NCBI GenBank assembly: GCA_902606075.1
Contig: CACLEU010000001.1
Location: 16,356-80,355 of the forward strand
DNA length: 64,000 nucleotides
Direction: 5' to 3'
Source of the DNA: an uncultured Pelagibacteraceae bacterium
GTDB taxonomy: Bacteria > Pseudomonadota > Alphaproteobacteria > Pelagibacterales > Pelagibacteraceae
Shown: in pieces, positions 1 to 64,000 of the stretch
Position numbering within the stretch: position 1 is the first letter of the stretch
How the letters are laid out: every line of letters starts with the position of its first letter
Position numbers and translations under genes: made by a program
Notes under the pieces: generated by a model
What the model was told of the DNA's origin: nothing
Seen by the model: only the letters and a program-made list of their open reading frames with translations
Databases searched by the model: none

Positions 1-2074
1 ATCCTGTCTTCTTTGTTACCTCATCCTGAACATTTTGAGGAACTTTATCATAATGATCAAAAAACATTGAATATTGTGCTCGACCTTGAGACATTGATCT
101 TAATGCATTAATGTAACCAAACATATTTGCTAAAGGCACCATTGCAGTTATAACAGTAGCATTACCTCGTTGTTCTTGAGTGTTTATCTGTCCTCTTCTA
201 CTATTTAAATCTCCAATAACATCACCCATATAATCTTCGGGTGTAACGACCTCAACTCTCATTATTGGTTCTAATAATTTTAAAGTTGCTCTGTTACATG
301 CCTCTTTAAAGCATTGTCTAGACGCTAGCTCAAAAGCTAAAACACTAGAATCAACGTCGTGATGTAATCCATCTAAAATTGTTACTTTGTAATCAATTAT
401 CGGGAAACCGGCCAAAATTCCAGAATCTGAAACACTCTCAATGCCTTTTTCAACACCAGGAATAAACTCTTTAGGAATAGCACCGCCTTTGATTTTGCTT
501 TCTACTTCTCTACCCTTTCCAGGCTCAAGAGGTTCAATTGATAATTTTACTCTAGCGAATTGACCAGCACCTCCACTTTGTTTTTTATGTGTATAGTCAA
601 ATTCAGAACCCTTTAAAATTGTTTCTCTATATGCAACTTGAGGTGCACCGATATTTGCTTCGACTTTAAACTCTCTTTTCATTCTATCTACGATAATATC
701 AAGGTGAAGTTCACCCATACCTTTTATTATAGTTTGACCTGATTCCTCATCAGATGTAACCCTAAATGATGGATCTTCTTTTGCCAATCTACCCAAAGCT
801 TCACCCATTTTTTCTTGATCGCCTTTTGTTTTAGGCTCAACTGCTATTTCAATCACAGGATCTGGAAATTCCATAGGCTCAAGAAGTACTGGCTTATCTT
901 CATTTGCTAAAGTATGGCCAGTAATTGTATATTTTAAACCTGCTAAAGCAACAATATCGCCCGCATTAGCTTCTTTGATATCCTCTCTTGAATTTGCATG
1001 CATTAACAACATTCTGCCAACTCTTTCCTCTTTATCTCTAGAAGTATTATAAATTCCAGTTCCAGATTTAACAGTACCAGAATAGATTCTTATAAAAGTC
1101 AGTGAACCTACAAAAGGATCATTTGCAACTTTGAAAGCTAATGCTGAGAATGGAGCATTATCTTCAAATTTCATTTCAATATGTTCCTCTGAGTTTGGTT
1201 TGGTGCCTTGAATTGAACCAATGTCAACTGGACTAGGTAAATAATCTACTACTGCGTCCAATAAAGGTTGTACACCTTTGTTTTTGAAAGCAGAACCAGT
1301 TAAAACAGGAACAAAATTAAAGTTTAAACAACCTTTTCTAATACATTTTTTTAAGTCTTCTACTTTTATCTCTTCACCGTTTAGATAACTCTCCATTAAT
1401 TTTTCATCTTGCTCAACTGCAGTTTCAACTAATTCTTGTCTATACTTATCTGTAATTTCTTTTAAATCAGCAGGGATATCTTTTTCTTCCCACTCTGCGC
1501 CTAAGTCCTCATTTTTCCAAACAATTGCTTTCATTTTAACAAGATCAACAACTCCTTGTAACGAAGCTTCTATGCCAATAGGAATTTGCATTACCAAAGG
1601 TTTTGCACCAAGTCTTTCTTTTATCATATCGACACATCTGAAAAAATCTGCTCCAGTTCTATCGAGTTTATTAACAAAACAAATTCTAGGAACTTTGTAT
1701 TTATCAGCCTGTCTCCATACAGTTTCAGATTGTGGCTCAACTCCTGCAACACCATCAAAAACAGCAACTGCACCATCAAGTACTTTTAAAGATCTTTCAA
1801 CTTCAATTGTAAAATCTACGTGACCTGGTGTATCTATAATATTAATTCTATGATCATTCCAAAAACATGTAGTAGCAGCAGAAGTGATAGTAATACCTCT
1901 TTCCTGTTCTTGCTCCATCCAATCCATCGTAGCTGCTCCATCGTGTACCTCACCAATTTTGTGACTTTTACCTGTATAATATAATATTCTTTCAGTTGTA
2001 GTAGTTTTACCAGCATCTATATGAGCCATGATGCCAATATTTCTGTATTTATCTAAAGAGTGTGTTCTTGTCAT
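1..2074 (-). CDS. fusA: Elongation factor G (stop codon runs off the left edge)
   Basis: Manual translation from ATG at 2074: [35 protein letters not shown]...[18 protein letters not shown]; reads to ...[13 protein letters not shown] at position 2; follows rpsG. Confidence 0.98.
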
Positions 2075-2078
2075 TTTA

Positions 2079-2549
2079 TTACCATCTGAAGTGAGCAAAG
2101 GCTTTGTTCGACTCTGCCATTTTATGTGTATCTTCTTTTTTCTTTATTGCTGATCCTCTATTTTGATACGCATCATATATTTCATTAAAAATTTTATCAG
2201 ACATCTTTTTATCTTTTCTTTTTCTTGATGCATCTATTAACCACCTAATTGCTAATGCTTGTGACCTTTTTGATTTTACTTCAACTGGAACTTGATAAGT
2301 TGCACCACCTACTCTTCTTGATCTAACTTCAACAGTTGGTTTTATATTTGTAATAGCTTGATTAAATACTGTTATAGGTTCGTCTTTTGATTTTGATTTA
2401 ATTTTGTCAATAGCATCATAAATGATTTTTTCAGCAATTGTTTTTTTACCATCATACATTAAAGAATTAATTAATTTTGGAATTATTGCAGATTTATACC
2501 TGGCGTCTAATGCTATAATTTTTTTTTTAGAACTTTTTTTACGAGACAT
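2079..2549 (-). CDS. rpsG: 30S ribosomal protein S7
   Basis: [30 protein letters not shown]. Confidence 0.99.
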
Positions 2550-2551
2550 AG

Positions 2552-2923
2552 TTATTTACCCTTCTTTGCGCCGTATTTAGATCTTTGTTGTTTTCTCGAT
2601 GTAACGCCTTGGGTGTCTAAATTACCTCTTAGAATATGATAACGAACACCTGGTAAATCTTTTACTCTTCCTCCCCTAATAAGAACAACTGAGTGTTCTT
2701 GTAAATTATGACCTTCACCTGGGATATATGAAGTTACCTCATGACCATTTGATAATCTTACTCTCGCGACCTTTCTTAATGCTGAATTTGGTTTTTTGGG
2801 TGTAGTTGTATAAACTTTTAAACAAACACCTCTTTTTTGAGGTGATTTTTCAAGCGCAGGAACTCTGTCCCTAGCTTTAGGCCTAGTTCTTCTTTTTTTC
2901 AACAGTTGGTTTATCGTTGGCAT
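2552..2923 (-). CDS. rpsL: 30S ribosomal protein S12
   Basis: [29 protein letters not shown]. Confidence 0.99.
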
Positions 2924-2949
2924 AATATTAAATTGATAATGGAAGAATT

Positions 2950-3020
2950 TAAATGCAGTCTAAAATCTGTGGTCGCGTTTAGTACCTAGTTAGCACTACT
3001 ATCCAACCAAAATCTTGGTG
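2950..3020 (-). ncRNA. Putative structured rpsL 5' leader RNA
   Basis: GC-enriched leader with nested pairing on the - strand: TGGTTG..CGACCA outer stem, TAGTGCT..GGTACTA inner stem; an rpsL leader motif has been described in Pelagibacter/Rickettsiales (from memory). Confidence 0.6.
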
Positions 3021-3048
3021 AAAATACTATAGTTTTTAAATTTGTCAA
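3021..3048 (-). promoter_or_regulatory. Putative sigma70 promoter of the str operon
   Basis: TTGACA (3048-3043), 16 nt spacer, TATTTT (3026-3021) on the - strand, just upstream of the leader. Confidence 0.5.
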
Positions 3049-3077
3049 ATTAAAACAATAAAAAAAAAGGTATATTA

Positions 3078-6000
3078 TTAAGGATTTGAGGGGGTTTCAG
3101 GCTGATCTATCTTTTCTTGTTCGGATAAAAATTTTTGGTCATCAACAAGTGCTTTTTTATTCCATTTGTTTTTAATTGAGCCAGTGCCCGCTGGAACTAG
3201 TCTTCCTACAATTACATTTTCTTTCAAACCAGTTAGAGTGTCTACCTTACCTCTTATTGCAGCGTCAGTAAGAACCCTAGTAGTTTCTTGGAATGATGCA
3301 GCAGATATAAAGGATTCTGTTTGTAATGATGCCTTAGTTATACCCATCAAGACTCTCTCACCTGTGGCAGGTTTTTTGCCATTTTTAACTAATTCCTCAT
3401 TTAAGGTATCTAATTTAAATCTATCTATAATTTCACCAGGTAAATATTCTGAGTCCCCTGAGTTTTTTATTTCAACTTTTTTAAGCATTTGTCTTAAAAT
3501 AGTTTCTATGTGTTTGTCATTAATAATAACGCCTTGTAGTCTATAAACTTCTTGTACTTGGTTAACAAAATATTCTGTTAATTCTTTAATACCAAGAATT
3601 CTTAAAATATCATGTGGTAATGGTTGGCCATCTAACAAATATTCACCCTTTTTAATTTCTTCACCTGGATTAAAATTTATATGTTTACCTTTTGGTATTA
3701 AATAATTTGAAGTTTCGCCAGACTCAGAAACAATTGATACCTTTTGTTTTCCTCGCACTTCTTTTCCAAACATCACTTTACCATCATTTTCTGCGATTAT
3801 TGCACTGTCTTTGGCTTTTCTTGCCTCGAATAATTCAGCAACTCTTGGTAAGCCACCAGTTATATCCTTTGTCTTAGAGGTTTCTTTTGGCAATCTTGCA
3901 ATTACATCCCCAGCACTAATCTTTTGACCATCTTTTACAGATAAAATAGAATCTGGGACAAGATAATATCTTGCTTCATTATCATCTGCTTTTTTAATAA
4001 CATTTCCTTTCTCATCTCTTAAGGTAATTCTAGGTTTTAATTCAGTATTCTTTGATTGTGACCTCCAATCAATAACAGATTTAGATGATATACCTGTAGT
4101 ATCATCTTGAGTTTCTGAAATGGAAACTCCATCAATTAGGTCTACAAAATTTGCAATACCACTTTTTTCAGCAATAACTGGGGTTGTATATGGATCCCAT
4201 TCACAAACTTTTGAATTCTTTTTTATTTTATCTCCATTTTTGAAAAAAAGTTTTGATCCATACGGAACTTTATAAATTGCTATTTGCATTCCCTTTTCAT
4301 CTTCGAGGGATAACTGGGTATTTCTTCCCATAACTATCTGATTTTTTTTAGAATCTTCTAGTAAGTTTGTATTAATTATTTTTAATACACCATCATTTTT
4401 AACTACAATTTGTGATTCCTGTTTAATCTGAGCAGTACCACCAACGTGAAATGTTCTCATTGTTAATTGTGTACCAGGCTCACCTATTGACTGTGCAGAA
4501 ATCATTCCGATAGCTTCGCCTACATTTACCATTATCCCTCTAGAAAGATCTCTTCCATAACACATCGCGCAGACACCCTCTTTAGATCCACAAGTTATTA
4601 CTGAGTATACATTTATAGCTTTTACTCCAGCGGCATCTATTTTTTCACAACCTGCTTCATCTATCATTTCATCTTTTTTAATTATTATTTCTCCCGTTAT
4701 TGGATTTTTGACATTATCTGCAACTACTCTACCCAATGATCTTTCTGATAAACTTACAATAATATTTCCACCCTCAATAATTTCCGATAAAGTTATACTT
4801 TCTTTGTTTTTACAAGCGCAATCTTTTTTTGTTATTGTTAAATCTTGAGCTACGTCACATAATCTTCTAGTCAAATACCCAGAATTAGCTGTTTTTAGAG
4901 CTGTATCTGCAAGACCTTTTCTAGCACCGTGCGTAGAATTAAAATATTCAAGGGCAGTTAATCCTTCTTTGAAGTTTGAAGTAATCGGTGATTCAATGAT
5001 TTCTCCTGATGGCTTTGCTATAAGACCCCTCATGCCAGCTAACTGTTTCATTTGTGCAGCAGAACCTCTGGCTCCAGAGTCTGCCATCATAAATACTGAA
5101 TTTATATTAAGTCCTTTATCAGTTTTTTCTGTAGCTGAAATACCCTTCATCATCTCAGATGCAACTTTATCTGTACATTTTGACCAAGCGTCTACAACTT
5201 TATTATACTTTTCACCTCTTGTGATTAAACCCTCTGAATATTGATTTTCATAGTCTTTGATTAATTTTTTTGTTTCATCAATTAATGTCTCTTTGCTTTC
5301 AGGAATTATTAAATCATCTTTACCGAAAGATATACCAGCCTTAAATGCATGCTTAAAACCTAAATCTTTTAATTTGTCACAAAATATAACTGTATTTTTT
5401 TGACCAGTGAACCTGAATACCATATCAATTATTTCAGATACAATTTTTTTCGGTAAAACCCTATCAATTAAACTAAAAGTAATATCTTTATTTTTTGGTA
5501 AAAGATTTGCTAATAAAAATCTTCCAACAGTACTTGTGTGTTTTTCAAATTTACTTTCACCATTTTCATCCACTGTTTCAAATCTTGATATAATTCTTGA
5601 GTGAATTTTTATACTTCCAGATTCTAAGGCTTGTTCAATTTCAGATGTATTAACAAAGTATCCTTCAATAGTCTTTTCTTGATATGGAGCTAAAGATAGA
5701 TAATAAATTCCCAATATCATATCTTGGCTTGGTACGATTATAGGCTTTCCATTAGATGGGCTTAAAATATTATTTGTAGACATCATTAAAACTCTGGCTT
5801 CAAGTTGTGCTTCTAAACTCAAAGGTATATGCACTGCCATTTGATCACCATCGAAATCTGCATTAAATGCAGCACAAGTTAATGGGTGTAATTCAATTGC
5901 ATCGCCCTCTATTAATTTTGGTTCGAATGCTTGAACACCAAGTCTGTGTAAAGTTGGTGCTCTATTTAATATTACCGGATGTTCTCTGACAATAAGTTCA

Positions 6001-7247
6001 AGTGCATCCCAAACCGCGTTAGTCTCCCTTTCAACTAATTTTTTAGCTTGCTTAATAGTCGAAGCTAACCCCAGCTTATTTAATCTCGCATACAAGAAAG
6101 GTTTAAATAACTCTAATGCCATTTTTTTTGGCAATCCACATTCATGAAGTTTCAAATCAGGACCAACAACAATTACAGATCTTCCAGAGTAATCTACTCT
6201 TTTACCTAAAAGGTTTTGTCTAAACCTTCCTTGTTTACCTTTAAGCATTTCTGCTAAAGATTTAAGTGGTCTTTTACCAGTACCAGTGATTACTCTTCCT
6301 CTTCTTCCATTGTCAAATAATGCATCTACTGATTCTTGCAACATTCTTTTTTCATTTCTTACGATAATATCTGGTGCTTTTAAATCCATTAATCTTTTCA
6401 AACGATTATTTCTATTTATGACTCTTCTATATAAATCGTTTAAATCTGAAGTCGCAAATCTACCTCCATCTAATGGAACTAATGGTCTTAATTCCGGTGG
6501 TATGACAGGTATAACGGTAAGTATCATCCATTCAGGCTTATTCCCTGTTTTAATAAATGAGTCTATAAGTTTTAAACGTTTAATTGATCTTTCTTCAGCT
6601 ACTTTTGATTTTGTCTCATTTATCGTTTTTACTAATACATCTTTCTCTTTTTCAAGATCAATAGATTTTAAAATTTCTAAAATAGCCTCAGCACCTATTC
6701 CTGCGGTAAATGATTCATCTCCAAACTCGTCTTGAAATTTAATCAATTCTTCCTCAGATAATAACTGGTTTTTTTTAAGACCGGTTAAACCAGGCTCTAT
6801 TACGATAAAATTTTCAAAATACAAAACTCTCTCAACTTCTTTTAATTTCATGTCAACAGCCAAAGATATTCTGCTAGGTAGTGATTTTAAGAACCATATG
6901 TGTGCAACTGGAGTTGCAAGATTTATATGACCCATTCTTTCTCGTCTTACATTAGATTTGGTTACTTCGACACCACATTTTTCACAAATTATTCCTCTGA
7001 ACTTCATTCTCTTGTATTTTCCACAAAGACATTCGTAATCTTTTATTGGTCCAAAAATTCTTGCACAAAATAAGCCATCTTTTTCTGGTCTGAAAGTTCT
7101 GTAATTTATAGTTTCTGGTTTTTTTATTTCTCCATAAGTCCAAGATCTAATTTTTTCAGGACTTGCAAGAGAGATTTTTATACTATTAAAATTCTGTGCA
7201 TCTGAAATCTCAGTGCTTTTAAAAATATTACTTAAATCTTTTTTCAT
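3078..7247 (-). CDS. rpoC: RNA polymerase beta' subunit
   Basis: [12 protein letters not shown] catalytic motif, N-terminal Zn finger, 1389 aa. Confidence 0.99.
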
Positions 7248-7249
7248 AA

Positions 7250-7558
7250 TTATTGTACAAATGAGCTGAGTTTATTTTTCCAATTTTTGCCCTCAGTTGA
7301 AACAAAAATTGATACTGCTTCTATTTCTTTTTTTGATAATTTATCTTTATAAGCTGGCATAACGCCATATCCATTAGTTACTATATTAATAACATGCTGT
7401 TTTGAAAGATTGTTTTGACCACCATCTGCAGCATTCAGTATATGGCAATTAATACAAGCTTCTTTATTGTAAAAAATATCTTCACCTATTTTTATTAGAT
7501 CTTCCGAATTTGCTATAGAGGGTAAAGATAAAGTAATTAATAAAATAAATTTTTTCAT
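7250..7558 (-). CDS. Small periplasmic monoheme c-type cytochrome (class I, c6/c553-like)
   Basis: Signal peptide [18 protein letters not shown], heme motif CINCH, distal GVMPAY Met ligand, [10 protein letters not shown] helix. Confidence 0.85.
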
Positions 7559-7560
7559 AG

Positions 7561-10500
7561 TTAATTTAATTCTACATTTAAAGCCAAAGATTTGATTTCT
7601 TTAACCAGAACGTTAAATGATTCTGGTATTCCAGACTCAAAATTTTCTTCGCCTTTCACTATTGTTTCATATACTTTGACTCTGCCCGCTACGTCATCAG
7701 ATTTAACTGTTAGTATCTCTTGTAAAGTATAGGATGCTCCATATGCTTCTAAGGCCCAAACTTCCATTTCTCCAAATCTTTGCCCTCCCAGCTGTGCTTT
7801 TCCACCAAGTGGTTGTTGAGTAACTAAACTGTAAGGACCTGTAGATCTAGCGTGTATCTTATCTTCTACTAAGTGGTGAAGTTTAAGCATATAGATTGTT
7901 CCAACAGTTACATTTCTATCAAATTTTTCTCCTGTTCTTCCATCCCAAAGTTCAGTTTGACCAGACTTTGGTAGTTTTGCTAAATCTAGCATTTCTGTAA
8001 CATCTTTTTCTTTAGCTCCATCAAAAACAGGTGTTGAAATAGGAACACCGTTCATAAGATTTTCACATAAATCAGAAAATTCATTTTTTGATAATTTTTC
8101 AATTGAGTCACCAAGAATTTCTTGTCCATAAATTGATTTTAAAAATTCCCTGATTTTTGAGTTTAATTCTAATTTTTTTTGATTTTCAAAAATTAGTGAT
8201 TTTAATTTTTCACCTAATTCAGTGCATGCCCATCCTAAATGTGTCTCTAGTATTTGACCAACATTCATCCGACTAGGGACACCAAGAGGATTTAATACTA
8301 TGTCAACTGGTTTACCGTTTTGTCTATAGGGCATATCCTCAACAGGAACTATTTTACTTACAACACCTTTATTACCATGTCTTCCAGACATTTTATCACC
8401 AGGTCTTAGTCTTCTTTTAATTGCAACAAATACTTTTACCATTTTCATTACGCTCGGCAAAAGATCATCACCTTGCCTGATTTTCAATACTTTATCTTCA
8501 AATCTTTCCTTAATATCAAGACTTGCTTTGTCATATTGATCATTAAGCTTACTAAGAATTTCATTTTTTTTTATATCGTTTAAATCAATTTTGAAAATAT
8601 CTGTGCTTGATAATAATGAAATATTATCTTGATTAATTTCATCACCTTGATTTAAATTTTTTACTTTTTTTGTAAGTTTATAGCCGTTTAAAATTTGTAA
8701 AGCTCTTTGCTTTATACTTCTGTTTAATATCTCCTCTTCAACAATTCTGTCTTGTTGAACAAGATCAATTTCTGCTCTTTCAATTGTTATTGATCTCTCA
8801 TCTTTTTCAATACCATGTCTGTTAAAAACTCTTACATCTATAACTGTTCCACCACTTCCACTTGGCATTTTTAAAGATGTATCCGTAACATCAATAGCTT
8901 TTTCGCCAAAAATAGATCGTAGTAACTTTTCTTCTGGTCCTGATGCTGTATCACCTTTTGGTGTAACTTTTCCGACTAAAATATCTCCAGGCTTAACTTC
9001 TGCTCCAATATAAACTATTCCAGATTCGTCTAAATTTTTTAAAGCCTCTTCATTAACATTTGGTATATCTCTCGTAATGTCTTCTTCGCCAAGTTTTGTG
9101 TCTCTTGCCATAACTTCATATTCCTCTATATGAACAGAAGTAAAAACATCATCAGTAACACATCTTTCAGAGATTAAAATTGAATCCTCAAAATTATAAC
9201 CTTGCCATGGCATAAAAGCTACTGTTACATTTTTACCAAGTGCAAGTTCTCCAATTTTCGTGGATGGTCCATCAGCTATAATATCTCCATTTTTAACTTT
9301 ATCCCCTACTCTAACTAAAGGTTTTTGATTGATACAAGTATTCTGGTTTGATCTCTTAAATTTTTGCAAATTGTATATGTCAACACCTGACTTTGAATAG
9401 TCTGTTTCACCAATAGCCTTTATGACTATTCTTTTACCATCAATCTTGTCTACTACACCATCTCTTTTTGCAACTATTGTTACTCCAGAGTCTAGTGCTA
9501 CATCGCTTTCAATTCCGGTGCCCACTAATGGAGACTCAGGTTTGAGCAAAGGAACAGCTTGTCTCATCATATTAGATCCCATTAATGCCCTATTTGCATC
9601 GTCATTTTCTAAGAAAGGTATTAGTGATGCAGCAACAGAAACCAATTGCTTTGGAGATACATCTATATAGTCAATGTTTTCAGGTTTTGATAAAATAAAA
9701 TTTAAGTTTTGTCTACTCGATACTAGGTCTTCATTTAGTTTTCCATTTTTATCAATTTTCGAATTTGCTTGTGCTATAGTATACTTAGTTTCTTCCATAG
9801 CAGATAAGTATTCTATTTTCTCTTGAACTACGCCATCAATTACTTTCCTGTATGGTGACTCAATGAAGCCATACTTATTAATTTTAGAATAAGTTGATAA
9901 ACTATTTATTAATCCAATGTTAGGTCCTTCTGGTGTTTCAATTGGACAAATTCTACCATAATGTGTTGGATGGACATCTCTTACTTCAAAACCTGCTCTC
10001 TCTCTTGTTAATCCACCAGGTCCTAAAGCGGAAACTCTTCTTTTATGTGTAATTTCTGATAAAGGATTTGTTTGGTCCATAAACTGAGAAAGTTGGGAAG
10101 TTGCAAAAAAATCTTTTAATGAAATTGTTAAAGGTTTTGCATTAATTAAATCTTGAGGCATGGCAGACTCAACATCTAATGTTGTCATTTTTTCTTTAAT
10201 AGCTCTCTCCATCCTATAAACACCTATTCTTGCTTGATTTTCCACTAACTCACCAACTGATCGAACTCTTCTGTTGCCTAAATGATCTATATCATCTACC
10301 TCATCCTTACCATCTCTTAGATCAAGCATTTTTTTGATTATAGAAATAATGTCATCATTTCTCAGAATTGTAATTTTATCAGAACAATCAAGATTTAGTC
10401 TTGAATTAAGTTTTACTCTTCCAACGTCAGATAAGTCATATCTAACTGAACTAAAAAATAAATTATTAAATATTTGAGATGCAATTTCAATAGTTGGTGG

Positions 10501-11643
10501 TTCACCGGGTCTCAATACTTTATAGATTTCATTGATTGCCTCGTTTTTAGTTTCATTCTTATCATTAAATATACTTTGTAATAAATACGGACCTTTGTTA
10601 ATAGAATTTGTATATGCTGTTTCTAGAATTGTAATATTCGATTCAATAACCTTGTCAATTATAGTTTCATTTAACTCTGTACCAATTTTAAAATTATCTT
10701 CACCAATAACAAATTGTTTGATTAAATATTTTCCATAAAGATACTGACTAGAAACATAAATTTCTTTTAAACCTTCTTCATGTAATTTTTTAGCTTTTAA
10801 AAAATTAATTTTTTCTCCTTTTTTAATTATCAATTTATTTGTTTTTGCATCAATGATTTCTTCTGAAAAATTTTTAGATTTATAATTTTCAGGGTTAAAT
10901 TTAGTTTTCCATTTTTTAGATTTTACATCAAAATTGTAAATTTCTTTTTCATAAAACTCATTAACCATGTCAGATTTATTGAATCCTAAAGCTAAAAGTA
11001 ATGAGGATATTAAAATTTTCTTTTTTCTATCAACTCTAAAATACAATAAGTCTTTTACGTCATATTCGAAGTCTAGCCACGAACCTCTGTTAGGAATTAC
11101 TCTGCAATTAAAGAGTAATTTACCGCTAGCGTGGGATTTTCCTTTATCGTGATCAAAAAATACTCCAGGGCTTCTGTGCATTTGGTTAACAACTACTCTT
11201 TGAACTCCATTAGTTATAAAAGTTCCACTGTTAGTCATCATAGGAACTTCTCCCATATAAACTTCTTGTTCTTTTGCAGATAAAATGTCTTTTGTATTAT
11301 TTTCTTGGTTTATTTCATAAACAACAAGTCGTAAGTTACATTTCAGTGCTGATGAATAAGTAAGCCCTCTTTGTATACATTCTTCAACATCAAATTTTGG
11401 TTTTTCCAACTTATAACTTACATACTCCAGAGTTGCTTTATCATTTAAATCTTCGATGGGAAAAATACTTTTAAAAACTCTATCAAAACCTTTAATAAAT
11501 TGTTGATCAATATTTTCCTTGAATTCCGTAAGCTGTTTGTATGAATTTTTTTGTACTTCTATAAGATTTGGTATGGACAAACCTTCTTTTAATTTACCGA
11601 AATTTTTTCTTATATTTTTCTTTTTAGTAAAAGATAATTGCAT
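7561..11643 (-). CDS. rpoB: RNA polymerase beta subunit
   Basis: [26 protein letters not shown], 1360 aa. Confidence 0.99.
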
Positions 11644-11692
11644 CTATTCCTAACTGCTAATAATTAAATTAACAGCCTATTTAAAATTTTTA

Positions 11693-12058
11693 TTACTTAA
11701 GTTCTACTTTTGCGCCGGCTTCTTCGAGTTTTTTCTTTATCTCTTCAGCATCTTTTTTATTAACACCTGATTTAATTTCTTTTGGAGCCGCTTCGACTAA
11801 ATCTTTTGCTTCTTTTAGTCCTAGTGTAGTAATTGCTCTAACTTCTTTAATTACGTTTATTTTCTTATCTCCTGCTGAAGCTAAAACTATAGTGAATTCA
11901 TCTTTCTCTTCAACTGGTGCCGCTGCTGCTGCTGCAGGTGCTGCTACAGCTGCCGCTGCTGTTACTCCCCATTTTTCCTCTAGCTGTTTAGATAGTTCTG
12001 CTGCTTCAACAACAGTCAAATTTGATAGTTCGTCAATGATTTTATTTAAGTCTGCCAT
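11693..12058 (-). CDS. rplL: 50S ribosomal protein L7/L12
   Basis: Ala-rich hinge, [24 protein letters not shown]. Confidence 0.99.
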
Positions 12059-12071
12059 GATTTATCCAAGG

Positions 12072-12581
12072 TTATTTTTTTGATTTTTCGAGCGCTAAAA
12101 TAGCGATTTTTGAGGCTGGCGCAAGTAAAATACTTGCTATTTTTTGACCTGGAGAGCGCAATATTCCTACAATTTTAGCTCTTGCCTCTTCGAGTGATGG
12201 TAGAGTTGCAACATTTTTAACTCCAGCAACATCTAAAACATCATTGCCCATGATTCCACCAAGTATTTTTAAATTATTATTTTCTTTTGAAAAATTAGTT
12301 AATATTTTTGCAGATGTAATCGCATCGGAAGATAATGCTACTGCTGTGGGTCCTTTGAAAAGATTGGACAAGTCTTTACATCTAGTTTTTTCTAGTGCGA
12401 GTTTAGTGATTCTATTTTTTGTAATCTTAAATTGAATACCATTTTCTCGCATTTTTGCCCTTAGATCATCTAATTGTTTTACTGTTAAACCTTGATAGTG
12501 TGCCACGATAACAGCTTCAGATTTATCAAATTGTGTCGTCATTTCTTTAATATATAATTGTTTTTTTTCTTTACTGATCAT
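12072..12581 (-). CDS. rplJ: 50S ribosomal protein L10
   Basis: YQGLTVKQLDDLR, KNRITKLA, LPSLEEARAKIVG; position in cluster. Confidence 0.97.
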   Translation of the reverse strand: MISKEKKQLYIKEMTTQFDKSEAVIVAHYQGLTVKQLDDLRAKMRENGIQFKITKNRITKLALEKTRCKDLSNLFKGPTAVALSSDAITSAKILTNFSKENNNLKILGGIMGNDVLDVAGVKNVATLPSLEEARAKIVGILRSPGQKIASILLAPASKIAILALEKSKK

Positions 12582-12583
12582 AT

Positions 12584-13273
12584 CTATATATTTTTCCCTA
12601 GTTTAACTTTATATGAAACACCCATTGTAGAAGTTACAAAAATATTTCTTATTAAATCACCTTTCACAGTTAAACTAGATTTCTCTTTATCAAGTGTGTC
12701 TATAACGGCATTAAAATTTTTAATTAAATTTTCATCTGAAAAAGTTTTTTTTCCAAAACTTAAACCAATATTACCATCTTTATCATTTTTAAGTTCTATT
12801 TGACCAGCCTTAGCATTTTTTACAGCTTTAGAGATATCATCAGTGACTGTTCCTAGCTTTGGATTTGGCATAAGTCCTTTGGGACCTAAAATTTTTCCAA
12901 GTTTTGATAATTTTATCATCATCGATGTTGTACAAATTAATTTTTCAAAATTTAGTTCCCCATTTTTTATTTTTTCAATCAAATCATCTGCGCCTATGAT
13001 ATCTGCGCCAGCATCTTTAGCATCTTTATGCTTAATTTCTTCAGCGACTACTGCAACTTTTATTTTTTTTCCACTTCCACTAGGTAAATTAACAGCAGTT
13101 CTAATATTTATTTCGTTTTTCTTCTGCTTATTATTAATTCTAATACTTAAATCAATAGACTCGTCAAATTTTGCAGTACAATTGTTTTTTATAACTGGTA
13201 ACAAATTATTTATAGCTTCCGATTTGTTAAGATTAGTTTTTTCTGGTAACTCTTTGAATCTTTTTGACTTCAT
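12584..13273 (-). CDS. rplA: 50S ribosomal protein L1
   Basis: KFDESIDL, LGPKGLMPNPKLGTVT, STMG. Confidence 0.98.
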   Translation of the reverse strand: MKSKRFKELPEKTNLNKSEAINNLLPVIKNNCTAKFDESIDLSIRINNKQKKNEINIRTAVNLPSGSGKKIKVAVVAEEIKHKDAKDAGADIIGADDLIEKIKNGELNFEKLICTTSMMIKLSKLGKILGPKGLMPNPKLGTVTDDISKAVKNAKAGQIELKNDKDGNIGLSFGKKTFSDENLIKNFNAVIDTLDKEKSSLTVKGDLIRNIFVTSTMGVSYKVKLGKNI

Positions 13274-13701
13274 TAATCTTTTACCTCAATTCCCATTGAT
13301 CTAGCCGATCCGGATATAATCTTGATAGCCTCATCAATATCGTGGGCATTCAAATCTTGCATTTTTTTTTGTGCAATTTCTTCCGCTTGTTTTCTAGTTA
13401 TAGACGCCACAATATTTCTTCCTGGTTCTTGTGATCCACTTTTTAATTTTGCTGCTTCCTTTATAAAATGAGATGCTGGTGGTGATTTGATTATAAAATC
13501 AAATTTTTTATCTTTATAAACAGTAATAATTACAGGCACTGGTTTACCCATAAAATTTTTTGTTTTATCATTAAAAGCTTTACAAAATTCCATTATATTT
13601 ATTCCTCTTTGTCCTAAAGCTGGACCAACAGGAGGTGCGGGATTAGCTTGTCCTCCTTTAATTTGTAATTTTACATATCCACTTATTTCTTTTTTAGCCA
13701 T
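13273..13701 (-). CDS. rplK: 50S ribosomal protein L11
   Basis: [26 protein letters not shown]. Confidence 0.99.
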
Positions 13702-14231
13702 TAGCTAGCCTTCTCTATTTGGTTAAATTCTAAATCTACAGGTGTTGGTCTGCCAAAAATAGAAACTGATACCTTAACACGAAGTTTATCTTCATCTATA
13801 TCTTCTATTAAACCAGAGAACGATGCAAAAGGACCATCAACAACTTGAACTTTTTCTCCTATTGAATAATCAATAGTTGATTTTGGCTGCGCAACTCCGT
13901 CTTTCATTTGGCCAAGTATTTTTTCTATTTCTATATCAGACACTGGCACAGGAATACCTTTGGTTCCTAGAAACCCACTAACTTTTTTTATACCTTTTAT
14001 CATATGGTAAATATTATTATCCATTTCGCTTTTTATTAACACATATCCTGGAAAATACTTTTTTTTTCTTTGTATTCTTTTTCCCCTTTTTACCTCAGTA
14101 ACATCATGAGTAGGAACAACAATTTCCTCGATTTTATCTGATATTTTAGCTTTATCAGCTTCTTCCTTAATTAATTGAGCTACCTTGTTTTCGAAGCTTG
14201 AATGAGACTGCACTATGTACCAATTTTTCAT
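13701..14231 (-). CDS. nusG: Transcription termination/antitermination factor NusG
   Basis: [17 protein letters not shown] motif [10 protein letters not shown]; ATG at 14231 overlaps the secE stop (TGATG). Confidence 0.98.
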
Positions 14232-14422
14232 CAAAAACCTATTTTTAAAATTAATCCCAAAATATATTGAAAAAGCTGATCAAGAAGTAAAAAAAAAATT
14301 GAAGCAATTATAGCCATTGCTGCAACCATAAGTGTACCCTGCAAAGTTTCTTTACCAGTAGGCCAAGTAACCTTAAAAGCTTCTTGTTTTACTTCCTGTA
14401 AAAATTTAATTGGGTTTTTCAT
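14231..14422 (-). CDS. secE: Preprotein translocase subunit SecE
   Basis: EVKQEAFKVTWP followed by one TM helix; upstream of nusG. Confidence 0.95.
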   Translation of the reverse strand: MKNPIKFLQEVKQEAFKVTWPTGKETLQGTLMVAAMAIIASIFFLLLDQLFQYILGLILKIGF

Positions 14423-14437
14423 AATTTCCTATAAATC

Positions 14438-14513
14438 TGGCAGGAGCGGAGGGACTTGAACCCACAACCTCCGGTTTTGGAGACCGGCGCTCTACCAATT
14501 GAGCTACACTCCT
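14438..14513 (-). tRNA. tRNA-Trp(CCA)
   Basis: AGGAGTGTAGCTCAATTGGTAGAGCGCCGGTCTCCAAAACCGG...GTTCAAGTCC...GCCA cloverleaf, 76 nt. Confidence 0.97.
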
Positions 14514-14523
14514 ATGTGGTAGC

Positions 14524-15714
14524 TTATTTTATAATTTTTGTTACTACTCCTGCACCTACCGTTTTGCCTCCTTCACGAATAGCAAAATTTAATTTTTCAC
14601 TCATAGCAATTGGTGTAATTAATTTTACAGTAAACTTAGCATCATCTCCTGGCATAACCATTTCAGTACCTGAAGGCAATTCAACCTCACCAGTTACGTC
14701 TGTAGTTCTAAAATAAAACTGAGGTCTATATTTAGTAAAGAACGGTGTGTGTCTTCCACCTTCCTCTTTTTTTAAAACATACGCTTGAGCTTCAAATTCA
14801 GTATGCGGTGTGACTGAGCCTGGTTTTGCCAAAACTTGTCCTCTTTCTACATCTGTTCTTTCTACACCTCTTAAAAGAGCACCAATATTATCTCCAGCCT
14901 CACCAGTGTCTAAAATTTTTCTGAACATCTCAACTCCTGTACAAACAGTTTTTTTTGTGTCTCTTATTCCAATAATTTCAATTTCTTCACCAGTCTTTAC
15001 AACGCCTTGTTCAACCCGACCAGTTACAACGGTACCTCTACCTGAAATTGAAAAAACATCTTCAACAGGCATTAAAAAAGGTTTATCTTTTGGTCTATCA
15101 GGTTGCGGAATATGTTCGTCAACAGCTTTCATTAACTCCATAATAGCTTTTTTCCCAATTTCCTCATCCTTGCCTTCAACCGCCGCTAAAGCAGATCCTT
15201 TTATGATTGGAGTTTTGTCTCCTGGAAATTTGTATGATGTTAAAAGTTCTTTTATTTCTTCCTCAACAAGTTCAATAAGTTCTTTATCTTTAACTTGATC
15301 AACTTTGTTTAAAAATACTACGATCGCTGGAACACCAACTTGTCTAGCTAATAAAATATGTTCTCTAGTCTGTGGCATAGGTCCATCAGCAGCATTTACC
15401 ACTAAAATAGCACCATCCATTTGTGCAGCACCAGTTATCATATTTTTTACGTAATCAGCGTGACCAGGACAGTCAACATGGGCGTAATGTCTTTTTTCAG
15501 TTTCATATTCTACGTGCGCAGTAGATATTGTTATACCTCTCTCTTTTTCCTCTGGAGCTTTATCAATCTGATCATAAGCTGTAAATTGAGCGCCACCAGT
15601 TTCTGATAATACTTTTGTAATTGCGGCTGTTAAAGTTGTTTTACCATGGTCAACATGCCCAATTGTACCTATGTTACAATGTGGTTTTGACCTATTAAAT
15701 TTTTCTTTCGACAT
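14524..15714 (-). CDS. tuf: Elongation factor Tu
   Basis: [30 protein letters not shown]. Confidence 0.99.
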
Positions 15715-15747
15715 TACTATTTCACCTCATTTTAATTTTTAATATTT

Positions 15748-15821
15748 TGGAGCGGGTAAAGGGAATCGAACCCTTACATCCAGCTTGGAAGGCTAGCGTT
15801 CTACCATTGAACTACACCCGC
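15748..15821 (-). tRNA. tRNA-Gly(TCC)
   Basis: GCGGGTGTAGTTCAATGGTAGAACGCTAGCCTTCCAAGCTGG...GTTCGATTCC...CTCCA, 74 nt. Confidence 0.97.
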
Positions 15822-15865
15822 GTAACCAAGTTAATTCTCCAAGTTATCTAAATTTTTTAAATGAA

Positions 15866-15951
<86 letters not shown>

Positions 15952-16083
15952 TAATCTTGGGGTAGCGACCCCTTGTTCAATTAAACGTTTAAACAACAGT
16001 GGTTTTATATATTTTTATTGAACAAATGCAATAATAGAAATATCAAGAAAATATTAAAAAATTTAGTAAAATCAGCATAAATA

Positions 16084-16833
16084 ATGACAAATTTAAATTA
16101 TTTTATAGTTGGAAAACATCCGGTGACAGAAGCACTTAAAAACCCCAAAAGAAAGGTGCTCAGAGTTTTTTTAACTGAGGAAAGTAAAAAAACTATAAAT
16201 CGAGAAAACCAAAATATAAATCTATTGAAGAATGTAAAAGTTTATTTCAAAACAAAAAAAGAACTTGATAAATATTGTAAAAATGAACAAATCTTGCATC
16301 AAGGTTTTGTTGCTGAAATTGAAAAATTAGAATACCCAAACTTAAAAGATTTTATTAAAGGTAAAAATAATATTAACTTAATTTGTTTGCAAGGTGTAAC
16401 AGATCCAAGGAATATAGGATCAGTAATAAGAAGCGCAGTATCATTTGATATTGATGGCTTGATTGTTAAAGAAAGAAATTTTCCAGAAGTTAGTAAATCA
16501 ATGTATAAATCTAGTAGCGGCAGTATAGAATATATTAATATTTTTAAAGTATCAAATATTAACACTACACTTAAATTTTTAAGAGAAAATAACTTTTGGG
16601 TATATGGATTTGACTCAACAGCAAAAAAAGATTTTACTGACATAAGTTGGAAAGGAAATAATATACTATTATTTGGCTCAGAAGGATCAGGAATAAATCA
16701 AAAAACAAATAATTATGTGGATTTTAATGTTAATATAAAAATTAATAATAAAATTGAAAGTCTTAATATCTCAAATAGCGCTGCTATAGTATTTCATTAC
16801 ATTAAAAAATTAAAATTAGTTCAACTTAAATAA
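16084..16833 (+). CDS. rlmB: 23S rRNA (Gm2251) 2'-O-methyltransferase, SpoU/TrmH family
   Basis: GKHPVTEAL, HQG, VTDPRNIGSVIRSA, FGSEGSG, ESLNISNSAA. Confidence 0.9.
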   Translation: MTNLNYFIVGKHPVTEALKNPKRKVLRVFLTEESKKTINRENQNINLLKNVKVYFKTKKELDKYCKNEQILHQGFVAEIEKLEYPNLKDFIKGKNNINLICLQGVTDPRNIGSVIRSAVSFDIDGLIVKERNFPEVSKSMYKSSSGSIEYINIFKVSNINTTLKFLRENNFWVYGFDSTAKKDFTDISWKGNNILLFGSEGSGINQKTNNYVDFNVNIKINNKIESLNISNSAAIVFHYIKKLKLVQLK

Positions 16834-18234
16834 CTTTGCTTCAACTAAATATTTTTTTTTGACTTCTTTTAATTTCCATTTTTTTGTCTCTTTAACATTG
16901 CAATCAATACTTTTATGAGGTTTATAACATAAGAACCAAAAACTATTTGCATTTTTAGGTATATTTTTATCGTATTTAATTATATTTAAATTCTTTTTAA
17001 TATTCTCATCTAAATTCTTGATATAATTAAATACTAATTCAGAATCTGGGTACAGTTCTTTAATAACAATATTTTTGTCAGAACTATACTCTTTTAAGTA
17101 TTCTATCATATTAGTAAATTCTGGTTTAGTATTTTTTCTCCCAAAAATTTCTAAGTAATGATTAAACAAACTTGAGACAATTAAAAATATAATTATAAAA
17201 TATTTAATTTTCTTTGATCTTATTTCATTAGATAAACATGATATTAATATTAATACGGGTATAAATATAAATATAATATATCTGTCATGTAAAACAGGTG
17301 TTTTGATTAAACCATAAGCAAAGGGAAGTAGGTATGAAAATATAAAAATTAAAACTAGTAAAGAATAATTTTTATTAAAAATTATTATTTTCCTATTATA
17401 AAATATTAAAAAAAACAAAGTAAATAAATAAATATATCCCATTATTTTTGAGCCAAAAAATCTTGGAAAATACAAACCATCAACAACATTAGTTAAATCA
17501 GAGGAAAGCATATAACTAGAAAAGGAAATTTGATAAATTAAGTAATTATAGTTAAATAACAAATAGAGAAAAATAATTGGTAAATAAGAAATAATTATTA
17601 GATTGTTTTTTTTATTAAAGTAAAAAATTAATAATAACGTATGTGCAATTTGAGAGAACAAAATTATTAAAGAAAATGGGTTTGTCGAGTAATTTAACAC
17701 AGAGATAATTACAAAGGCAAATGTTGTTGAATAACTGCTAAATTTATTTTTCATTACTTTATCAGAAATGAAACAATATAAAAAAATATTAATTATACTT
17801 AACATTAACAGAAGTGAATATGGTCTTACTTCTTGAGAATACTTTATAATGTAAATACTAATACTTGCTAAAAAAGTTGTTAGTAAAAAAGAGTTATCTT
17901 TTTTTACAAAGTAAGAAAGTATTCCAAAAAAAAATAAAGAAATTGAACCAAAAAAAAAAGGAAGTAATCTAGCGGTATTAGGCTCATATTCTGTAAAGTA
18001 TAAAAATTCTTTTAAAATTAAATTAAATAAAAAAGGATTATGAAAATCTGATTTTTTTTGACGTAAAATTGTTTCCTCTAATGATAAGCTAGGGTCGGCT
18101 ACCCAAAAGCTATTCATTTCGTCTAACCAAAAATTTTCAAAATGAAGCTGATACCGTATTGTAAATATTCCAATAAAAACTATAACAAAATAAAAAATTA
18201 GAGATTTTTTTTTTATAATTTCACTCATAATCAA
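16816..18234 (-). CDS. GT-C fold membrane glycosyltransferase (GT39/ArnT-like)
   Basis: N-terminal FWLDE, HNPFL, ARL, YSQEVRPYSL, many TM helices, DRY. Confidence 0.75.
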   Translation of the reverse strand: MIMSEIIKKKSLIFYFVIVFIGIFTIRYQLHFENFWLDEMNSFWVADPSLSLEETILRQKKSDFHNPFLFNLILKEFLYFTEYEPNTARLLPFFFGSISLFFFGILSYFVKKDNSFLLTTFLASISIYIIKYSQEVRPYSLLLMLSIINIFLYCFISDKVMKNKFSSYSTTFAFVIISVLNYSTNPFSLIILFSQIAHTLLLIFYFNKKNNLIIISYLPIIFLYLLFNYNYLIYQISFSSYMLSSDLTNVVDGLYFPRFFGSKIMGYIYLFTLFFLIFYNRKIIIFNKNYSLLVLIFIFSYLLPFAYGLIKTPVLHDRYIIFIFIPVLILISCLSNEIRSKKIKYFIIIFLIVSSLFNHYLEIFGRKNTKPEFTNMIEYLKEYSSDKNIVIKELYPDSELVFNYIKNLDENIKKNLNIIKYDKNIPKNANSFWFLCYKPHKSIDCNVKETKKWKLKEVKKKYLVEAKLFKLN

Positions 18235-18293
18235 ATAAAGAATATCAAAATTTAATAAAAATTAGAAATATAATTATTTTTATTATTGTTCAT

Positions 18294-18312
18294 ACCGACA
18301 AGAAACCGACAA
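18294..18312. repeat. Direct repeat ACCGACAA x2 at 11-bp period
   Basis: ACCGACAAGAA-ACCGACAA at 18294 and 18305 in an otherwise very AT-rich spacer. Confidence 0.6.
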
Positions 18313-18330
18313 ATTAAAAAATTTATTCAT

Positions 18331-18942
18331 TTAATTTAAAATATTAATAATACTTATTTTAATAGTTTCACTTATTTTGATGGTCCCTTCTTTATTTGGA
18401 TGAATTCCATCTTTTAGATTTAAGCTTGGATTAAGTGCTACTCCCTCAAGAAGAAATGGGATTAAAGGTAAATTATATTTTTTTGACAATTTCGGATAAA
18501 TATCATCAAACTCTTTTTTATATTTTTTTCCAATAGTACTTGGTGCAACCATACCAGCTAAAATGATTTTAATTTTTTTATTTTTAGCAATATTTATTAT
18601 TTGTTCTAAATTTTTTTTTGTTTCGTCTGGCTGAATTCCCCTGAGCATATCATTAGCTCCTAATCCTAAAATCATTAAATCTATTCCTGGTTCTGATAAA
18701 CTCCAATCAACTCTATTCAATCCACCTGATGACGTACTTCCAGAAACACTTCCATTAATAACTTCAATATTTAAACCAGCTTTCTTAAGATTGTTTTCTA
18801 AAACTATTGATAAATGATGTTCTTTAGGTAATCCATATCCAGCCATCAAACTATCACCAAATAGAACTACCTTTTCTATTGCACTTGCGTTTATGTGCAC
18901 TAGAAAGATTATTAAAATTTTTATAAATATAGTTTTACTCAT
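18331..18942 (-). CDS. tesA: GDSL/SGNH arylesterase (TesA-like)
   Basis: FGDSL, NGSVSGSTS, LGANDMLRG, DGIHPN; start reassigned to ATG 18942 (MSKTIF..., signal peptide). Confidence 0.85.
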   Translation of the reverse strand: MSKTIFIKILIIFLVHINASAIEKVVLFGDSLMAGYGLPKEHHLSIVLENNLKKAGLNIEVINGSVSGSTSSGGLNRVDWSLSEPGIDLMILGLGANDMLRGIQPDETKKNLEQIINIAKNKKIKIILAGMVAPSTIGKKYKKEFDDIYPKLSKKYNLPLIPFLLEGVALNPSLNLKDGIHPNKEGTIKISETIKISIINILN

Positions 18943-19606
18943 GAGTACCCTTCTTAAATTAAAAAAAATAAACCTTAAATACCAAACTGGTAAAGATAAT
19001 ATCAATATTTTAAGGAATATTGATTTAAATATTAAGAAAAAAGAAACTGTTTCTGTTGTTGGGGAAAGTGGCTCAGGAAAAACAAGTTTAATCATGTTAA
19101 TAGGGGGTTTGGAGAAACCTAACTCAGGTAAAATAATTTTCCAGGATCAAGAAATTACAGGTCTTAGTGAAGATGAGGTATCTGAGATTAGAAAGAAAAA
19201 TATTGGAATAATTTTTCAGTCGTTTTATTTAATTCCTAATTATACAGCGGTTGAAAATGTTGCACTTACACTTGAGCTCAATAATTTTAAAAATCCAGAT
19301 AAAGAAGCAAAGATTTTATTAGATCGTTTTGCTTTGAAACATCGTTTTAATAATCTTCCAGGTCAATTATCAGGTGGTGAGCAACAAAGAGTTGCTATCG
19401 CCAGAGCAATTGCAATGAAACCAGAATTAATTTTAGCTGATGAGCCAACTGGAAACTTAGATACTGAAAATTCTATTATGATTGCAAATATTTTATTTAA
19501 ATATGTAAAAGAAGAAGGCTCTTCTTTAATCATGGTAACTCATGACACTAAACTTGCTAATAAAACTAAAAGAAAAATAAAAATTAAAGATGGAAAAATT
19601 AAATAA
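18941..19606 (+). CDS. ABC transporter ATP-binding protein (YbbA/LolD family)
   Basis: GESGSGKT, LSGGEQQRVAIARA, ADEPTGNLD, VTHD; start reassigned to ATG 18941. Confidence 0.92.
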   Translation: MSTLLKLKKINLKYQTGKDNINILRNIDLNIKKKETVSVVGESGSGKTSLIMLIGGLEKPNSGKIIFQDQEITGLSEDEVSEIRKKNIGIIFQSFYLIPNYTAVENVALTLELNNFKNPDKEAKILLDRFALKHRFNNLPGQLSGGEQQRVAIARAIAMKPELILADEPTGNLDTENSIMIANILFKYVKEEGSSLIMVTHDTKLANKTKRKIKIKDGKIK

Positions 19607-22124
19607 TCCTTCAGAATTTAGTTTGATTTTAAAATATGCTTTAAAAGACTTAAGCAGAAATTATTATAAAATATCTAGTATCATTGTTACGCTATTTATA
19701 AGTCTTTTTATCTTAAGTGCTATTTTCACAATTGAAGATAGTCTTAAAAAAGAATTAAATGATAATGCCAAAGCACTTTTAGGTGGAGATTTAGAGATTG
19801 ATTACAATCGTAATGTAGGAGATTTAGATCTAGTTAATCAAGTTAAAGAATTTGCAACTGTTTCTCAAATGATTGAGTTTAGTACTATGCTTTCAACATC
19901 AGGGAGAGAAAAAAATAAATCATTATTTACTAGAATTAAAACTGTGGATGAAAATTATCCTTTATATGGAAATGTTGTTTATGAGCCAATTGGTGCTTAT
20001 GAAAGAATGCAAAGAGAACCTTATTCTATCCTTATCAATGAAAGTTTATCAAAAACCCTTAATATAAAAATTAATGAAAAGGTAAAAGTTCAAGATCAAA
20101 ACTTTACAGTAATTGGAATTATTAAATCAGTACCGGATGTAAGTGGATTTATTGCATTTGGAGATTGGGCTTTAGCGGGAAAACAAACATTAGAAATCTT
20201 GAAACTAAATGGAATTGGAAGCTTTTTAAACTATGAATACAAAGTAAAATTTAACGAAAAAGATAATCCAGAAGAAATCGAAAAACGAATTGAGGAAATT
20301 TTTAAAGACGATCAAAAAGTAAAGCTTAGATATCCTGAAAATTCTGCTAGTGGAATAAAGAGAATAATTAATAATTTTTCTCAATTTTTATCTCTTGTAT
20401 CAATCAGTGCAATGTTAATTGCAGGCATTGGAGTCGCAAATACTCTACTTTCTTTTATCAATCAAAACAATATGTCTATTGCTGTAAGAAAGGCGGTTGG
20501 CTTTTATTCAGGCAATATTAAAACATTATATTACCTTCAGTTATTTATACTTTTATTCATCATCACTGTAGTTGCCTATGGATCAAGTTTTTTAATTGTA
20601 CCAATAGTAGATAAATATCTATCTGATGGATTGGGATTGAATGTTCATCCAGTGTTTTCATTACTTAATTTTTTAAAAATATTTTTAGTGGGTTTGTTAG
20701 TTCTTGTAATTTTTACTATTCCAACAATCAGTTCTATAGATCAAGTAAAAGCCTCTAATTTATTTAGAAACGTATTTCAAAACCTTCAATTTTTTTATTC
20801 TAAGAGATCAGTTGTTCTAAGCTTTTTTTTATTATCTATCTTAATTTTTTTATTCACTATTGGATCTGAACAACCTTCTTATAGCTTGGGTTACTTTGTG
20901 GCTTTTTTTGTTTGTTTAATTGTATTTTTCTTACTTTCAAAATTAATCATTTTTTTTCTTAAAAAATTCAAATCTAGTCCAATAATTTCTTTAAAAGTTT
21001 CAATTAAAAATATTACTCAGACAAAAAGTATAACCCCTATTACAGTTATGTCTCTTGGTCTAGGCGTTACTTTGTTATTAACTTTAGCTTTAGTTGGCAC
21101 AAATTTTCAAAGAGAAATTGCTAAATCTATTCCTGATATTGCACCTGATTATTTCTTTGTAGGTATTCAAAAAGGAGAAAGAGAGAAATTTGAACAAGGT
21201 ATTTTAAATATGGATCCAAGTGCATCTATTGAAATTGTACCAATGGTTTCATCTGGTATAGTAAAAATTAACGGTATTGATCCTAATACTTATATTAAAC
21301 CAGATAATGACAGTTACTGGGTTATTGGTAGTGAACGAAGATCTTCGTGGGTAGAAAACGTGCCTGGAGATAACTTAATTTTAGATGGCGAATGGTGGGA
21401 TTTATCAAAGCCAAATCAACTTCAAATATCTTTAGATTCAAAAGTTGCTAAGGATTTTAACATCCTGTTAGGTGATATCTTTACTTTAAATGTTTATGGA
21501 CGTGAAATTGATGGGAAAGTAGTAAATTTTAGAGAAGTCGATTATCGAGATTTAAGTATCAACTTTGCAATGTTATTTAACCCTCAATTTGCAAAAAATA
21601 TTCCACATGAGTATTTGGCTACTGCAAAATTTAGATCAAATAAGTTTGATGAAACTGAAATGCTTGAAATCATGCCAAGTTTATCAATGATTAAAATTGC
21701 AGATTATTTATCAAAAGTTACAGCCGTTTTAAATAAGGTATTTATTGCGGTTACATTAATTTCAGCAATTACAATTGTTATAGGCTTAATCGTAATTTCA
21801 AGTGCAATTATGGTTCAAGGAAAAGTAAAGGAATATCAAAATTTGGTTTTCAAAATTTTAGGTTTTTCAAAAAAACAAATTATTTTTTCATCTTTAATTG
21901 AATTCGTCATTATCTTTAAATCTGTAATTTTGATTGCAGTATTCTTTGCTGTGATTGGTTCAAAATTTATAATAGAAAATATTTTTGAATTAATGTGGAT
22001 GTTTGACTTTAAGATTATAATTTATTTAGGACTTTCAATTGGTTTTGTTACCTTAGTTTTGATATTATTAACTAACTTAAAATATCTAAATCCTAAGGTT
22101 TATCCTCTAATAAGAAATCAATAA
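19590..22124 (+). CDS. ABC transporter permease (YbbP/FtsX-like, duplicated domain)
   Basis: ALLGGD, YPLYG, two FtsX-like TM sets, PDYFFVGIQ; tesA-ybbAP synteny. Confidence 0.85.
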   Translation: MEKLNNPSEFSLILKYALKDLSRNYYKISSIIVTLFISLFILSAIFTIEDSLKKELNDNAKALLGGDLEIDYNRNVGDLDLVNQVKEFATVSQMIEFSTMLSTSGREKNKSLFTRIKTVDENYPLYGNVVYEPIGAYERMQREPYSILINESLSKTLNIKINEKVKVQDQNFTVIGIIKSVPDVSGFIAFGDWALAGKQTLEILKLNGIGSFLNYEYKVKFNEKDNPEEIEKRIEEIFKDDQKVKLRYPENSASGIKRIINNFSQFLSLVSISAMLIAGIGVANTLLSFINQNNMSIAVRKAVGFYSGNIKTLYYLQLFILLFIITVVAYGSSFLIVPIVDKYLSDGLGLNVHPVFSLLNFLKIFLVGLLVLVIFTIPTISSIDQVKASNLFRNVFQNLQFFYSKRSVVLSFFLLSILIFLFTIGSEQPSYSLGYFVAFFVCLIVFFLLSKLIIFFLKKFKSSPIISLKVSIKNITQTKSITPITVMSLGLGVTLLLTLALVGTNFQREIAKSIPDIAPDYFFVGIQKGEREKFEQGILNMDPSASIEIVPMVSSGIVKINGIDPNTYIKPDNDSYWVIGSERRSSWVENVPGDNLILDGEWWDLSKPNQLQISLDSKVAKDFNILLGDIFTLNVYGREIDGKVVNFREVDYRDLSINFAMLFNPQFAKNIPHEYLATAKFRSNKFDETEMLEIMPSLSMIKIADYLSKVTAVLNKVFIAVTLISAITIVIGLIVISSAIMVQGKVKEYQNLVFKILGFSKKQIIFSSLIEFVIIFKSVILIAVFFAVIGSKFIIENIFELMWMFDFKIIIYLGLSIGFVTLVLILLTNLKYLNPKVYPLIRNQ

Positions 22125-22301
22125 TTAAAATTTTTGAATTTATATATCAAACTCTCGGACCAACAGCCAAACTGACAGATTAGTCACAAATAGTCTACAA
22201 CAAGCTACAAAGCCAAAAAAAGAGAATTAAATTTCGATAACCAAACCTTTTAATTGTTGATTTAATTGACTTTTAACATTAAAAACTTCAGTGATACGAA
22301 T

Positions 22302-22377
22302 GCCCTTGTAGCTCAGCTGGTAGAGCAATTGATTTGTAATCAATAGGTCCGCGGTTCGAATCCGTGCGGGGGCACCA
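22302..22377 (+). tRNA. tRNA-Thr(TGT)
   Basis: GCCCTTGTAGCTCAGCTGGTAGAGCAATTGATTTGTAATCAATAGGTCCGCGGTTCGAATCCGTGCGGGGGCACCA. Confidence 0.97.
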
Positions 22378-22440
22378 TCACTTAATAAAATCAACACTAA
22401 TTATTTTTGTAGAGTTATAGTTTAGTTTAATTTTGTAATC

Positions 22441-22471
22441 GATTGTGCCAGGATTGTGCCAGGATTGTGCC
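22441..22471 (+). repeat. Tandem GATTGTGCCAG x2.8 (putative integrase arm-type sites)
   Basis: GATTGTGCCAG GATTGTGCCAG GATTGTGCC read directly. Confidence 0.85.
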
Positions 22472-22487
22472 GTGATCAAGTAGTCAT

Positions 22488-23033
22488 TTAATCATAATAA
22501 ATGTACTTTAATATTCTATTTGCACTATTTGAACACGGAGATTTAAAACAACCTTCAAAAATTATTCTTGAGTTTTTATTTTCAAAACACGAAATTAAAA
22601 AACCTAAATTGGTATCGCTTGATGCGTCTTCATTACATCCTGCAGATGAGTCGTTCGTATAAAGATTTCTATCAAATTGATGAAACAGATTCTTTGTTGG
22701 TTGTCCATTTCCATAAGTATTATTTAAACCATAAAAGTTAGATATAATTCCACTTACTCTATTAAAATCACTTGAGTTGCCAGCTAATAAAACTTCACAA
22801 GTAGTTTTATCCCAAAGTGCTCTAGCAGTAGAGTTTATTTCACATAAAGCTTTCTCTGAAACCCAAGCTTTATAAATCATTTCAAAATTAGCTCTGCTAG
22901 TAGAAGATTTTGCAGCAGTTGTGTATCCACTATAAGCAACAGTTCCTACAGCAGCAAGGATACCGATGATTGCTACAACGACTAGAAGTTCTATTAATGT
23001 GAAACCCTTGCTATTGAATTTTATTTTTGACAC
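22488..23033 (-). CDS. Type IV pilin-like protein
   Basis: Prepilin motif KG|FTLIELLVVVAIIGILAAVG with Glu5; variable Cys-rich C-terminal region. Confidence 0.9.
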   Translation of the reverse strand: MSKIKFNSKGFTLIELLVVVAIIGILAAVGTVAYSGYTTAAKSSTSRANFEMIYKAWVSEKALCEINSTARALWDKTTCEVLLAGNSSDFNRVSGIISNFYGLNNTYGNGQPTKNLFHQFDRNLYTNDSSAGCNEDASSDTNLGFLISCFENKNSRIIFEGCFKSPCSNSANRILKYIYYD

Positions 23034-23368
23034 TGTAATTTACAAAAAACATTGAGGTCTTTCATAGTTAATCCGCCTCTAATACTTTGTTTGCATAAAT
23101 TTAAACATTCATAATCAATTCCATCTTTTACAAATGTATCTTTTAATGATTTATTATTTTTTGTATTAGTATCAGATCCAAAAACCTTATCTAATAAGTT
23201 TTTAGATTTATTTATAAACCCCTTGTTATTTATCTCATATTCGCTCTGCAAACACAGAACAAAGTCTCTCTTGTTCTCTTCATAATTAAAAATTTTATTG
23301 CAAGTTTCTGCATTAGATTTACCAGCCAACAACAAACCCAGAACCACGATCCCTAAAAGTTTTTTCAT
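23021..23368 (-). CDS. Hypothetical secreted protein with six Cys
   Basis: Signal peptide MKKLLGIVVLGLLLAGKSNA; ECLNLC..FCKLQC. Confidence 0.7.
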   Translation of the reverse strand: MKKLLGIVVLGLLLAGKSNAETCNKIFNYEENKRDFVLCLQSEYEINNKGFINKSKNLLDKVFGSDTNTKNNKSLKDTFVKDGIDYECLNLCKQSIRGGLTMKDLNVFCKLQCQK

Positions 23369-23683
23369 TTAATGATTTGTATAAGCATCCGGATAGTTAG
23401 TTAAATGTTCATCTGAAATTGGTATCATTACAGCACTTTCTACAACAGCACCTGCTTCTCTTCTTTTCTCGGCAAGTTCCTTATCATCTTTAAAAGCTTG
23501 GAGTGCTTCCATATTTGGAAATTGCATTACTGTATGAAGTTTTGTCGGGTCATCTTTTTGTGTGCCTGCAAAAACAAATTTTATTCCATGCTCTTTTAAT
23601 TTTCCATCCTGTGCATAGACCATCTCTTTCCATGTTTTAAATCCTTTAGTAATTGTAATTTCACCTTTTACTAATATTGCCAT
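23369..23683 (-). CDS. Small dimeric alpha-beta barrel protein (DUF3764-like)
   Basis: FKTW..GIK..GTQKDDPTK..MQFPNMEAL..RREAGA pattern; strong SD (AAGGAG) upstream. Confidence 0.6.
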   Translation of the reverse strand: MAILVKGEITITKGFKTWKEMVYAQDGKLKEHGIKFVFAGTQKDDPTKLHTVMQFPNMEALQAFKDDKELAEKRREAGAVVESAVMIPISDEHLTNYPDAYTNH

Positions 23684-23736
23684 ATGAATCTCCTTATTTA
23701 ATTTTTAAAATTATTTAATTATTAAAACCCTACCAC

Positions 23737-23754
23737 TGTGCCAGGATTGTGACC
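23737..23754 (+). repeat. TGTGCCAGGAT-TGTGACC, second copy of the Thr-element repeat
   Basis: Same unit and orientation as 22441-22471; 53 bp before the tRNA fragment. Confidence 0.8.
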
Positions 23755-23807
23755 ATACCAAATATATTTTAAAAATATTGTTGCAAACAAATGTTTATTT
23801 AAACTTT

Positions 23808-23850
23808 AGCAATTGATTTGTAATCAATAGGTCCGCAGTTCGAGTCCATG
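23808..23850 (+). pseudogene. Partial tRNA-Thr copy (att-like)
   Basis: AGCAATTGATTTGTAATCAATAGGTCCGC 29-bp exact match, then degenerate T-arm; no acceptor stem or CCA. Confidence 0.9.
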
Positions 23851-23869
23851 AGGTCACAATAATAAAAAT

Positions 23870-24556
23870 TTAAAATTTATACACTTCTTTTAGTATTTTT
23901 TTTTTTTTAAAGTCAGGTTCTCTTCCAAAAATATCAAAAAAAATGATTTTCAAAATATCTTTATAGTGTCGAAATCCCTTTTCATTACCGATATTAGAAA
24001 ATTCAAAACTCGATAAGTTTATTTTTGAAGGGTCTTTAATTGAAGATATTTTAATGAAAGCTGTTCCATTATTGATAAAAATTTTTAATATTAAAAAGTT
24101 TTTATCTTTTTTTTTTTGAGGCCATATTTTATCAGGTAATTTTTCATTAATCTTTTTTGCAACTCCTATATTATCTTCAATAATAATTTTTTCTTTATTT
24201 TCATCATTCCCTTGAGTTTCATTTTTTTTTACTACTAACTCTAAATAGAAATTTGGATCTTCTATTACTAAATTATTAATAATAATCAATTCATCTAAAA
24301 AATATGTCATTAGATCAATATTGAAATTAATTTCATCAGACTCAAAAATATTTTTATAATTAATTGGGTTAGAATTAATTATTTTTAAACCTTTAATATT
24401 TATTAAATTAGGATATTCGAAACTAAATTCCTTAAAAGTTACATCTTTTTCTACCCACTTGGATAATTTATAATTTATATAGCTTCCTATTATTTTGTCA
24501 TGAAATACTACTAAAATTAATATAATTATGGCACTAATTCCAACAATTTTTTTCAC
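23870..24556 (-). CDS. Hypothetical membrane-anchored protein (AsmA-like beta-rich)
   Basis: N-terminal TM; IKGLKIIN, IIINNLVIEDPNFYLE pattern; GTG start. Confidence 0.55.
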   Translation of the reverse strand: MKKIVGISAIIILILVVFHDKIIGSYINYKLSKWVEKDVTFKEFSFEYPNLINIKGLKIINSNPINYKNIFESDEINFNIDLMTYFLDELIIINNLVIEDPNFYLELVVKKNETQGNDENKEKIIIEDNIGVAKKINEKLPDKIWPQKKKDKNFLILKIFINNGTAFIKISSIKDPSKINLSSFEFSNIGNEKGFRHYKDILKIIFFDIFGREPDFKKKKILKEVYKF

Positions 24557-24557
24557 T

Positions 24558-24640
24558 TTAAAATGTTTCTTTTCTCAATTGTTTTATTTTTATTTGAAGA
24601 CTTCTATTAGAGTCATGAAGTAAATTAAAGTTTATTTTTT
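24558..24640 (-). pseudogene. Relic duplicate of the nadK 3' end
   Basis: 24593-24640 matches 25298-25345 at 45/48; translates KINFNLLHDSNRSLQIKIKQLRKETF* versus nadK KIKFNLLYDSNRSLQKKIKLEQLKNETS*. Confidence 0.88.
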
Positions 24641-25270
24641 GGGTAATTTTAAATAAAAATTTTTAACAAAATTCTTAAAAGTTTTTTTTTTAAAAATAAC
24701 CTTTTTCTCTTCTAATAATTTAAAATTTTCTTTTTTAGTAATCACAGCATATCCAGAACCCTCAAAAAAAAACTCTAAGCTAAAATTCTCTATATTAGAA
24801 TTATAAATTTCTAGAACTTTATTAAAAGTATTATAATTAGTCATAGCAACATAAGAGTTTTCTTTTTTTTTATTAACAACATAAGGTAACCAACTCACAT
24901 CATCTATTATACATATCCCTCCTACTTTTAAAAATTTATAATAATTGAAAAATACTTTTTTTACATGATTTGGTTCATGTAGAGAATCTATAAATAATAT
25001 ATCTAGTGGTTTCTTAATTTTAGGGTTAATTATATCAAATTCATCATCACTAGCTTTAATAAATTCCCATCTTGAATTATTGCTAACTTGTGAACAATCA
25101 ATTATATCAACGGAGATTAAATTACCGTTATTTAGATCACATATTTCTAAGAATATTTTTGTTGAATTTCCTTGAGCTACACCAAGTTCTAATATTTGTA
25201 TGTTATTAATGTTGCTAATCTTTTTTTTTAAAAATTCATGTTTGCTATTTAAAATATTATGATGTCTCAT
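24632..25270 (-). CDS. Class I SAM-dependent methyltransferase (Methyltransf_24-like)
   Basis: ILELGVAQGNST, SVDI, DILFIDSLH, LKVGGICIIDD; likely start MRHH at 25270. Confidence 0.85.
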   Translation of the reverse strand: MRHHNILNSKHEFLKKKISNINNIQILELGVAQGNSTKIFLEICDLNNGNLISVDIIDCSQVSNNSRWEFIKASDDEFDIINPKIKKPLDILFIDSLHEPNHVKKVFFNYYKFLKVGGICIIDDVSWLPYVVNKKKENSYVAMTNYNTFNKVLEIYNSNIENFSLEFFFEGSGYAVITKKENFKLLEEKKVIFKKKTFKNFVKNFYLKLPKK

Positions 25271-26018
25271 TTTTAAGCTGTTCAAGTTTTATTTTTTTTT
25301 GAAGACTTCTATTAGAGTCATATAGTAAATTAAACTTTATTTTTTTATTAATCTTAATAACAATTTTCTTTGCATTGCGAACTTCATTGTTATCAGCTAC
25401 TGCACTGACAGGTCTTTTGATTGGATTTAAGTTATTTATATTTATAACTGATTTATCACTAATAACTTTACCCTTCCATCTTCTTGGTCGAAAAGCACTA
25501 ATTGGTGCAATTGAGAGTTTTTTTGAATTTAAACTTAAAATTGGACCATAAACAGACATATTATAGGCGGTACTTCCAGCTGGAGTAGATACTAAAATTC
25601 CATCAGAGATTAAATTTTTGATAATTTTTTGTTTACCAGAATAAACACTTAAATTTGCAGCTTGTCTACTTTGTCTTAAAATTGACACTTCATTAATTGC
25701 TATATATTTTTTTGTATTATTTTTATTATTCTTAACAGTCATTTCCAATGGAGAAATTGAAACTGTTTTTGATTTAGTAAAATTTCTCACAAAATTTTTT
25801 GATGAAAATTTGTTCATCAAAAAACCATAGTTACCTGAATTTACACCATAAAATAATCTTTTAGATTTTTTATTTTTTTTTAATGTTTGAAGCATAAAAC
25901 CATCGCCCCCAATCACTAATATTGTATTTGATTTTTTTAATTTAATTTTTTTTAATATGTTTAATAAAGATTTTTTAATCCTTAACGAGCTTAAATTTTT
26001 ATCTGAAATAATTTTCAT
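25257..26018 (-). CDS. nadK: NAD kinase
   Basis: GGDGFML, GFL, NE, DGILVSTPAGSTAY. Confidence 0.95.
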   Translation of the reverse strand: MKIISDKNLSSLRIKKSLLNILKKIKLKKSNTILVIGGDGFMLQTLKKNKKSKRLFYGVNSGNYGFLMNKFSSKNFVRNFTKSKTVSISPLEMTVKNNKNNTKKYIAINEVSILRQSRQAANLSVYSGKQKIIKNLISDGILVSTPAGSTAYNMSVYGPILSLNSKKLSIAPISAFRPRRWKGKVISDKSVININNLNPIKRPVSAVADNNEVRNAKKIVIKINKKIKFNLLYDSNRSLQKKIKLEQLKNETS

Positions 26019-26022
26019 TTAA

Positions 26023-26991
26023 TTAAATATATTTACGATCTTTAACTAATTTCAATTTTTTTTCCACACAAGAATAAAACAAACATCCAAAACTAACACT
26101 TAAAATTAAACAGATTATTGATAAAAATGTATTATTAATTTCTACATTTAAAAACGTAACTACTTTATAGAAACCAGGAATTGTTAACATTTGTAAAAGA
26201 TATATGCTATATGAAGCGTCACCTAAATATAAAAAAAACTTATTTTTAATCTGTTTACTGTATATTGCGCCAATAACAATCAATGTAGCAGGCAATCCCC
26301 AAATTATGAATCTATCATAATTAATTATTTTACCGTTTGTATTAATTGACATAATTAAAGTCAAAATTCCCACGGTTAAAATTATATGTCCAAGATGATG
26401 ATTAACTTTTCTAAATTTAACATATAAATATCCCGTGATTACACCTAAAAAAAATTCTAAAAAATACAATTTATAACTAACTAAAAAAATAAGTAACATC
26501 ATGAAAAAAATTGCAACAACAATTCTATTTAATGTTTTGAAATATAAAGCTATACCAAAAATTAAATAAAACAACATTTCCCACTCTAATGTCCATCCCA
26601 AATTGATTATCGGATTAGAATTATTCAATAATTGAGAAATGAACAAAAAAGATGAAACAGAACTTTTAACATCTACTAAAAGGGATCTAAATATACCAGG
26701 AAAAAGTAAGTATATAATTATAATAAAACTGGTTATTAACCAGTACACTGGAACAATTCTTAAAATTCTTGATTTATAAAATTTAAAAATTGTTTTTGGA
26801 TTGATAGCTTGAGTGTAAATCATAACAAACCCTGAGATTACAAAAAAAATATCAACACCATTTGCTCCCCAATCTCCTACAATAGGAAATATAATAGTTG
26901 GTTTTCCATAGCTTTCACCTCCTATCAAAACATGCAAGTAAACCACGTTAATTGCAGCAAAAGCTCTAAGAAGCTGAAGGTTATTTATCAT
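26023..26991 (-). CDS. Membrane O-acyltransferase (acyltransferase-3/OafA family)
   Basis: LQLLRAFAA..H, GVDIFFVISGF, RILRIVPVYW, WTLEWEMLFY, GDASYSIYL. Confidence 0.9.
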   Translation of the reverse strand: MINNLQLLRAFAAINVVYLHVLIGGESYGKPTIIFPIVGDWGANGVDIFFVISGFVMIYTQAINPKTIFKFYKSRILRIVPVYWLITSFIIIIYLLFPGIFRSLLVDVKSSVSSFLFISQLLNNSNPIINLGWTLEWEMLFYLIFGIALYFKTLNRIVVAIFFMMLLIFLVSYKLYFLEFFLGVITGYLYVKFRKVNHHLGHIILTVGILTLIMSINTNGKIINYDRFIIWGLPATLIVIGAIYSKQIKNKFFLYLGDASYSIYLLQMLTIPGFYKVVTFLNVEINNTFLSIICLILSVSFGCLFYSCVEKKLKLVKDRKYI

Positions 26992-26996
26992 CGAAG

Positions 26997-27082
26997 TGGT
27001 GCCCTCGGCCAGACTCGAACTGGCACTCCATAAATGGCAAGGATTTTAAGTCCTTTGTGTCTACCAATTTCACCACGAGGGC
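26997..27082 (-). tRNA. tRNA-Leu(TAA)
   Basis: GCCCTCGTGGTGAAATTGGTAGACACAAAGGACTTAAAATCCTT, variable arm, GTTCGAGTC, GGGCACCA; 86 nt. Confidence 0.97.
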
Positions 27083-27166
27083 ATTAATGAATTTCATGAG
27101 TATTTATGCTAATATTTATAATTCAACAAGTGTAATAAGTAAAATTTTTTTTATTTATCTCTTTAG

Positions 27167-27184
27167 GTACAAGTCTAGTACAAG
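27167..27184 (+). repeat. GTACAAG-N4-GTACAAG putative arm-site pair
   Basis: GTACAAGTCTAGTACAAG; related pairs at 29376/29387, 29434/29445, 29702/29713 and 31092/31103. Confidence 0.75.
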
Positions 27185-27222
27185 TTTTCCCATATTATCC
27201 TATAGAGTTTTAATTAAATTTA

Positions 27223-29352
27223 TTAAAATGTTCTTGCAACTTCTATGGTTGCACCATAATCAGGTATTTCTTTCATCAAGCTATAATTTGAGCTCATTCT
27301 GATATCAAAACCATTTAAATCTCTCTTATAACTTAAAGATGCATTGTCATTATCTAAACTCATAGCATATTCGATATCGTCAGTTGGTATATAACCAAAA
27401 CCTAAATATAAAGTATCGCTATGAGCATTATCACTTTGATTTCTTTCATAGATAGTCATTACAGAAAAACCGTTTTCAGTAATTAAATCAAATCCAATGT
27501 TTGCTCTTATATTCTTTGAGTCTTGATCAATAGATTTAGTATATTCTGTAGTTTCAGAAAGATAACGATATTTGGCATCTGAAGATGGGCTAAAATCTAA
27601 ACCAATCTCTAAACCTCCATGTGGTTTAAATGTCATAGTGTTTAAATTAATAATATCGCTTACTGTAAAACCGGTGGATATCATTCCTGTTTCAATTATT
27701 TGTTTATTGTACACCAATGCAGTAGTTCCTTTTTCTCTATATTTGGATAGTTCTGTATAGCTAAGATCAATTCTTAAATTAGGTACAATATTAAAGTTTT
27801 CTTTTTTATATGTTTTTAAATAATTAATTGATCCGAATACTTGTGCTCCGTCTCTTTCTCCAGTTCTAGTATATAAATCACCTTTTCTAACATGATCAGT
27901 CTTCAAAGTACTAATTCCAAGAATACCCTCAGTAAATCTTTTATCATCATGAAGAAAAGTTCCATAAAGAGATAAACTATAAGAATCAGTATCTAAAGAT
28001 GTCCCAGATGTACCTATATCAACATCATCATTGCCAAATCGAAGAGCATATCCATACATTTTGTTTTCACTAATTTTTTTATCCATTCCAATTGTAATAC
28101 CTTTACTATCAATTTTTTTTGATGATGAAGAAGATGTGTCACCTACTCTACCAACACTAACGCTACCTTCGCTCCAAAATGACCAATTATCAGATATTTT
28201 ATCTAAAATATCATTTGTTTTGTTAGATACTGGAATAACTTTTGAAAGAGATGCCATCATTGAATTTGAAAAGTTAAATTTAATATTTTGATTACTTAAT
28301 TTATCTTCATTTCTATAACGTCTTAACCAATACATACGATTAAGAACTGGAGTGCTTGCTTGAATAGCAATTTGTTTAGCTGTTGCTGTTTGAGATTCAA
28401 TTGAACTTGAAATATCTTTACCTTCATCACTTGTATCAGCCGGATCATCACAAGCACCATCAACTACACTCCAATTACAGCTTAGATTAAATTCAAAAAC
28501 TTTATTATTGGTATTACCAATGAAAAACATTTTACTTCCATCATGACTAAACGCAACTTCTCTTGCATCAGTATCATGAGAATTTACATTATAGGTACCT
28601 TCAAGGGAGTAAGTAGAAACATCATAAGGTGTAGTTAATTTAAACTGAGAAACCTGATTGGTTGTATTATCAATGGTATACATTTTAGTACCATCGTGAT
28701 TAAAAGTAACTCCATCTAAGTAAGTGTGAAAAGAACTTAAGTCTTCAGTATTAAGATGTGTAACTCCTGAGCTAAGATCAAATGCTGTATCTAGTGAATA
28801 TTCATTAAGGTGATGTTGAGTATTATTTCCTACACCAGCAATAATCATTCTGGTACCATCATTATTAAATGCAACGGAAGTTAATCTTACTTCTTTACTA
28901 GAAACATCATATCTACCCTCAAGTGAAGCAGTTGAAACATCAAATGCAGTGGTTAGTGACCAGTAATCTATATTATTAGAACCATGGTCAGCAATAAACA
29001 TTTTTGTTCCATCGTTATTAAACACTACTTGGTTTGGTATAAGTGTATCACCACCTCCATGAGTTGCTACTACATGTACTGTTTTAGTATTGTTTAAGGT
29101 TGCTGTTGAAATATCATAAGCAGTAGTTAATACATATTCGTAAACATTATCAGCTTGTAGGCCACCACCATTCTTATCATATTGTGTAGTATACATTTTG
29201 GTACCATCATTATTAAATGTTAATCCAAATTCTCCGTTGTCTGCATTTATTGATTTACTTCGTACAAAGGTTGGCTCCGCTATAGCTTTAGAAAGAAATA
29301 AAGCTAAAAAAAATACAATATAATGAATTTTAAAAAATTTTTTTACAACCAT
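27223..29352 (-). CDS. Autotransporter-like outer membrane protein with five ~50-aa beta-propeller-type repeats
   Basis: Signal peptide; 5 repeats FNNDGTKM..Y.LTTA(F/Y)DVSTA; C-terminal beta barrel starting WSFWSEG, terminal Phe. Confidence 0.82.
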   Translation of the reverse strand: MVVKKFFKIHYIVFFLALFLSKAIAEPTFVRSKSINADNGEFGLTFNNDGTKMYTTQYDKNGGGLQADNVYEYVLTTAYDISTATLNNTKTVHVVATHGGGDTLIPNQVVFNNDGTKMFIADHGSNNIDYWSLTTAFDVSTASLEGRYDVSSKEVRLTSVAFNNDGTRMIIAGVGNNTQHHLNEYSLDTAFDLSSGVTHLNTEDLSSFHTYLDGVTFNHDGTKMYTIDNTTNQVSQFKLTTPYDVSTYSLEGTYNVNSHDTDAREVAFSHDGSKMFFIGNTNNKVFEFNLSCNWSVVDGACDDPADTSDEGKDISSSIESQTATAKQIAIQASTPVLNRMYWLRRYRNEDKLSNQNIKFNFSNSMMASLSKVIPVSNKTNDILDKISDNWSFWSEGSVSVGRVGDTSSSSSKKIDSKGITIGMDKKISENKMYGYALRFGNDDVDIGTSGTSLDTDSYSLSLYGTFLHDDKRFTEGILGISTLKTDHVRKGDLYTRTGERDGAQVFGSINYLKTYKKENFNIVPNLRIDLSYTELSKYREKGTTALVYNKQIIETGMISTGFTVSDIINLNTMTFKPHGGLEIGLDFSPSSDAKYRYLSETTEYTKSIDQDSKNIRANIGFDLITENGFSVMTIYERNQSDNAHSDTLYLGFGYIPTDDIEYAMSLDNDNASLSYKRDLNGFDIRMSSNYSLMKEIPDYGATIEVARTF

Positions 29353-29433
29353 TGATGTATTATAAACTTATTAAAGTTCAGGTTTAGTGTAAGACTACCC
29401 AGAATGGGTTATGGCTTTATTTTATCCCTTTAA

Positions 29434-29460
29434 GTACAAGTTCAGTACAAGTCTGTTCAA
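29434..29460 (+). repeat. GTACAAG x2 plus degenerate third copy
   Basis: GTACAAGTTCA GTACAAGTCT GTTCAA. Confidence 0.75.
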
Positions 29461-29530
29461 ATTAATTAAGTTTTATTTTCTAATCTTAATAGAAAGCTAA
29501 ATTAAAGTTATGTGATTTTATAGGAGGTTT

Positions 29531-29560
29531 TAGACTGTCTTGGACTACTATGGACTGACT
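29531..29560 (+). repeat. 10-bp-period T(A/G)GACT repeats
   Basis: TAGACTGTCT TGGACTACTA TGGACTGACT. Confidence 0.7.
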
Positions 29561-29579
29561 TTAACTTCTATCCCTCGGC

Positions 29580-29618
29580 TTTTAAGTCCTTTGTGTCTAC
29601 CAATTTCACCACGAGGGC
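29580..29618 (-). pseudogene. 5' half of tRNA-Leu (att-like); its upstream region is also duplicated to ~29720
   Basis: Identical to 27044-27082; ends at the anticodon loop; no T-arm or CCA. Confidence 0.92.
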
Positions 29619-29754
29619 ATTAATGAATTTCATGAGTGTTTATGCTAATATTTATAATTCAACAAGAGGAATAAGTAAAATTTTTTATTTTATCTCTCTA
29701 TGTACGAGGTATGTACGAGAGATCCTATATAATCCCTCATAAAATCATAAATAA

Positions 29755-31071
29755 TTAATTTAATAAATATTTATTTACGTTTTCCTTAAATATTTTTAAA
29801 GTTTTTTCGTAAGCAACTTGATTTTTTTTATTAAGTGATGATCCGTATCCCCAACAAATTTTCATTGAGTGATCATAAAGTTTCTTGTCTCCTTTATTAC
29901 CAAACCATCCACCATTAGCTGAAATATTAAACCATTTACTTTTATCTTTAGGTCTTACCCAAATCTGTCCATTATTATCAGTATATACTCTGCATTCAGA
30001 ACTTATCTTTATTCCATCTTCAAAATTAGATCCTGTCTTATCATAAAAATGGGTTGTGTTTTTGAAAACAATAATTTGTTTGTTTGTTTTCTTTAGATCT
30101 TTTTGAGTCACAATATATTCTTCACAAAGATTATGTGGTAGATAATCCTTATCGCCCATTAGTATCAATAATGGAGCATCTGTAGTTTTAGTATTCTCAT
30201 AATGATAACAGAAGGGATATAATGCGAGATGTAATTTAAAATTATTTTTTGGTTTGATGACATCTAAATTAAAATAATTTTGAGTTTCAATTGCAACAGT
30301 TCCTCCCCAACTCCACCCCATTATACCAATTTTAGTCGAGTCAACGCTTTTGTTTTTAGATAATATATCTAAAGCTCTTAACGAATCTAAAGCTCCTACA
30401 TGAGGAGATATCCATGATATTTTTTTTGATCTATCATAAAAGTTTTTATCGTAACCTCTTGATTTAAATATAAATGGTTCAAATGTGGCAATACACATGT
30501 CATGCAATATATGTTTGTAATCAGTCATAATTCTTCCACCTGAATGGTGAATCAAAAACATAACCGGATATTTTTTTATACCTTTACATTTTTTTTGGAC
30601 AGGAAATATAAGGTTACCAAAGCCTTTAATCTTTTTATTATCTTCAAGTCCATCAAATATATCATCTTGTATAAAGATATCATTTGTATTAAATTTTATT
30701 TTTTTAACTTTGCTTTTCGCTTTTTTGCAATCTGTAATGACATCTTCAATTTTCTTGTTACCATATTTTTTATTAATTGAATTTTTGTGGTAGTGAGTGC
30801 TTTTGACTGGAAATGCATCATTGTGAGTAGCGTACCAACGCCAATCATTTTTTTTTCCTTTTCTTAAATGAACACTTAATAATTCTCCTTTTGATAAAGG
30901 GATTGTGATTGAAGCCCACATTCCATTATCCTTAACCCATTCGCTGGTTATTCTAACATTTTGGTTTACTTTACAAACTTCCAATATTTCATTTTTTAAC
31001 CATTTAAATGGAACAGCGTAAGAATTGGTAGAAAATATACTAAAAATTAAAAGATAATATAAAATTTTCAT
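29755..31071 (-). CDS. Secreted alpha/beta hydrolase (dienelactone hydrolase-like) with N-terminal extra domain
   Basis: Signal peptide, HHSGG, KIGIMGWSWGG nucleophile elbow, ALYPFC, LILMGDKD, TTHFYD. Confidence 0.8.
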   Translation of the reverse strand: MKILYYLLIFSIFSTNSYAVPFKWLKNEILEVCKVNQNVRITSEWVKDNGMWASITIPLSKGELLSVHLRKGKKNDWRWYATHNDAFPVKSTHYHKNSINKKYGNKKIEDVITDCKKAKSKVKKIKFNTNDIFIQDDIFDGLEDNKKIKGFGNLIFPVQKKCKGIKKYPVMFLIHHSGGRIMTDYKHILHDMCIATFEPFIFKSRGYDKNFYDRSKKISWISPHVGALDSLRALDILSKNKSVDSTKIGIMGWSWGGTVAIETQNYFNLDVIKPKNNFKLHLALYPFCYHYENTKTTDAPLLILMGDKDYLPHNLCEEYIVTQKDLKKTNKQIIVFKNTTHFYDKTGSNFEDGIKISSECRVYTDNNGQIWVRPKDKSKWFNISANGGWFGNKGDKKLYDHSMKICWGYGSSLNKKNQVAYEKTLKIFKENVNKYLLN

Positions 31072-31179
31072 ATTTAATTTTATACTTTTCTGTGTGAGAC
31101 TTGTACGAGAATCTTAGAAATCATTAAACAAAGAATGATTAATTTTATTATTTTGATCATTATTCTAGTTTTCTATAAT

Positions 31180-33867
31180 TTATCCGGTATTTTTTATTGC
31201 TGCTGATATACCTGCTATGCTAGTCATTAAGGCATCATTTAAATTATTGTTATTTATTTTATTATTGTTTTTTTTGGTTAATTTCATCATTACTGTGGCT
31301 TGTAATATGTTTAAAACTTCAGAATATACATTTCTTATAATTGCGGGACCTCTAAATGCTTTTCTTTGTTTTAAAATTTCAGATGGTGTAATATTGTGGT
31401 TAAGTTTTTTTAAGGCTTCAAATTGGAATCTAAGTTTTTTTCCAACTCTTTTTAAGTCAATATCTGCTAAATTATCTTCATAAATTTTTGAAATCTCCGG
31501 ATCAACTTTTGATATAACCATGTCCAATAAGTCCATTGTAGAATTAAAAAAAGGCCAGTTTTTTTCCATATCGATTAATGTTTTTTTAAATTTTTTTATT
31601 GATGAATATCTTAATGCTTCAGCAGTTCCTAACCATGCCGGTAACATAAGTCTTATTTGAGTCCAAGCAAACACCCAGGGTATTGCTCTAAGACCTTTAA
31701 TATTATCTAAATTTTTTCTTTTAGATGGACGAGAACCGATAGATAATTTCCCTAACGCTAAATGAGGAGTAACTGTTTTAAAGTATCGGATAAATTCTGT
31801 ACTTGATGTTAAATTTTTTCTATAAGAACTTTTAGATATATCAGACATGCTTTCTATCAAATTTCTCCAATTTTCTTTTGGTTGTGGAGGAGGCATTAAA
31901 GTAGCTAACATCACAGAACTTATGTAACTACATAAATTATATTTAGCTATAGGCTCATAACCGTATTTTTGTTGTATCACTTCACCTTGATCGGTAATTC
32001 TTATTTTTCCATTAACTGAACCAGGCGGTTGAGATCTAAGAGTAGCCTGTATTGGTCCGCCTCCCCTTCCAGCTGAACCACCTCTTCCATGGAAAAAAGA
32101 TAATTTTACTTTAAATTTTTTTGATGACGCTAAAATTTCTTCTTGTAATTTATATTGGTGCCACCCTGCACATAGTTTACCTGCGTCTTTACTAGAATCT
32201 GAATAACCAATCATGATTTCTTGTTCATTATTAATCAAATTTCGGTACCAACCTAATTTAAATAAAGTAGACATGATATCGCTTCCACTTATCAAATCAT
32301 CTAAGGTTTCAAACAAAGGTACTACTCTTAATTTATCTTTAATGTTTGCTTCTTTTTGTAAAAGGATTACTGAGAGAATATCAGAAGCTGAGGATGTCAT
32401 AGATATAATATAAGCTCCTAAGCATTCTTTTGGTTGACTTGCTAAAGCTTTAAAAGTTGACCAAACTTCTAAATTTTCTCTATCTTTGAATTGAAAACTA
32501 TTAATAAAATTTTTACCCCTTATTCTTTTAGTCAAAAACTTTATCTTTTCTAGCTCAGTCCAAGAATAATAGTTCTTCTTGAATTTTCTTTTTATTATCT
32601 CAGCAATAAGTTTCGTATGCCGGGATGACTCTTGTCTAATGTCTAATCTAGCAAGATTAATACCAAAGCATTTTGCTCTTCTCATTAAGTCTAATAGTTC
32701 TCCACTTGCAATGTTTTGATTTTGTGACTGTTCCAAAGACTCTCTAACAACTCTCAATGGTTTTAAAATATCTTCCTTTGAGGAAATAAGTTCTTTTTGA
32801 TTTAGAGGTTTTTTTTGAACCAAATGTCGTTCTATCATCCTATGAGTTCTTCTCATTCTATCTCTTAGCGGTCTCAGATAAACTCTATAAGGTTCATATG
32901 AGTGACCTGTATATTTTAATATTTTTTTGGAACATTTTTGCATCGAAAAGGATCTAATTAATTTTGTTAAAGATTTTTCATAAAGTTTTGCAGCTTCCCA
33001 TCTCGATAAAAGCAAAACCTCCTCAGTAACCTTAGACGTTACGAAAGGATTTCCATCTCTGTCACCACCCATCCATGAACCAAATTCAATAGGATTAAAA
33101 TTTTTTGGTAAATTTTTTTTCATATTTTTTACAAATATTTCATTAAGTCTTCTGTAAACTTTTGGAATAGTGTCCCATAAACTATCCTCTATTATTGCTA
33201 ATCCCCATCTAGCTTCATCAAATGGAGATGGTTTATATCTTTTAAGTTCATCTGTGTTCCAGATTATTGTTATTTCATCAAACATTTTTTTGTCTAATAC
33301 TTTTATTTTTGAAGGATATTTCTGGAGTAAATTTCTTTGTTCCAATATTTCAGTTAATGCATGATATTTTTGAATTAAGGTTCTTCTCTTGACCTCTGTT
33401 GGATGAGCAGTTAAAACAATACCGATATTAAGTCTTTTTGCTAAATCATAAATTGTTTTATTTGAAATATTCTTATTTTTAAAAAAACTCTCAAATATTT
33501 CTTCAATAAATATATTTTTATTTTTTTTTCTTTTCACGGAATTTTCGTATTGGTCTAGAGTTCTAGAAGCATCCACAGACTCTGCCAAATTATACAAATT
33601 CATAAAATGATTGTATGCTCTAGTTAGTTTGAGTAGATCTTTAGGATTTTGTTTTTTAATTTCTCTAGACAAATTTGCGAATGGGGTTTTTTTATTTTTA
33701 TTTGCGGTATTAGCTTTTGATAAAAGCCTTGTTTTTTCAACTAGTTTAAAAAAATTAATTCCTTCTTGTTCTTTTATAACTTTTCCTAAAATATTTCCTA
33801 AATACCTAACATCATTTCTTAAACTTTTAGTGGGGATTCTCTCATAATAAAGATCTCTTTTTATCAT
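31180..33867 (-). CDS. ppc: Phosphoenolpyruvate carboxylase
   Basis: VLTAHPT, SWMGGDRDGNP, MIGYSDSSKDAG, FHGRGG, LRAIPW, C-terminal KNTG. Confidence 0.97.
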   Translation of the reverse strand: MIKRDLYYERIPTKSLRNDVRYLGNILGKVIKEQEGINFFKLVEKTRLLSKANTANKNKKTPFANLSREIKKQNPKDLLKLTRAYNHFMNLYNLAESVDASRTLDQYENSVKRKKNKNIFIEEIFESFFKNKNISNKTIYDLAKRLNIGIVLTAHPTEVKRRTLIQKYHALTEILEQRNLLQKYPSKIKVLDKKMFDEITIIWNTDELKRYKPSPFDEARWGLAIIEDSLWDTIPKVYRRLNEIFVKNMKKNLPKNFNPIEFGSWMGGDRDGNPFVTSKVTEEVLLLSRWEAAKLYEKSLTKLIRSFSMQKCSKKILKYTGHSYEPYRVYLRPLRDRMRRTHRMIERHLVQKKPLNQKELISSKEDILKPLRVVRESLEQSQNQNIASGELLDLMRRAKCFGINLARLDIRQESSRHTKLIAEIIKRKFKKNYYSWTELEKIKFLTKRIRGKNFINSFQFKDRENLEVWSTFKALASQPKECLGAYIISMTSSASDILSVILLQKEANIKDKLRVVPLFETLDDLISGSDIMSTLFKLGWYRNLINNEQEIMIGYSDSSKDAGKLCAGWHQYKLQEEILASSKKFKVKLSFFHGRGGSAGRGGGPIQATLRSQPPGSVNGKIRITDQGEVIQQKYGYEPIAKYNLCSYISSVMLATLMPPPQPKENWRNLIESMSDISKSSYRKNLTSSTEFIRYFKTVTPHLALGKLSIGSRPSKRKNLDNIKGLRAIPWVFAWTQIRLMLPAWLGTAEALRYSSIKKFKKTLIDMEKNWPFFNSTMDLLDMVISKVDPEISKIYEDNLADIDLKRVGKKLRFQFEALKKLNHNITPSEILKQRKAFRGPAIIRNVYSEVLNILQATVMMKLTKKNNNKINNNNLNDALMTSIAGISAAIKNTG

Positions 33868-33891
33868 TAATAAGTTATTTTCTTAAATTAA

Positions 33892-34617
33892 TTATTTTTC
33901 CCAATCAAATCTTGGAAATGAATTAAATATTTTTAAAATGCCCTCAGACCATTCACCTGAAACTTTTGAAAATTCTTTGTCATTTAAATTCAAGCATTTT
34001 TGAGAAGTAATTTTTAATTCATCTTTTTTATAAACTACAAAATCTATCGGTGGGCCAACTGTTAAGTCACTTTTTAATGTTGAGTCCATTGAAATTAATG
34101 CACATCTCGAAGCATCGCCTATGGACACATCTGGTGTAACAACTCTATCTAATATTGGTTTGCCATATTTAACTTCTCCTATTACTAAATATGGTTTGCT
34201 ATCTGCAGGTTTAATGTAATTGCCTTGGGGATAAACTAAAAACAATTCCATTTCTTGTCCTTTAATTTGCCCACCTACAATAAAAGTTGATCCAAGTAAT
34301 ACAGTATCTGTATTTATACCTTTGGGAGAAGAATGTTTAATATTTAAACCTCCAACATATTTTGCTATTTGGTCGAAATCTTCACATGTATTTAAATTTT
34401 TGATGCCAGTTTTATTCTCCAGATCTTTCTCAATAGATTTATAAACCGCTTGGGAAGTGCCAAGATTTCCTGAGGTTACAATTAAAATAGTTCTATCTCC
34501 GACGTCATATGTAAACATTTTTGAGTAAATATTTACATTATCAAAGCCAGCATTAGTTCTTGAGTCTGAAGCTATTATTATTCCCTCTTTAGTTTTAATT
34601 CCTATACAATATGTCAT
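33892..34617 (-). CDS. Anbu proteasome-type Ntn protease
   Basis: Thr nucleophile after Met (MTYCIG), SDSRTNAG, SGNL, LVYPQGN, IGEVKYGKPILDR, SMDSTLKSDLTVGPP. Confidence 0.92.
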   Translation of the reverse strand: MTYCIGIKTKEGIIIASDSRTNAGFDNVNIYSKMFTYDVGDRTILIVTSGNLGTSQAVYKSIEKDLENKTGIKNLNTCEDFDQIAKYVGGLNIKHSSPKGINTDTVLLGSTFIVGGQIKGQEMELFLVYPQGNYIKPADSKPYLVIGEVKYGKPILDRVVTPDVSIGDASRCALISMDSTLKSDLTVGPPIDFVVYKKDELKITSQKCLNLNDKEFSKVSGEWSEGILKIFNSFPRFDWEK

Positions 34618-34661
34618 TCATTTATGTATTATTTAATTAAGCATGCTATTTATAATCGATT

Positions 34662-34679
34662 TATATCATATCTGATATA
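34662..34679. promoter_or_regulatory. Inverted repeat TATATCA-N4-TGATATA in divergent promoter region
   Basis: Perfect 7-bp arms near the middle of the 109-bp spacer. Confidence 0.4.
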
Positions 34680-34726
34680 TCTAAAATGCATTTGCATAAT
34701 ACGTTTAACTAATAAAAGCTATCAAA

Positions 34727-36172
34727 ATGGTTACTAAGTTGTGGAAAAACTATAATGCTAAATATGCATACGATGGATATTTTACCGAGGATAATAAGCT
34801 ACGAAAACATGCTATGATAATTTCTAATATCCTTGAGAAATATGGGAAAAAAAAATTACAAGAAATTGAAAAAAATTGTCAAAGTACTATAAGTGCTAGA
34901 GGTATTAACTTTAGGGTTTATGCGGCAAACAATAGAGCAGAAGAAAAAAAATGGCCCTTAGATATAATACCAAGAATTATTCCAAGAACTCAATGGAACA
35001 AAGTTTCAAAGGGATTACAACAAAGAGTTAAAGCCCTAAATTTATTTATTGATGACGTCTATAATCAAAAAAAGATATTTAAGGATAATATTGTCCCAAA
35101 AGAAATAATATTTAAATCACCCTACTATGTAAAAGAGTGTGAAGGTTTTTCACCAAAATATAAGGCATGGTCAAACATTTCTGGAGTAGATCTTATAAGG
35201 AATAAGGCTGGAGATTATTTAGTTTTAGAAGATAATCTAAGAGTTCCCTCAGGTGTTTCTTACATGCTTGAGAATAGAATGGTTATGAGAGATGTTTTTC
35301 CTGAACTGTTTACTAGGTATAAAGTTGCATCAATTAATCATTATACAAATAAACTTTTCAATTGCATGATCGAATGTATTCCTAAAAAAACTAAAGATCC
35401 TCATATGGTAGTTTTAACACCAGGAATTTATAATTCCGCATATTTCGAACATTCATATTTAGCTGAACAAATGGGCATTGCCCTGGTAGAGGGAAAAGAT
35501 CTTTTTGTTGAAAATGATATAGTTTACATGAAAACAGTTAAAGGACCTTTGAGAGTTGATTGTATATATAGACGATTAGATGATAGCTTTTTAGATCCTA
35601 AAACATTTAATAAGGAGTCTGTAATTGGTGTACCTGGGTTGTTCAAATGTTGGAGAAAAGGAAATGTTGGTATTTTAAATGCCATAGGAACAGGGGTTGC
35701 AGATGACAAGGTAGTTTATTCTTATGTAAATAAAATGATAGTTTATTACTTAGGTGAACAACCAATTTTAAACCAAGTGGAGACTTATTTGTGTCATGAA
35801 AAAATACAAAGAGATTACGTAATAGAAAACATTTCAAAATTAGTTGTTAAACCTGCAAATGCCTCGGGTGGCTATGGCATTATGATAGGGCCAAAGGCTC
35901 CTGCTAAAGAAAGAGAAGAAGTAATAAATAAAATAAAAAAAAATCCTAGAGAATTTATTGCACAACCGTTAGAAATTTTATCAACAGCACCAACGATTAC
36001 AAAAGACGACATTGAGCCTAGACATCTTGATTTAAGACCTTTTGTTCTAAGTGGAAAAACTTCCTACGTTACAACTGGAGGACTTACAAGAGTAGCTTTA
36101 CGAAAAGGTAGTACAATTGTAAATAGCTCGCAAGGGGGTGGCTCTAAAGATACGTTAATTGTTGATATGTAG
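34727..36172 (+). CDS. Circularly permuted type 2 ATP-grasp protein
   Basis: PLDIIPRII, VLEDNLRVPSGVSYMLENR, LTPGIYNSAYFEH, IYRRLDD, VADDK, VNSSQGGGSKDT. Confidence 0.93.
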   Translation: MVTKLWKNYNAKYAYDGYFTEDNKLRKHAMIISNILEKYGKKKLQEIEKNCQSTISARGINFRVYAANNRAEEKKWPLDIIPRIIPRTQWNKVSKGLQQRVKALNLFIDDVYNQKKIFKDNIVPKEIIFKSPYYVKECEGFSPKYKAWSNISGVDLIRNKAGDYLVLEDNLRVPSGVSYMLENRMVMRDVFPELFTRYKVASINHYTNKLFNCMIECIPKKTKDPHMVVLTPGIYNSAYFEHSYLAEQMGIALVEGKDLFVENDIVYMKTVKGPLRVDCIYRRLDDSFLDPKTFNKESVIGVPGLFKCWRKGNVGILNAIGTGVADDKVVYSYVNKMIVYYLGEQPILNQVETYLCHEKIQRDYVIENISKLVVKPANASGGYGIMIGPKAPAKEREEVINKIKKNPREFIAQPLEILSTAPTITKDDIEPRHLDLRPFVLSGKTSYVTTGGLTRVALRKGSTIVNSSQGGGSKDTLIVDM

Positions 36173-36207
36173 TAAACTTGTTTATAAAACTGTGACTAAT
36201 TTAAGTT

Positions 36208-37002
36208 ATGAATTCAAAAATACTTATATTCACAGATTTAGATGGAACGTTGTTAGATAGAGATACTTTTAAATTTGATAAAATTTTCTATTACTTAAAA
36301 AAACTACTTTTAAAAAACATTCATATAATACCCAATTCAAGCAAAACTCGGCAAGAGATAGAGAACTTTAATCAAGAATTAGATGAAAATTTATCTTTCG
36401 TAGTTGAAAATGGAGCGGCTATTCATAATTTAAACTTAATCAATTCGAGTTTTCCAGAAAAAATAAGCTTAAGTAGAGAGATTGATGAAATATTAAAAAT
36501 ATTTGAGATTAAAATTCCTAATAAATATAAATCAAAATGCAAATTTGTTAAAAATTTAAGTTTTGATAAACAGTCAAAAATTCTTGGACTTAACAAAGAA
36601 AATATTAAGGCTGCACTAAACAGACAATACTCAACACCTTTATTATTTGAGGGTTCAAAATCTGATAAAATAGATCTATTCAAATTTGTAAATGATGCGG
36701 GTCTGTCATTACAAGAGGGAGGAAGAGTGATTAATCTTTGTGATAAAGTCAGTAAATCACAGGCAATGAAAAATGTTATAAAAGTATTTAAAAAAATTAC
36801 TAAAGAAAAATTAATCACAGTTGGGGTTGGTGATAATTTTAATGATTTAGAAATGCTTAAAAATAGCGATATACCTTGTTTAGTCTTCAATGATAAATTT
36901 ACATTAGAAAAAATAAATATAAATAACTGTTTAGTGTCAAAAAAACCTGCACCAGAGGGCTGGGAAGAAGTTGTCAAATTGGCTCTGGAAAAAATAATAT
37001 AA
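36208..37002 (+). CDS. HAD-IIB mannosyl/glucosyl-3-phosphoglycerate phosphatase (MpgP/GpgP)
   Basis: IFTDLDGTLLD, NSSKT, ENG, GGR, GDNFNDLEML, APEGW. Confidence 0.85.
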   Translation: MNSKILIFTDLDGTLLDRDTFKFDKIFYYLKKLLLKNIHIIPNSSKTRQEIENFNQELDENLSFVVENGAAIHNLNLINSSFPEKISLSREIDEILKIFEIKIPNKYKSKCKFVKNLSFDKQSKILGLNKENIKAALNRQYSTPLLFEGSKSDKIDLFKFVNDAGLSLQEGGRVINLCDKVSKSQAMKNVIKVFKKITKEKLITVGVGDNFNDLEMLKNSDIPCLVFNDKFTLEKININNCLVSKKPAPEGWEEVVKLALEKII

Positions 37003-37019
37003 TGTTACTAGAATAAGTT

Positions 37020-38240
37020 ATGGGTGATTTTTCTCAAAACGGAATAGTTTCTACACTGCATGATTTTGGTACAAAATCTACAACAGAAATCGAGAAAGAT
37101 TTACTAAGCTTTTCTAAAGAAAGAAAAATGGAATTAATCCTCCCTTGTCTATACTCAGAATTGGAGGGTACTGCATTACCTAATATCGTAGAACAAATAA
37201 GTAAAACAAAATATTTAAATCATGTAATTATAGGACTAGATAAAGCATCAGAAAGCCAGGCACGGAAGGCTTGGAAATTTTTTAAAAAAATAAATGTTCC
37301 TTTTACAATTCTATGGAACGATGGTCCTAAACTTAAAAAACTTGATACAGAATTAAAGAAGAAAAATTTAGCACCAAACGAAATGGGGAAAGGTAGAAAT
37401 GTTTGGTATTGCATTGGTATGTGCATTGCAAGAGATACAGCAAGATCTGTAGCATTGCATGATTGTGATATAAAAACATATGACAGAAGAATGCTAGCTA
37501 AATTATTTTATCCAGTTGTTAATCCATTATTTAACTTTGAGTTTTGTAAAGGGTACTATCCAAGAATTGCAAATAACAAAATGAACGGAAGGGTAGCGAG
37601 ACTTCTTGTGGGACCTTTATTAACCGCATTGGAAAAAACTATTGGCAAAAGTGATTATATAAATTTTATGAAATCCTTTAAGTATCCTTTAGCAGGTGAA
37701 TTTTCATTTAGAAGAAATGTTTTACCAGAATTAAGAATTTCATCCGATTGGGGTATAGAAGTTGGAATTTTATCTGAAATGCAAAGAAGCTTTTCACCGA
37801 ATAATATTTGCCAAGTTGATTTAGCAGACACTTATGATCATAAACATCAAGATCTCTCTATCGATGACGAGACAAAAGGATTGTCAAAAATGTCAATTGA
37901 TATCATTAAGACATTTATTAAAAAATTGGCTACTCAAGGAAATTCTTTTAGTAGAGAAAAATTTAGATCTTTAAAAGCAACATACTATAGATCTGCACTA
38001 GACTTAATTGATATTTACAGAAGTGATGCTGAAATGAATGGATTGAAGTTTGACTCTCATAAAGAAGAGGAAGCTGTAGAATTATTCGCAGTTAATATAA
38101 TGAAGGCAGGAGAGGCTTTTTATATAAATCCTATGGATACACCGTTCATTCCAACTTGGAGTAGAGTTAAAAGTGCAATACCAGATTTTCTTCTAAGGTT
38201 AAATAAAGCTGTTTCTGAGGATAATAAAAAATTTATTTAA
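37020..38240 (+). CDS. gpgS: Glucosyl-3-phosphoglycerate synthase-like glycosyltransferase
   Basis: MGDFSQNG, GKGRNVW, HDCD, FCKGYY, GRVARL, YPLAGEF, WGIEVG, YDHKHQ. Confidence 0.8.
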   Translation: MGDFSQNGIVSTLHDFGTKSTTEIEKDLLSFSKERKMELILPCLYSELEGTALPNIVEQISKTKYLNHVIIGLDKASESQARKAWKFFKKINVPFTILWNDGPKLKKLDTELKKKNLAPNEMGKGRNVWYCIGMCIARDTARSVALHDCDIKTYDRRMLAKLFYPVVNPLFNFEFCKGYYPRIANNKMNGRVARLLVGPLLTALEKTIGKSDYINFMKSFKYPLAGEFSFRRNVLPELRISSDWGIEVGILSEMQRSFSPNNICQVDLADTYDHKHQDLSIDDETKGLSKMSIDIIKTFIKKLATQGNSFSREKFRSLKATYYRSALDLIDIYRSDAEMNGLKFDSHKEEEAVELFAVNIMKAGEAFYINPMDTPFIPTWSRVKSAIPDFLLRLNKAVSEDNKKFI

Positions 38241-39973
38241 TGTTATCCAAAACTGTTAAAACACAAATTAATTTTAGGCTAAAAAATATCTATAGTAAAA
38301 ACATCAAAGGTTCTGATTTAAAATTATTCGCTGATGAACTTTGTAAATTAATTCAAATTTCAAACAAAAAAATATCAAAAGCTAAAAGAAAAAATTTGAG
38401 AATATCTGAGGATACTACAGTTGTAATTTGCTACGGTGACAGTGTATTTGATAATGGTAAATTAAATTCGATCAAGTCTTTTAAAAGTTTTTATAACAGA
38501 CATTTGTCAAAGTTTTTTAATACTATTCACTTTTTGCCATTTTATCCTTCAAGTAGTGATAGCGGTTTTGCGGTAAAGGATCACTATAAAATAGATAGTA
38601 GACTAGGATCTTGGACAGATATAAACAGTTTTTCAAAGAAAAATAATATAATGGCAGATATTGTGATTAATCATGCTTCTTCTAAAGGTTTATGGTTTAA
38701 AAATTTTTTAAGAAATAAATCACCAGGCAAGGATTACTTTATAAAAGTAAACAAAAAATTTGATATCTCAAAGGTGGTTAGGCCTCGTGAAAATAGGTTG
38801 CTAAAAAAGATTAATGTTTTTAATAAACCTGATTTTATATGGAGAACATTTAGCTCTGACCAAATAGATTTGAATTTTAAAAATCCAAAGGTGTTGATGC
38901 GCTTTGTTAAAATTATGATCAACTTAGCTTGTCATGGAGTTTCAATTTTCAGATTAGATGCAATTGCCTATTTATGGAAAGAAAGTGGCACTAAATGCGT
39001 AAATCTTAAGCAAACTCATGAAATAATTAAGTTACTAAGAATAGTATGTAAATCTTTACATAATTCACCTTATATAATTACTGAAACTAATTTACCTGAA
39101 AAAGAAAACCTAAGTTATTTTGGAAAGAAAAATGACGAAGCAAATTGGATTTATAACTTTACACTACCTCCACTTCTAATTCATGCTTTTCTTTTTGAAG
39201 ATAGTTCTAAATTAAACCAATGGACTAATAAATTACCATCTACGAAATTAAAAAATAATTATTTCAATTTTATAGCGTCACATGATGGTATAGGAATGAG
39301 GCCTATTGAAGGTTATTTAAATAAGCCCACTCTTAATTCCTTATTTAAAAGGTTAAAGAAAAACGGAGCTCAACTTTCTTTTAGAAAAACTAACAAAACA
39401 CAAAAGAAAGTTTATGAAGTTAATGTAACTTTATTTAATGCTTTCAAAAATACAGATTACGATAAAAAAGGATTATATTCATTCGAAAGATATATTTCTG
39501 CACATGCAATAATGTTTTCTATTGAAGGTGTACCAGCTGTTTATTTTAATTCAATATTTGGTAAGTCTAATGATGAATACAAATATGTGATATCAAATAA
39601 TAAAAGAGACCTTAACAGATATAAATGGAACAAAGTTAAATTAGATAGGTTTTTAAAAGATAAAAAATCTAAACAAAAAATTTATTATGATCAGATTACT
39701 AATTTATTAAAAGTTAGAAAGAAACAAAAGGCTTTTCATCCAAATGCAGCTATGCGTTGTTTGTCTTTTGGTAATAAAATATTTGCTTTTAAAAGAATGA
39801 GTTTAGATAAAAAACAAGTAATCATCTGTATTACAAATATTTCATCAAAATCACAAAGTGTTTTATTAAATGATAATAAATATGGGTATAAAAACCTTTT
39901 AAGTGAAAATATTGGTATTATTAGTAAAAGATTATCCTTAAACCCATTTGAAACAGTCTGGCTATCTAATTAG
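38240..39973 (+). CDS. GH13_18 sugar phosphorylase, probably glucosylglycerate phosphorylase
   Basis: IHFLPFYPSSSDSGF, WRTFSSDQIDLN, RLDAIAYLWKE, TETN, ASHDGIG, YEVN. Confidence 0.82.
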   Translation: MLSKTVKTQINFRLKNIYSKNIKGSDLKLFADELCKLIQISNKKISKAKRKNLRISEDTTVVICYGDSVFDNGKLNSIKSFKSFYNRHLSKFFNTIHFLPFYPSSSDSGFAVKDHYKIDSRLGSWTDINSFSKKNNIMADIVINHASSKGLWFKNFLRNKSPGKDYFIKVNKKFDISKVVRPRENRLLKKINVFNKPDFIWRTFSSDQIDLNFKNPKVLMRFVKIMINLACHGVSIFRLDAIAYLWKESGTKCVNLKQTHEIIKLLRIVCKSLHNSPYIITETNLPEKENLSYFGKKNDEANWIYNFTLPPLLIHAFLFEDSSKLNQWTNKLPSTKLKNNYFNFIASHDGIGMRPIEGYLNKPTLNSLFKRLKKNGAQLSFRKTNKTQKKVYEVNVTLFNAFKNTDYDKKGLYSFERYISAHAIMFSIEGVPAVYFNSIFGKSNDEYKYVISNNKRDLNRYKWNKVKLDRFLKDKKSKQKIYYDQITNLLKVRKKQKAFHPNAAMRCLSFGNKIFAFKRMSLDKKQVIICITNISSKSQSVLLNDNKYGYKNLLSENIGIISKRLSLNPFETVWLSN

Positions 39974-40281
39974 AAAATAAAAATAAAAGCCCAGTATGAG
40001 GATAGTCCTGATACAATTGTTAAAATTACATTTCTTGTAAAAAACCCAATTACCAAAGCAGTTATTGCACCAAATATTTTTGGATCACTTATTGAAACAA
40101 AAGCTCCAAAATCATCTAACAAAACCCCAGGAAATATTATTGATGGGAAAACTACAGATGGTACATAATTTAAAATCTTTCTTAAATTATCACTAATCAT
40201 TTCTTTTTTAATTAATGTAACCATACTCATTCTTGTAAAATAAGTTAAAATTCCAGCTATAAAGATTGAAGTCCAAGTCAT
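39970..40281 (-). CDS. AzlD-domain protein
   Basis: TYFTR, LNYVPS; hydrophobic; coupled to azlC. Confidence 0.8.
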   Translation of the reverse strand: MTWTSIFIAGILTYFTRMSMVTLIKKEMISDNLRKILNYVPSVVFPSIIFPGVLLDDFGAFVSISDPKIFGAITALVIGFFTRNVILTIVSGLSSYWAFIFIF

Positions 40282-40964
40282 TTTTTTAATTTATTAATTA
40301 TCATTGCTGCAAAAAGTCCAATTAATGGAGAAATTATTATGTAAGTTTTGAAAGGAGCATTATAAAAAAAAGTGGCTGCTAGTCCTGAAATTAACATAAC
40401 TAAAACATGATCAAATTTTCTCAACTCATTTACTATTATTGCAATGAATGTTAGAGGAATTGCGAATTTTAATCCAAGTTCTTCAGGTACAATAGATCCT
40501 AAGTAAATTCCAATTATTGTTGAAACCTGCCAGATAAACCAAAGTATTATACCAGAACCAATTAAATGATAATGATTAAATTCCTCAGTTGGATTTTTTT
40601 TAAAATATTGATTTGAAACTGCAAAACCTTGGTCAACTATAAAATAAGAAATAAATAGTTTTTTAATTAGAGATAATTTTTGTAAATATTCAGATAACAC
40701 TGCACCATATAAGAAGTGTCTCGAATTTATTACTCCGACAGAAGTGATCGCAATTAATGAAGATGCACCACCAGATAAAAGTTGTAGAAAAACTATTTGA
40801 GAAGCACCACCAAAAATTATTAATGAAGTCGCATAGGTGAATAAGGGACTAAAACCCAACTCAATACCAATTGCACCGAATATAATTCCAAAAGGAAAAA
40901 CAGATAATAAATGGGGTGCAACATCTTTTATTCCAATTTTAAAAATTTCGTACTTTGAACGCAT
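40278..40964 (-). CDS. AzlC family permease
   Basis: PFGIIFG, FGGASQ, INSRHFLY, DQGFA. Confidence 0.88.
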   Translation of the reverse strand: MRSKYEIFKIGIKDVAPHLLSVFPFGIIFGAIGIELGFSPLFTYATSLIIFGGASQIVFLQLLSGGASSLIAITSVGVINSRHFLYGAVLSEYLQKLSLIKKLFISYFIVDQGFAVSNQYFKKNPTEEFNHYHLIGSGIILWFIWQVSTIIGIYLGSIVPEELGLKFAIPLTFIAIIVNELRKFDHVLVMLISGLAATFFYNAPFKTYIIISPLIGLFAAMIINKLKK

Positions 40965-41369
40965 TTAAAAATTTCTAAGAGCTTTTTCTAAATATTTGAT
41001 ATCTAACATACAGTCTTTATATCCTTGTTTAATTACATCAAGATACCTTTTGCTTGGGTAAATGAATAAACTCTTTTTAACCATGCTGTATGCCATAATT
41101 TTTTGACTATCGTTATCAAAATATATTTTTTTATATAAGATTGGAAAATCCTCATAAATATCAAGTTTTTTTTCATCTGATTTAGATATTTCATAAAGAC
41201 CACCTTGTATTGAATAATTTTTTTTACTATCTATATCTGCAACACCATATTTGCTTCTGAATGTAAGTCTAAAATCTTTGATTTCAAATTTCTTTATATA
41301 TTTAGAGTCCTTGCATCTTTTTTTCATTTGAAAATGATTTAAGTTACTACCGTAAGCAAAATATAACAT
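40965..41369 (-). CDS. Gamma-glutamylcyclotransferase family protein
   Basis: YFAYGSNL, LDIYE, PSKRYL. Confidence 0.88.
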   Translation of the reverse strand: MLYFAYGSNLNHFQMKKRCKDSKYIKKFEIKDFRLTFRSKYGVADIDSKKNYSIQGGLYEISKSDEKKLDIYEDFPILYKKIYFDNDSQKIMAYSMVKKSLFIYPSKRYLDVIKQGYKDCMLDIKYLEKALRNF

Positions 41370-41375
41370 TTAGAT

Positions 41376-42119
41376 TTAAACTATTTGAATTTCTTTATCT
41401 TTGACAAAATTTAGTATTTCTGATTTACAAAATTCAATTTTATTTTTATCAGTAGACCTAAGTACTATTGCTACACCAAGTTTACCTGCTTTAAAAAAAG
41501 GATAACTACCGATTTCAACATCTTTATTTTGGTTTTGAACCTCTGTTAGAGAATCTGCTATTTCACTTTCGACAGTCCTTAAACTAATTGTTTCACTTAA
41601 GATGGGATCTCCACCTGTAATTTTATTTGCTAGACCACCAATCATTGATTGCATAATTGATGGAACACCTGGCAGACAAAAAACATTTTCAACATTAAAT
41701 CCTGGAGAACCACTTGATGGATTATATATTAAATTTGCTGTGGTAGGCATTTTAGCCATTTTCTGCCGTCCATCACTAAACTCACCTGGTTTATAATATT
41801 TCTCTAAAATTGAATATGCTTCTTTGTGAAAACCATATTCTATATTAAAAGCTTTTGAAATTGACTCTGCAGTTATGTCATCATGGGTTGGCCCAATTCC
41901 ACCAGTAGTAAATACGTAATCATATATTTTACGATATTGATTTACAGTATCTATAATTATTTCCTCGTCATCTGGTATAATTTTTACTTCTTTAACTTTA
42001 ACCCCAAGTGAATTTAACCATATTGCAAGAGCACTTGTGTTTATATCTTTAGTTCTTCCAGAAAGGACTTCGTTTCCAATAATTATAATTCCAGCAATTA
42101 TTTCTTTCTTATTTGACAT
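41376..42119 (-). CDS. CinA N-terminal/molybdopterin-binding domain protein
   Basis: IIGNEVLSGRTKDIN, TTGGIGPTHDDIT, LPGVP; true start MSNKK at 42119. Confidence 0.88.
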   Translation of the reverse strand: MSNKKEIIAGIIIIGNEVLSGRTKDINTSALAIWLNSLGVKVKEVKIIPDDEEIIIDTVNQYRKIYDYVFTTGGIGPTHDDITAESISKAFNIEYGFHKEAYSILEKYYKPGEFSDGRQKMAKMPTTANLIYNPSSGSPGFNVENVFCLPGVPSIMQSMIGGLANKITGGDPILSETISLRTVESEIADSLTEVQNQNKDVEIGSYPFFKAGKLGVAIVLRSTDKNKIEFCKSEILNFVKDKEIQIV

Positions 42120-42141
42120 ATACAAATATAAATTAAATATA

Positions 42142-42828
42142 ATGAAATTTACCAATACTTTAATTAAAGGCAAATTAATCAAGCGATATAAAAGATTTTT
42201 TACAGATATAAAAGTAAATAATTCAGTTGTTACAGCACATTGTCCTAACACTGGATCCATGAAAGGTCTCTTAGATAAAAATAACACTGTATATTTGTCA
42301 AAAAACGATGATCCAAAAAGAAAGTTAAAATTTACCCTAGAAATTATAGTAGCAAACAAAAGGTTAATTGGAGTGAATACTCACAGAGCAAATAAAATTG
42401 TTGCCGATGGTTTGAATAGAGGATTGATAAATGAGTTTAAATCAATCAAGAATATTAAACCGGAATATAAATTTTCAAGTGATACAAGATTTGATTTTTT
42501 ATGTGATAAAAATATAATTGAGGTAAAAAACGTGACCCTTATTAGAGATCAAAAAATAGCTGAATTTCCTGATGCTATAACGGAGAGAGGGTCCAAACAT
42601 TTAATAAGGTTAATTGAATCTTTAAAAAAAGGCTATAAACCGTTTGTCTTATTTTTAACTCAAATACAAGGTATTAATAACTTTAAAATAGCTAGAGATA
42701 TTGATTTAAATTATTATAAAAATTATTTAATAGCTAAAGAGAAAGGTGTTAAATTTTTAGCCTATAGGTGTTTATTAAATAACAAAGAAATTAAAATTGA
42801 AAAAAATATAAATATTATTGATGAGTAA
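42142..42828 (+). CDS. sfsA: DNA/RNA nuclease SfsA
   Basis: RYKRF, HCPNTGSM, RFDF, EVKNVTL, FPDAITERGSKHL; start MKFTN at 42142. Confidence 0.93.
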   Translation: MKFTNTLIKGKLIKRYKRFFTDIKVNNSVVTAHCPNTGSMKGLLDKNNTVYLSKNDDPKRKLKFTLEIIVANKRLIGVNTHRANKIVADGLNRGLINEFKSIKNIKPEYKFSSDTRFDFLCDKNIIEVKNVTLIRDQKIAEFPDAITERGSKHLIRLIESLKKGYKPFVLFLTQIQGINNFKIARDIDLNYYKNYLIAKEKGVKFLAYRCLLNNKEIKIEKNINIIDE

Positions 42829-43591
42829 TTATTCAGAAAAATTTGAAAAAATGAGAAAAGCTGGGTCGCTTGCATCAAATACTCTAGACATGATTACGAG
42901 TTATATTAAGCCAGGGTTAAGTACTAATAAAATTGACGAATTATGTTATGAATTTATTAAAGATAATGGAGGCTACTCAGCCCCACTTTATTATCGTGGT
43001 TTTAATAAATCTATATGTACATCTTTAAATCATGTTGTTTGTCATGGAATACCAGGAGAAAGAGTTCTTGAGGATGGTGATATTTTAAACATCGATGTTA
43101 CCGCGGTACTACACAATCACTATGGGGATACAAGTAGAATGTTTACTGTAGGAAAAACTTCAATCAAATCTATGAATTTAATAAACGTTACTTATGAATC
43201 ATTAATGAAATCAATTGAAATTTTAAAACCTGGAAAAAAATTAGGTGATATTGGCCATGAAATACAAAATCATGTTGAAAAAGCAGGGTTCAGTGTTGTT
43301 AGAGATTTTTGTGGACATGGAATTGGAAATGTTTTTCACCAGGTTCCGAACGTATTACATTATGGAGAAAAAAATACAGGTACTGAATTACAACCTGGAA
43401 TGACATTTACTATAGAGCCCATGATTAATGCAGGTAAGTATGAAGTAAAAATTCTAAACGATGGTTGGACAGCCGTTACTAAAGATAAGGCATTATCAGC
43501 ACAATTTGAGCATACTGTTGGTATAACAGATAATGGATATGAAATTTTTACAGAATCTGTTAAAAACTTAAAGAGGCCTCCATATAATTAA
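42818..43591 (+). CDS. map: Methionine aminopeptidase type I
   Basis: CTSLNHVVCHGIP, GDTSR, GHGIG, FTIEPMIN, SAQFEHT. Confidence 0.97.
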   Translation: MMSNYSEKFEKMRKAGSLASNTLDMITSYIKPGLSTNKIDELCYEFIKDNGGYSAPLYYRGFNKSICTSLNHVVCHGIPGERVLEDGDILNIDVTAVLHNHYGDTSRMFTVGKTSIKSMNLINVTYESLMKSIEILKPGKKLGDIGHEIQNHVEKAGFSVVRDFCGHGIGNVFHQVPNVLHYGEKNTGTELQPGMTFTIEPMINAGKYEVKILNDGWTAVTKDKALSAQFEHTVGITDNGYEIFTESVKNLKRPPYN

Positions 43592-44883
43592 TGATATCTA
43601 GATATTCCAGAAAAGAACTCACAAACATTTGGTCTGAAGAAAATAAGTATAAAATTTGGTTAGACGTAGAAATAGCTGCAGCACAAGCTATGGAGAAACT
43701 TGGTCAAATTCCTAAAGGTGTGTCTTCAATTGTAAGAAAAAAAGCAAAAATAAATGTAAAAAGAATTCACCAAATAGAAAGTCAAGTTAAACATGATGTT
43801 ATTGCTTTTTTAACATCTGTTACTGAAAAGGCAGGTATAAAAGCAAGATATCTCCATCAAGGTATGACATCGTCTGATGTTTTAGACACTAGTTTTAATA
43901 TACAATTAGTTCAATCAGGAAAAATAATCCTTAAAGACTTAGATCAAATTTTAAAAGTTTTGAAGAAACAAGCTAAGAAATACAAATTCACGCCTTGTAT
44001 GGGTAGAAGTCATGGTATTCATGCAGAGCCAATTACATTTGGTTTAAAGTTAGCATCTTATTATGCAGAATTTAAAAGAAATAAAAAAAGGTTAGAAATT
44101 GCAATAGATGAGGTTTCTACATGTGCAATATCAGGTGCTGTTGGTACTTTTGCAAATATTAATCCAAATGTTGAAAAAGATGTTGCAAAAAAATTGAGTT
44201 TAAAGGTTGAACCAATTTCAACGCAAGTAATTCCACGAGACAGACATGCATTTTATTTTTCAGTTCTAGGCATAATAGCAGGATCTATCGAGAGAGTGGC
44301 TACAGAAATAAGACATTTACAAAGAACTGAAGTTTATGAGTTACAAGAATATTTTTCAAAGAAACAAAAAGGTTCATCTGCTATGCCTCACAAAAAAAAT
44401 CCAATTCTTAGTGAGAATTTAACTGGTCTAGCAAGAATGGTTAGAAGCTCTGTTGTGCCTGCGCTTGAAAATATAGCCTTGTGGCATGAAAGAGACATTT
44501 CACACTCAAGTGTTGAAAGAAATATTGGACCAGATGCAAATATAACATTAGACTTTGCTTTAGTTAGACTTGCAAATATTTTAGACAATATGATTGTATA
44601 TCCAAAAAGAATGCTGCAAAATTTGAATATCACTAAGGGCTTAATCTTTTCACAAGAACTTATGTTAGAGCTTACTAAAACCGGTTTATCAAGAGAAAAG
44701 TCCTACAGAATGGTCCAAAATTATGCAAAAAAATGCTTTGATGAAAATTTAGATCTATTTAATGTTATTCAGTCTGACAAATATATAATAAGTAAAATTC
44801 CATCTAAAAAACTTAAAATTATTTTTAGTTACTCTAAACATTTTAGAAATATAAATTTAATTTATAGAAGAGTATTCAATTAA
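43591..44883 (+). CDS. purB: Adenylosuccinate lyase
   Basis: KHDV, GSSAMPHKKNP. Confidence 0.97.
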   Translation: MISRYSRKELTNIWSEENKYKIWLDVEIAAAQAMEKLGQIPKGVSSIVRKKAKINVKRIHQIESQVKHDVIAFLTSVTEKAGIKARYLHQGMTSSDVLDTSFNIQLVQSGKIILKDLDQILKVLKKQAKKYKFTPCMGRSHGIHAEPITFGLKLASYYAEFKRNKKRLEIAIDEVSTCAISGAVGTFANINPNVEKDVAKKLSLKVEPISTQVIPRDRHAFYFSVLGIIAGSIERVATEIRHLQRTEVYELQEYFSKKQKGSSAMPHKKNPILSENLTGLARMVRSSVVPALENIALWHERDISHSSVERNIGPDANITLDFALVRLANILDNMIVYPKRMLQNLNITKGLIFSQELMLELTKTGLSREKSYRMVQNYAKKCFDENLDLFNVIQSDKYIISKIPSKKLKIIFSYSKHFRNINLIYRRVFN

Positions 44884-45671
44884 TGAAAAAGGGGAAAAAA
44901 TTATACGAAGGAAAAGCTAAAATAATTTATTCAACATCAGATAAAAATTACGTAATTCAATATTTTAAAGATGATGCTACAGCTTTCAATAATCAAAAGA
45001 GATCTATTATTGATGGTAAAGGTGTATTAAACAACAGAATATCAGAGCATATACTAAAAAATTTATCTCAAATAGGTATAAAAAATCATTTAGTAAAAAG
45101 ATTAAACATGAGGGAACAATTAATAAAGTTTGTGGATATTCTGCCAATTGAATTTATTGTAAGAAATATCGCAACAGGTTCTCTGACTAAAAGGCTTGGT
45201 ATAGTTGAGGGAACGGTTTTAGACGACCCATTAATTGAATATTGTTTGAAAAATGATGATTTAGGAGACCCTTTAATTTCAAGAGAACATATTTATGCTT
45301 TTAATTGGGCAAAAAAAAATGAAATTGAAAAAATAAATATACAACTTCTTAGAATTAATGATTTTTTAATAGGTTTATTTAGGGGAGTTGGAATAAAACT
45401 TGTAGATTTTAAAGTTGAATTTGGAAAAGTAAGAAACTCAAGTAGAAATGAAATTATTCTAGCAGATGAAATAAGTCCAGATACTTGTAGATTGTGGGAT
45501 GCCAAAAGTGAAAAAAAACTTGATAAGGATAGATTTAGAAAAGATCTTGGAAATTTAATTCAAGCTTACAAAGAAGTCGCATCTAGACTTGGGATTTTAT
45601 ATGAAGAATCTAATATAAGAGAAGTTAACTTCAAAAAACCAAAAGCTGTTAAATTAAAAAAAAATAGATGA
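44883..45671 (+). CDS. purC: SAICAR synthetase
   Basis: LYEGKAK, LVDFKVEFG, LADEISPDTCRLWD. Confidence 0.97.
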   Translation: MKKGKKLYEGKAKIIYSTSDKNYVIQYFKDDATAFNNQKRSIIDGKGVLNNRISEHILKNLSQIGIKNHLVKRLNMREQLIKFVDILPIEFIVRNIATGSLTKRLGIVEGTVLDDPLIEYCLKNDDLGDPLISREHIYAFNWAKKNEIEKINIQLLRINDFLIGLFRGVGIKLVDFKVEFGKVRNSSRNEIILADEISPDTCRLWDAKSEKKLDKDRFRKDLGNLIQAYKEVASRLGILYEESNIREVNFKKPKAVKLKKNR

Positions 45672-45901
45672 AAATAAAAGTTATTGTTACACCAAAAAAA
45701 GGTGTTCTAGATCCACAGGGAAAAGCCATACAGCAAACTTTAAATAGCATGAATTTCATTGATGTAGATGAAGTAAGACAAGGTAAATATTTTGAAATTG
45801 AAACAAACGTAAAAGATGAAAATGATGCTAAGAAAAATGTTGAGGATATGTGTAAAAAACTTTTAGCAAACTTAGTGATAGAGGATTACAAAATCCTTTA
45901 A
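45668..45901 (+). CDS. purS: FGAM synthase subunit PurS
   Basis: VLDPQG, VRQGK, LLANLVIEDY. Confidence 0.96.
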   Translation: MKIKVIVTPKKGVLDPQGKAIQQTLNSMNFIDVDEVRQGKYFEIETNVKDENDAKKNVEDMCKKLLANLVIEDYKIL

Positions 45902-45902
45902 A

Positions 45903-46586
45903 ATGAAATCATCAGTAATCATATTCCCAGGATCTAATTGTGATAGAGATATGGATGTAGCTTTAAATAAATTTGGTTTCAAGAATAAAATGGTATGGCA
46001 CAATGATAATACAATACCAAAATCAGATCTAGTTGTGTTACCAGGTGGCTTTTCATATGGCGACTATTTGAGATGCGGAAGTATTGCAGCAAAATCAAAT
46101 ATAATTAATTCTGTGATAGAATTTGCTAATAAAGGTGGCTTGGTTATTGGTATTTGTAATGGTTTTCAAATTCTAATAGAGACAGGGCTTGTAACAGGAG
46201 CTTTATTAAGAAACAAATACTTAAAATTTATTTGCAAGAATATATTTGTTAAAGCAAACAAATCACATAATAAATATTTTAATAAAATAAAAAAAGACAT
46301 TTTAGAACTACATATAGCACATAATGATGGTAATTATTTTTGCTCTGAAGATGATTTAAAAACAATGGAAGATAATGATCAAATCGCAGTTAGATACTGT
46401 GATATCAATGGTGAAATATCAGTTAATTCTAACCCAAATGGATCAATACAAAATATTGCTGGTGTTTTTAATAAAAAGAAAAATATTTTAGGTATGATGC
46501 CTCACCCTGAACGTGTGATTGACAATTGTTTATCAAGTAATGATGGATCATTTTTTTTTGAAAATCTTTTAAGTAACATGAAATGA
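45903..46586 (+). CDS. purQ: FGAM synthase subunit PurQ
   Basis: [32 protein letters not shown]. Confidence 0.97.
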
Positions 46587-48778
46587 TTGAAGTTACTGAA
46601 AAAATTGCAATAGAACATGGTTTGAAAAAAGATGAGTACAAAAAAATTTGTGATCTTCTAAAAAGAAATCCTAACATGACAGAACTAGGTATTTTTTCAG
46701 CAATGTGGAACGAACATTGTTCATACAAATCTTCAAAGAAACATTTAAAAAAGCTTAATACAAAAGGGAAAAGAGTCATCCAAGGTCCAGGTGAAAATGC
46801 GGGTATAATAGATATTGATGATGAGGATGCGATCGTTTTCAAAATTGAAAGTCATAACCACCCTTCATTTATTGAACCTTATCAAGGTGCAGCAACAGGT
46901 GTTGGCGGTATTCTTAGAGATGTTTTTACAATGGGTGCAAGACCAATAGCTAATCTAAATTCTATACATTTTGGATCCCCGGCTAATAAAAAAACAAAAA
47001 GTCTTTTAAGAGGAGTGGTTCAAGGTATTGGTGGATACGGAAATTGTATTGGTGTACCAACAATTGCAGGTCAAACAAGTTTTGATGAATCATATAACGG
47101 TAATATTCTTGTTAATGCGATGACACTCGGTCTAGTAAAAAAAGATAAAATTTTTTATTCAAAAGCAGCAGGGCTAAATAAACCAGTTATCTATGTTGGT
47201 TCAAAAACTGGTAGAGACGGAATTCATGGTGCAAGTATGGCTTCTGCAAAATTTGATGATAAAATTGAGGAAAAAAAACCAACTGTTCAAGTGGGTGATC
47301 CTTTCACAGAAAAATTACTGCTAGAGGCATGTCTTGAATTAATGAAAGACGACTCTATTATTGCAATCCAAGATATGGGAGCTGCGGGCTTAACATCATC
47401 GAGTGTTGAAATGGCTTCTAAAGGAAAACTTGGTATCGAATTACATCTAGATAAGGTTCCATGTCGTGAGGAAAATATGTCTCCATACGAAATTATGTTA
47501 TCAGAAAGTCAAGAGAGAATGCTTATAGTTCTTGAAATTGGCAAAGAAGATAAGGCAAAAAAAATTTTTGATAAATGGAATTTAGATTTTTCTGTGATTG
47601 GTAGAACGACTGATTCAAAAAATATTGAGTTATATTTTGATAACAACAAAGTTGCAAATATTCCAATTGATTTATTGGCAGAACATGCTCCAGAATATGA
47701 TAGAAAATGGAAAAAAAGTAAGTTACCTCAAAGGATAAGATTTAAGAAAAAAGATTTTAATAAATTAAAAATTACAGAGGTGTTAAAAAAAATTTTATCC
47801 AGTCCAAATGTATGTTCGAAAGAATGGATATGGGAACAATATGATCATACTGTGATGGGTGATACTATTCAAAAACCAGGTGGTGACGCTGGAGTAATAA
47901 GAGTTCATGGAAGTGAAAAAGCTGTTGCAGCATCAGTGGACTCTTCAGCATCCTATTGTTATGCACACCCGTTAAGTGGTGGGAAACAAATAGTATGTGA
48001 GGCATGGAGAAATTTAATCTGTGTAGGTGCTGAACCGATAGCGATAACTAATTGTTTGAATTTTGGAAATCCCGAAAAACCTGAGAATATGGGTGAATTT
48101 GTTGAATGTGTGGAAGGTTTAAATGAAGCAAGTAAGTATTTAAATTTTCCTGTCGTTTCTGGAAATGTTTCTTTTTACAATGAAACAAAAGATAAAGGTA
48201 TCAAACCTACCCCTACTATTGGTGGAGTAGGATTAATTAAAAAATATGAAAATATGATAACAATGGACTTAAAAGAAATTGGAAATATAATTATTATTTT
48301 AGGTAAAACAGAGGGTCATTTAGAACAAAGTATTTTTGCAAAAGAAATCTTGAATGAAAAAAAAGGACCTCCTCCTGAAATAAATCTTTTTAACGAAAAG
48401 AATAACGGTGAAACAGTATTAAAGCTGATTAATGATAAATTAATACAATCAGTTCATGACGTTTCTTTAGGTGGAATAATAACAGGAATTGCGAAAATGT
48501 GCATTAAAGGAAGAAAGGGTATAAAATTATATAAATTTAAGGGGTTATTAGATAAGTTTGAGTATTACTTTTCTGAGGATCAGGGTAGATACATTATTGA
48601 AGTTAAAAAAGATAATTTTGAAAAAATCAAAAAAATACTTGATAAAAATTCAAATCATTATGATTTAATAGGTGAGGTAATAGAAGATAATATTTCAATT
48701 AATGATGAGCCAACTTTATCAGTGGACAAATTGACAGAATTCAATAAAGATTGGTTAAATAAATACATGGTAAATTAA
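46583..48778 (+). CDS. purL: FGAM synthase subunit PurL
   Basis: [28 protein letters not shown]. Confidence 0.97.
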
Positions 48779-49023
48779 TGGCAATGAATTTAAAAGAAAT
48801 TGAGAATATGATTAAAGAAGCATTACCTGATGCTATAGTTGATATTCAAGATTTAGCTGGAGATGGAAATCATTATTCCGCAACTGTTACCTCTTCGGCA
48901 TTTAATGGAAAAAGTAAAATTGAGCAGCACAAAATAATATATAATTCCTTAAAAGGTAAGATGGGAAATGAATTACATGCTCTAGCACTAAAAACAAAGG
49001 AAAAAAATGGATCCACAAACTAA
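48778..49023 (+). CDS. BolA/IbaG family protein
   Basis: GDGNHY, F.GKSKIEQH, ELHAL. Confidence 0.92.
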   Translation: MAMNLKEIENMIKEALPDAIVDIQDLAGDGNHYSATVTSSAFNGKSKIEQHKIIYNSLKGKMGNELHALALKTKEKNGSTN

Positions 49024-49339
49024 AGAGTTAATTGAAAGTAGTATAAATACTAATGAAGTCTGCTTGTTCATGAAAGGTACACCAGAAGCACCTGAATGCG
49101 GCTTCTCAATGGCTGTTGCAAATATGTTAAAAATTTTAGAAGTTAATTTTAAAAGTGTAAATGTTTTGAGCGATCAAAATATTAGGGAAGGTATTAAAAA
49201 ATATAGTGAATGGCCAACAGTTCCACAGTTATATGTTAAAAAAGAATTTGTTGGAGGATGTGATATCATTAAAGAAATGTTTGAAAACGGAGAGTTAAAA
49301 AAACTTTTAGAAGATAAGCAAATCAATTACAAAAAATAA
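49007..49339 (+). CDS. grxD: Monothiol glutaredoxin
   Basis: FMKG, CGFS, WPTVPQL, GGCD. Confidence 0.96.
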   Translation: MDPQTKELIESSINTNEVCLFMKGTPEAPECGFSMAVANMLKILEVNFKSVNVLSDQNIREGIKKYSEWPTVPQLYVKKEFVGGCDIIKEMFENGELKKLLEDKQINYKK

Positions 49340-49341
49340 TT

Positions 49342-49959
49342 TTATCTAGAGTAATATTCAATAACTAAGTTAGGTTCCATTACTACAGGATAAGGGACTT
49401 CTTCAAATTTTGGTGTTCTTACAAATTTGATTTTCCTGTTTTTTTCATCGACTTGTAGATATTCGGGTGTTTCTCTTTCTTTACTTGCTAAAGCTATATC
49501 GATTATCGCTAATTGTTTAGATTTATCTCTAATTTCTACTGTATCTTCATCTCTTAACTGAAAACTTGATATATTTACTTTCTTCCCATTAACGCTTACG
49601 TGTCCGTGGTTAATAAATTGTCTCGATGAAAAAATAGTTGTTGAAAATTTTGCTCTATAGACAACGGAGTCTAATCTTCTCTCTAATAGACCTATTAAGT
49701 TTTCAGCTGTATCACCCTTTTTCATAATAGCTTTTCTATACATGTTTCTAAATTGTCTCTCGTTTAGATTGCCATAATATGATTTTAGTTTTTGTTTTGC
49801 TTGAAGTTGAATGCCGTAATCTGATGGTTTTGAACTTCTTGATTGACCGTGTTGTCCTGGAGGGTATGCTCTTTTGTTAAATGGACTTTTGGGTCTACCC
49901 CAAAGGTTAACTTTTAGTCTTCTATCGACTTTATGTTTAGATTTTAATCTTTTTGTCAT
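49342..49959 (-). CDS. rpsD: 30S ribosomal protein S4
   Basis: PPGQHG, SDYG, LERRLD, VIEYYSR. Confidence 0.98.
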
Positions 49960-49995
49960 TAATTATTGCGTCTTATAAAGATACTTAAAATTTTG

Positions 49996-50712
49996 TCAAT
50001 CAGCGTTTTTTCCTAAACTTGCAAATACACTTGATAAAATACGTGTTTCTTTATCAGATAAATCCATCTTATAAAAAATATTTCTTAAATTTTCAATCAT
50101 TATAGGTTTTTTTTCTTTTTGTTTAAAAAAATTTATTTGATCAAGATGTTTGAGACAAAGATTTGTCATTGATCGTATTTCTTTTTTTGATGCTGATCTA
50201 AACTTTTTTGATTTACCAATTTTTAATTTCTCTTGAAATATAAAATTTGAAATATATTGAGCAATTATAATTAGACTATGAGACAAATTTAATGACTTAA
50301 AATTTTTATCAGTTGAAATATTTAAAGTATAGTTTGTATAACTTATTTCGTTATTTGACAGTCCAGATGCCTCTGAACCAAATAAAAAACCAATTTTTTT
50401 ATTATAATTTATTTTTTTTAAATCTTTTAGTTCAATATGTTTAATATTTTTATTTCTAATCCTTGCAGATGTTGCAATTAAAATATCAATTTTATCGATC
50501 ATTCTTTCAAGGTTACTATAAACTTTACTTTTTTTAATAATGTCTTTAGCTCCAACAGAAGTAGCTATTATCTTGTCATTTGGAAATAGAGGTTTAGGGT
50601 TTATTATAGCAAGTTTATTAAATCCAAAATTTTTCATTCCTCTAGCGCATGCACCAATATTTTCTGAAAGCTGTGGTTTGTGTAAAATAAATATAACATT
50701 ATTTTTAGCCAT
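49996..50712 (-). CDS. tRNA/rRNA methyltransferase, TrmJ/LasT family
   Basis: PQLSENIGACARGMKNFG, ATSAR, FGSEASGL, SLNLS. Confidence 0.88.
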   Translation of the reverse strand: MAKNNVIFILHKPQLSENIGACARGMKNFGFNKLAIINPKPLFPNDKIIATSVGAKDIIKKSKVYSNLERMIDKIDILIATSARIRNKNIKHIELKDLKKINYNKKIGFLFGSEASGLSNNEISYTNYTLNISTDKNFKSLNLSHSLIIIAQYISNFIFQEKLKIGKSKKFRSASKKEIRSMTNLCLKHLDQINFFKQKEKKPIMIENLRNIFYKMDLSDKETRILSSVFASLGKNAD

Positions 50713-50715
50713 AAA

Positions 50716-51576
50716 TTATTTAATACCGTGATTTCTATTATAATTAGAAATTTTTGAAGAACTTATTCCCTTTAAATATTTTTGATCAACGTCCCAAATA
50801 GAAACTTTTAGAGGATAACATTTTGCAGTATCAGATGAATGCTCTGATCCACAGTCTCCGCCGGGGCATGCAGATAGTGCGCCTAATAAATTTGTTTCTG
50901 CAAAAAACTCTAGATAATCACCAGGTCTTACTGGGCTTGATTTCATAAAATATTGCTTTGTGTCATTCGTAAAACCAGTAAGCATAAAAACATTTAATAC
51001 ATCGTGAACGATTTTCTCTGCATCATCTAAATTAATATTTTTTTCTTTAACCAATGCTCTAGTTAAATTCGAATGACAACAATAATGGTAGTCTTTATCT
51101 GAAATTAATTTAGATGTATAAGGATCACATCTTGTTCCTATAATATCATGTACAGATCCTCCGTCTTTATCATATCCGTACCAGTCTAAAGTATCCCAAG
51201 TAATTGTTGCTAAAGATCTAAGATAAGGAAAGCTGCTAAACATTTTATCACCAACTGAAATATGTGTCCCATACAATGCTCTAGTCTTTCCAGAATAAAA
51301 TTTTTCATCTAAGTTTTGAGAATTAAATAGATTAAGATCGCCTACTTGTGGACCATCAACACTTTCAATCCTAAAAAAACTACCTGATTTAACATTAAAT
51401 GTTTTAGCGTCTCTTGGGGGGATAATAACTTCATCAATTTGTTTAATATGATTTCTAGCTTCATGTAATAAAGATAAATTATCGTTAAGATTATTGTTAG
51501 GGTAACAAATGACCGGTTTTGTTCCTACTCGGCTATTAATATCAATAGGCTTTTCAGAGAATTTTTTGATTTTCAT
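50716..51576 (-). CDS. DUF1989 / urea carboxylase-associated family protein
   Basis: GPQVGDLN, HDIIGTRCDPY, CCHSNL, HDVLNVFM, SACPGGD. Confidence 0.8.
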   Translation of the reverse strand: MKIKKFSEKPIDINSRVGTKPVICYPNNNLNDNLSLLHEARNHIKQIDEVIIPPRDAKTFNVKSGSFFRIESVDGPQVGDLNLFNSQNLDEKFYSGKTRALYGTHISVGDKMFSSFPYLRSLATITWDTLDWYGYDKDGGSVHDIIGTRCDPYTSKLISDKDYHYCCHSNLTRALVKEKNINLDDAEKIVHDVLNVFMLTGFTNDTKQYFMKSSPVRPGDYLEFFAETNLLGALSACPGGDCGSEHSSDTAKCYPLKVSIWDVDQKYLKGISSSKISNYNRNHGIK

Positions 51577-53178
51577 CTACTTGCTTGCGGGAGCCTTATC
51601 TTTAAACAATTTAAAATCAAGACTATCAATTAGAGCTTTGAATGATGCATCAATAATGTTCGGTGATACACCAATTGTAAACCAATTTTTTCCTTGCGAG
51701 TCTGTGCTTTCAATTGATACTCTTGTGGTAGCCTCTGTTCCTGTATTTAAAATTCTAACTTTATAATCAACGAGTTTGAGATCTTTCAGATATTTGGAAT
51801 ACTTTTCAAGCTTGGTTACGTTTTTTCTAATTGCGTTATCAAGTGCATGTACGGGACCATTTCCCTCCCCTTCGCAAATAATTTGTTCTCCATCAACCTC
51901 TAATTTCGCTTTTGCTTTTGATATAATTTGTTCCTGTTTATTTTTTGATACAGATACGTCGTATTCTTTAATTGAAATGTACCTAGGTATTTCACCCATT
52001 ACTCTTCTTGCTAATAATTCAAAAGATGCATCTGCGCCGTCATAGCTATAACCAATAAATTCTCTATCTTTTACTTCATCAAGTAATCTTTTTATTTTAG
52101 GATCGTTTTCTTCAATTTCAATCCCGATAGTTTTTAGTCTTGATAAAATATTTGATTTTCCAGATTGATCTGAAACCACAATGTTTCTATTATTTCCTAC
52201 ATCCTCAGGATTAATGTGCTCGTAAGTTTTTGGATTCTTTTGAACTGCAGATACATGCAACCCACCTTTGTGAGAAAATGCTGCAGCTCCCACATAAGGT
52301 AAGTGTTTATTTGGTTTTCTATTTAATATTTCATCCAGTAATCGCGAACATTGGGTAATATGTTTAATATTTTTTTCCTTAATATTAATTTCAAATTTAT
52401 TGGATAATTCCTTTTTAAGATGAAAAGTTGGAATAATAGACATTAAATTTGCATTCCCACATCTTTCACCTAAACCATTAATCGTTCCTTGAATTTGTCT
52501 TACACCTGACATAACGGCTGCAATTGAATTAGCAACCGCATTACCTGTATCATTATGAGCATGAATACCTAAGTTTTCTCCAGGAATATTTTTAGCCACT
52601 TCTTTAACTATATCTGTTACTTCATGAGGTAGTGTTCCACCGTTTGTATCACAAAGTACTATCCATTTAGCACCATTGTCATAAGCAGCCTTAATGCATT
52701 CTAATGCATATTTAGGATTTGCTTTATAGCCATCAAAAAAATGCTCAGCATCAAACATGAATTCTTTGTTATTTTTGACAAAATGTTTTGTAGTCTCTTT
52801 GATGTTTTCTAAGTTTTCTTCATTAGAAATGCCTAAAGCCACATCAACATGAAAATCCCATGACTTTCCAACAACACAAACTGAATTCGTATTTGAGTTT
52901 AGTAAGGCTGATAATCCAGGGTCATTTTCAGCACTCCTACCAGTTTTTTTAGTCATTCCAAATGCGGTAAAAATTGAATTTTTTAGATTAAGACCTTTCT
53001 GAAAAAATTCTGTATCCGAGGGATTAGCGCCAGGCCATCCACCTTCAATATAATCTACGCCTAAGCTGTCTAAGGCATGAGCTATTTTTGTTTTTTCATC
53101 AATTGAAAAATGAACACCTTGAGTTTGTGCACCATCTCTTAATGTCGTATCAAATATATAAAGTCTTTCTTTGGTCAT
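51577..53178 (-). CDS. cimA: Citramalate synthase
   Basis: DTTLRDGAQ, EGGWPGANP, DAEHFFDG, HAHND, HKGGLH, C-terminal regulatory domain. Confidence 0.9.
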   Translation of the reverse strand: MTKERLYIFDTTLRDGAQTQGVHFSIDEKTKIAHALDSLGVDYIEGGWPGANPSDTEFFQKGLNLKNSIFTAFGMTKKTGRSAENDPGLSALLNSNTNSVCVVGKSWDFHVDVALGISNEENLENIKETTKHFVKNNKEFMFDAEHFFDGYKANPKYALECIKAAYDNGAKWIVLCDTNGGTLPHEVTDIVKEVAKNIPGENLGIHAHNDTGNAVANSIAAVMSGVRQIQGTINGLGERCGNANLMSIIPTFHLKKELSNKFEINIKEKNIKHITQCSRLLDEILNRKPNKHLPYVGAAAFSHKGGLHVSAVQKNPKTYEHINPEDVGNNRNIVVSDQSGKSNILSRLKTIGIEIEENDPKIKRLLDEVKDREFIGYSYDGADASFELLARRVMGEIPRYISIKEYDVSVSKNKQEQIISKAKAKLEVDGEQIICEGEGNGPVHALDNAIRKNVTKLEKYSKYLKDLKLVDYKVRILNTGTEATTRVSIESTDSQGKNWFTIGVSPNIIDASFKALIDSLDFKLFKDKAPASK

Positions 53179-54536
53179 TTTATCTTCCAGGTTGTTTTAT
53201 CATCTTTATCTTCAATTAAAACACCTTTGTCTAAAAGCTCATTTCTTATTTTATCAGCTAATTCGTAATTTTTATTATCTCTAGCTGTATTCCTGTCTTT
53301 TAGTTTTTGTAAAATAACTTCCTCTGAAATTTCAAGAGTATTGTTTTTAAAATCATTCCATTTTGATTTTGACTCAGTTAAAAGGCCAACAAAATTACAT
53401 GCTGTTGTAAAAATTTCTTTATCTTTGTCTGATCCTTTTACAGCTTTGTCATATAATTTATGAATATTGCTTATATAGCCAGGTGTATTAATATCATCAT
53501 AAAGAGGATTTAAATCTTCATCTGGTATTAAAACTTTTCCTTCTGGTTTCTTTTGGCACTCGTACCATTTATCTAATGTTTTTTTTGATTGTATTAATAG
53601 ATCCTCACTCCAATCCATAGCTTGCTTATAATGAGTTGACATTAGTGCTAATCTTAAAACTTGTCCGTTATACTTTTTATAAAAATCTTTTATCTTAAAA
53701 ATATTTCCCTGTGACTTTGACATTTTTTCATTTGAAATTGTGATAAAACCGTTGTGTACCCAAAAATTTGATAAATGCTTATTTTCATTTGCACATCTTG
53801 ATTGAGCTATCTCGTTTTCATGATGTGGAAATAATAGATCTCTTCCTCCACCGTGTATATCAAAAGTATCTCCAAGATATTTTTTTGACATTGCAGAACA
53901 TTCTATATGCCAACCTGGTCTACCTCTCCCCCAAGGAGAATCCCATCCTGGTTCTTCATTCTTAGAAGGTTTCCACAAAACAAAATCTTCAGATCTTTTT
54001 TTATTTTCTGATATCTCAACTCGCGCCCCTGCAAAAAGTTCATCAACATTTTTTTTTGATAATTTTCCGTAATCTTTAAAACTTGATACATCAAAATAAA
54101 CATGAGACTTATTTTCATATGCATTATTTTTTTGTATGAGAATATTAATCATATTTATCATTAAGGGAATATTTTCAGTAGCTTTTGGCTCAAAAGTTGG
54201 TTTTTCACAATTTAAATAATCACAATCATCATTAAAACGTTTTATGATATTTGTAGTAAGTTTATCTATTGATATATTTTTAAGTTTTGCACCCTCTATA
54301 ATTTTATCATCAACATCAGTAATATTTCTGACATACAGAACTGAAGACTTTCCATATTTACATTTAAGAACTTTAAATAAAATATCAAATACAACTAGAG
54401 GTCTTGCGTTACCTATATGGGGATCATCGTAAACAGTAGGTCCACAAACATACATTCTTACCTTCTTTGCGTCGATAGGTTTAAATATTTCTTTGTTACC
54501 ACCTAGACTGTTACTTAAATATATATCTTTATCCAT
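53175..54536 (-). CDS. cysS: Cysteine--tRNA ligase
   Basis: YVCGPTVY, HIGN, PGWHIECSAM, KMSKS. Confidence 0.98.
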   Translation of the reverse strand: MDKDIYLSNSLGGNKEIFKPIDAKKVRMYVCGPTVYDDPHIGNARPLVVFDILFKVLKCKYGKSSVLYVRNITDVDDKIIEGAKLKNISIDKLTTNIIKRFNDDCDYLNCEKPTFEPKATENIPLMINMINILIQKNNAYENKSHVYFDVSSFKDYGKLSKKNVDELFAGARVEISENKKRSEDFVLWKPSKNEEPGWDSPWGRGRPGWHIECSAMSKKYLGDTFDIHGGGRDLLFPHHENEIAQSRCANENKHLSNFWVHNGFITISNEKMSKSQGNIFKIKDFYKKYNGQVLRLALMSTHYKQAMDWSEDLLIQSKKTLDKWYECQKKPEGKVLIPDEDLNPLYDDINTPGYISNIHKLYDKAVKGSDKDKEIFTTACNFVGLLTESKSKWNDFKNNTLEISEEVILQKLKDRNTARDNKNYELADKIRNELLDKGVLIEDKDDKTTWKIK

Positions 54537-54581
54537 TATATAAGGAATATACTTTTAATTTAGATTTGTGAATCTATTTGA

Positions 54582-55319
54582 TTAATTGGGAATCTTGCAA
54601 ACTGGAATAGGATCCATTTTGTGCAAGTTTGATTTTCTAATTTGAATGTATTTATCTCGATTTTTAGAATCCTTGTTATTCATCGCCTCTTCTATTTCTT
54701 TGTATGATAATCCTAGTTGACCTTCATCAGTTCTGCCATCATCCCATAGACCATCTGTTGGAGCTGCATTAATAATATCATCAAGTATTTTCAACTCTCT
54801 TCCTAGCTCCCATACTTCGGTTTTATTACAATCTGCTATTGGAGATATATCAACTCCACCATCGCCATATTTTGTATAAAAACCAACACCAAAATCTTCA
54901 ACTTTATTACCAGTACCAACAACAATTCCATTATTTGCTGCAGCAACTTGATATAGTGTTGTCATTCTTAATCTCGCACGAGAATTTGCCATGCCATGTT
55001 CACTACCAAAATTATCTAAAGTATTTTCAAATGTTTTAAACAAACTATCTAGCTCCAAAGTGTGACCTTGAACATTTTTAAAATTTTTTTTTAACCATTC
55101 CTGATGTCTTAAGCTTAAGTCGTGTTGAATATCTTTTTGCTTTATTGGCATAGACAAAACTATTGTTTTTAGACCTGTCATAGCGCTTAGCGTACTAGAA
55201 ACTGAAGAGTCAATACCTCCAGAAATACCAATTACTAGAGACTCGGCCTTTTTTGGCATTGAATTTACGTAATCTAGTATCCAATTTTTAATAAATGTAG
55301 CTTTTTTAGAAGAATCCAT
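54582..55319 (-). CDS. nadE: NH3-dependent NAD+ synthetase (no glutaminase domain)
   Basis: GISGGIDS, NSRARLRM, TKYGDGG, PTDGLW. Confidence 0.95.
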   Translation of the reverse strand: MDSSKKATFIKNWILDYVNSMPKKAESLVIGISGGIDSSVSSTLSAMTGLKTIVLSMPIKQKDIQHDLSLRHQEWLKKNFKNVQGHTLELDSLFKTFENTLDNFGSEHGMANSRARLRMTTLYQVAAANNGIVVGTGNKVEDFGVGFYTKYGDGGVDISPIADCNKTEVWELGRELKILDDIINAAPTDGLWDDGRTDEGQLGLSYKEIEEAMNNKDSKNRDKYIQIRKSNLHKMDPIPVCKIPN

Positions 55320-55356
55320 AATTCTTATATAATCTAAAAATTAAATTTTTAAATGA

Positions 55357-56736
55357 CTAAGATGCCGCTTTAATTGCATTTTTTGCATAGTTGGAATTCT
55401 TCTTAATCTCGTCAGAAATCAAAAAAGCCAATTCCAAAGCCTGATCAGCATTTAATCTTGGGTCGCAATGCGTATGATATCTGCTGGAGAGATCTTGATC
55501 AGATATATTTTTAGCTCCACCAGTACATTCTGTCACATTCTGACCAGTCATTTCAATATGAAGGCCACCCGCATAAGATCCTTCGCTTTGATGAACTCCA
55601 AAAACGTTTTTAACTTCTTTAACAACATTATTAAAAGGTCTTGTTTTAAATCCAGTTGTAGAAACTAAGGTATTGCCATGCATAGGATCGCATGACCATA
55701 GTACATTTAATCCTTCTTTTTTAATCCCTCTAATAAGTTTCGGTAAAAATTTTTCAACTTTATCATGCCCGTATCTAGAAATAAGTGTAATTTTTCCTTT
55801 TTCATTTTTAGGATTTATAACTTCACAAATTCTTGCAATTTCATCTGCTTTAGAAGTTGGTCCACATTTTATTCCTATAGGATTTTCTATTCCCCTACAG
55901 AATTCAACATGACCGCCATCTAATTGTCTGGTTCTGTCACCAATCCAAACAAAATGAGCTGAGGTGTCATGAAATTCTCCTGTAGTTGAGTCTGTTCTTG
56001 TCATGCTTTCTTCAAACGGTAAATGGAGAGCTTCATGTGAAGTCCAAAAGTTAACAGTATATAACCTTCTATTAAATTCTGGTGTTATTCCACAAGCTGC
56101 CATAAATCCTAGTGCATCAGCAATTTTATCTTCTAACTCTTTGAATTTTTTAGCCTGAGGACTATTCTTAATATATCCTAAATTCCATAAATGAACTTTT
56201 TTTAAATCTGCAAAACCACCATTTGAAAAAGCTCTTAATAAATTTAATGTTGATGCAGATTGTGAGTAAGCCCTAAATAATCTTTTAGGATCTGGTCTTC
56301 TAGCTTTTTCATCAAAATCGATTGCATTAATATTGTCTCCTAAATAGCTAGGCAATTCTTTGCCACCTTGTTTTTCAGTTGGGGCACTTCGTGGTTTAGA
56401 GAATTGACCCGCAATTCTTCCAAGTTTTACAACTGGTAAAGAAGCTGAATATGTCAATACAAGTGACATTTGCAAAATTAATTTAAAAGTATCTCTAATA
56501 TTATCTGGATGAAATTCTGCAAAACTCTCGGCACAATCACCTCCTTGAAGTAAAAAAGCTTTACCATCTACAACTTCTGCAAGTTGATCTTTTAAATGTC
56601 TGGTCTCCCCTGCAAATACTAGTGGAGGTGAAGACTTTAGCTTATTTAATACCATGCTAAGTTCTTTCTCATCATCATATGATGGGATATGTTTGACAGG
56701 ATATTTTCTCCAAGAGTTAATTTTCCAATTTTTCAT
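55357..56736 (-). CDS. Class II DAHP synthase
   Basis: LQGGDCAESF, GRIAGQFSKPRS, WIGDRTR, DPMHGNT, CDPRLN. Confidence 0.95.
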   Translation of the reverse strand: MKNWKINSWRKYPVKHIPSYDDEKELSMVLNKLKSSPPLVFAGETRHLKDQLAEVVDGKAFLLQGGDCAESFAEFHPDNIRDTFKLILQMSLVLTYSASLPVVKLGRIAGQFSKPRSAPTEKQGGKELPSYLGDNINAIDFDEKARRPDPKRLFRAYSQSASTLNLLRAFSNGGFADLKKVHLWNLGYIKNSPQAKKFKELEDKIADALGFMAACGITPEFNRRLYTVNFWTSHEALHLPFEESMTRTDSTTGEFHDTSAHFVWIGDRTRQLDGGHVEFCRGIENPIGIKCGPTSKADEIARICEVINPKNEKGKITLISRYGHDKVEKFLPKLIRGIKKEGLNVLWSCDPMHGNTLVSTTGFKTRPFNNVVKEVKNVFGVHQSEGSYAGGLHIEMTGQNVTECTGGAKNISDQDLSSRYHTHCDPRLNADQALELAFLISDEIKKNSNYAKNAIKAAS

Positions 56737-56801
56737 ATTTCAACCTTAAGATGAATGTATATCTAAAATATGTCAAATGAGAATAGATATTATAAAAAAA
56801 A

Positions 56802-58622
56802 TTACTCTACAGTTACCGATTTTGCTAGATTTCTTGGCTTATCAATATCAAAACCTTTTTTTAAAGCAGTATAGTAAGCTAATTTTTGAAGAGGAATGGT
56901 CATCAAAAAAGGTAACAAATCATCATCTGTATTTTCTACTTCAATTTTTTGCCAAATATTTTCTGAAAATATCTCATCTTTACTTTTGTTTGTTATTAAT
57001 AAAACTTTTGCTCCTCTCGCTATAACTTCTTGCATATTTGACATTGTTTTTTTGTAATACTCATCTCTTGGAGCAATTACGACAACTGGCATACCGTCTT
57101 CTATTAGTGCCAAAGGACCGTGTTTCATCTCACCAGCTGGATATCCCTCAGCATGTATGTATGAAAGTTCTTTTAACTTAAGCGCGCCCTCCATTGCAAT
57201 TGGATAAGAATATCCCCTCCCTAAAAACATTGATCCTTTTACATTAGTAAAGCTATTAGAAATAGCTTGAATATCATTTTCAGAATTTAAGGAAAGTTCA
57301 ACTTTTTTTGATAAATTTAAAAGACTTTTGATTTTAGAATTATATTTTTTTTTATCAATATTTTTGTTAAGCGCTCCCATTTTAAGGCTTAGTAAATAAA
57401 GAACAAGCATCTGACCCAAAAAAGCTTTAGTGGAAGCGACACCTATTTCTAGACCACAGTGTATTGGTAGAACAAACTTTGATTCTCTTGCTATCGAGCT
57501 TTCAACAATATTAACCACTGAACAAGTTTTCATGTTATTTTTGTTACATAAGTCTAAAGCTGCATAAGTATCTGCTGTTTCCCCTGATTGTGAAACAAAT
57601 ACGTATAACGTATCTTTTTTAAATCTATTTTTCCTATAACGAAATTCTGAGGCTATATCTATGTTTACGTTAAATGACGTCAATTGTTCAAACCAATATT
57701 TCGCAATTAAACAAGAATGATATGCAGTACCGCAGCCAATTAGCATTACTGATGAAATATCTTTTATTTTCCATGGAAAATTAAAAATATTAATTTCATT
57801 ATTTTTTTTATCTATATATTCATTTATACAATTTTTGATTGTGACTGGTTGCTCGTCTATTTCTTTTGCCATAAAATGCTTATAATCACCTTTATCATAA
57901 TTTTGTTCGTCAGTTGTTAAGGAAAGAATTTTCTTATTCATTTTTTTTCCTTGCTCATTAAAAAAACTTACCTCTGTTTTTTTTATAAAACAAAATTCAC
58001 CATCATCAAGATAAGTAATTTTATTTGTCATTGATTTTAATGCATAAGAGTCTGATCCAAGATAATTCTCTCCAGGACCATAGCCTACTGCTAAAGGTGA
58101 TCCTCTTCTTGCACCTACAATTAAATCTGGCTCATCTTGAAAAATTATACCTAATGCGAAACTACCATGTAGTTTTTTAAGTACTTTTGTTAATGTGTCT
58201 CTCAAATTATTTTTTTTTAAATATTCTGTAATTAGATGAACGATAACCTCTGTATCTGTTTGAGATTTAAATTTATGACCTTTTTTTAATAAAAATTTTT
58301 TTAATAAGGTAGAATTTTCTATGATACCGTTATGAACTACAGAAACATTTTCAGAAGAATGCGGATGGGCATTTATTGTGCTCGGTATACCATGGGTTGC
58401 CCATCTAACATGACCAATTCCAACTGTACCAAGTAACTTGCTTTTGATAATATTTTTTTCAAGATTATCTACTCTTCCCTCACACTTAACCTCCTGTATA
58501 TTACCGCTGTTTAACGTTGCTATGCCTGCAGAGTCGTAACCTCTATATTCCAGTTTTCTAAGTGAATTTAAGATATTTGAAGAAACTTCTTTATTGCTAT
58601 TAATTCCTATAATTCCGCACAT
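56802..58622 (-). CDS. glmS: Glutamine--fructose-6-phosphate transaminase
   Basis: MCGIIG, EYRGYDSAG, RWATHG, SQSGETAD, PRNLAKSVTVE. Confidence 0.98.
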   Translation of the reverse strand: MCGIIGINSNKEVSSNILNSLRKLEYRGYDSAGIATLNSGNIQEVKCEGRVDNLEKNIIKSKLLGTVGIGHVRWATHGIPSTINAHPHSSENVSVVHNGIIENSTLLKKFLLKKGHKFKSQTDTEVIVHLITEYLKKNNLRDTLTKVLKKLHGSFALGIIFQDEPDLIVGARRGSPLAVGYGPGENYLGSDSYALKSMTNKITYLDDGEFCFIKKTEVSFFNEQGKKMNKKILSLTTDEQNYDKGDYKHFMAKEIDEQPVTIKNCINEYIDKKNNEINIFNFPWKIKDISSVMLIGCGTAYHSCLIAKYWFEQLTSFNVNIDIASEFRYRKNRFKKDTLYVFVSQSGETADTYAALDLCNKNNMKTCSVVNIVESSIARESKFVLPIHCGLEIGVASTKAFLGQMLVLYLLSLKMGALNKNIDKKKYNSKIKSLLNLSKKVELSLNSENDIQAISNSFTNVKGSMFLGRGYSYPIAMEGALKLKELSYIHAEGYPAGEMKHGPLALIEDGMPVVVIAPRDEYYKKTMSNMQEVIARGAKVLLITNKSKDEIFSENIWQKIEVENTDDDLLPFLMTIPLQKLAYYTALKKGFDIDKPRNLAKSVTVE

Positions 58623-58625
58623 GTT

Positions 58626-59234
58626 TTATTTTTTTCTTTTATATTTAGTTTGTAATTGGATTGATCTCGTTAAAGATAAATTTCCATCTTTAACATTTTG
58701 TGTGATAACAGATCCAGCACCTATTGTTGAATTACGTCCTACTTTTACTGGTGCAACTAGTGATGAATTAGATCCGACGAATGAGTTGTCTCCTATTACA
58801 GTCTTATTTTTTTTAACTCCATCATAATTACAAGTAATTGTTCCAGCACCTATGTTAGCAGACACACCTACAATTGTGTCTCCAATATAACTTAAGTGAC
58901 TAACTTTGGAATTTTTTTTTATTTTACTTTTTTTAATTTCTACAAAATTTCCTATATTAGAATTCTTTTCCAAAATAGTTCCTGGTCTTAATCTGCAGAA
59001 TGGTCCTATAGAAACATTTTCATTTATTACAACTCCCTCTATATGAGAAAAAGATAGGATTTTTACATTATTTTTTATTTTTACCTTCGAGCCAATTACA
59101 ACGTAGGGCTCAATAGTAACATTTTTTCCAATTTTAGTATCTTTAGAAAAATAAACAGTGTTTGGGTCTATCATTTTAACACCTTGTTTTATAAATTTTT
59201 CTCTAATTTTTTTTTGTAAATTTATTTGTTTCAT
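58626..59234 (-). CDS. glmU: GlmU C-terminal glucosamine-1-phosphate acetyltransferase domain only
   Basis: GVKMIDP, GPFCRLRP, GNFVEIKK, HLSYIGD, NIGAGTITCNYDG hexapeptide domain; 202 aa, no N-terminal uridylyltransferase. Confidence 0.85.
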   Translation of the reverse strand: MKQINLQKKIREKFIKQGVKMIDPNTVYFSKDTKIGKNVTIEPYVVIGSKVKIKNNVKILSFSHIEGVVINENVSIGPFCRLRPGTILEKNSNIGNFVEIKKSKIKKNSKVSHLSYIGDTIVGVSANIGAGTITCNYDGVKKNKTVIGDNSFVGSNSSLVAPVKVGRNSTIGAGSVITQNVKDGNLSLTRSIQLQTKYKRKK

Positions 59235-59303
59235 TGATTTTTTCTTATAGTTAAGTATCTATGTTAATTAATTCACAAATTATTTCTTAATAATACTTTT
59301 AGA

Positions 59304-59999
59304 ATGAGTCAAAATTATACAGTTTTGTTAGATTTAGATGGAACATTAGTTGATACAGCTCCAGACCTAATGATGGCACATAATCATGTCATGAACAAAT
59401 TTGGTTACAAGTCTAAGACAACAGAAGAAATTAGAAACCTAGTTGGTAAAGGTGCTGGTGTATTAATAGGGAGATCAATTTGGGGAAGTGCCAAAAAAGA
59501 GTTTAGCAAAGTCACAGATAAAAAGATTAAAGATGAAATGATTAAAGAATTTATTGACTATTATGGAAAAAATATCGTTGTTGAAAGTAAATTATTAAAC
59601 GGCGTACTAAATTTTTTAAAATGGAGCAAAACACACAATATTTCATTAGCAGTTTGTACAAACAAACAAGAGCATTTAGCTATAGATCTTTTAAAAAAGA
59701 TTAATGTTTATCATTATTTTGATTATGTTGCAGGAAGTAATACCTTTGATTACTGCAAACCAGATCCAAGACACATAACAAATATAATTGATATTTTGCA
59801 AGGAAATATTAAAAAATCATTAATGATAGGAGATAGCGAAGTTGATAGTATGGCCGCAAGCTCTGCTGATATTCCTTTTATTTTAGTTGAAGATGGTTAC
59901 ACTGATAAAAATATAAATCAAATACCTCATAAACACTTAATTAAAGATTTTGTTGGTATAGAAAAAATTATTTCGAGTTACTTAAATGATAATACATAA
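59304..59999 (+). CDS. gph: Phosphoglycolate phosphatase-like HAD hydrolase
   Basis: [28 protein letters not shown]. Confidence 0.85.
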
Positions 60000-61488
60000 G
60001 CTAAAAGTTTATCCGTCTGCTTTTAAATTACTTAAAAAAAAACAATTGGCCTGGAAGTTAGCAGAACTAGCCAGTGATAATGCAAAGTTGAATAAAAACT
60101 CTGTAGAGATGGTAATTAACAGAATTATAGATAATGCATCGGTTGCAATTGCCTCTTTAAATAGAAAGGCTGTTATTACTTCTAGAGAAATGGCTATGAA
60201 ACACCCACGTAAAAATGGCGCTACTTTATTTGGTGTTGACTCAAATCAAAGATTTGATTGTGAATGGGCGGCATGGTCAAATGGAACGGCAGTAAGAGAA
60301 TTAGATTTTCATGACACTTTTTTAGCTGCAGATTACAGTCATCCAGGCGATAATATTCCTGCATTAGTTGCGGTCGCTCAACAAAAAAAGATTTCCGGTC
60401 TAAATTTAATAAAAGGTATTATTACCGCCTACGAAGTACAAGTTAATTTGGTAAAAGGTATATGTTTACATAAACATAAAGTCGATCATATCGCGCATTT
60501 AGGTCCAAGTGTTGCTGCTGGATTAGGCACAATGTTAAATTTAAAAACAGAAACAATTTATCAAGCAATTCAACAAGCATTACACGTAACTGTTTCTACT
60601 AGACAGTCTAGAAAAGGGGAAATCTCAAGTTGGAAAGCGTTTGCGCCTGCGCATGCTGGAAAACTTGGCATTGAATCTGTAGACAGAGCTATGAGAGGAG
60701 AAGGAGCTCCAAGCCCGATATACGAAGGAGAAGATAGTGTAATAGCAAGAATATTAGATGGAAAAAAAGCGGTATATAAAATTCCTTTACCAAAAAGGAA
60801 TGCAGAAAAGAAAGCAATACTTGAAACCTATACAAAAGAATATTCTGCTGAATACCAAGCACAAGCACTGATAGATCTTGGAAAAAAACTGAATAAAAAG
60901 ATTAAAAATTTAAATGATATCAAAAAAATAGATATATACACCAGTCATCATACACACAACGTTATAGGAACTGGTGCTAACGACCCTCAAAAAATGGATC
61001 CAAATGCAAGCAGAGAAACTCTGGATCACTCAATAATGTATATTTTTGCTGTTGCATTAGAGGATGCGGATTGGCATCATGTAAAGTCTTACAGCAAATC
61101 AAGAGCCAAAAGAAAAAGTACTCTAAAGATTTGGAGATCTATTAAAACTCACGAAGATAAAAAATGGACTCAACGATATCACGATTCTAACCCAAAGAAT
61201 AAAGCTTTTGGTGCAAAAGTTATTGTTACTTTAAAAAATAATAAAAAAATAATTGAAGAACAAGGAGTTGCTGATGCTCACCCTTACGGTTTAAGACCTT
61301 TTAAAAGACTAAATTATATCAAAAAATTTATAACATTAACCAAAGATATAATTAGCAGGAAAGAATCTGATAGATTTTTAAAGGATGTACAAAATTTAAA
61401 GAAATTAAAATCAAATCAATTGAGTAAATTAAATATTATAATTAATAAAAAAAACATAAAAAAAAATAATAAAATTGGAATTTTTTAA
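59986..61488 (+). CDS. prpD: 2-methylcitrate dehydratase (MmgE/PrpD)
   Basis: [39 protein letters not shown]. Confidence 0.93.
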
Positions 61489-62384
61489 TGCATTTTGTTA
61501 AAAAAAAAATTAAAGAAAAAAGAAAAGATTTTGTAAAAAAATTAAAGAGTGGTAAAATTCTAAGAGTGCCTGGTGCATATAATCCATTAACTGCCAAGTT
61601 AATTGAAGAAATAGGTTATGATGCTGTTTATGTTTCTGGCGGAGTAATGTCTAACGACCTTGGTTATCCGGATATTGGGTTAACTACACTTGAGGATGTA
61701 AGTAATAGGTCAAAACAAATTGCTAGAGTAACAAATCTTCCTACAATTGTAGATATTGATACTGGCTTTAAATCATGTAGTAAAACTATAAGAACTTTTG
61801 AAAAATTTGGAATAACTGCTGTCCATATTGAAGACCAAGTCGAAAGAAAAAGATGCGGTCATCTCGATAATAAAGAACTTATCTCCACAAAAAAGATGGT
61901 AAAAAAAATTAAAGAATGTTTCAAAGCTAAAAAAGATAAAAATTTCAAAATTATTGCAAGATCTGATGCTAAGGGTGTTGAGGGCATAGACAAAATGATT
62001 GACAGATGCAAAGCCTATATCGATGCAGGTGCTGAAATAATTTTTCCAGAAGCCTTAAAAGATAAAAAAGAATTTGAAAAAGTTCGAAAGAATCTAAGTT
62101 CATACTTGCTTGCGAACATGACTGAGTTTGGAAAGTCTGAGCTAATAAACTATAAAGTATTGGAAAATTTAGGCTATAATATTGTTATTTATCCAGTTAC
62201 TACCCAGAGACTTGCTATGAAAAGTGTCGAAGAAGGTCTAAAAGTCCTTTTTAAGGATGGACATCAAAAAAACATTATTGATAAAATGCAAACTAGAAGT
62301 AGATTGTACGACTTAGTAGATTATAAAAAATATAATTCGTTAGACAAAAAAATTTATAATTTTAACACTGATGGACATAAATAA
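61488..62384 (+). CDS. prpB: Methylisocitrate lyase
   Basis: DIDTGF, HIEDQ, KRCGH, LANMTEFGK. Confidence 0.95.
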   Translation: MHFVKKKIKEKRKDFVKKLKSGKILRVPGAYNPLTAKLIEEIGYDAVYVSGGVMSNDLGYPDIGLTTLEDVSNRSKQIARVTNLPTIVDIDTGFKSCSKTIRTFEKFGITAVHIEDQVERKRCGHLDNKELISTKKMVKKIKECFKAKKDKNFKIIARSDAKGVEGIDKMIDRCKAYIDAGAEIIFPEALKDKKEFEKVRKNLSSYLLANMTEFGKSELINYKVLENLGYNIVIYPVTTQRLAMKSVEEGLKVLFKDGHQKNIIDKMQTRSRLYDLVDYKKYNSLDKKIYNFNTDGHK

Positions 62385-63508
62385 TGACAGAGGATATTAA
62401 AAAAGGTTTATTAGGTATAGTTGTAGACGAAACAGAAGTTTCTAAGGTTATGCCTGAAATCAATTCTCTTACTTACAGAGGGTATGCTGCACAGGATTTA
62501 TGTGCGAAATGTAAGTTTGAAGAAGTTGCTTATTTAATTCTAAACGGTGAGTTGCCAAATAAGAAACAATTAAAAAACTTTGAGAAGATTGAGAAAAAAG
62601 AGAGAAAATTATCCAAAACTTTATTAGATAGTATTAAGAATTTTCCTAAAAAATCTCACCCTATGGATGTTGCAAGAACTGCAGTAAGTATAATGGGTCT
62701 AGAAGATAAAGAGACAAAAGATAACTCTCCTAAAGCAAGCATGAGTAAAGCTATGAGAATTTTTGCAAAGACACCAACAGCTTTAGCGGCTTTTTACAGA
62801 TTGCGAAAAGGTAAAAAAATAATAAAACCAAAAAAAAGTCTCTCTTTTTCTGAGAATTTTTTTTACATGTGTTTTGGAAAAGTTCCTAATAGTGAAATTG
62901 TGAAGGCTTTTGATGTATCTTTAATTTTATACGCAGAACACAGTTTCAATGTCTCAACTTTTACAGCAAGAACAATTACAAGCAGTTTGTCTGATATACA
63001 TGGTGCAATTACTGGAGCAATAGCTAGTTTAAAAGGACCATTGCATGGTGGTGCCAATGAAGAGGTAATGCACATGATGAATAAAATTAAGAAACCGGAA
63101 AATGCACTTAAGTGGATTAACAACGCTTTAGAGAAAAAAGCTGTCGTAATGGGGTTTGGACATCGAGTTTATAAAAGTGGAGATTCAAGAGTACCAACAA
63201 TGAGGGAATATTTTGCAAAAGTAGCTAAAGTGAAAAAAGATAAAAAATTCGAAAAAATATACGACATAGTAGAAAAAGTTATGATTGATAGAAAAAATAT
63301 TTATCCAAATGTAGATTATCCTACTGGACCAACTTATCATCTTATGGGCTTTGATACAGATTTCTTTACACCTATTTTTGTCATATCTAGAATTACGGGA
63401 TGGTCAGCTCATATTCTTGAACAACACGCAGCAAATAAACTAATTAGACCATTGGCGAGTTATAAAGGTAGTTCTTATCGTAAAGTTGTTCCAATTAATC
63501 AGAGATAA
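62384..63508 (+). CDS. prpC: 2-methylcitrate synthase
   Basis: LTYRGY, YAEHSFN, GPLHGGANE, GFGHRVY, PNVD; in prp operon. Confidence 0.9.
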   Translation: MTEDIKKGLLGIVVDETEVSKVMPEINSLTYRGYAAQDLCAKCKFEEVAYLILNGELPNKKQLKNFEKIEKKERKLSKTLLDSIKNFPKKSHPMDVARTAVSIMGLEDKETKDNSPKASMSKAMRIFAKTPTALAAFYRLRKGKKIIKPKKSLSFSENFFYMCFGKVPNSEIVKAFDVSLILYAEHSFNVSTFTARTITSSLSDIHGAITGAIASLKGPLHGGANEEVMHMMNKIKKPENALKWINNALEKKAVVMGFGHRVYKSGDSRVPTMREYFAKVAKVKKDKKFEKIYDIVEKVMIDRKNIYPNVDYPTGPTYHLMGFDTDFFTPIFVISRITGWSAHILEQHAANKLIRPLASYKGSSYRKVVPINQR

Positions 63509-64000
63509 TTAAGAAAAGTTAAACTGAGCAAACCTTTCATGCACAATTTCAAAATTAACATTACGTTCTTTTGAAAAATCCTTTATTGCTTCTCTAACGC
63601 CTAGAGCCTGGCTTAAATTCCAGTCATCACATAGAATAGTGCCAGTTTTATTTATTATTTTATAGCTTTGTTCAAGATCATTTTTTACTGTTTTGTAATC
63701 ATGTCCACCATCAATGAAAATAAAATCAATATTTTTTAAATTAATATTGTGAAATATTTTATTAGTATCCCCTTCTATAAGTTTTATATTTTTTTTAAAC
63801 TTTGACAAAAGATCTTCAACTGCAATTAGGCTATATGGATTTTGTTTTTTTATATATTTAAAATAAAATGTTTTAATTGGGTTGTTAAAAGTTTTAGATG
63901 GGACTACTTCATTTTTGTAATTGTTACTGTCATCAAAAATATCTATTCCGGTGTAATTAAAGTCGTCGCCATGATTTTTAAACATCAACTCACAAACGTT
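63509..64000 (-). CDS. Class I SAM-dependent methyltransferase (5' end off-window)
   Basis: YTGIDIF, LIEGDT, DFIFIDGGH, GTILCDD; frame open to the window edge. Confidence 0.8.
   Translation of the reverse strand, partial: NVCELMFKNHGDDFNYTGIDIFDDSNNYKNEVVPSKTFNNPIKTFYFKYIKKQNPYSLIAVEDLLSKFKKNIKLIEGDTNKIFHNINLKNIDFIFIDGGHDYKTVKNDLEQSYKIINKTGTILCDDWNLSQALGVREAIKDFSKERNVNFEIVHERFAQFNFS

Follow-up and report, generated by a model that had tools for sequence, protein, structure and literature searches.

The window, a 64,000-nt stretch of DNA from an uncultured Pelagibacteraceae bacterium (GCA_902606075.1 CACLEU010000001.1:16356-80355), carries at 22302-31110 two tRNA genes, called concordantly by ARAGORN and Rfam, each adjoined by short units (cassettes) that include partial tRNA copies, tandem words and cargo genes (Table 1). 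An Rfam scan of the region detected nothing beyond the two tRNAs. Seawater and marine metagenome runs contain parts of this stretch.

At both neighbouring genes, as a previous sequence-only reading had proposed, a tRNA segment including the anticodon loop is duplicated. The tRNA-Thr repeat (22324-22369 versus 23808-23853; 46 nt, 91% identity, spacing 1484) spans the complete anticodon stem-loop (tRNA positions 23-68). Its distal copy is decayed in the window, with 4 mismatches, 29 nt matching exactly and an end at position 68, whereas relatives display 54 nt at 100%. The tRNA-Leu repeat (27041-27155 versus 29577-29691; 115 nt, 95%, spacing 2536) comprises tRNA positions 1-39, with its boundary precisely at the 3' edge of the anticodon loop, and the 73 nt upstream of the gene. 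Both sites thus have a core identity segment located in a tRNA at the anticodon loop, as in the att sites of heterobivalent tyrosine integrases, and a partial tRNA at the far end, as in tRNA-integrated tycheposons and VEIMEs. A transposon target-site duplication is ruled out, the repeats being tRNA segments of 40-115 nt.

Table 1. Features of the two tRNA-anchored regions (positions in the window)
Feature	Position	Strand	Remarks
tRNA-Thr(UGU) (tgt)	22302..22377	+	Intact; positions 23-68 (22324-22369) are the core common with the distal copy, attL side; ARAGORN, Rfam
Thr P' arm tandem words	22441..22473	+	11-bp period; GATTGTGCCAG twice and GATTGTGCCGT; begin 63 nt past the tRNA
Cargo, 181-aa type IV pilin-like protein	22488..23033	-	N_methyl (N-terminal methylation motif); Pfam
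Cargo, 115-aa protein	23021..23368	-	No Pfam family; signal-peptide-like N-terminus judged by eye
Cargo, 104-aa DUF3764 protein	23369..23683	-	First gene behind the P arm; Pfam
Thr P arm words	23734..23755	+	CACTGTGCCAG / GATTGTGACCA; end 52 nt before the partial tRNA
Partial tRNA-Thr copy	23808..23853	+	Positions 23-68, attR side; 3' end decayed; repeat search
tRNA-Leu(UAA) (taa)	26997..27082	-	Intact; first 39 nt are the core common with the distal copy; ARAGORN, Rfam
Leu cassette 1 proximal arm	27083..27184	-	Conserved 73-nt leader ahead of the tRNA, AGAGATAAAT-type box, tandem words
Leu cassette 1 cargo, 709-aa autotransporter	27223..29352	-	Co-directional with the tRNA; Pfam
Leu cassette 1 distal arm	29416..29576	-	Box and tandem words 29434-29451, AT-rich spacer, three (T/A)GGACT-type words near the core
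tRNA-Leu 5' half copy and second 73-nt leader copy	29577..29691	-	Junction of Leu cassettes 1 and 2; repeat search
Leu cassette 2 proximal arm words	29702..29719	-	GTACGAG-N4-GTACGAG; word type unlike that of cassette 1
Leu cassette 2 cargo, 438-aa alpha/beta hydrolase	29755..31071	-	S9/DLH-like; Pfam
Leu cassette 2 distal arm remnant	31092..31110	-	GTGTGAG / GTACGAG; single GTACGAG at 31103

The cargo of the window was annotated by Pfam. No match to integrase (PF00589), excisionase, replication or capsid families was found in 22302-31110, which bears out the earlier claim that the units lack such genes. The cassettes encode no cognate integrase of their own, and the association of an integrase with a replication module, accompanied or not by packaging genes, that characterizes tycheposons and VEIMEs is absent from the units of the window, although it is present in the related elements described below (L292, L289 and G036). 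In the whole assembly (825 kb, 76% complete), PF00589 is matched only by a divergent Xer-like protein encoded on another contig. The same design is found at a tRNA-Lys gene on another contig of this genome. An integron is rejected: Pfam detects no IntI, no attC site is apparent, each junction consists of a tRNA fragment with direct repeats, and nothing other than tRNAs is detected by Rfam. The identical DUF3764 protein is recorded in 197 blocks of the collection. The autotransporter has a copy 98.7% identical in a close relative, while the exact 709-aa protein has no record among the encoding contigs searched.

Tandem words and their matching between the two ends

Tandem words with an 11-bp period, also reported by the sequence-only reading, were recovered inside both ends of each unit at Thr and Leu. 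In the Thr P' arm, two tandem copies of GATTGTGCCAG occupy 22441-22462 and precede a third copy bearing 2 mismatches; words of the same position and style are found in 59 relatives and in the integrase-linked attP of L289. The proximal words of Leu cassette 1 read GTACAAG-N4-GTACAAG at 27167-27184, i.e. ACTTGTAC in the direction of the tRNA, and the three (T/A)GGACT-type words beside the Leu core (29531-29556) follow a 10-bp phase. The pattern GTACRAG-N4-GTACRAG occurs 3 times in the 64-kb window (27167, 29434 and 29702), always in arms, for 0 expected from 100 shuffles. In the second Leu unit, the distal tRNA fragment and the core-proximal half of the arm are gone; as no tRNA fragment lies between 31092-31110 and ppc (31180-33867), this cassette is truncated. 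The complete att architecture previously attributed to the units is thus found in the layout of both sites, but not in the decayed Thr attR or the truncated second Leu cassette.

The words match within a unit and differ between units, as would element-specific arm-type repeats located on both sides of a core. Among 29 complete Leu cassettes from metagenomes, the words of the two arms show 0 mismatches in 23 cases and 1 in 6, versus a mean of 2.36 for non-cognate pairs (observed value reached by 0/2000 permutations), and among 45 Thr cassettes the mean is 1.40 versus 2.24 mismatches (0/2000), although both permutation counts overstate significance since related sequences are not independent. 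Chance repeats are ruled out by the shuffles and permutations. The left (distal) Leu arm is 80-99% conserved across 125 nt in 94 unique copies, with the exception of 4 positions per word, at which conservation goes down to 40-59%. These comparisons support the idea that the tandem words behave like arm-type integrase sites, and they probably bind integrase. The matching could be passively inherited from an autonomous parent and is therefore, alone, no proof of present-day function.

Cargo turnover and spread in relatives

The comparison of the tRNA-Thr and tRNA-Leu sites covered six genomes from the same genus and four from two other genera. Nothing is inserted at these sites in genome G058; elsewhere, the same junctions flank other cargo, such as a trypsin-like protease, a type I restriction-modification system or a carbamoyltransferase with SxtJ. 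Cargo thus varies at these exact junctions, as the sequence-only reading had anticipated, and, as in flexible islands, variable genes lie at a conserved tRNA with partial repeats of this tRNA inside. Word types and cargo are unlinked, since ~20 word types and 66 cargo clusters coexist in 83 loci and a single word type is associated with 11 different cargoes. The stacking of units in arrays, also anticipated, is observed in relatives. In loci with a single insert, native chromosomal sequence, namely the end of the neighbouring core gene, lies ahead of the outermost partial tRNA-Leu, as predicted by integration at attB. None of 13 internal junctions had a single word type flanking its core on both sides, an arrangement that would hint at a circle; with ~20 word types, this is expected by chance.

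A search by tblastn and phmmer with 17 integrases found none in 120 Leu and 59 Thr loci, ~90 of these Leu loci having enough downstream sequence for the search, and no integrase is among the Pfam matches listed for 151 cargo ORFs (25 of 40 matched families for the Thr set). The arm boundary of the cassettes is uniform across loci. The DUF3764 cassette gene is 96-98% identical at the DNA level in genomes where the flanking SpoU and nadK genes are 72-77% identical, a difference that points indirectly to horizontal spread. More globally, the comparison with hundreds of relatives shows what appears to be a widespread, horizontally exchanged cassette pool.

The orientation of the cargo is almost fixed, 55/56 Leu ORFs being transcribed along the tRNA and 92/95 Thr ORFs against it, and this orientation is that of int in the integrase-bearing relatives. 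Relative to the arm that bears the int start in autonomous relatives, cargo is nearly always located downstream and in the same orientation, and the 73-nt leader is always found ahead of the reconstituted tRNA-Leu. Both features would fit arms that serve chiefly as expression modules, in which a former int promoter drives the cargo and the leader drives the tRNA, the words being operator-like or playing no role in recombination. This explanation is improbable: it accounts neither for the same word in both arms nor for differing words in adjacent units, the leader has no promoter consensus, and conservation extends to internal leaders, which drive no tRNA. As a simple promoter scan called no sigma-70 promoter in the 73-nt leader, any promoter there can only be presumed.

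Integrase-bearing relatives and possible mobility of the cassettes

Integrase-bearing elements were found for both sites. In genome G036, a 21-kb element encoding an integrase is located at tRNA-Leu and carries the word CTTACACACC twice at both ends. Three IMG/VR contigs (L292, L305 and L307) each encode a 545-aa tyrosine integrase and a primase; their terminal repeats of 99-123 nt lead us to read them as circles of 7.7-8.9 kb. Their attP consists, on the first side, of words and box, leader and tRNA-Leu positions 1-39 and, past the core, of three phased words and then words inside the 5' end of int. For tRNA-Thr, the satellite-like IMG/VR contig L289 encodes a 328-aa integrase, an AAA_25 protein and TerS, and its attP contains the 3' part of tRNA-Thr with ATTGCGGACAG twice on either side; its int has the position and orientation of the DUF3764 gene in the window. 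In SAR11 genomes, integrases of the L289 type lie at tRNA-Asn, Met, Arg and Val, none of the best 12 being at tRNA-Thr(tgt).

The sequence-only reading had expected integrase-linked attP sites that share the motifs of the window. The same cores and the same arm layout were indeed found for both tRNAs, but not the exact words of the window, and the arm sequence of the abundant cassette family is not common to these elements. In the IMG/VR scan, the exact Thr words of the window had no match, and ACTTGTAC-N3-ACTTGTAC occurred in 47 contigs, about the number expected by chance, none with an adjoining box or tRNA-Leu core. Neither Leu left-arm nor Thr type-A cassette junctions were found in IMG/VR, which says little as this database holds viral-called contigs only. 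BLAST of the arms against phage records gave tRNA-length matches only, except for the 45-nt core of HTVC105P and uvMED. A pelagiphage attP with the same core exists, that of HTVC105P being 100% identical over 45 nt to the duplicated 5' half of tRNA-Leu. The attPs of HTVC105P relatives carry, on each side, tandem words of their own (GTGTCCT or GTGGCGT) that co-vary. Integration of HTVC019P-type pelagiphages at tRNA-Leu(TAA), with complementation of the 5' half, has been described (Zhao et al., bioRxiv 10.1101/410191).

The presence of integrase-bearing elements with a collinear att layout and like cargo (trypsin-like protease) at the same site could also mean that the cassettes are immobile remnants of integrated satellites or tycheposon-like elements whose int and replication genes were deleted under streamlining selection; they would spread by homologous recombination only, anchored by the tRNA genes and the conserved arm modules, and would have inherited matched but functionless words. 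The decay of the Thr attR and of the second Leu cassette in the window would agree with this, and degraded elements have been proposed in the literature for SAR11 and Prochlorococcus islands (10.64898/2026.04.03.716430; 10.1101/2020.12.28.424599). Furthermore, a close relative is 95-99% identical in the flanks but only 74% in nadK, which lies between the two tRNAs, a contrast that shows replacement by homologous recombination in this region. Nevertheless, 0 of ~90 members of the abundant Leu arm family with enough downstream sequence retain int or a fragment of it, with a uniform arm boundary, and ~270 nt of non-coding arm per cassette remain 80-99% identical in a genome whose spacers are minimal. 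If recombination across the conserved modules were frequent, words should also be mixed between ends, whereas 23/29 pairs are exact, and cargo nearly always keeps the orientation of int. We therefore regard the remnant explanation as rather unlikely, while giving it real weight.

A resident chromosomal enzyme, either a divergent Xer-like protein or another unlinked recombinase, could also move the cassettes, which would make them a true integron analogue. Indeed, 51/61 SAR11 genomes searched, including complete cassette-bearing ones, encode an Xer-like PF00589 protein of ~310-340 aa, usually without any other integrase. This explanation is, however, very improbable: a single conserved enzyme would need to read ~20 word types, the att layout, down to the words located within the 5' end of int, matches that of satellite integrases, and known Xer enzymes act at dif-like sites devoid of arm-type sites.

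We favour, with a probability of about 0.55, the explanation that the cassettes descend from marine phage-satellite or tycheposon-like elements as non-autonomous but att-complete forms, which are probably moved in trans. The units would stem from site-specific integration, catalysed by heterobivalent tyrosine integrases with crossover in or next to the anticodon loop, one family swapping the 3' part of tRNA-Thr and another swapping the 5' half of tRNA-Leu and supplying a new leader to the gene. Each unit (attL, cargo, attR) would have kept the full arm architecture of 7.7-9 kb satellite/VEIME/tycheposon-like circles, 1-3 cargo genes occupying the place of the int, replication and packaging genes in the orientation of int. 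Arrays would build up as each new unit inserts at the intact tRNA and displaces the older ones outward. The tandem 11-bp words would be arm-type integrase binding sites, whose sequence sets which integrase variant assembles. Excision and integration would most likely occur in trans, or in cis after accretion beside an autonomous relative, the enzyme being provided by rare integrase-bearing elements or phages visiting SAR11 cells; the conserved tRNA and arm modules probably also let cassettes spread by homologous recombination. Alongside the observed architecture, collinearity with integrase-bearing elements, end matching, cargo turnover and horizontal spread, we infer that the cassettes are still mobilised, although the ends of the Thr attR and of the second Leu cassette in the window look old. 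More tentatively, the whole could constitute an integron-like economy of hundreds of 1-3-gene cassettes, in which hypervariable arm words, of which tRNA-Leu already accounts for ~20 types, serve as addresses, matching satellite integrases act in trans and diversifying selection on the words keeps neighbours independently excisable, without resident integrases.

SAR11 is the most abundant marine bacterium, with genomes reported to be nearly devoid of mobile elements, the exchange of its large flexible gene pool being usually credited to homologous recombination or degraded phages. A widespread pool of integrase-less cassettes would offer a concrete, testable route for the exchange of single genes, including those for surface proteins, secreted proteases and restriction or defence. 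The cassettes described here have complete attachment sites that match between ends, relatives with an identifiable integrase and signs of recent spread across diverged lineages. The hypervariable words in a conserved arm would also provide a natural set of integrase arm-specificity variants for study.

Comparison with known systems

The cassettes resemble several known systems. Cis-mobilisable elements (CIMEs) carry attL and attR around cargo without recombination or transfer genes, originate from integrase-bearing elements and are mobilised once they have accreted with an autonomous partner; they depend on conjugative elements in Firmicutes and display one att specificity per family. Those of streptococcal ICEs have been reviewed (PMC5704250). 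The cassettes likewise have attL and attR sites akin to those of autonomous elements and lack recombination and transfer genes, but their candidate partners are satellite- or phage-like, they display ~20 arm word types, and their mobilisation is putative.

Such CIMEs, SAR11 island cassettes, tycheposon remnants and Pelagibacter satellites having already been published, the initial description of the units as a candidate new system was overstated. In SAR11 gMED islands, partial tRNA repeats mark cassette insertions without mobile-element genes (Molina-Pardines et al. 2025, PMC11796062); in the parts of that article considered here, the repeats alone are reported, without arm-type repeats, end matching, integrase-bearing counterparts or the tRNA-Leu 5'-half mode. 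Pelagibacter VEIMEs (Eppley et al. 2022, PMC9618062), represented here by L289 and L292, share with the cassettes their SAR11 hosts, tRNA cores, arm layout (tandem 11-bp words on both sides and phased words by the core) and kinds of cargo (periplasmic serine proteases, HNH/restriction nucleases), and their arm sequences are diverged homologues of the cassette arms. Unlike the units of the window, which are 1.5-2.5 kb long and have none of these genes, VEIMEs encode an integrase, replication proteins and sometimes TerS, and are found in virions (PMC9618062).

Prochlorococcus tycheposons (Hackl et al., 10.1101/2020.12.28.424599) are also tRNA-targeted tyrosine-recombinase elements that bring cargo into islands of a streamlined marine bacterium, with tandem integrations split by partial tRNAs and with partial tRNAs and fragments left behind. 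They are, however, defined by an integrase and a replication module; their integrase-less pieces are taken as decay, and complete matched arm sites or a word-type repertoire are not part of that description. Like the Leu cassettes, HTVC019P-type pelagiphages supply the 5' half of tRNA-Leu(TAA), with the HTVC105P core identity mentioned above, but they are whole 40-kb podophages with a ~300-aa integrase, and neither their arm words nor their flanks are related to those of the cassettes. Finally, integrons and CALINs are also arrays of promoter-dependent 1-3-gene cassettes in one orientation, with entry at one end and, in many cases, no integrase. The SAR11 cassettes differ from them by the absence of IntI and attI, by the apparent lack of folded attC and by double-stranded tRNA cores with arm-type sites, each cassette carrying two arms where an integron cassette carries one attC.

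Units anchored at two tRNA genes and their arm words

The window (GC about 29%, SAR11-type DNA) comes from an assembly of 37 contigs that totals 825 kb and is 76% complete. Two of its tRNA genes carry units bounded by partial tRNA copies, one unit at tRNA-Thr and two stacked cassettes at tRNA-Leu. The sequence-only reading had described duplicated tRNA segments, tandem words at both sites and units without any integrase, excisionase, replication or capsid gene. This observation is confirmed: the Thr and Leu repeats are found at the spacings listed below, the words are present at both tRNA genes, and a Pfam search of the Thr and Leu units returned no match to these four classes of families.

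Features of the tRNA-Thr and tRNA-Leu units
Feature	Position	Strand	Description
tRNA-Thr(UGU)	22302-22377	+	
Partial tRNA-Thr copy	23808-23853		46 nt, tRNA positions 23-68, 91% identity, 29 nt exact, 1484 bp downstream
Thr unit cargo	between Thr copies	-	three genes: pilin-like protein, 115-aa protein, DUF3764 protein
tRNA-Leu(UAA)	26997-27082	-	
tRNA-Leu 5' copy	29577-29691		115 nt, 95% identity, 2536 bp upstream of tRNA-Leu
Leu cassette 1 cargo	between Leu copies		one 709-aa autotransporter
Leu cassette 2 cargo	past second Leu copy		438-aa alpha/beta hydrolase, then ppc

The Leu repeat comprises tRNA nucleotides 1-39, to the end of the anticodon loop, and the 73 nt upstream (the leader). The arms, that is the inner ends of each unit, carry words repeated in tandem with a period of 11 bp. 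At the Thr site, GATTGTGCCAG is present in 2.8 copies starting 63 nt past the tRNA gene, and CACTGTGCCAG/GATTGTGACCA lie 52 nt ahead of the partial copy. At the Leu site, GTACRAG-N4-GTACRAG occurs at 27167, 29434 and 29702, its sole three matches within the 64 kb (0 in 100 shuffles), and a single GTACGAG is found at 31103. Two of the four outer ends of these units are decayed.

In the first 12 junctions, compared by eye, each unit displays its own word, shared by its two ends: GATTGTGCCAG, ATTGTTGTCAG, TGTAGTGAATT and TGTAGTCTTTT for Thr units, and ACTTGTAC, ACCAGCACA, ACTTGGACA and ACTAGAAGA, in tRNA direction, for Leu units. The Thr unit of genome G050 matches only loosely (AGTGTGGTCAG in one arm vs ACTGTACCCAG/ATTGTGACCAT in the other). 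Larger sets were collected by scanning metagenome contigs for the junction between a tRNA-Leu half and the conserved left arm (at least 120 loci) and one genome per species for the type-A Thr junction (59 loci, all Pelagibacteraceae). Nearly every Leu locus that is long enough carries a perfect 11-bp-period tandem 125-145 nt from the core, and the words fall into about 20 types with the consensus AC-NNNN-RC-A. Among 29 complete Leu cassettes, the left-arm word recurs in the right arm unchanged in 23 and with 1 mismatch in 6, vs a mean of 2.36 mismatches for non-cognate pairs (0/2000 permutations match the observed mean). The signal is weaker in 45 Thr cassettes, a sample chosen by one junction type (1.40 mismatches in cognate vs 2.24 in non-cognate pairs; 0/2000 permutations), and both tests are inflated by kinship among the sequences. 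In 94 unique left arms, conservation is 80-99% over the first 125 nt and drops to 40-59% at the four variable positions of each word; it stops just past a AGAGATAA-type box that follows the words. In arrays, all 13 internal junctions read connect units with different words.

Other sites share this design. On contig C4 of the source assembly (about 2330-3500, outside the window), units lie to either side of a tRNA-Lys(UUU) gene. About 760 bp downstream there is a 3' partial copy (positions 32-76), and both arms of this unit carry tandem GTGCACA; upstream, a 249-nt unit without ORF, an 'empty' cassette consisting of arms only, follows a 5' partial copy (positions 1-39). In genome G041, about 50 kb from its tRNA-Leu, a tRNA-Leu 5' half with leader and words (L048) runs into ...ACCATGG... 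and the start of a protein gene, and seven metagenome loci (L105, L112, L117, L152, L186, L199 and L206) show the same joint instead of the tRNA remainder. These loci may represent a second, non-tRNA anchor for the same arrays, or a rearrangement.

Cargo and its turnover at the same junctions

The same-genus genome G058 carries empty sites, in the order SpoU-like gene, tRNA-Thr, nadK (-), tRNA-Leu (-) and a 135-aa gene, which is the ancestral state. The absence of cargo variation had been named as a result that would speak against mobile cassettes; such variation was found in the window's genus and in two other genera, where different genes occupy exactly the window's junctions. They include a trypsin-like protease (1.4-kb unit), a complete type I restriction-modification system (6-kb unit), a carbamoyltransferase with SxtJ and a GDSL-like protein, and proteins without known family; none of these compared units encodes an integrase. 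In these relatives, the Thr copies begin at tRNA position 23 or 28/29 and extend to the 3' end, and the Leu copies cover positions 1-39 in every case. At single-insert loci, the native neighbouring gene precedes the outermost tRNA-Leu half, as predicted by integration at attB.

Cassettes have a median size of 1.4-1.6 kb (range 0.65-4.6 kb) and mostly carry 1-2 ORFs of at least 90 aa, in a nearly fixed orientation: 55/56 Leu ORFs are read with the tRNA and 92/95 Thr ORFs against it. Word type is unlinked to cargo, with 66 cargo clusters in 83 loci and 11 different cargoes for the commonest type. Pfam matches of 151 cargo ORFs comprise pilins, trypsin-like proteases, autotransporters, polysaccharide lyases and DUF3764, as well as the restriction/defence nucleases DpnI, McrB-like, Mrr and HNH and a C5 methylase; no integrase is among the matches listed (for Thr, 25 of the 40 matched families). 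Furthermore, 17 SAR11 and pelagiphage integrases used as tblastn and phmmer queries gave no match in the Leu (at least 120 loci) or Thr (59) set.

The exact 104-aa DUF3764 protein is recorded in 197 blocks of a public collection, always behind the P arm (the Thr arm adjoining the partial tRNA copy) and with differing downstream partners. Its gene is 96-98% identical in DNA to that of the window where the flanking SpoU and nadK genes are only 72-77% identical. These identities show that the cassette gene was recently transferred between diverged lineages, whatever the route.

Several differences concern the surrounding segment. In a contig of the close relative AG-461-M18 (L334), compared with window 19590-29352, identity is 95% for the MacB-like gene, 98.7% for the autotransporter and only 74% for nadK, located between the two tRNAs, and the Thr site holds two cassettes with genes partly different from the window's; the inter-tRNA segment has been replaced wholesale. 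An 82-nt direct repeat (85%; 24581-24662 and 25286-25367) flanks a 217-aa methyltransferase gene, and since this repeat is the nadK 3' end, the gene seems to have been inserted at the end of nadK, with no tRNA fragment involved. A 228-aa ORF (23870-24556) and an acyltransferase gene (26023-26991) are both missing from G058. The SpoU-like gene and tRNA-Thr adjoin in most genomes of the genus; in the window about 5.3 kb separates them (16834-22300), encoding 472-aa, 254-aa and 237-aa proteins and an 844-aa MacB/FtsX-like protein. A homologue of the 472-aa gene lies on the opposite side of tRNA-Thr in genome G023.

Integrase-bearing elements with the same layout

A 21-kb element at tRNA-Leu in the SAR11 genome G036 displays the tRNA half, three phased words, CTTACACACC x2 at the start of a gene for a 549-aa divergent tyrosine integrase, a VapE/DUF5906 primase-helicase and a trypsin-like protease; CTTACACACC x2 recurs 65-90 nt ahead of the intact tRNA-Leu. 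This family of 530-570-aa integrases is found in 9/301 SAR11 genomes, at tRNA-Leu (G036), at tRNA-Arg(tct) in two genomes and, in three, at a conserved sequence that resembles the beginning of a small ORF. Wherever the site is identifiable (all but two loci read), the integrase gene lies directly downstream of the site's 5' partial copy.

Three IMG/VR contigs (L292, L305 and L307) encode this large integrase and an AEP/DUF5906 primase, and are read as circles of 7.7-8.9 kb because of terminal repeats of 99-123 nt. Their attP carries, in order, words and box, leader, tRNA-Leu 1-39, three phased AGTCTC words, a cassette-length spacer and the same words and box within the first 20 codons of int. 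Each has a word of its own, ACTAGGGTC, ACTAGGATC or ACTAGTAAT; relatives at another core use ACTCGAA, ACTAGATCA, ACTATAGCA and ACTAGAGAC, and some of these words are identical to cassette word types or one base off. In members L071, L073, L076, L316-L318 and L320 of the family, the core is a conserved sequence similar to the initial ~60 nt of a small ORF (its protein starts MNKENASKLW...) and ends with GGAAGCTGGCGATTATTTGG. Their arm design is the same: the words fall within the first codons of int, and a change of word type therefore alters the integrase N-terminus.

For tRNA-Thr, the IMG/VR contig L289 has a satellite-like gene set (328-aa integrase, AAA_25 protein, small terminase subunit). 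Its attP, in which ATTGCGGACAG x2 stands to either side of a tRNA-Thr 3' part and resembles the window's GATTGTGCCAG in style, is collinear with the attP rebuilt from the ends of the window's Thr unit. L289-type integrases occur at other tRNAs in 29/301 SAR11 genomes. Beside one of them (L327, genome G197) lie two partial copies of tRNA-Met (positions 31-77 and 34-77), which indicates an array at tRNA-Met too. HTVC105P-like podophages have exactly the same 45-nt tRNA-Leu core, flanked on either side by words that are peculiar to them and co-vary between the sides (GTGTCCT or GTGGCGT). In such attPs on IMG/VR podophage contigs (L293-L311), three words stand in tandem upstream of the tRNA-Leu core and a single one about 150 nt downstream.

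The interpretation first proposed, integrase-less cassettes with complete att sites moved in trans, is partly supported. The attPs of the L292-type circles, L289 and podophages establish that integrase-linked attPs with the same cores and arm design exist at both tRNA sites, but IMG/VR scans found none with exactly the window's words.

The cassettes could also be simple deletion remnants of integrase-bearing elements, as autonomous elements have homologous arms, cargo types are common to both and two outer ends have decayed in the window. Several observations speak against this origin: neither int nor a fragment of it was found in any of about 90 members with the abundant Leu arm and enough downstream sequence, the arm end-point is constant in every case, and cargo occupies the position and orientation of int. 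About 270 nt of non-coding arm is retained per cassette despite very short genome spacers, and the two ends still match although the conserved inter-cassette modules are obvious substrates for homologous recombination. The cassettes may have been made recently and not yet decayed, or be kept because they are still in use.

We favour non-autonomous, att-complete derivatives of satellite- or tycheposon-like elements. The architecture, a layout collinear with that of integrase-bearing elements, matching words, cargo turnover and spread are observed; beyond these, a mechanism can be proposed. A heterobivalent tyrosine integrase would bind the tandem words by its arm-binding domain and the tRNA core by its catalytic domains, and strands would be exchanged within the anticodon loop or next to it; the three phased words adjoining the core may seat an excisionase-like or bending factor. 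An incoming unit of the Leu type would renew the 5' half of the tRNA gene together with its leader, and one of the Thr type the 3' part. Cassettes would be derivatives with cargo in place of int and replication genes, probably excised and inserted by a matching integrase from a visiting satellite-like circle or phage. Entry at the intact tRNA would build arrays whose newest unit adjoins the tRNA gene.

Relation to known systems

In the accessible parts of the literature, no published description was found of complete, matched arm sites on integrase-less units, of a repertoire of about 20 word types within a conserved arm, of its independence from cargo, of fixed cargo orientation or of the 5'-half mode with the large-integrase family. 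Integration of HTVC105P-like phages with a phage-borne 5' half has been demonstrated by experiment (bioRxiv 10.1101/410191), and the available text of that paper does not mention arm-type sites. Phage deposition at regions bounded by tRNAs has been proposed in a 2026 preprint that covers 135 Pelagibacter genomes (10.64898/2026.04.03.716430); the passages of this preprint on tRNA, integrase and cassette do not mention these units. Other components are already documented. Partial tRNA repeats have been described as marks of inserted cassettes in SAR11 islands that lack genes of mobile elements (PMC11796062), and the concept of cis-mobilisable elements has been published (PMC5704250). Tycheposons display tandem integrations and degenerate remnants (10.1101/2020.12.28.424599), and Pelagibacter phage satellites carry serine-protease and HNH cargo (PMC9618062).

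What the first reader, a model, noticed from the sequence alone, without database searches (positions are those of the whole stretch)
22324..23850. 1484-bp element at tRNA-Thr with matching 11-bp repeats at both ends
Seen: the intact tRNA is followed after 63 bp by GATTGTGCCAG x2.8. At the far end TGTGCCAGGATTGTGACC lies 53 bp before a tRNA copy (29 bp exact, 40/43 overall) spanning the palindromic anticodon arm ATTGA-TTTGTAA-TCAAT. Recombination between the copies would give a circle with arms-core-arms, i.e. an attP. The displaced 3' end has decayed (no acceptor stem), so clean excision might now damage the tRNA and lock the element in (inference).
Basis: partly seen in the sequence, partly recalled or inferred. 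Interest (0 to 1): 0.8.

Follow-up and report, generated by a model that had tools for sequence, protein, structure and literature searches.

The report
Integrase-less gene cassette at SAR11 tRNA-Thr
A 1.4-kb three-gene cassette sits in the tRNA-Thr gene of a Pelagibacter (SAR11) genome with the end structure of an integrated phage but no integrase, and it belongs to a large family of such cassettes, which may explain how these "mobile-element-free" ocean bacteria swap genes.

Summary
tRNA-Thr(UGU), at 22302-22377, is followed by a 1430-bp insert and a 46-nt partial tRNA copy at 23808-23853. The word TGTGCCAGGATTGTG occurs only just inside both ends of the insert.

The insert carries three co-oriented genes (a pilin-like protein, a small secreted protein, and DUF3764) and no integrase.

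In other Pelagibacter genomes this tRNA is an insertion hotspot:
- Empty sites exist, with the tRNA abutting nadK.
- Arrays of up to six partial tRNA copies occur.
- About 80 intervals between copies, mostly 0.6-3 kb, have conserved ends and very variable cargo; only one holds an integrase.

The 11-bp words differ between cassette lineages but match between the two ends of one cassette. The same layout (start codon, two 11-bp repeats, tRNA-derived core) lies next to real tyrosine integrases. One is a viral contig whose attP is this tRNA-Thr. Another has the identical word on both sides of a tRNA core.

Best reading: an att-bounded cassette moved by a phage-type integrase supplied in trans. Here it is probably locked in by decay of the distal tRNA copy.

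Partial tRNA repeats in SAR11 islands are published; the arm architecture is not.

The parts
22302..22377 (+). Intact tRNA-Thr(UGU), which forms attL. Its 3' part from about position 23 (22324 onward) is the repeated core. It is the only tRNA-Thr(UGU) found in the assembly.
22324..22352 (+). Exact 29-nt core shared with the distal copy. It contains the palindromic anticodon stem-loop, the inferred crossover region.
   Evidence: The crossover position is inferred from the known preference of tRNA-targeting tyrosine integrases for the anticodon loop.
22378..22440 (+). Leader of the P' arm. Its first ~35 nt are conserved in family-A cassettes of many genomes (tcactcaataaaatcaac...).
22441..22471 (+). 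P' arm-type repeats: GATTGTGCCAG x2 plus GATTGTGCC, at an 11-bp period.
22472..22485 (+). Conserved block GTGATCAAGTAGTC that closes the P' arm. A similar block follows the P' repeats of the phage attP in L096. Its role is unknown.
22488..23033 (-). Cargo gene 1: type IV pilin-like protein of 181 aa with a prepilin N-terminal methylation motif. Pilin-like genes recur as cargo at this hotspot (cluster 0, 9 members).
23021..23368 (-). Cargo gene 2: 115-aa protein with an N-terminal signal peptide and no Pfam or NCBIfam family.
23328..23370 (-). 43-nt word encoding the signal peptide MKKLLGIVVLGLLL. It is 93-100% identical in more than 15 otherwise unrelated cassettes. It is also the left breakpoint of the module shared with G261.
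23369..23683 (-). Cargo gene 3: DUF3764 protein of 104 aa. Together with the P arm it is 93-95% nt identical to cassettes in G261 and G307, whose nadK (measured in G307) is only 76% identical.
23735..23756 (+). P arm-type repeats: ACTGTGCCAGG and ATTGTGACCAT, two units at an 11-bp period.
23757..23807 (+). Conserved P-arm spacer between the repeats and the core (family-A signature ...ttgttgcaaacaaatgtttatttaaacttt).
23808..23853 (+). attR: partial tRNA-Thr copy covering positions 23-68. The first 29 nt are exact and the 3' part is decayed.
23854..25256 (-). Older island material between the cassette and the conserved flank. It holds a 228-aa ORF (23870-24556), a pseudo-fragment of the nadK 3' end (24540-24668) and a methyltransferase (24632-25285).
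25257..26018 (-). NAD kinase gene, the conserved right flank. In empty-site genomes its stop lies 4-14 nt from the tRNA-Thr 3' end.

Best explanation
Window 22378-23807 is a small integrative gene cassette without an integrase, inserted into the 3' half of tRNA-Thr(UGU) of a Pelagibacter (SAR11) genome.

**Structure.** Its two ends are the halves of a lambda-type attP. The P' arm lies next to the tRNA: a leader, three 11-bp GATTGTGCCAG units and a conserved closing block. The P arm lies next to the partial tRNA copy: two 11-bp units and a conserved 51-nt spacer.

**Proposed mechanism.** A tyrosine integrase of the family found in viral contig L096, supplied in trans by a phage or a larger element, would bind the 11-bp words with its N-terminal domain. 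It would exchange strands in the palindromic anticodon stem-loop. Integration rebuilds the tRNA from the cassette's own 3' tRNA segment and pushes the host's old 3' segment to the far end.

**Cargo.** In integrase-bearing relatives the integrase start codon lies 12-22 nt from the P-arm repeats. In the cassettes a cargo gene holds that place, and almost all cargo reads away from the P arm. The cargo is therefore probably transcribed from the former integrase promoter region.

**State in this genome.** The displaced tRNA copy has decayed. Excision would destroy the only tRNA-Thr(UGU) found, so this copy is probably fixed.

**Shown:**
- the anatomy of the cassette;
- the hotspot, the empty sites and the arrays;
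- the lack of integrases;
- matching words at the two ends of each cassette;
- the same architecture next to real integrases;
- higher identity of the cassette than of the flank between species.

**Inferred:**
- integrase binding to the words;
- the crossover point;
- supply of the integrase in trans;
- promoter use by the cargo;
- present-day mobility of the family.
For: 1. **Anatomy and non-chance**.

2. **Hotspot.** In 141 genus genomes, 131 hold the 24-nt tRNA core. 37 have two or more copies, G167 has six, and spacings run from 0.7 to 28 kb. In relatives the partial copies run to tRNA position 76 at 94-100% identity. Empty sites have tRNA-Thr abutting nadK.

3. **No integrase.**
   - None is in this cassette.
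   - In 33 sampled elements from 30 genomes, tblastn with two tyrosine integrases (the L096 one and HIMB4's 448-aa one) hits only HIMB4's own.
   - The 30 metagenome contigs gave no hit with those two integrases.
   - The 49 intervals from 51 Pelagibacteraceae species, of 600-4568 bp, gave no hit with 8 diverse tyrosine integrases.
   - G000 holds only one divergent Xer-like recombinase and no L096-family hit.

4. **End matching.** The longest word shared by the two ends of the same element averages 11.06 nt, against 7.08 nt for mismatched pairs. 0 of 10000 permutations reach that value. At least five word types occur in this cassette family.

5. **Real attP with the same architecture.** L096 holds tRNA-Thr positions 21-76 at 100%, flanked by 11-bp repeats on both sides and abutted by a PF00589 integrase.

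6. **Family-wide signature.** 33 of 50 integrase loci of this family in viral contigs have a word of 7 nt or more repeated at 10-12 nt spacing upstream of the integrase gene. Controls give 1-2 of 50 inside genes and 1.4 in shuffles. All ten genus integrases show start codon, two repeats, then a tRNA core.

7. **Identical word.** L043/L242 has TGTGCCAGGATTGTGCCA 14 nt from the integrase start. A tRNA 3' half follows, then CTGTGCCAGAATTGTGCCA on the other side. Its integrase is 34% identical to the L096 one over the full length.

8. **Transfer signal.** Window 23328-23853 is 92.8% identical to G261 and 23364-23835 is 94.7% identical to G307. nadK is 76.5% identical to G307 and 71-81% across the genus.

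9. **Fixed offset.** In 26 of 30 metagenome contigs the 20-mer starts 64 nt after the tRNA or partial-copy end.
Against: - No integrase that pairs the GTGCCAG word with a SAR11 tRNA-Thr core was found. L096 uses GCGGACA words, and these were not found in 58 near-complete (98% or more) genus genomes. L043 comes from a GC-rich host.
- The family-A P-arm signature was absent from viral contigs and from isolate phages.
- No circular form and no excision junction was seen, because the read test could not be run.
- Matching words at the two ends could simply be inherited from an ancestral attP and need not mean present function.
- No sigma-70-like promoter was detected in the P arm.
- The distal copy here is decayed, so this particular copy may be inert.
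- G000 is only 76% complete, so an integrase in the missing part cannot be excluded.
Confidence: 0.7

Rival explanations
1. Dead relic. The cassette and its relatives are what is left of integrase-bearing phages or islands after the integrase was deleted. The arm words are fossils. Cassettes now spread, if at all, only by homologous recombination, using the tRNA, neighbouring cassettes and nadK as anchors.
For: - No cognate integrase was found.
- The distal copy is decayed here and in G307, L154 and L180.
- Several elements lack one arm or have mismatched arms, for example L102, L108, L110, L114 and L122.
- Cargo modules are mosaic, with a breakpoint at a shared 43-nt word. That looks like homologous recombination.
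Against: - About 80 intervals, mostly 0.6-3 kb, keep both arms and a 47-54-nt tRNA repeat at 94-100% identity, while their cargo differs almost completely: 78 protein clusters among about 100 ORFs.
- Simple deletion of a phage cannot put pilins, methyltransferases, a lyase or restriction genes between its two arms.
- The repeat units within one arm are still identical to each other.
Confidence: 0.2
2. The 11-bp repeats are operators for a transcription factor, or iterons of a small replicon. On this reading they control cargo expression or replication rather than recombination.
For: - The P-arm repeats lie between the conserved spacer and the first cargo start codon.
- The repeats are phased at one helical turn.
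Against: - The same words also lie at the far end, beyond the last gene.
- No regulator or replication gene is in the cassette.
- The identical arrangement flanks tRNA-derived cores next to integrases in 33 of 50 loci.
- Lambda-type integrases are known to regulate themselves at such sites, so an operator role would add to recombination, not replace it.
Confidence: 0.05
3. The host's own single Xer-like tyrosine recombinase moves the cassettes, as in Xer-dependent integrative elements, so no phage enzyme is needed.
For: Every genome checked has exactly one conserved, divergent Xer-like gene and often no other integrase.
Against: - One genome (G167) holds cassettes with several different arm words. 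One enzyme would not select for matching, lineage-specific words.
- Xer-dependent elements use dif, not tRNA genes.
- The arm architecture is that of the L096 integrase family.
Confidence: 0.04
4. Chance similarity or an assembly artefact.
For: 38 of 40 viral-contig hits to the 15-mer have no integrase-family hit, and none of the 40 has the tRNA-Thr core, so most look like chance.
Against: - 0 of 100 shuffles reach the observed count.
- The same structure is found in complete genomes and in independent metagenomes.
Confidence: 0.01

Closest known systems
Lambda-type attP of tRNA-targeting tyrosine integrases, here the integrase family of viral contig IMGVR_UViG_3300017731_002668 (L096) and related SAR11 prophage-like elements
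   Same: - The core is the 3' part of a tRNA from the anticodon stem onward.
- Direct repeats at an 11-bp period lie on both sides of the core.
- Two repeats lie 12-22 nt from the first gene's start codon.
- Integration leaves an intact tRNA and a displaced partial copy.
   Different: - There is no integrase gene; a cargo gene occupies its place.
- The whole element is 1.4 kb.
- The arm word differs from that of the only viral contig known to target this tRNA.
CIMEs (cis-mobilizable elements) described next to ICESt1/ICESt3 in Streptococcus thermophilus (from my own knowledge)
   Same: - They are flanked by functional-looking att sites of an integrase-bearing relative.
- They carry no recombination or transfer genes.
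- They are found in tandem arrays at the same tRNA-type site.
   Different: - The host phylum and the integrase family differ.
- The SAR11 cassettes are much smaller and far more numerous.
- They come in several arm-specificity types and show uniform gene orientation.
Tycheposons of Prochlorococcus (bioRxiv 10.1101/2020.12.28.424599)
   Same: - They occur in streamlined marine bacteria.
- They build tRNA-anchored islands by successive integrations separated by partial tRNA copies.
- Their cargo includes defence and nutrient genes.
   Different: - Tycheposons are defined by their own tyrosine recombinase and often carry a replication module.
- Integrase-less pieces there are described as degenerate remnants, not as a conserved cassette form.
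SAR11 genomic islands with partial tRNA repeats (Microbiome 2025, PMC11796062)
   Same: This is the same phenomenon at low resolution. [quoted passage not shown]
   Different: In the passages I read, the paper does not describe arm repeats, matching of the two ends, conserved cassette ends, the replacement of the integrase by cargo, or a candidate integrase family.
Pelagiphage integration into SAR11 tRNA genes (HTVC019P-type; bioRxiv 10.1101/410191)
   Same: Tyrosine integrases act with an attP next to the integrase gene and an attB inside tRNA genes of SAR11.
   Different: - The reported targets are tRNA-Cys, tRNA-Leu and tRNA-Arg, not tRNA-Thr.
- Whole phage genomes integrate, not 1-kb cassettes.
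Integron gene cassettes
   Same: They are small, mostly one to three genes, co-oriented, arrayed at one site, with very variable cargo and no recombinase of their own.
   Different: - There is no attC or attI and no integron integrase.
- Each SAR11 cassette carries a full two-armed att and a tRNA segment.

Membership tests
Integrated element of a lambda-type tyrosine integrase at a tRNA gene | The insert is flanked by a direct repeat of a tRNA segment, with an intact tRNA at one end. | tested here: met
   42/46 identity with 29 exact; intact tRNA.
Integrated element of a lambda-type tyrosine integrase at a tRNA gene | Arm-type direct repeats lie inside both ends of the element and are matched to each other. 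| tested here: met
   End matching across 33 elements: 0 of 10000 permutations reach the observed value.
Integrated element of a lambda-type tyrosine integrase at a tRNA gene | The same arm-core-arm layout lies next to a real integrase of the family. | tested here: met
   L096; L043 with the identical word; ten genus integrases; 33 of 50 loci against 1-2 of 50 in controls.
Integrated element of a lambda-type tyrosine integrase at a tRNA gene | The element encodes its own integrase. | tested here: not met
   Pfam scan of the three ORFs; tblastn of the window and of the genome.
Integrated element of a lambda-type tyrosine integrase at a tRNA gene | The integrase binds the arm words and recombines attP with attB. 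| not testable with these tools
   This needs a binding assay and a recombination assay.
CIME-like element (att-flanked, no recombinase) | Both att sites are related to those of an integrase-bearing element, and there are no recombination or transfer genes. | tested here: met
CIME-like element (att-flanked, no recombinase) | The element is excised or integrated by the integrase of a related element. | not testable with these tools
   The only indirect signs are tandem arrays and higher identity of the cassette than of the flank.
Tycheposon | The element carries its own tyrosine recombinase, often with a replication module. | tested here: not met
Tycheposon | The element lies in a tRNA-adjacent island built of tandem insertions separated by partial tRNA copies. 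| tested here: met
Integron cassette | An attC site on the cassette and an integron integrase with attI at the array. | tested here: not met
   The only PF00589 protein in G000 is Xer-like; the integron integrase model scores 27 bits against a cut-off of 265. The cassette ends are tRNA-derived att sites.
Type IV pilin or pseudopilin (cargo gene 22488-23033) | A prepilin N-terminal cleavage/methylation motif followed by a hydrophobic helix. | tested here: met
   PF07963, 1.5e-9; TIGR02532, 35 bits against a cut-off of 16.
Type IV pilin or pseudopilin (cargo gene 22488-23033) | Assembly into a pilus by a type IV pilus machinery. | not tested
   I did not look for the machinery genes.

The most novel reading that the evidence does not exclude
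SAR11, which is said to lack mobile elements, has a cassette system comparable in logic to integrons but built on phage att sites.

- Cassettes of 1-3 kb carry no integrase. Each carries a full two-armed attP and a tRNA segment.
- They are inserted one after another at several tRNA genes: Thr here, Leu(UAA) 3.2 kb beyond this cassette's distal copy in this window, and others.
- Integrases of passing pelagiphages or rare larger elements would do the inserting.
- Cargo sits where the integrase gene used to be and is read from its promoter region.
- Arm words define several compatibility groups.

If so, this would be a main route by which pilins, surface proteins and defence genes enter and leave SAR11 genomes.
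Probability: 0.4. Interest if true: 0.85.

Novelty: new variant of a known kind. Interest (0 to 1): 0.68.

Why it matters
SAR11 is the most abundant bacterial group in the ocean and has a very large flexible gene pool. Yet published surveys find "no canonical mobile genetic elements" in its islands (PMC11796062). How genes enter these genomes is therefore an open question.

A defined cassette form turns that question into experiments:
- The cassette has conserved ends, a predicted crossover site and predicted protein-binding words.
- A named integrase family is the candidate enzyme.
- One carrier, HIMB4, is in culture.

The finding would also tie phage infection directly to the exchange of surface and defence genes in the host population. 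It gives a sequence signature for finding such cassettes at other tRNA genes and in other streamlined plankton.

Tried and rejected
- **Read evidence.** No read or contig evidence for excision, circles or empty alleles was obtained. The runs listed were never laid and are not used as evidence.
- **15-mer in viral contigs.** 40 hits. None holds the tRNA-Thr core and only two have an integrase-family hit. Most are chance; L043 is the informative exception.
- **28-nt tRNA core in viral contigs.** 29 of 31 hits are phage-borne full tRNA-Thr genes of unrelated phages. L087 holds a full SAR11-type tRNA-Thr, and only L096 is an attP.
- **Family-A P-arm 24-mer in viral contigs.** 0 hits.
- **Isolate phage collection, searched with both ends.** Only unrelated tRNA-Thr genes were found.
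- **L096 arm word in 58 near-complete genus genomes.** 0 hits.
- **L099 element 2 (369-aa ORF).** I suspected an integrase; it is a methyltransferase.
- **Larger family-B elements.** I expected integrases. Pfam on sampled ORFs gave a type I restriction system, a carbamoyltransferase and a weak lipase-like hit or nothing, and tblastn over all these loci found an integrase only in HIMB4's third element, a 448-aa protein.
- **Sigma-70 promoter scan of the P arm.** Nothing convincing.
- **L174.** The 20-mer lies next to an integrase and a tRNA. That integrase's N-terminus is unrelated to the L096 family, so I do not count it as support.
- **12-nt near-copy of the anticodon loop at 22432-22443 (D4).** It is not conserved in relatives, so I treat it as chance.
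Full report
**1. Observation**

ARAGORN places tRNA-Thr(tgt) at 22302-22377 on the + strand. The repeat finder gives a direct repeat 22324-22369 / 23808-23853 with 42 of 46 identical. The first 29 nt are exact and the spacing is 1484 bp.

GATTGTGCCAG lies at 22441 and 22452, with a third partial unit to 22471, 63 nt after the tRNA. TGTGCCAGGATTGTGACC lies at 23737-23754, 53 nt before the copy.

The 15-mer TGTGCCAGGATTGTG occurs three times in the window, all here. Shuffles predict 0.07, and none of 100 reaches three. It occurs nowhere else in the 825-kb, 76%-complete assembly.

**2. Content of the insert**

Between the tRNA and its copy lie three ORFs, all on the minus strand:
- a 181-aa protein with a prepilin N-terminal methylation motif (PF07963, TIGR02532);
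- a 115-aa protein with a signal peptide and no family;
- a 104-aa DUF3764 protein.

There is no integrase. The whole assembly holds a single PF00589 protein, a divergent Xer-like recombinase (XerD model 71 bits against a cut-off of 330). tblastn with eight diverse tyrosine integrases finds nothing else.

**3. The site is a hotspot**

A genome-collection scan shows that the organisms are Pelagibacteraceae / Ca. Pelagibacter, including HIMB4, Uisw_106 and many single-cell genomes.

In 141 genus genomes of at least 90% completeness (plus G000):
- 131 hold the 24-nt tRNA core;
- 37 hold two or more copies, three hold three or four, and one (G167) holds six over 27 kb;
- spacings run from 0.7 to 28 kb.

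In the 30 loci I fetched, the extra copies start at tRNA position 22-32 and nearly always run to position 76 at 94-100% identity.

The conserved right flank is the convergent NAD kinase gene. In G213, G205 and G058 its stop lies 4-14 nt from the tRNA end. This is the empty site.

In the window nadK is at 25257-26018, so 23854-25256 is further, older island material. It holds a 228-aa ORF, a nadK 3'-end pseudo-fragment at 24540-24668 and a methyltransferase.

**4. A family of cassettes with conserved ends and variable cargo**

Two end families share this site.

*Family A*, to which the window's element belongs:
- It starts after the tRNA with a conserved leader, then about 30 AT-rich nt, three 11-bp repeats and a conserved block (GTGATCAAGTAGTC here).
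- It ends with two 11-bp repeats, a conserved spacer of about 50 nt and the tRNA copy.

*Family B* elements are mostly 4.6-10 kb and have 22-24-nt arm words of the GTAGTGAATTT type on both sides.

Cargo is almost entirely different from element to element, with 78 protein clusters among about 100 ORFs. In family A almost every ORF is on the strand that reads from the P arm toward the tRNA.

Cargo recognised by Pfam includes a methyltransferase, an MrcB-like/HNH protein, a polysaccharide lyase, a type I restriction system and a carbamoyltransferase. Pilin-like proteins recur.

Integrase searches gave the following:
- Across the loci fetched from 30 genomes, tblastn with the L096 integrase and HIMB4's 448-aa integrase hits only HIMB4's own, in its third, 10.7-kb family-B element.
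- 51 further species loci found through the family-A junction give 49 intervals of 600-4568 bp, median about 1.3 kb, with no hit to 8 diverse integrases.
- 30 metagenome contigs found through the arm word gave no hit with the two integrases used there.

**5. The repeats behave as arm-type sites**

*Matching within an element.* The words differ between cassette lineages but match between the two ends of one cassette. Word types include GTGCCAG, GTGACGC, GTTGCCA, GCTACCA and GTGACTA/GTGAATA. The longest shared word averages 11.06 nt for own ends and 7.08 nt for mismatched pairs. None of 10000 permutations reaches the observed mean.

*Fixed position.* In 26 of 30 metagenome contigs with the 20-mer, it starts 64 nt after a SAR11 tRNA-Thr or a partial copy.

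*A real attP for this tRNA.* Viral contig L096 holds positions 21-76 of the SAR11 tRNA-Thr at 100%. On one side are GTTGCGGACATAGTGCGGACAG and a PF00589 integrase that starts 12 nt from the repeats. On the other side are ATTGCGGACAGATTGCGGATC followed by a block like the family-A closing block.

*Family-wide signature.*
- Of 50 loci of this integrase family in viral contigs that include upstream DNA, 33 have a word of at least 7 nt repeated at 10-12 nt spacing within 180 nt of the start.
- Controls give 1 and 2 of 50 inside the genes and 1.4 in shuffles.
- All ten integrases of this family in the SAR11 genus show start codon, 12-22 nt, two 11-bp repeats, 40-60 nt, then a tRNA-derived core. The targets include Asn, Arg and Val.

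*The identical word.* In L043/L242, from a GC-rich host, TGTGCCAGGATTGTGCCA lies 14 nt from the integrase start. About 50 nt further lies a tRNA 3' half, and about 110 nt beyond that lies CTGTGCCAGAATTGTGCCA. This integrase is 34% identical to the L096 one over its whole length, including the N-terminus.

The family-A P arm therefore has the same layout as the integrase-proximal arm region, with a cargo gene where the integrase should be.

**6. Signs of movement**

- The right module of the window's cassette (DUF3764 gene, P arm and copy) is 92.8% identical in nucleotides to G261 (window 23328-23853).
- It is 94.7% identical to G307 (window 23364-23835).
- nadK is 76.5% identical to G307 and 71-81% across the genus.
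- DUF3764 proteins at 98% identity occur in metagenome contigs, once with an intact distal copy (L162) and once with a slightly altered one (L180).

This shows exchange between species. It does not show by which mechanism.

**7. The 'locked in' idea**

If the crossover is in the anticodon loop, excision would join the 5' part of the tRNA to the decayed 3' part at 23837-23853. That would destroy the T arm and the acceptor stem. This is the only tRNA-Thr(UGU) in the assembly. The inference is reasonable for this genome. It does not hold for relatives whose distal copy is intact.

**8. What is missing**

- No integrase was found that pairs GTGCCAG arms with the SAR11 tRNA-Thr core.
- The family-A signature is absent from viral contigs and isolate phages.
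- L096's arm word is absent from 58 near-complete genus genomes.
- The read test for circles and empty alleles could not be run.
- No promoter was detected by a simple scan.

Supply of the integrase in trans, present-day mobility and promoter use therefore remain inferences.

**9. Comparison with what is known**

- Pelagiphage integration into tRNA-Cys, tRNA-Leu and tRNA-Arg is reported in 10.1101/410191.
- Tycheposons, which carry their own integrases, are described for Prochlorococcus in 10.1101/2020.12.28.424599.
- In the passages I read, none describes a conserved two-armed att on cassettes without integrases, matching arm words, or replacement of the integrase by cargo.
- The nearest concept from my own knowledge is the CIME of streptococcal ICEs.

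I file the finding as a new variant of a known kind.

**10. Same logic at a second tRNA in the window**

tRNA-Leu(UAA), at 26997-27082 on the minus strand, has an exact 39-nt copy of its 5' part at 29580-29618. A further 160 nt of 88% identity lies upstream. GTACRAG pairs at 11-bp spacing lie at 27167/27178, 29434/29445 and 29702/29713.

Noticed in passing
window 26997-31110: tRNA-Leu(UAA), on the minus strand, has an exact 39-nt copy of its 5' half at 29580-29618 plus 160 nt of 88% identity upstream. GTACRAG pairs at 11-bp spacing lie at 27167/27178, 29434/29445 and 29702/29713. This is a second cassette hotspot with the same logic, but it restores the 5' half of the tRNA.
   Followed up: partly
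window 23328-23370: A 43-nt word encodes the signal peptide MKKLLGIVVLGLLL of the 115-aa ORF. It is 93-100% identical in more than 15 otherwise unrelated cassettes. In five genomes checked it occurs only in cassette arrays and is absent from the empty-site genome G213. It is also the left breakpoint of the module shared with G261. It may be a handle for homologous shuffling of secreted cargo genes.
   Followed up: partly
window 24540-25285: A pseudo-copy of the nadK 3' end (24540-24668, 72-75% identical to the nadK ends of relatives) lies upstream of a methyltransferase gene that abuts the real nadK stop at 25257. The methyltransferase seems to have been inserted with a duplication of the nadK terminus.
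   Followed up: partly
window 16816-22124: The usual left neighbour of tRNA-Thr in relatives is a SpoU-type methylase region, which ends at about 16815 here. About 5.4 kb is inserted before the tRNA. The ORFs at 16816-22124 are a 472-aa protein of unknown function, a GDSL lipase, and an ABC ATPase with a MacB/FtsX permease. In G213 the permease gene lies 290 kb from tRNA-Thr.
   Followed up: partly
L106, L109, L115, L116, L119; G087:C1:556175-566993 (L099, L149): A second end family at the same tRNA (family B) has perfect 22-24-nt arm words (types GTAGTGAATTT, GTAGTCTTTTT, GAAGTGAATTT) on both sides. Cargo includes a type I restriction system and a carbamoyltransferase. Only HIMB4's 10.7-kb member holds an integrase (448 aa), placed near the tRNA-proximal end.
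   Followed up: partly
G167:C1:478952-505668 (L112, L113): An array of six partial tRNA-Thr copies over 27 kb carries six pilin-like paralogues: five in one 8.7-kb interval and one in a neighbouring 0.7-kb interval.
   Followed up: no
L177:1536-1555, L178:423-442: The same 20-mer, GATTGTGCCAGGATTGTGCC, lies about 90 nt from the 5' end of a tRNA gene in GC-rich, non-SAR11 metagenome contigs. In L178 it is followed by a DEAD/HNH helicase-nuclease and a RAMP-family protein.
   Followed up: partly
G000:C7:11913-12866 (L238:614-1567): The five Pelagibacter genomes checked each have only one Xer-like tyrosine recombinase gene. The G000 one scores far below the XerC and XerD cut-offs.
   Followed up: no

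Follow-up and report, generated by a model that had tools for sequence, protein, structure and literature searches.

The tRNA-Leu(TAA) gene of an uncultured Pelagibacteraceae bacterium (SAR11) probably serves as the insertion site of a two-unit array of non-autonomous integrative cassettes, which occupies positions 27044–31179 on the 5′ side of the gene. These cassettes were probably inserted, and probably moved, in trans by tyrosine integrases of autonomous integrase-primase elements that share their attachment sites. Coordinates refer to the window, the whole stretch of DNA that was analysed (64,000 nt; assembly GCA_902606075.1, contig CACLEU010000001.1, positions 16,356–80,355).

Cassette 1 is bounded by a 115-nt direct repeat (27041–27155 and 29577–29691; 95% identity, spacing 2536 bp) that contains the 5′ half of the tRNA and ~110 bp of upstream sequence, and that terminates at a GTACRAG-N4-GTACRAG pair. 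Direct reading and the repeat itself bear out the initial annotation in that identity between the copies begins at TTTTAAG (27044–27050 and 29580–29586), which on the minus strand reads CTTAAAA, the anticodon loop of 7 nt; just before it the copies diverge, with GGA in one and GGC in the other. The GTACRAG pairs, which had been placed 123 and 122 bp from the core, indeed start at these distances to the right of their respective cores (27167–27184 and 29702–29719). A single pair, at 29434–29451, precedes a core; it starts 146 bp ahead of 29580. None was expected from 100 shuffles. A degenerate fourth pair, GTGTGAG-N4-GTACGAG, is found at 31092–31109. GTACAAG pairs flank a gene for an autotransporter and GTACGAG pairs flank a gene for a hydrolase, consistent with the earlier suggestion of two units inserted in succession. 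The features of the array are as follows.

26997–27082, minus strand: intact tRNA-Leu(TAA) (ARAGORN); 3′ half (26997–27043) chromosomal, 5′ half (27044–27082) attributed to cassette 1 from the repeat boundary at 27044
27044–27050, no strand: core and putative crossover site 1, TTTTAAG, where identity between the copies and in all relatives starts
27044–27166, minus strand: right arm of cassette 1, tRNA 5′ half and conserved ~84-nt upstream module
27167–27184, plus strand: candidate arm-type site pair of the cassette 1 right arm, GTACAAG-TCTA-GTACAAG, 11-bp period, preceded by TTTATCTCT
27188–27204, plus strand: second conserved direct repeat, TCCCATATTATCCTATA, with TCCYAT words at an 11-bp period, present in most right arms of relatives
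27223–29352, minus strand: cassette 1 cargo, 709-aa autotransporter (Pfam PF03797, E = 1.2e-32; β-domain residues 392–633)
29412–29579, plus strand: left arm of cassette 1, TTTATCCCTTTAA, then GTACAAG-TTCA-GTACAAG (29434–29451) and ATAGGA (29520–29525)
29580–29586, no strand: core and putative crossover site 2, TTTTAAG, from the repeat comparison
29580–29701, minus strand: putatively displaced tRNA 5′ half (29580–29618) and upstream module, the right arm of the presumably older cassette 2
29702–29719, plus strand: candidate arm-type site pair of the cassette 2 right arm, GTACGAG-GTAT-GTACGAG
29755–31071, minus strand: cassette 2 cargo, 438-aa α/β hydrolase (dienelactone hydrolase/S9-like; Pfam PF00326, PF01738)
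31092–31179, plus strand: degenerate left-arm remnant of cassette 2, GTGTGAG-ACTT-GTACGAG (31092–31109) and ~70 nt

Core site 1 is flanked by the anticodon stem AAGGA/TCCTT, an arrangement of inverted core sites. The left arm of cassette 1 continues with TAGACT/TGGACT/TGGACT at a 10-bp period (29531–29556) and ends in ATCCCTCGGC, which adjoins the core, and its ATAGGA is the inverse of the TCCYAT repeat of the right arm. The remnant at the inner end of cassette 2 contains no RGACT words, no core and no further half tRNA, and the ppc stop codon lies at 31180. The passenger domain of the autotransporter is repeat-rich (internal repeats D1 and D5). The upstream module of cassette 1 holds two candidate promoters (TTTACT-17-TATAAA and TTGTTG-17-TAAATA) and an A/T tract. 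Because a consensus scan flagged no promoter site in either upstream module, and no terminator, we infer the promoter from position and conservation only.

The proposal that the region upstream of the tRNA is derived from the element, rather than from the chromosome, is supported by its distribution. The module shows a mean identity of 91% over 41 copies across genomes, compared to 72–77% for the adjacent nadK, and is found two to four times per array in relatives, while unrelated sequence lies upstream of the same tRNA in G013, a complete genome of the same genus, and in the searched genomes of the other family.

The array is recurrent. In relatives we identified 27 integrase-free units of 1.35–15.5 kb with a common layout, in which the right arm consists of the 5′ half tRNA, the conserved upstream module and a 7-mer pair, the cargo is mostly encoded on the tRNA strand, and the left arm repeats the 7-mer pair and adds ATAGGA and three RGACT words, with the core at its end. 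Every copy, in the window and in more than 40 cases from relatives, starts at TTTTAAG, so each element is bounded by a duplicated tRNA part whose identity ends inside the 7-nt anticodon loop. Both arms carry candidate arm-type sites whose distance from the core is fixed: the 7-mer pair starts 122–123 bp to the right (25 of 33 right-arm copies) and 144–147 bp to the left. More than 15 7-mer types were seen; the type varies between cassettes and matches at the two ends of one cassette. The two ends of the same cassette share 7-mers in 18 of 20 cassettes (mean 8.0 shared), as compared to 30% of non-self pairings (mean 1.1), and single genomes, including that of the window, G241 and G257, contain cassettes of different 7-mer types. 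Homologous left arms are present in 75 of 401 genomes of the genus (19% of Pelagibacter sampled). The cargo ranges from surface proteins, proteases and transporters to small metabolic operons and a restriction-type helicase. No recombinase domain was detected in 30 scanned cargo proteins of relatives or in the two cargo proteins of the window, and across the 121 genomes searched no array of integrase-free cassettes enclosed a PF00589 match; the additional PF00589 integrases of these genomes reside at tRNA-Leu(TAG), at tRNA-Leu(GAG), elsewhere, or in the prophage of G096. Literature searches returned no description of these integrase-free cassettes, and a recent study, "Pelagibacter, resolved" (10.64898/2026.04.03.716430), deals with a different hypervariable region.

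Such units could be decayed integrase-bearing elements or prophages that have lost their int and replication genes and persist as an immobile record. Inner units are often truncated, with inner right arms cut at various positions, and cassette 2 of the window has no core, as this reading would predict; degraded tycheposon remnants are, moreover, known in Prochlorococcus (bioRxiv 10.1101/2020.12.28.424599). However, 20 cassettes retain both arms at fixed geometry, 18 of them with matched end 7-mers, and the scanned cargo contains no int or primase fragments. In the complete genomes G084, G359 and G234, different cassettes sit on an identical truncated inner junction, and G230 and G409 carry the same large cassette in different array contexts. 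The first three genomes speak against an immobile record, as does the upstream module described below, and we consider decay of this kind improbable.

Relatives that do encode an integrase are ~8–10 kb long and combine a 545-aa tyrosine integrase (Int) with an AEP primase-helicase (an AEP primase/DUF5906 protein), and they have the core, tRNA 5′ half and arm layout in common with the cassettes; only in these relatives is an integrase gene located inside the element. One IMG/VR contig, L117 (7.8 kb), has terminal repeats, Int and primase genes and the same arm layout, and whole elements are integrated at tRNA-Leu(TAA) in three Pelagibacter genomes (G203, G148 and G241). Autonomous element and cassettes lie side by side at one site in G203 and in G241, in the latter with the element directly in front of integrase-free cassettes. 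In a metagenome scan, the tRNA-Leu 5′ half was present ~102 bp upstream of the Int start in 50 of the 74 Int relatives examined. Left arms homologous to those of the cassettes occur upstream of the integrase gene, and the 7-mer types of the Int relatives include both types of the window, GTACAAG and GTACGAG; the G148 element is of type GTGCTGG, and the part of its left arm nearest the core hardly differs from the left arms of cassettes. The initial annotation had held that its reading would be undermined if the upstream sequence occurred in strains with no cassette and in no mobile attP; because integrase-bearing elements carry the same kind of attP, this objection falls away. The cassette-type upstream module nevertheless differs from that of the integrase-bearing elements; of 50 Int-linked junctions only 2 had it, and both look like host junctions. 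Since their module is distinct, the cassettes did not simply arise by recent deletion from the elements sampled. Unlike 7-mer types were present on the two sides of 8 of 26 Int-linked junctions, which could reflect tandem integration or chimeric assembly.

The Int catalytic domain matches PF00589 at residues 365–526 (E = 2.5e-7 and 4.9e-5) and phrog_1 (4e-20), and among 10 sequences R373, K400 and R485 never vary, and H508 and Y518 hardly do. Pfam detects this domain only, and weakly. Residues 27–110 were modelled by AlphaFold with a mean pLDDT of 81, and the top three PDB matches of the N-terminus in Foldseek, 3ju0, 3jtz and 3rmp (3rmp_C), have probabilities of 0.97–1.00 and TM-scores by target of 0.64–0.78, with weak E-values (0.045–0.1). 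All three are structures of the arm-type binding domain of P4-like integrases (the HPI and HAI7 integrases); in the predicted model, the Int N-terminus folds like a P4-type arm-binding domain. Int also resembles P4-like integrases in the arm-type direct repeats of its attP and in its tRNA target, but differs from them in its length (~545 aa), in a long conserved middle region and in that the 5′ part of the tRNA, not its 3′ part, is replaced. The 7-mer type co-varies with this domain: for Int pairs with 93% or more identity in the rest of the protein, arm-domain identity was 0.88–1.00 within a 7-mer type versus 0.51–0.78 between types, a pattern that could partly reflect physical linkage because the left-arm 7-mers fall inside the Int N-terminal coding region. 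A box for an OmpR/PhoB-type regulator was considered for the 7-mers with their 11-bp period and rejected, as they vary between cassettes and co-vary with the Int arm domain.

The mechanism we propose begins with a circular cassette that would carry a ~290-bp attP. To the left of its 7-bp core, TTTTAAG, would be an arm with the 7-mer pair, ATAGGA and the three RGACT words, and to the right an arm with a copy of the tRNA 5′ half, the promoter region and, again, the 7-mer pair. The recombinase, a P4-like integrase that possesses an arm-binding domain, would be provided in trans by the autonomous elements, and the variable 7-mer pairs would be the arm-type sites bound by its N-terminal domain, in which case the 7-mer type would label which integrase variant can move a given cassette. 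Strand exchange by the tyrosine integrase would take place inside the anticodon loop, so that the tRNA would receive a fresh 5′ half and promoter from the incoming cassette. The previous half tRNA, together with its promoter, would be pushed outward, to face the cargo of the new cassette, and repeated rounds would stack cassettes with the newest adjoining the tRNA. That order of insertion follows from the mechanism, not from dating.

Int is far less common than the arms: the family was found in 11 of 401 genomes of the genus, as opposed to 75 of 401 for left arms, and was not found in the window's own assembly, which is 76% complete. This scarcity would suit an account in which the cassettes were once inserted site-specifically but now spread by RecA-dependent exchange through their conserved arms (right, ~160 bp; left, ~125 bp) or flanking core genes, with no present need for an integrase. 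SAR11 recombines at very high rates. The arms are 80–96% identical across strains, and most cassette-bearing genomes show no cognate Int. Arm depth in metagenome contigs is, by a rough estimate, hundreds of times cargo depth, which indicates arms shared population-wide. Homologous exchange leaves unexplained, however, why 7-mer pairs match within and differ between cassettes, and why the three RGACT words and ATAGGA/TCCTAT keep fixed distances from the core. Spread by portable homology is in our view rather unlikely as the full account, though it is compatible with insertion by integrases acting in trans.

The single chromosomal tyrosine recombinase of the host (317–325 aa, Xer-like) might also insert and excise the cassettes, much as XerCD acts on IMEX elements at dif. 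It is the sole PF00589 protein in most genomes of the genus, and it lies far from canonical XerC and XerD (71 bits against cut-offs of ~330). Its length, though, leaves no room for an extra ~110-aa N-terminal arm-binding domain, one specificity cannot serve the several 7-mer types that coexist in the window's genome, G241 and G257, and G013 has the recombinase yet not the cassette-type upstream module. With a cognate Int family at hand that has matching arm sites, a role for the host enzyme appears very improbable.

Replacement of the 5′ half at tRNA-Leu(TAA) has already been documented for the pelagiphages HTVC105P and HTVC109P (Zhao et al., bioRxiv 10.1101/410191). Like the cassettes, these phages use the anticodon region of tRNA-Leu(TAA) as attB and carry the tRNA 5′ half in attP, and the junction of a pelagiphage prophage in G096 ends within the same anticodon loop. 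The cassettes might accordingly be phage-dependent hitchhikers mobilised by T7-like pelagiphage integrases of the HTVC105P/HTVC109P type, given that the same core and 45-nt 5′ half occur in both phages and a MedDCM phage and that G096 and one IMG/VR contig contain prophages here. In a distant blastn search of INPHARED with the whole attP-like region, however, only the 45-nt tRNA half was matched in these three phages. The arms of the phages and prophages contain different repeats (GCGGATAG, TGCAC and ACTACG) and show no homology to the left arm. HTVC105P and HTVC109P are 41–42 kb phages with their own short integrases (~290–300 aa) and their own arm repeats; they share only ~45 nt of identity with the cassettes and have no upstream module. 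Mobilisation by such phages is accordingly a most doubtful explanation, and we retain integrases of the Int-primase elements as the probable agents.

The remaining database matches were set aside. Other INPHARED matches were tRNA-Leu genes of unrelated phages. Two IMG/VR matches to the left-arm pattern showed no arm or tRNA homology and are therefore attributed to chance, and 14 matches to the GTACAAG pair were mostly GC-rich, unrelated and likewise devoid of tRNA or arm homology. The single contig returned by the IMG/VR scan for the cassette-type module is a junction between prophage and host, and its phage arms are different.

Among the closest parallels in known systems are the CIMEs, relatives of ICESt1 and ICESt3 in Streptococcus thermophilus. 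These islets are flanked by the att sites of an autonomous element, have no recombination genes of their own, and occur in tandem with an autonomous integrative element at a shared site, relying on its integrase. The cassettes similarly share homologous att sites with an autonomous element, as seen in the left arm and 7-mer types, and possess no recombination or transfer genes, their cargo being free of recombinases. Mobilisation of the CIME kind by the autonomous element's integrase, in cis by accretion or in trans, may be reflected in the adjacency of element and cassettes in G241 and G203. They differ in that the helper would be a ~8-kb Int-primase element and not a conjugative one, in targeting the tRNA 5′ half, in bringing a putative promoter along and in the many arm-site specificities.

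Similarities also extend to the tycheposons of Prochlorococcus, in which the mobile units carry an integrase and stretches lacking one are interpreted as remnants (Hackl et al., bioRxiv 10.1101/2020.12.28.424599). Both systems are found in streamlined marine bacteria, with tRNA integration at island borders, partial tRNAs between successive integrations, a tyrosine recombinase with a primase/helicase module, and ecological cargo genes. A tycheposon unit is recognised by its recombinase and replication genes, and the cassettes of the window contain neither module. The dominant units here are, unlike tycheposons, integrase-free and yet have complete, specificity-matched arms.

The comparison to an integron made in the initial annotation stands as a topological analogy but not in its components. 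The cassettes are promoter-poor, hold a single gene or a few genes, are co-oriented and are stacked at one site with the newest presumably nearest the insertion point; their tyrosine recombinase would likewise not be cassette-encoded, and an external promoter would lie upstream of the array. Beside the array there is, however, no IntI, attI or Pc, and the only PF00589 gene of the genome (contig C7) reaches 27.5 bits with the integron-integrase model, whose cut-off is 265. Nor is there an attC hairpin, as the cassette ends carry direct repeats (11-bp period) and no inverted repeat spanning the arms was reported. The sites are instead duplex attP-type arms with direct repeats, paired with a recombinase that has a predicted P4-type arm-binding domain.

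The displaced module of cassette 2 faces the cargo of cassette 1 and may drive its transcription, and read-through of this kind would account for expression of promoter-less cargo. Contigs from RNA libraries of public runs (Logan) cover cargo and left arm at a depth of 2–7, in a form that cannot show transcription. No piece spans the cassette, and the joints seen can be accounted for by other cassettes that share its arms and 7-mer context. These contigs, which cannot show rare forms, contained no circular cassette, empty site or excision junction, and they speak neither for nor against a 2536-bp circle.

To our knowledge, SAR11 genomes are streamlined and usually described as being without transposons, plasmids and integrons, and their pangenome is nonetheless open. 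The proposed mechanism is a concrete account, open to testing, of how genes are gained and turned over at one SAR11 hot spot, and suggests how the ocean's most abundant bacterium gains genes. More tentatively, and with somewhat less than even confidence, we propose a two-tier system of gene exchange, in which a pool of integrase-free cassettes bears 7-mer "address labels" (at least 15 types) that would be read by the matching, swappable arm-binding domains of Int on ~8-kb Int-primase elements. Each insertion would renew the tRNA-Leu promoter and the displaced promoter would express cargo, giving an integron-like platform built of tRNA and attP parts. If true, this would be a major way of acquiring genes in a lineage that has long been regarded as almost devoid of mobile elements. 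The cognate integrases and the arm-site code can be assayed in E. coli, and with the matched 7-mer labels the evolution of arm-site specificity in tyrosine integrases can be studied in a natural setting.

A similar integrase-free cassette is located at a tRNA-Thr gene in the same window, which suggests that the principle is general.

A repeat search of the window recovered a direct repeat of 115 nt at the tRNA-Leu(TAA) locus (27041-27155 and 29577-29691; 95% identity, spacing 2536 bp). Base-by-base reading confirmed the initial annotation, which had placed the start of identity at TTTTAAG (27044 and 29580), the anticodon loop CTTAAAA on the tRNA strand, and had extended the repeat over the tRNA 5´ half and its upstream region, about 110 bp of which is included. 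The GTACRAG pairs that it had described 123 and 122 bp from these two cores are indeed present to their right, at 27167 and 29702. The spaced motif GTACRAG-N4-GTACRAG occurs in three copies in the 64-kb window, where 0 are expected; one pair, at 29434, lies left of the second core at a distance of 146 bp, and a fourth, degenerate pair is found at 31092. The locus comprises:

26997-27082, minus strand: tRNA-Leu(taa), from tRNA gene prediction
27223-29352, minus strand: autotransporter cargo, from gene annotation
29755-31071, minus strand: hydrolase cargo, from gene annotation

On the minus strand the order is ppc, hydrolase, half tRNA, autotransporter, tRNA-Leu and acyltransferase. The autotransporter unit has GTACAAG at each end and the hydrolase unit GTACGAG at each end, the left arm of the latter ending ~70 bp past its 7-mer pair, immediately before the ppc stop codon. 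At 31180-36172, the cassettes are separated from the conserved gene block by ppc, the gene for an Anbu-type proteasome homologue and a gene for a circularly permuted ATP-grasp protein. Among the relatives compared, only G017 has this trio, while G019 harbors the Anbu-type homologue and ATP-grasp gene in inverted order, without ppc; the trio thus seems to belong to the variable island.

The window's assembly (0.82 Mb, 76% complete) belongs to the same SAR11 genus, probably Pelagibacter, as the complete genome G013 (1,343,202 bp). The tRNA and its upstream module were found at 85-94% identity in 19 of 24 genomes of this genus, 11 of which contain one to three extra partial copies, all beginning at query positions 42-49, the anticodon loop. 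Array maps of the relatives, built from fetched 20-kb stretches, revealed a hypervariable island between tRNA-Leu and the conserved gene block; each of its units spans one partial tRNA copy to the next. The 27 units mapped range from 1.35 to 15.5 kb (median about 2 kb); of their cargo ORFs, 81 share the strand of the tRNA and 22 lie on the opposite one. In the genomes examined, G013 and members of the neighboring family have the tRNA with unrelated upstream sequence and no array. The upstream module shows a mean identity of 91% across genomes, where the adjacent nadK reaches only 72-77%, and each copy of the module in the window is closer to copies in other genomes than to the other window copy.

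In window orientation, a unit is composed of the following parts, the distances between which were fixed in the units mapped:

Part 1: core TTTTAAG
Part 2: tRNA 5´ half and conserved 84-nt upstream module
Part 3: TTTATCTCTCT..G, then the 7-mer, repeated after 11 bp
Part 4: TCCTATAAAATCCTAT
Part 5: cargo
Part 6: TCTCT, then a 7-mer pair identical to that of part 3
Part 7: conserved ~126-bp arm with ATAGGA(T) and three (A/G)GACT words of 10-11 bp period, ending in ..TGTGAATCCCTCGGC or a variant, then the next core

The RGACT and TCCTAT words may be excisionase or bending-protein sites. The 7-mer varies from unit to unit, its types including GTACAAG, GTACGAG, GTACTAG, GTACCAG, GTACTGG, GTGCTGG, GTGCAAG, GTCCAAG, GTCCGAG, GTTCTAG, TTTCTAG, GTTCCAG, GCTCCAG, GCTATAG, GCTCTGG and GTAATAG. 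Within a unit, 7-mers were shared between the two ends in 18 of 20 cases (mean 8.0 shared 7-mers), compared to 30% of non-self pairings (mean 1.1).

The cargo encodes autotransporters, trypsin-like and M16 peptidases, dienelactone hydrolases, an MFS transporter, a carbamoyltransferase, acyltransferases, an SDR/FAD/UbiA operon, an aldolase/dehydrogenase operon, a pilin-like protein and an Mrr-ResIII helicase. Domain scans of cassette cargo proteins from the window and its relatives detected no recombinase. A PF00589 search of 121 genomes of the genus usually returned a single protein per genome, 317-325 aa long and encoded tens of kb away from the tRNA. With the XerD model this protein reaches 71 bits against a cut-off of 330, and it is far under the XerC/XerD cut-offs; SAR11 may rely on one divergent Xer-type enzyme. 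In the window's assembly, the sole tyrosine recombinase found is encoded on contig C7 (11913-12866; positions 2914-3867 of stretch L116). Extra integrases in genomes of the genus are located at other tRNAs or in a T7-like prophage of G096.

A scan of IMG/VR with the half tRNA as query identified contigs with the cassette layout flanking the core on each side (L117, L131, L135 and L137). To the left of the core they have TATCTC with a 7-mer pair, three GAGACT words and TGTGAATCC; to the right, the half tRNA, their own promoter region, and TTTATCTC with a 7-mer pair matching that of the left side. L117 is 7,799 bp with same-strand tRNA-half matches ~40 bp from each contig end, which makes a circle of about 7.7 kb probable. 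It encodes a 545-aa integrase (Int) with a C-terminal tyrosine-recombinase domain (PF00589; phrog_1 at 4e-20), a 781-aa AEP-primase/DUF5906 protein, a RusA-like protein and small ORFs. A profile built from four integrases of this kind detected Int relatives in 11 of 401 genomes of the genus; in G203, G148 and G241, an entire 7.8-10 kb element is flanked by the intact tRNA-Leu on one side and a displaced 5´ half on the other, and in G241 integrase-free cassettes directly follow the Int element. In the G148 element, each arm has a GTGCTGG pair, and the core-proximal left arm is nearly identical to the cassette left arms of G010 and G004. JGI and ENA metagenomes yielded 237 stretches with Int relatives, many on contigs of 7.3-9.7 kb; in 50 of 74 examined, the tRNA-Leu(TAA) 5´ half ends ~102 bp upstream of the Int start. 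The initial annotation had taken the repeated upstream region to be element-derived; mobile attP sites of this kind do exist, as the Int elements have arms of the same layout, and their 7-mers include both types of the window, GTACAAG and GTACGAG.

Members of the Int family of 530-560 aa were also found near tRNA-Ser(TGA) (L159, G380) and tRNA-Ser(GCT) (L161, G190), which suggests that the family targets several tRNAs. Another element family in IMG/VR (L132, L134) uses the same tRNA-Leu core with GGGCAAC or GGGTAAC pairs on each arm; the 515-aa protein adjoining its core has no Pfam match and may represent yet another type of recombinase, so far unrecognised.

The Int structure model predicts disorder for residues 1-25 and a confident fold for residues 27-125 (mean pLDDT 81). 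The three best PDB matches of this N-terminal domain are arm-type binding domains, those of the HAI7 and HPI integrases and a P4-like attP complex (3ju0, 3jtz, 3rmp_C), with probabilities of 0.97-1.00, TM-scores by target of 0.64-0.78 and E-values of only 0.045-0.1. Among 38 distinct integrases, compared in pairs at least 93% identical outside the arm domain, arm-domain identity was 0.88-1.00 for the same 7-mer type and 0.51-0.78 for different types. That these groups do not overlap argues, at the sequence level, that arm domain and 7-mer sites are swapped jointly as a specificity module. The left-arm sites fall within the coding region of the disordered Int tail (L144 1501-1580 and equivalents), and thus physical linkage contributes to the association of 7-mer and arm domain. 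A separate argument comes from the integrase-free cassettes, which keep their two pairs matched over kilobases of unrelated cargo. The tail peptide itself varies according to arm-site type, an example being QPAQPGKAQ for GTGCTGG.

The locus is most simply read as a product of classical attP x attB recombination within the anticodon loop, in which Ints with the matching arm specificity, provided by the 8-kb elements, would move the cassettes. In contigs assembled from public sequencing runs, no cassette circle or empty site was seen. The attP would copy the tRNA 5´ half and also its promoter region, the latter being needed because the original promoter is displaced. The conserved module contains the candidate sigma-70 promoters TTTACT-17-TATAAA and TTGTTG-17-TAAATA; in a promoter scan with a stricter rule neither passes. 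Once a cassette has been inserted, the half tRNA and promoter that it displaced would point into the new cargo; cassette cargo is mostly co-oriented with them, and we infer that this promoter may drive cargo expression. Evidence for turnover is provided by three complete genomes (G084, G359, G234) with one truncated inner junction in common and different cassettes, and by one large cassette present in two array contexts (G230, G409). Homologous recombination between shared arms may also contribute to cassette spread. In seawater metagenome contigs (runs X1, X5), summed depth over the arms (26902-27169 and 29448-29715) was, by a rough measure, hundreds of times that over cargo, consistent with arms common to many different cassettes in the population.

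Several of the components are known from other systems. Stacking at tRNAs and Int-primase elements are known from tycheposons, recurring tRNA-end repeats from the additive islands of Methylophilaceae, and integrase-free elements flanked by a helper's att sites as CIMEs. The literature searched contained no account of integrase-free SAR11 cassettes whose arms are complete and specificity-matched. Complementation of the 5´ half at tRNA-Leu(TAA) is already known from pelagiphages: the cultured HTVC105P and HTVC109P reportedly integrate there and complement the 5´ part (10.1101/410191). These phages have only the 45-nt half tRNA in common with the window. The T7-like pelagiphage prophage of G096 (contig C27; L089 6150-7358, L095), with integrase, terminase, capsid and tail proteins, uses the same anticodon loop but carries and duplicates the tRNA 3´ half and has other arm repeats (three TGCAC words, 11-bp period).

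A second integrase-free cassette, of the classical 3´-half type, is found at tRNA-Thr(TGT) (22302-23857):

22302-22377: intact tRNA-Thr(TGT)
22441-22472: three copies of GATTGTGCCAG, after the intact tRNA
Cargo: three small ORFs of 181, 115 and 104 aa, minus strand
23738-23754: TGTGCCAGGATTGTGAC, after the cargo
23809-23857: partial tRNA-Thr copy from the anticodon arm onward, ~55 bp beyond TGTGCCAGGATTGTGAC
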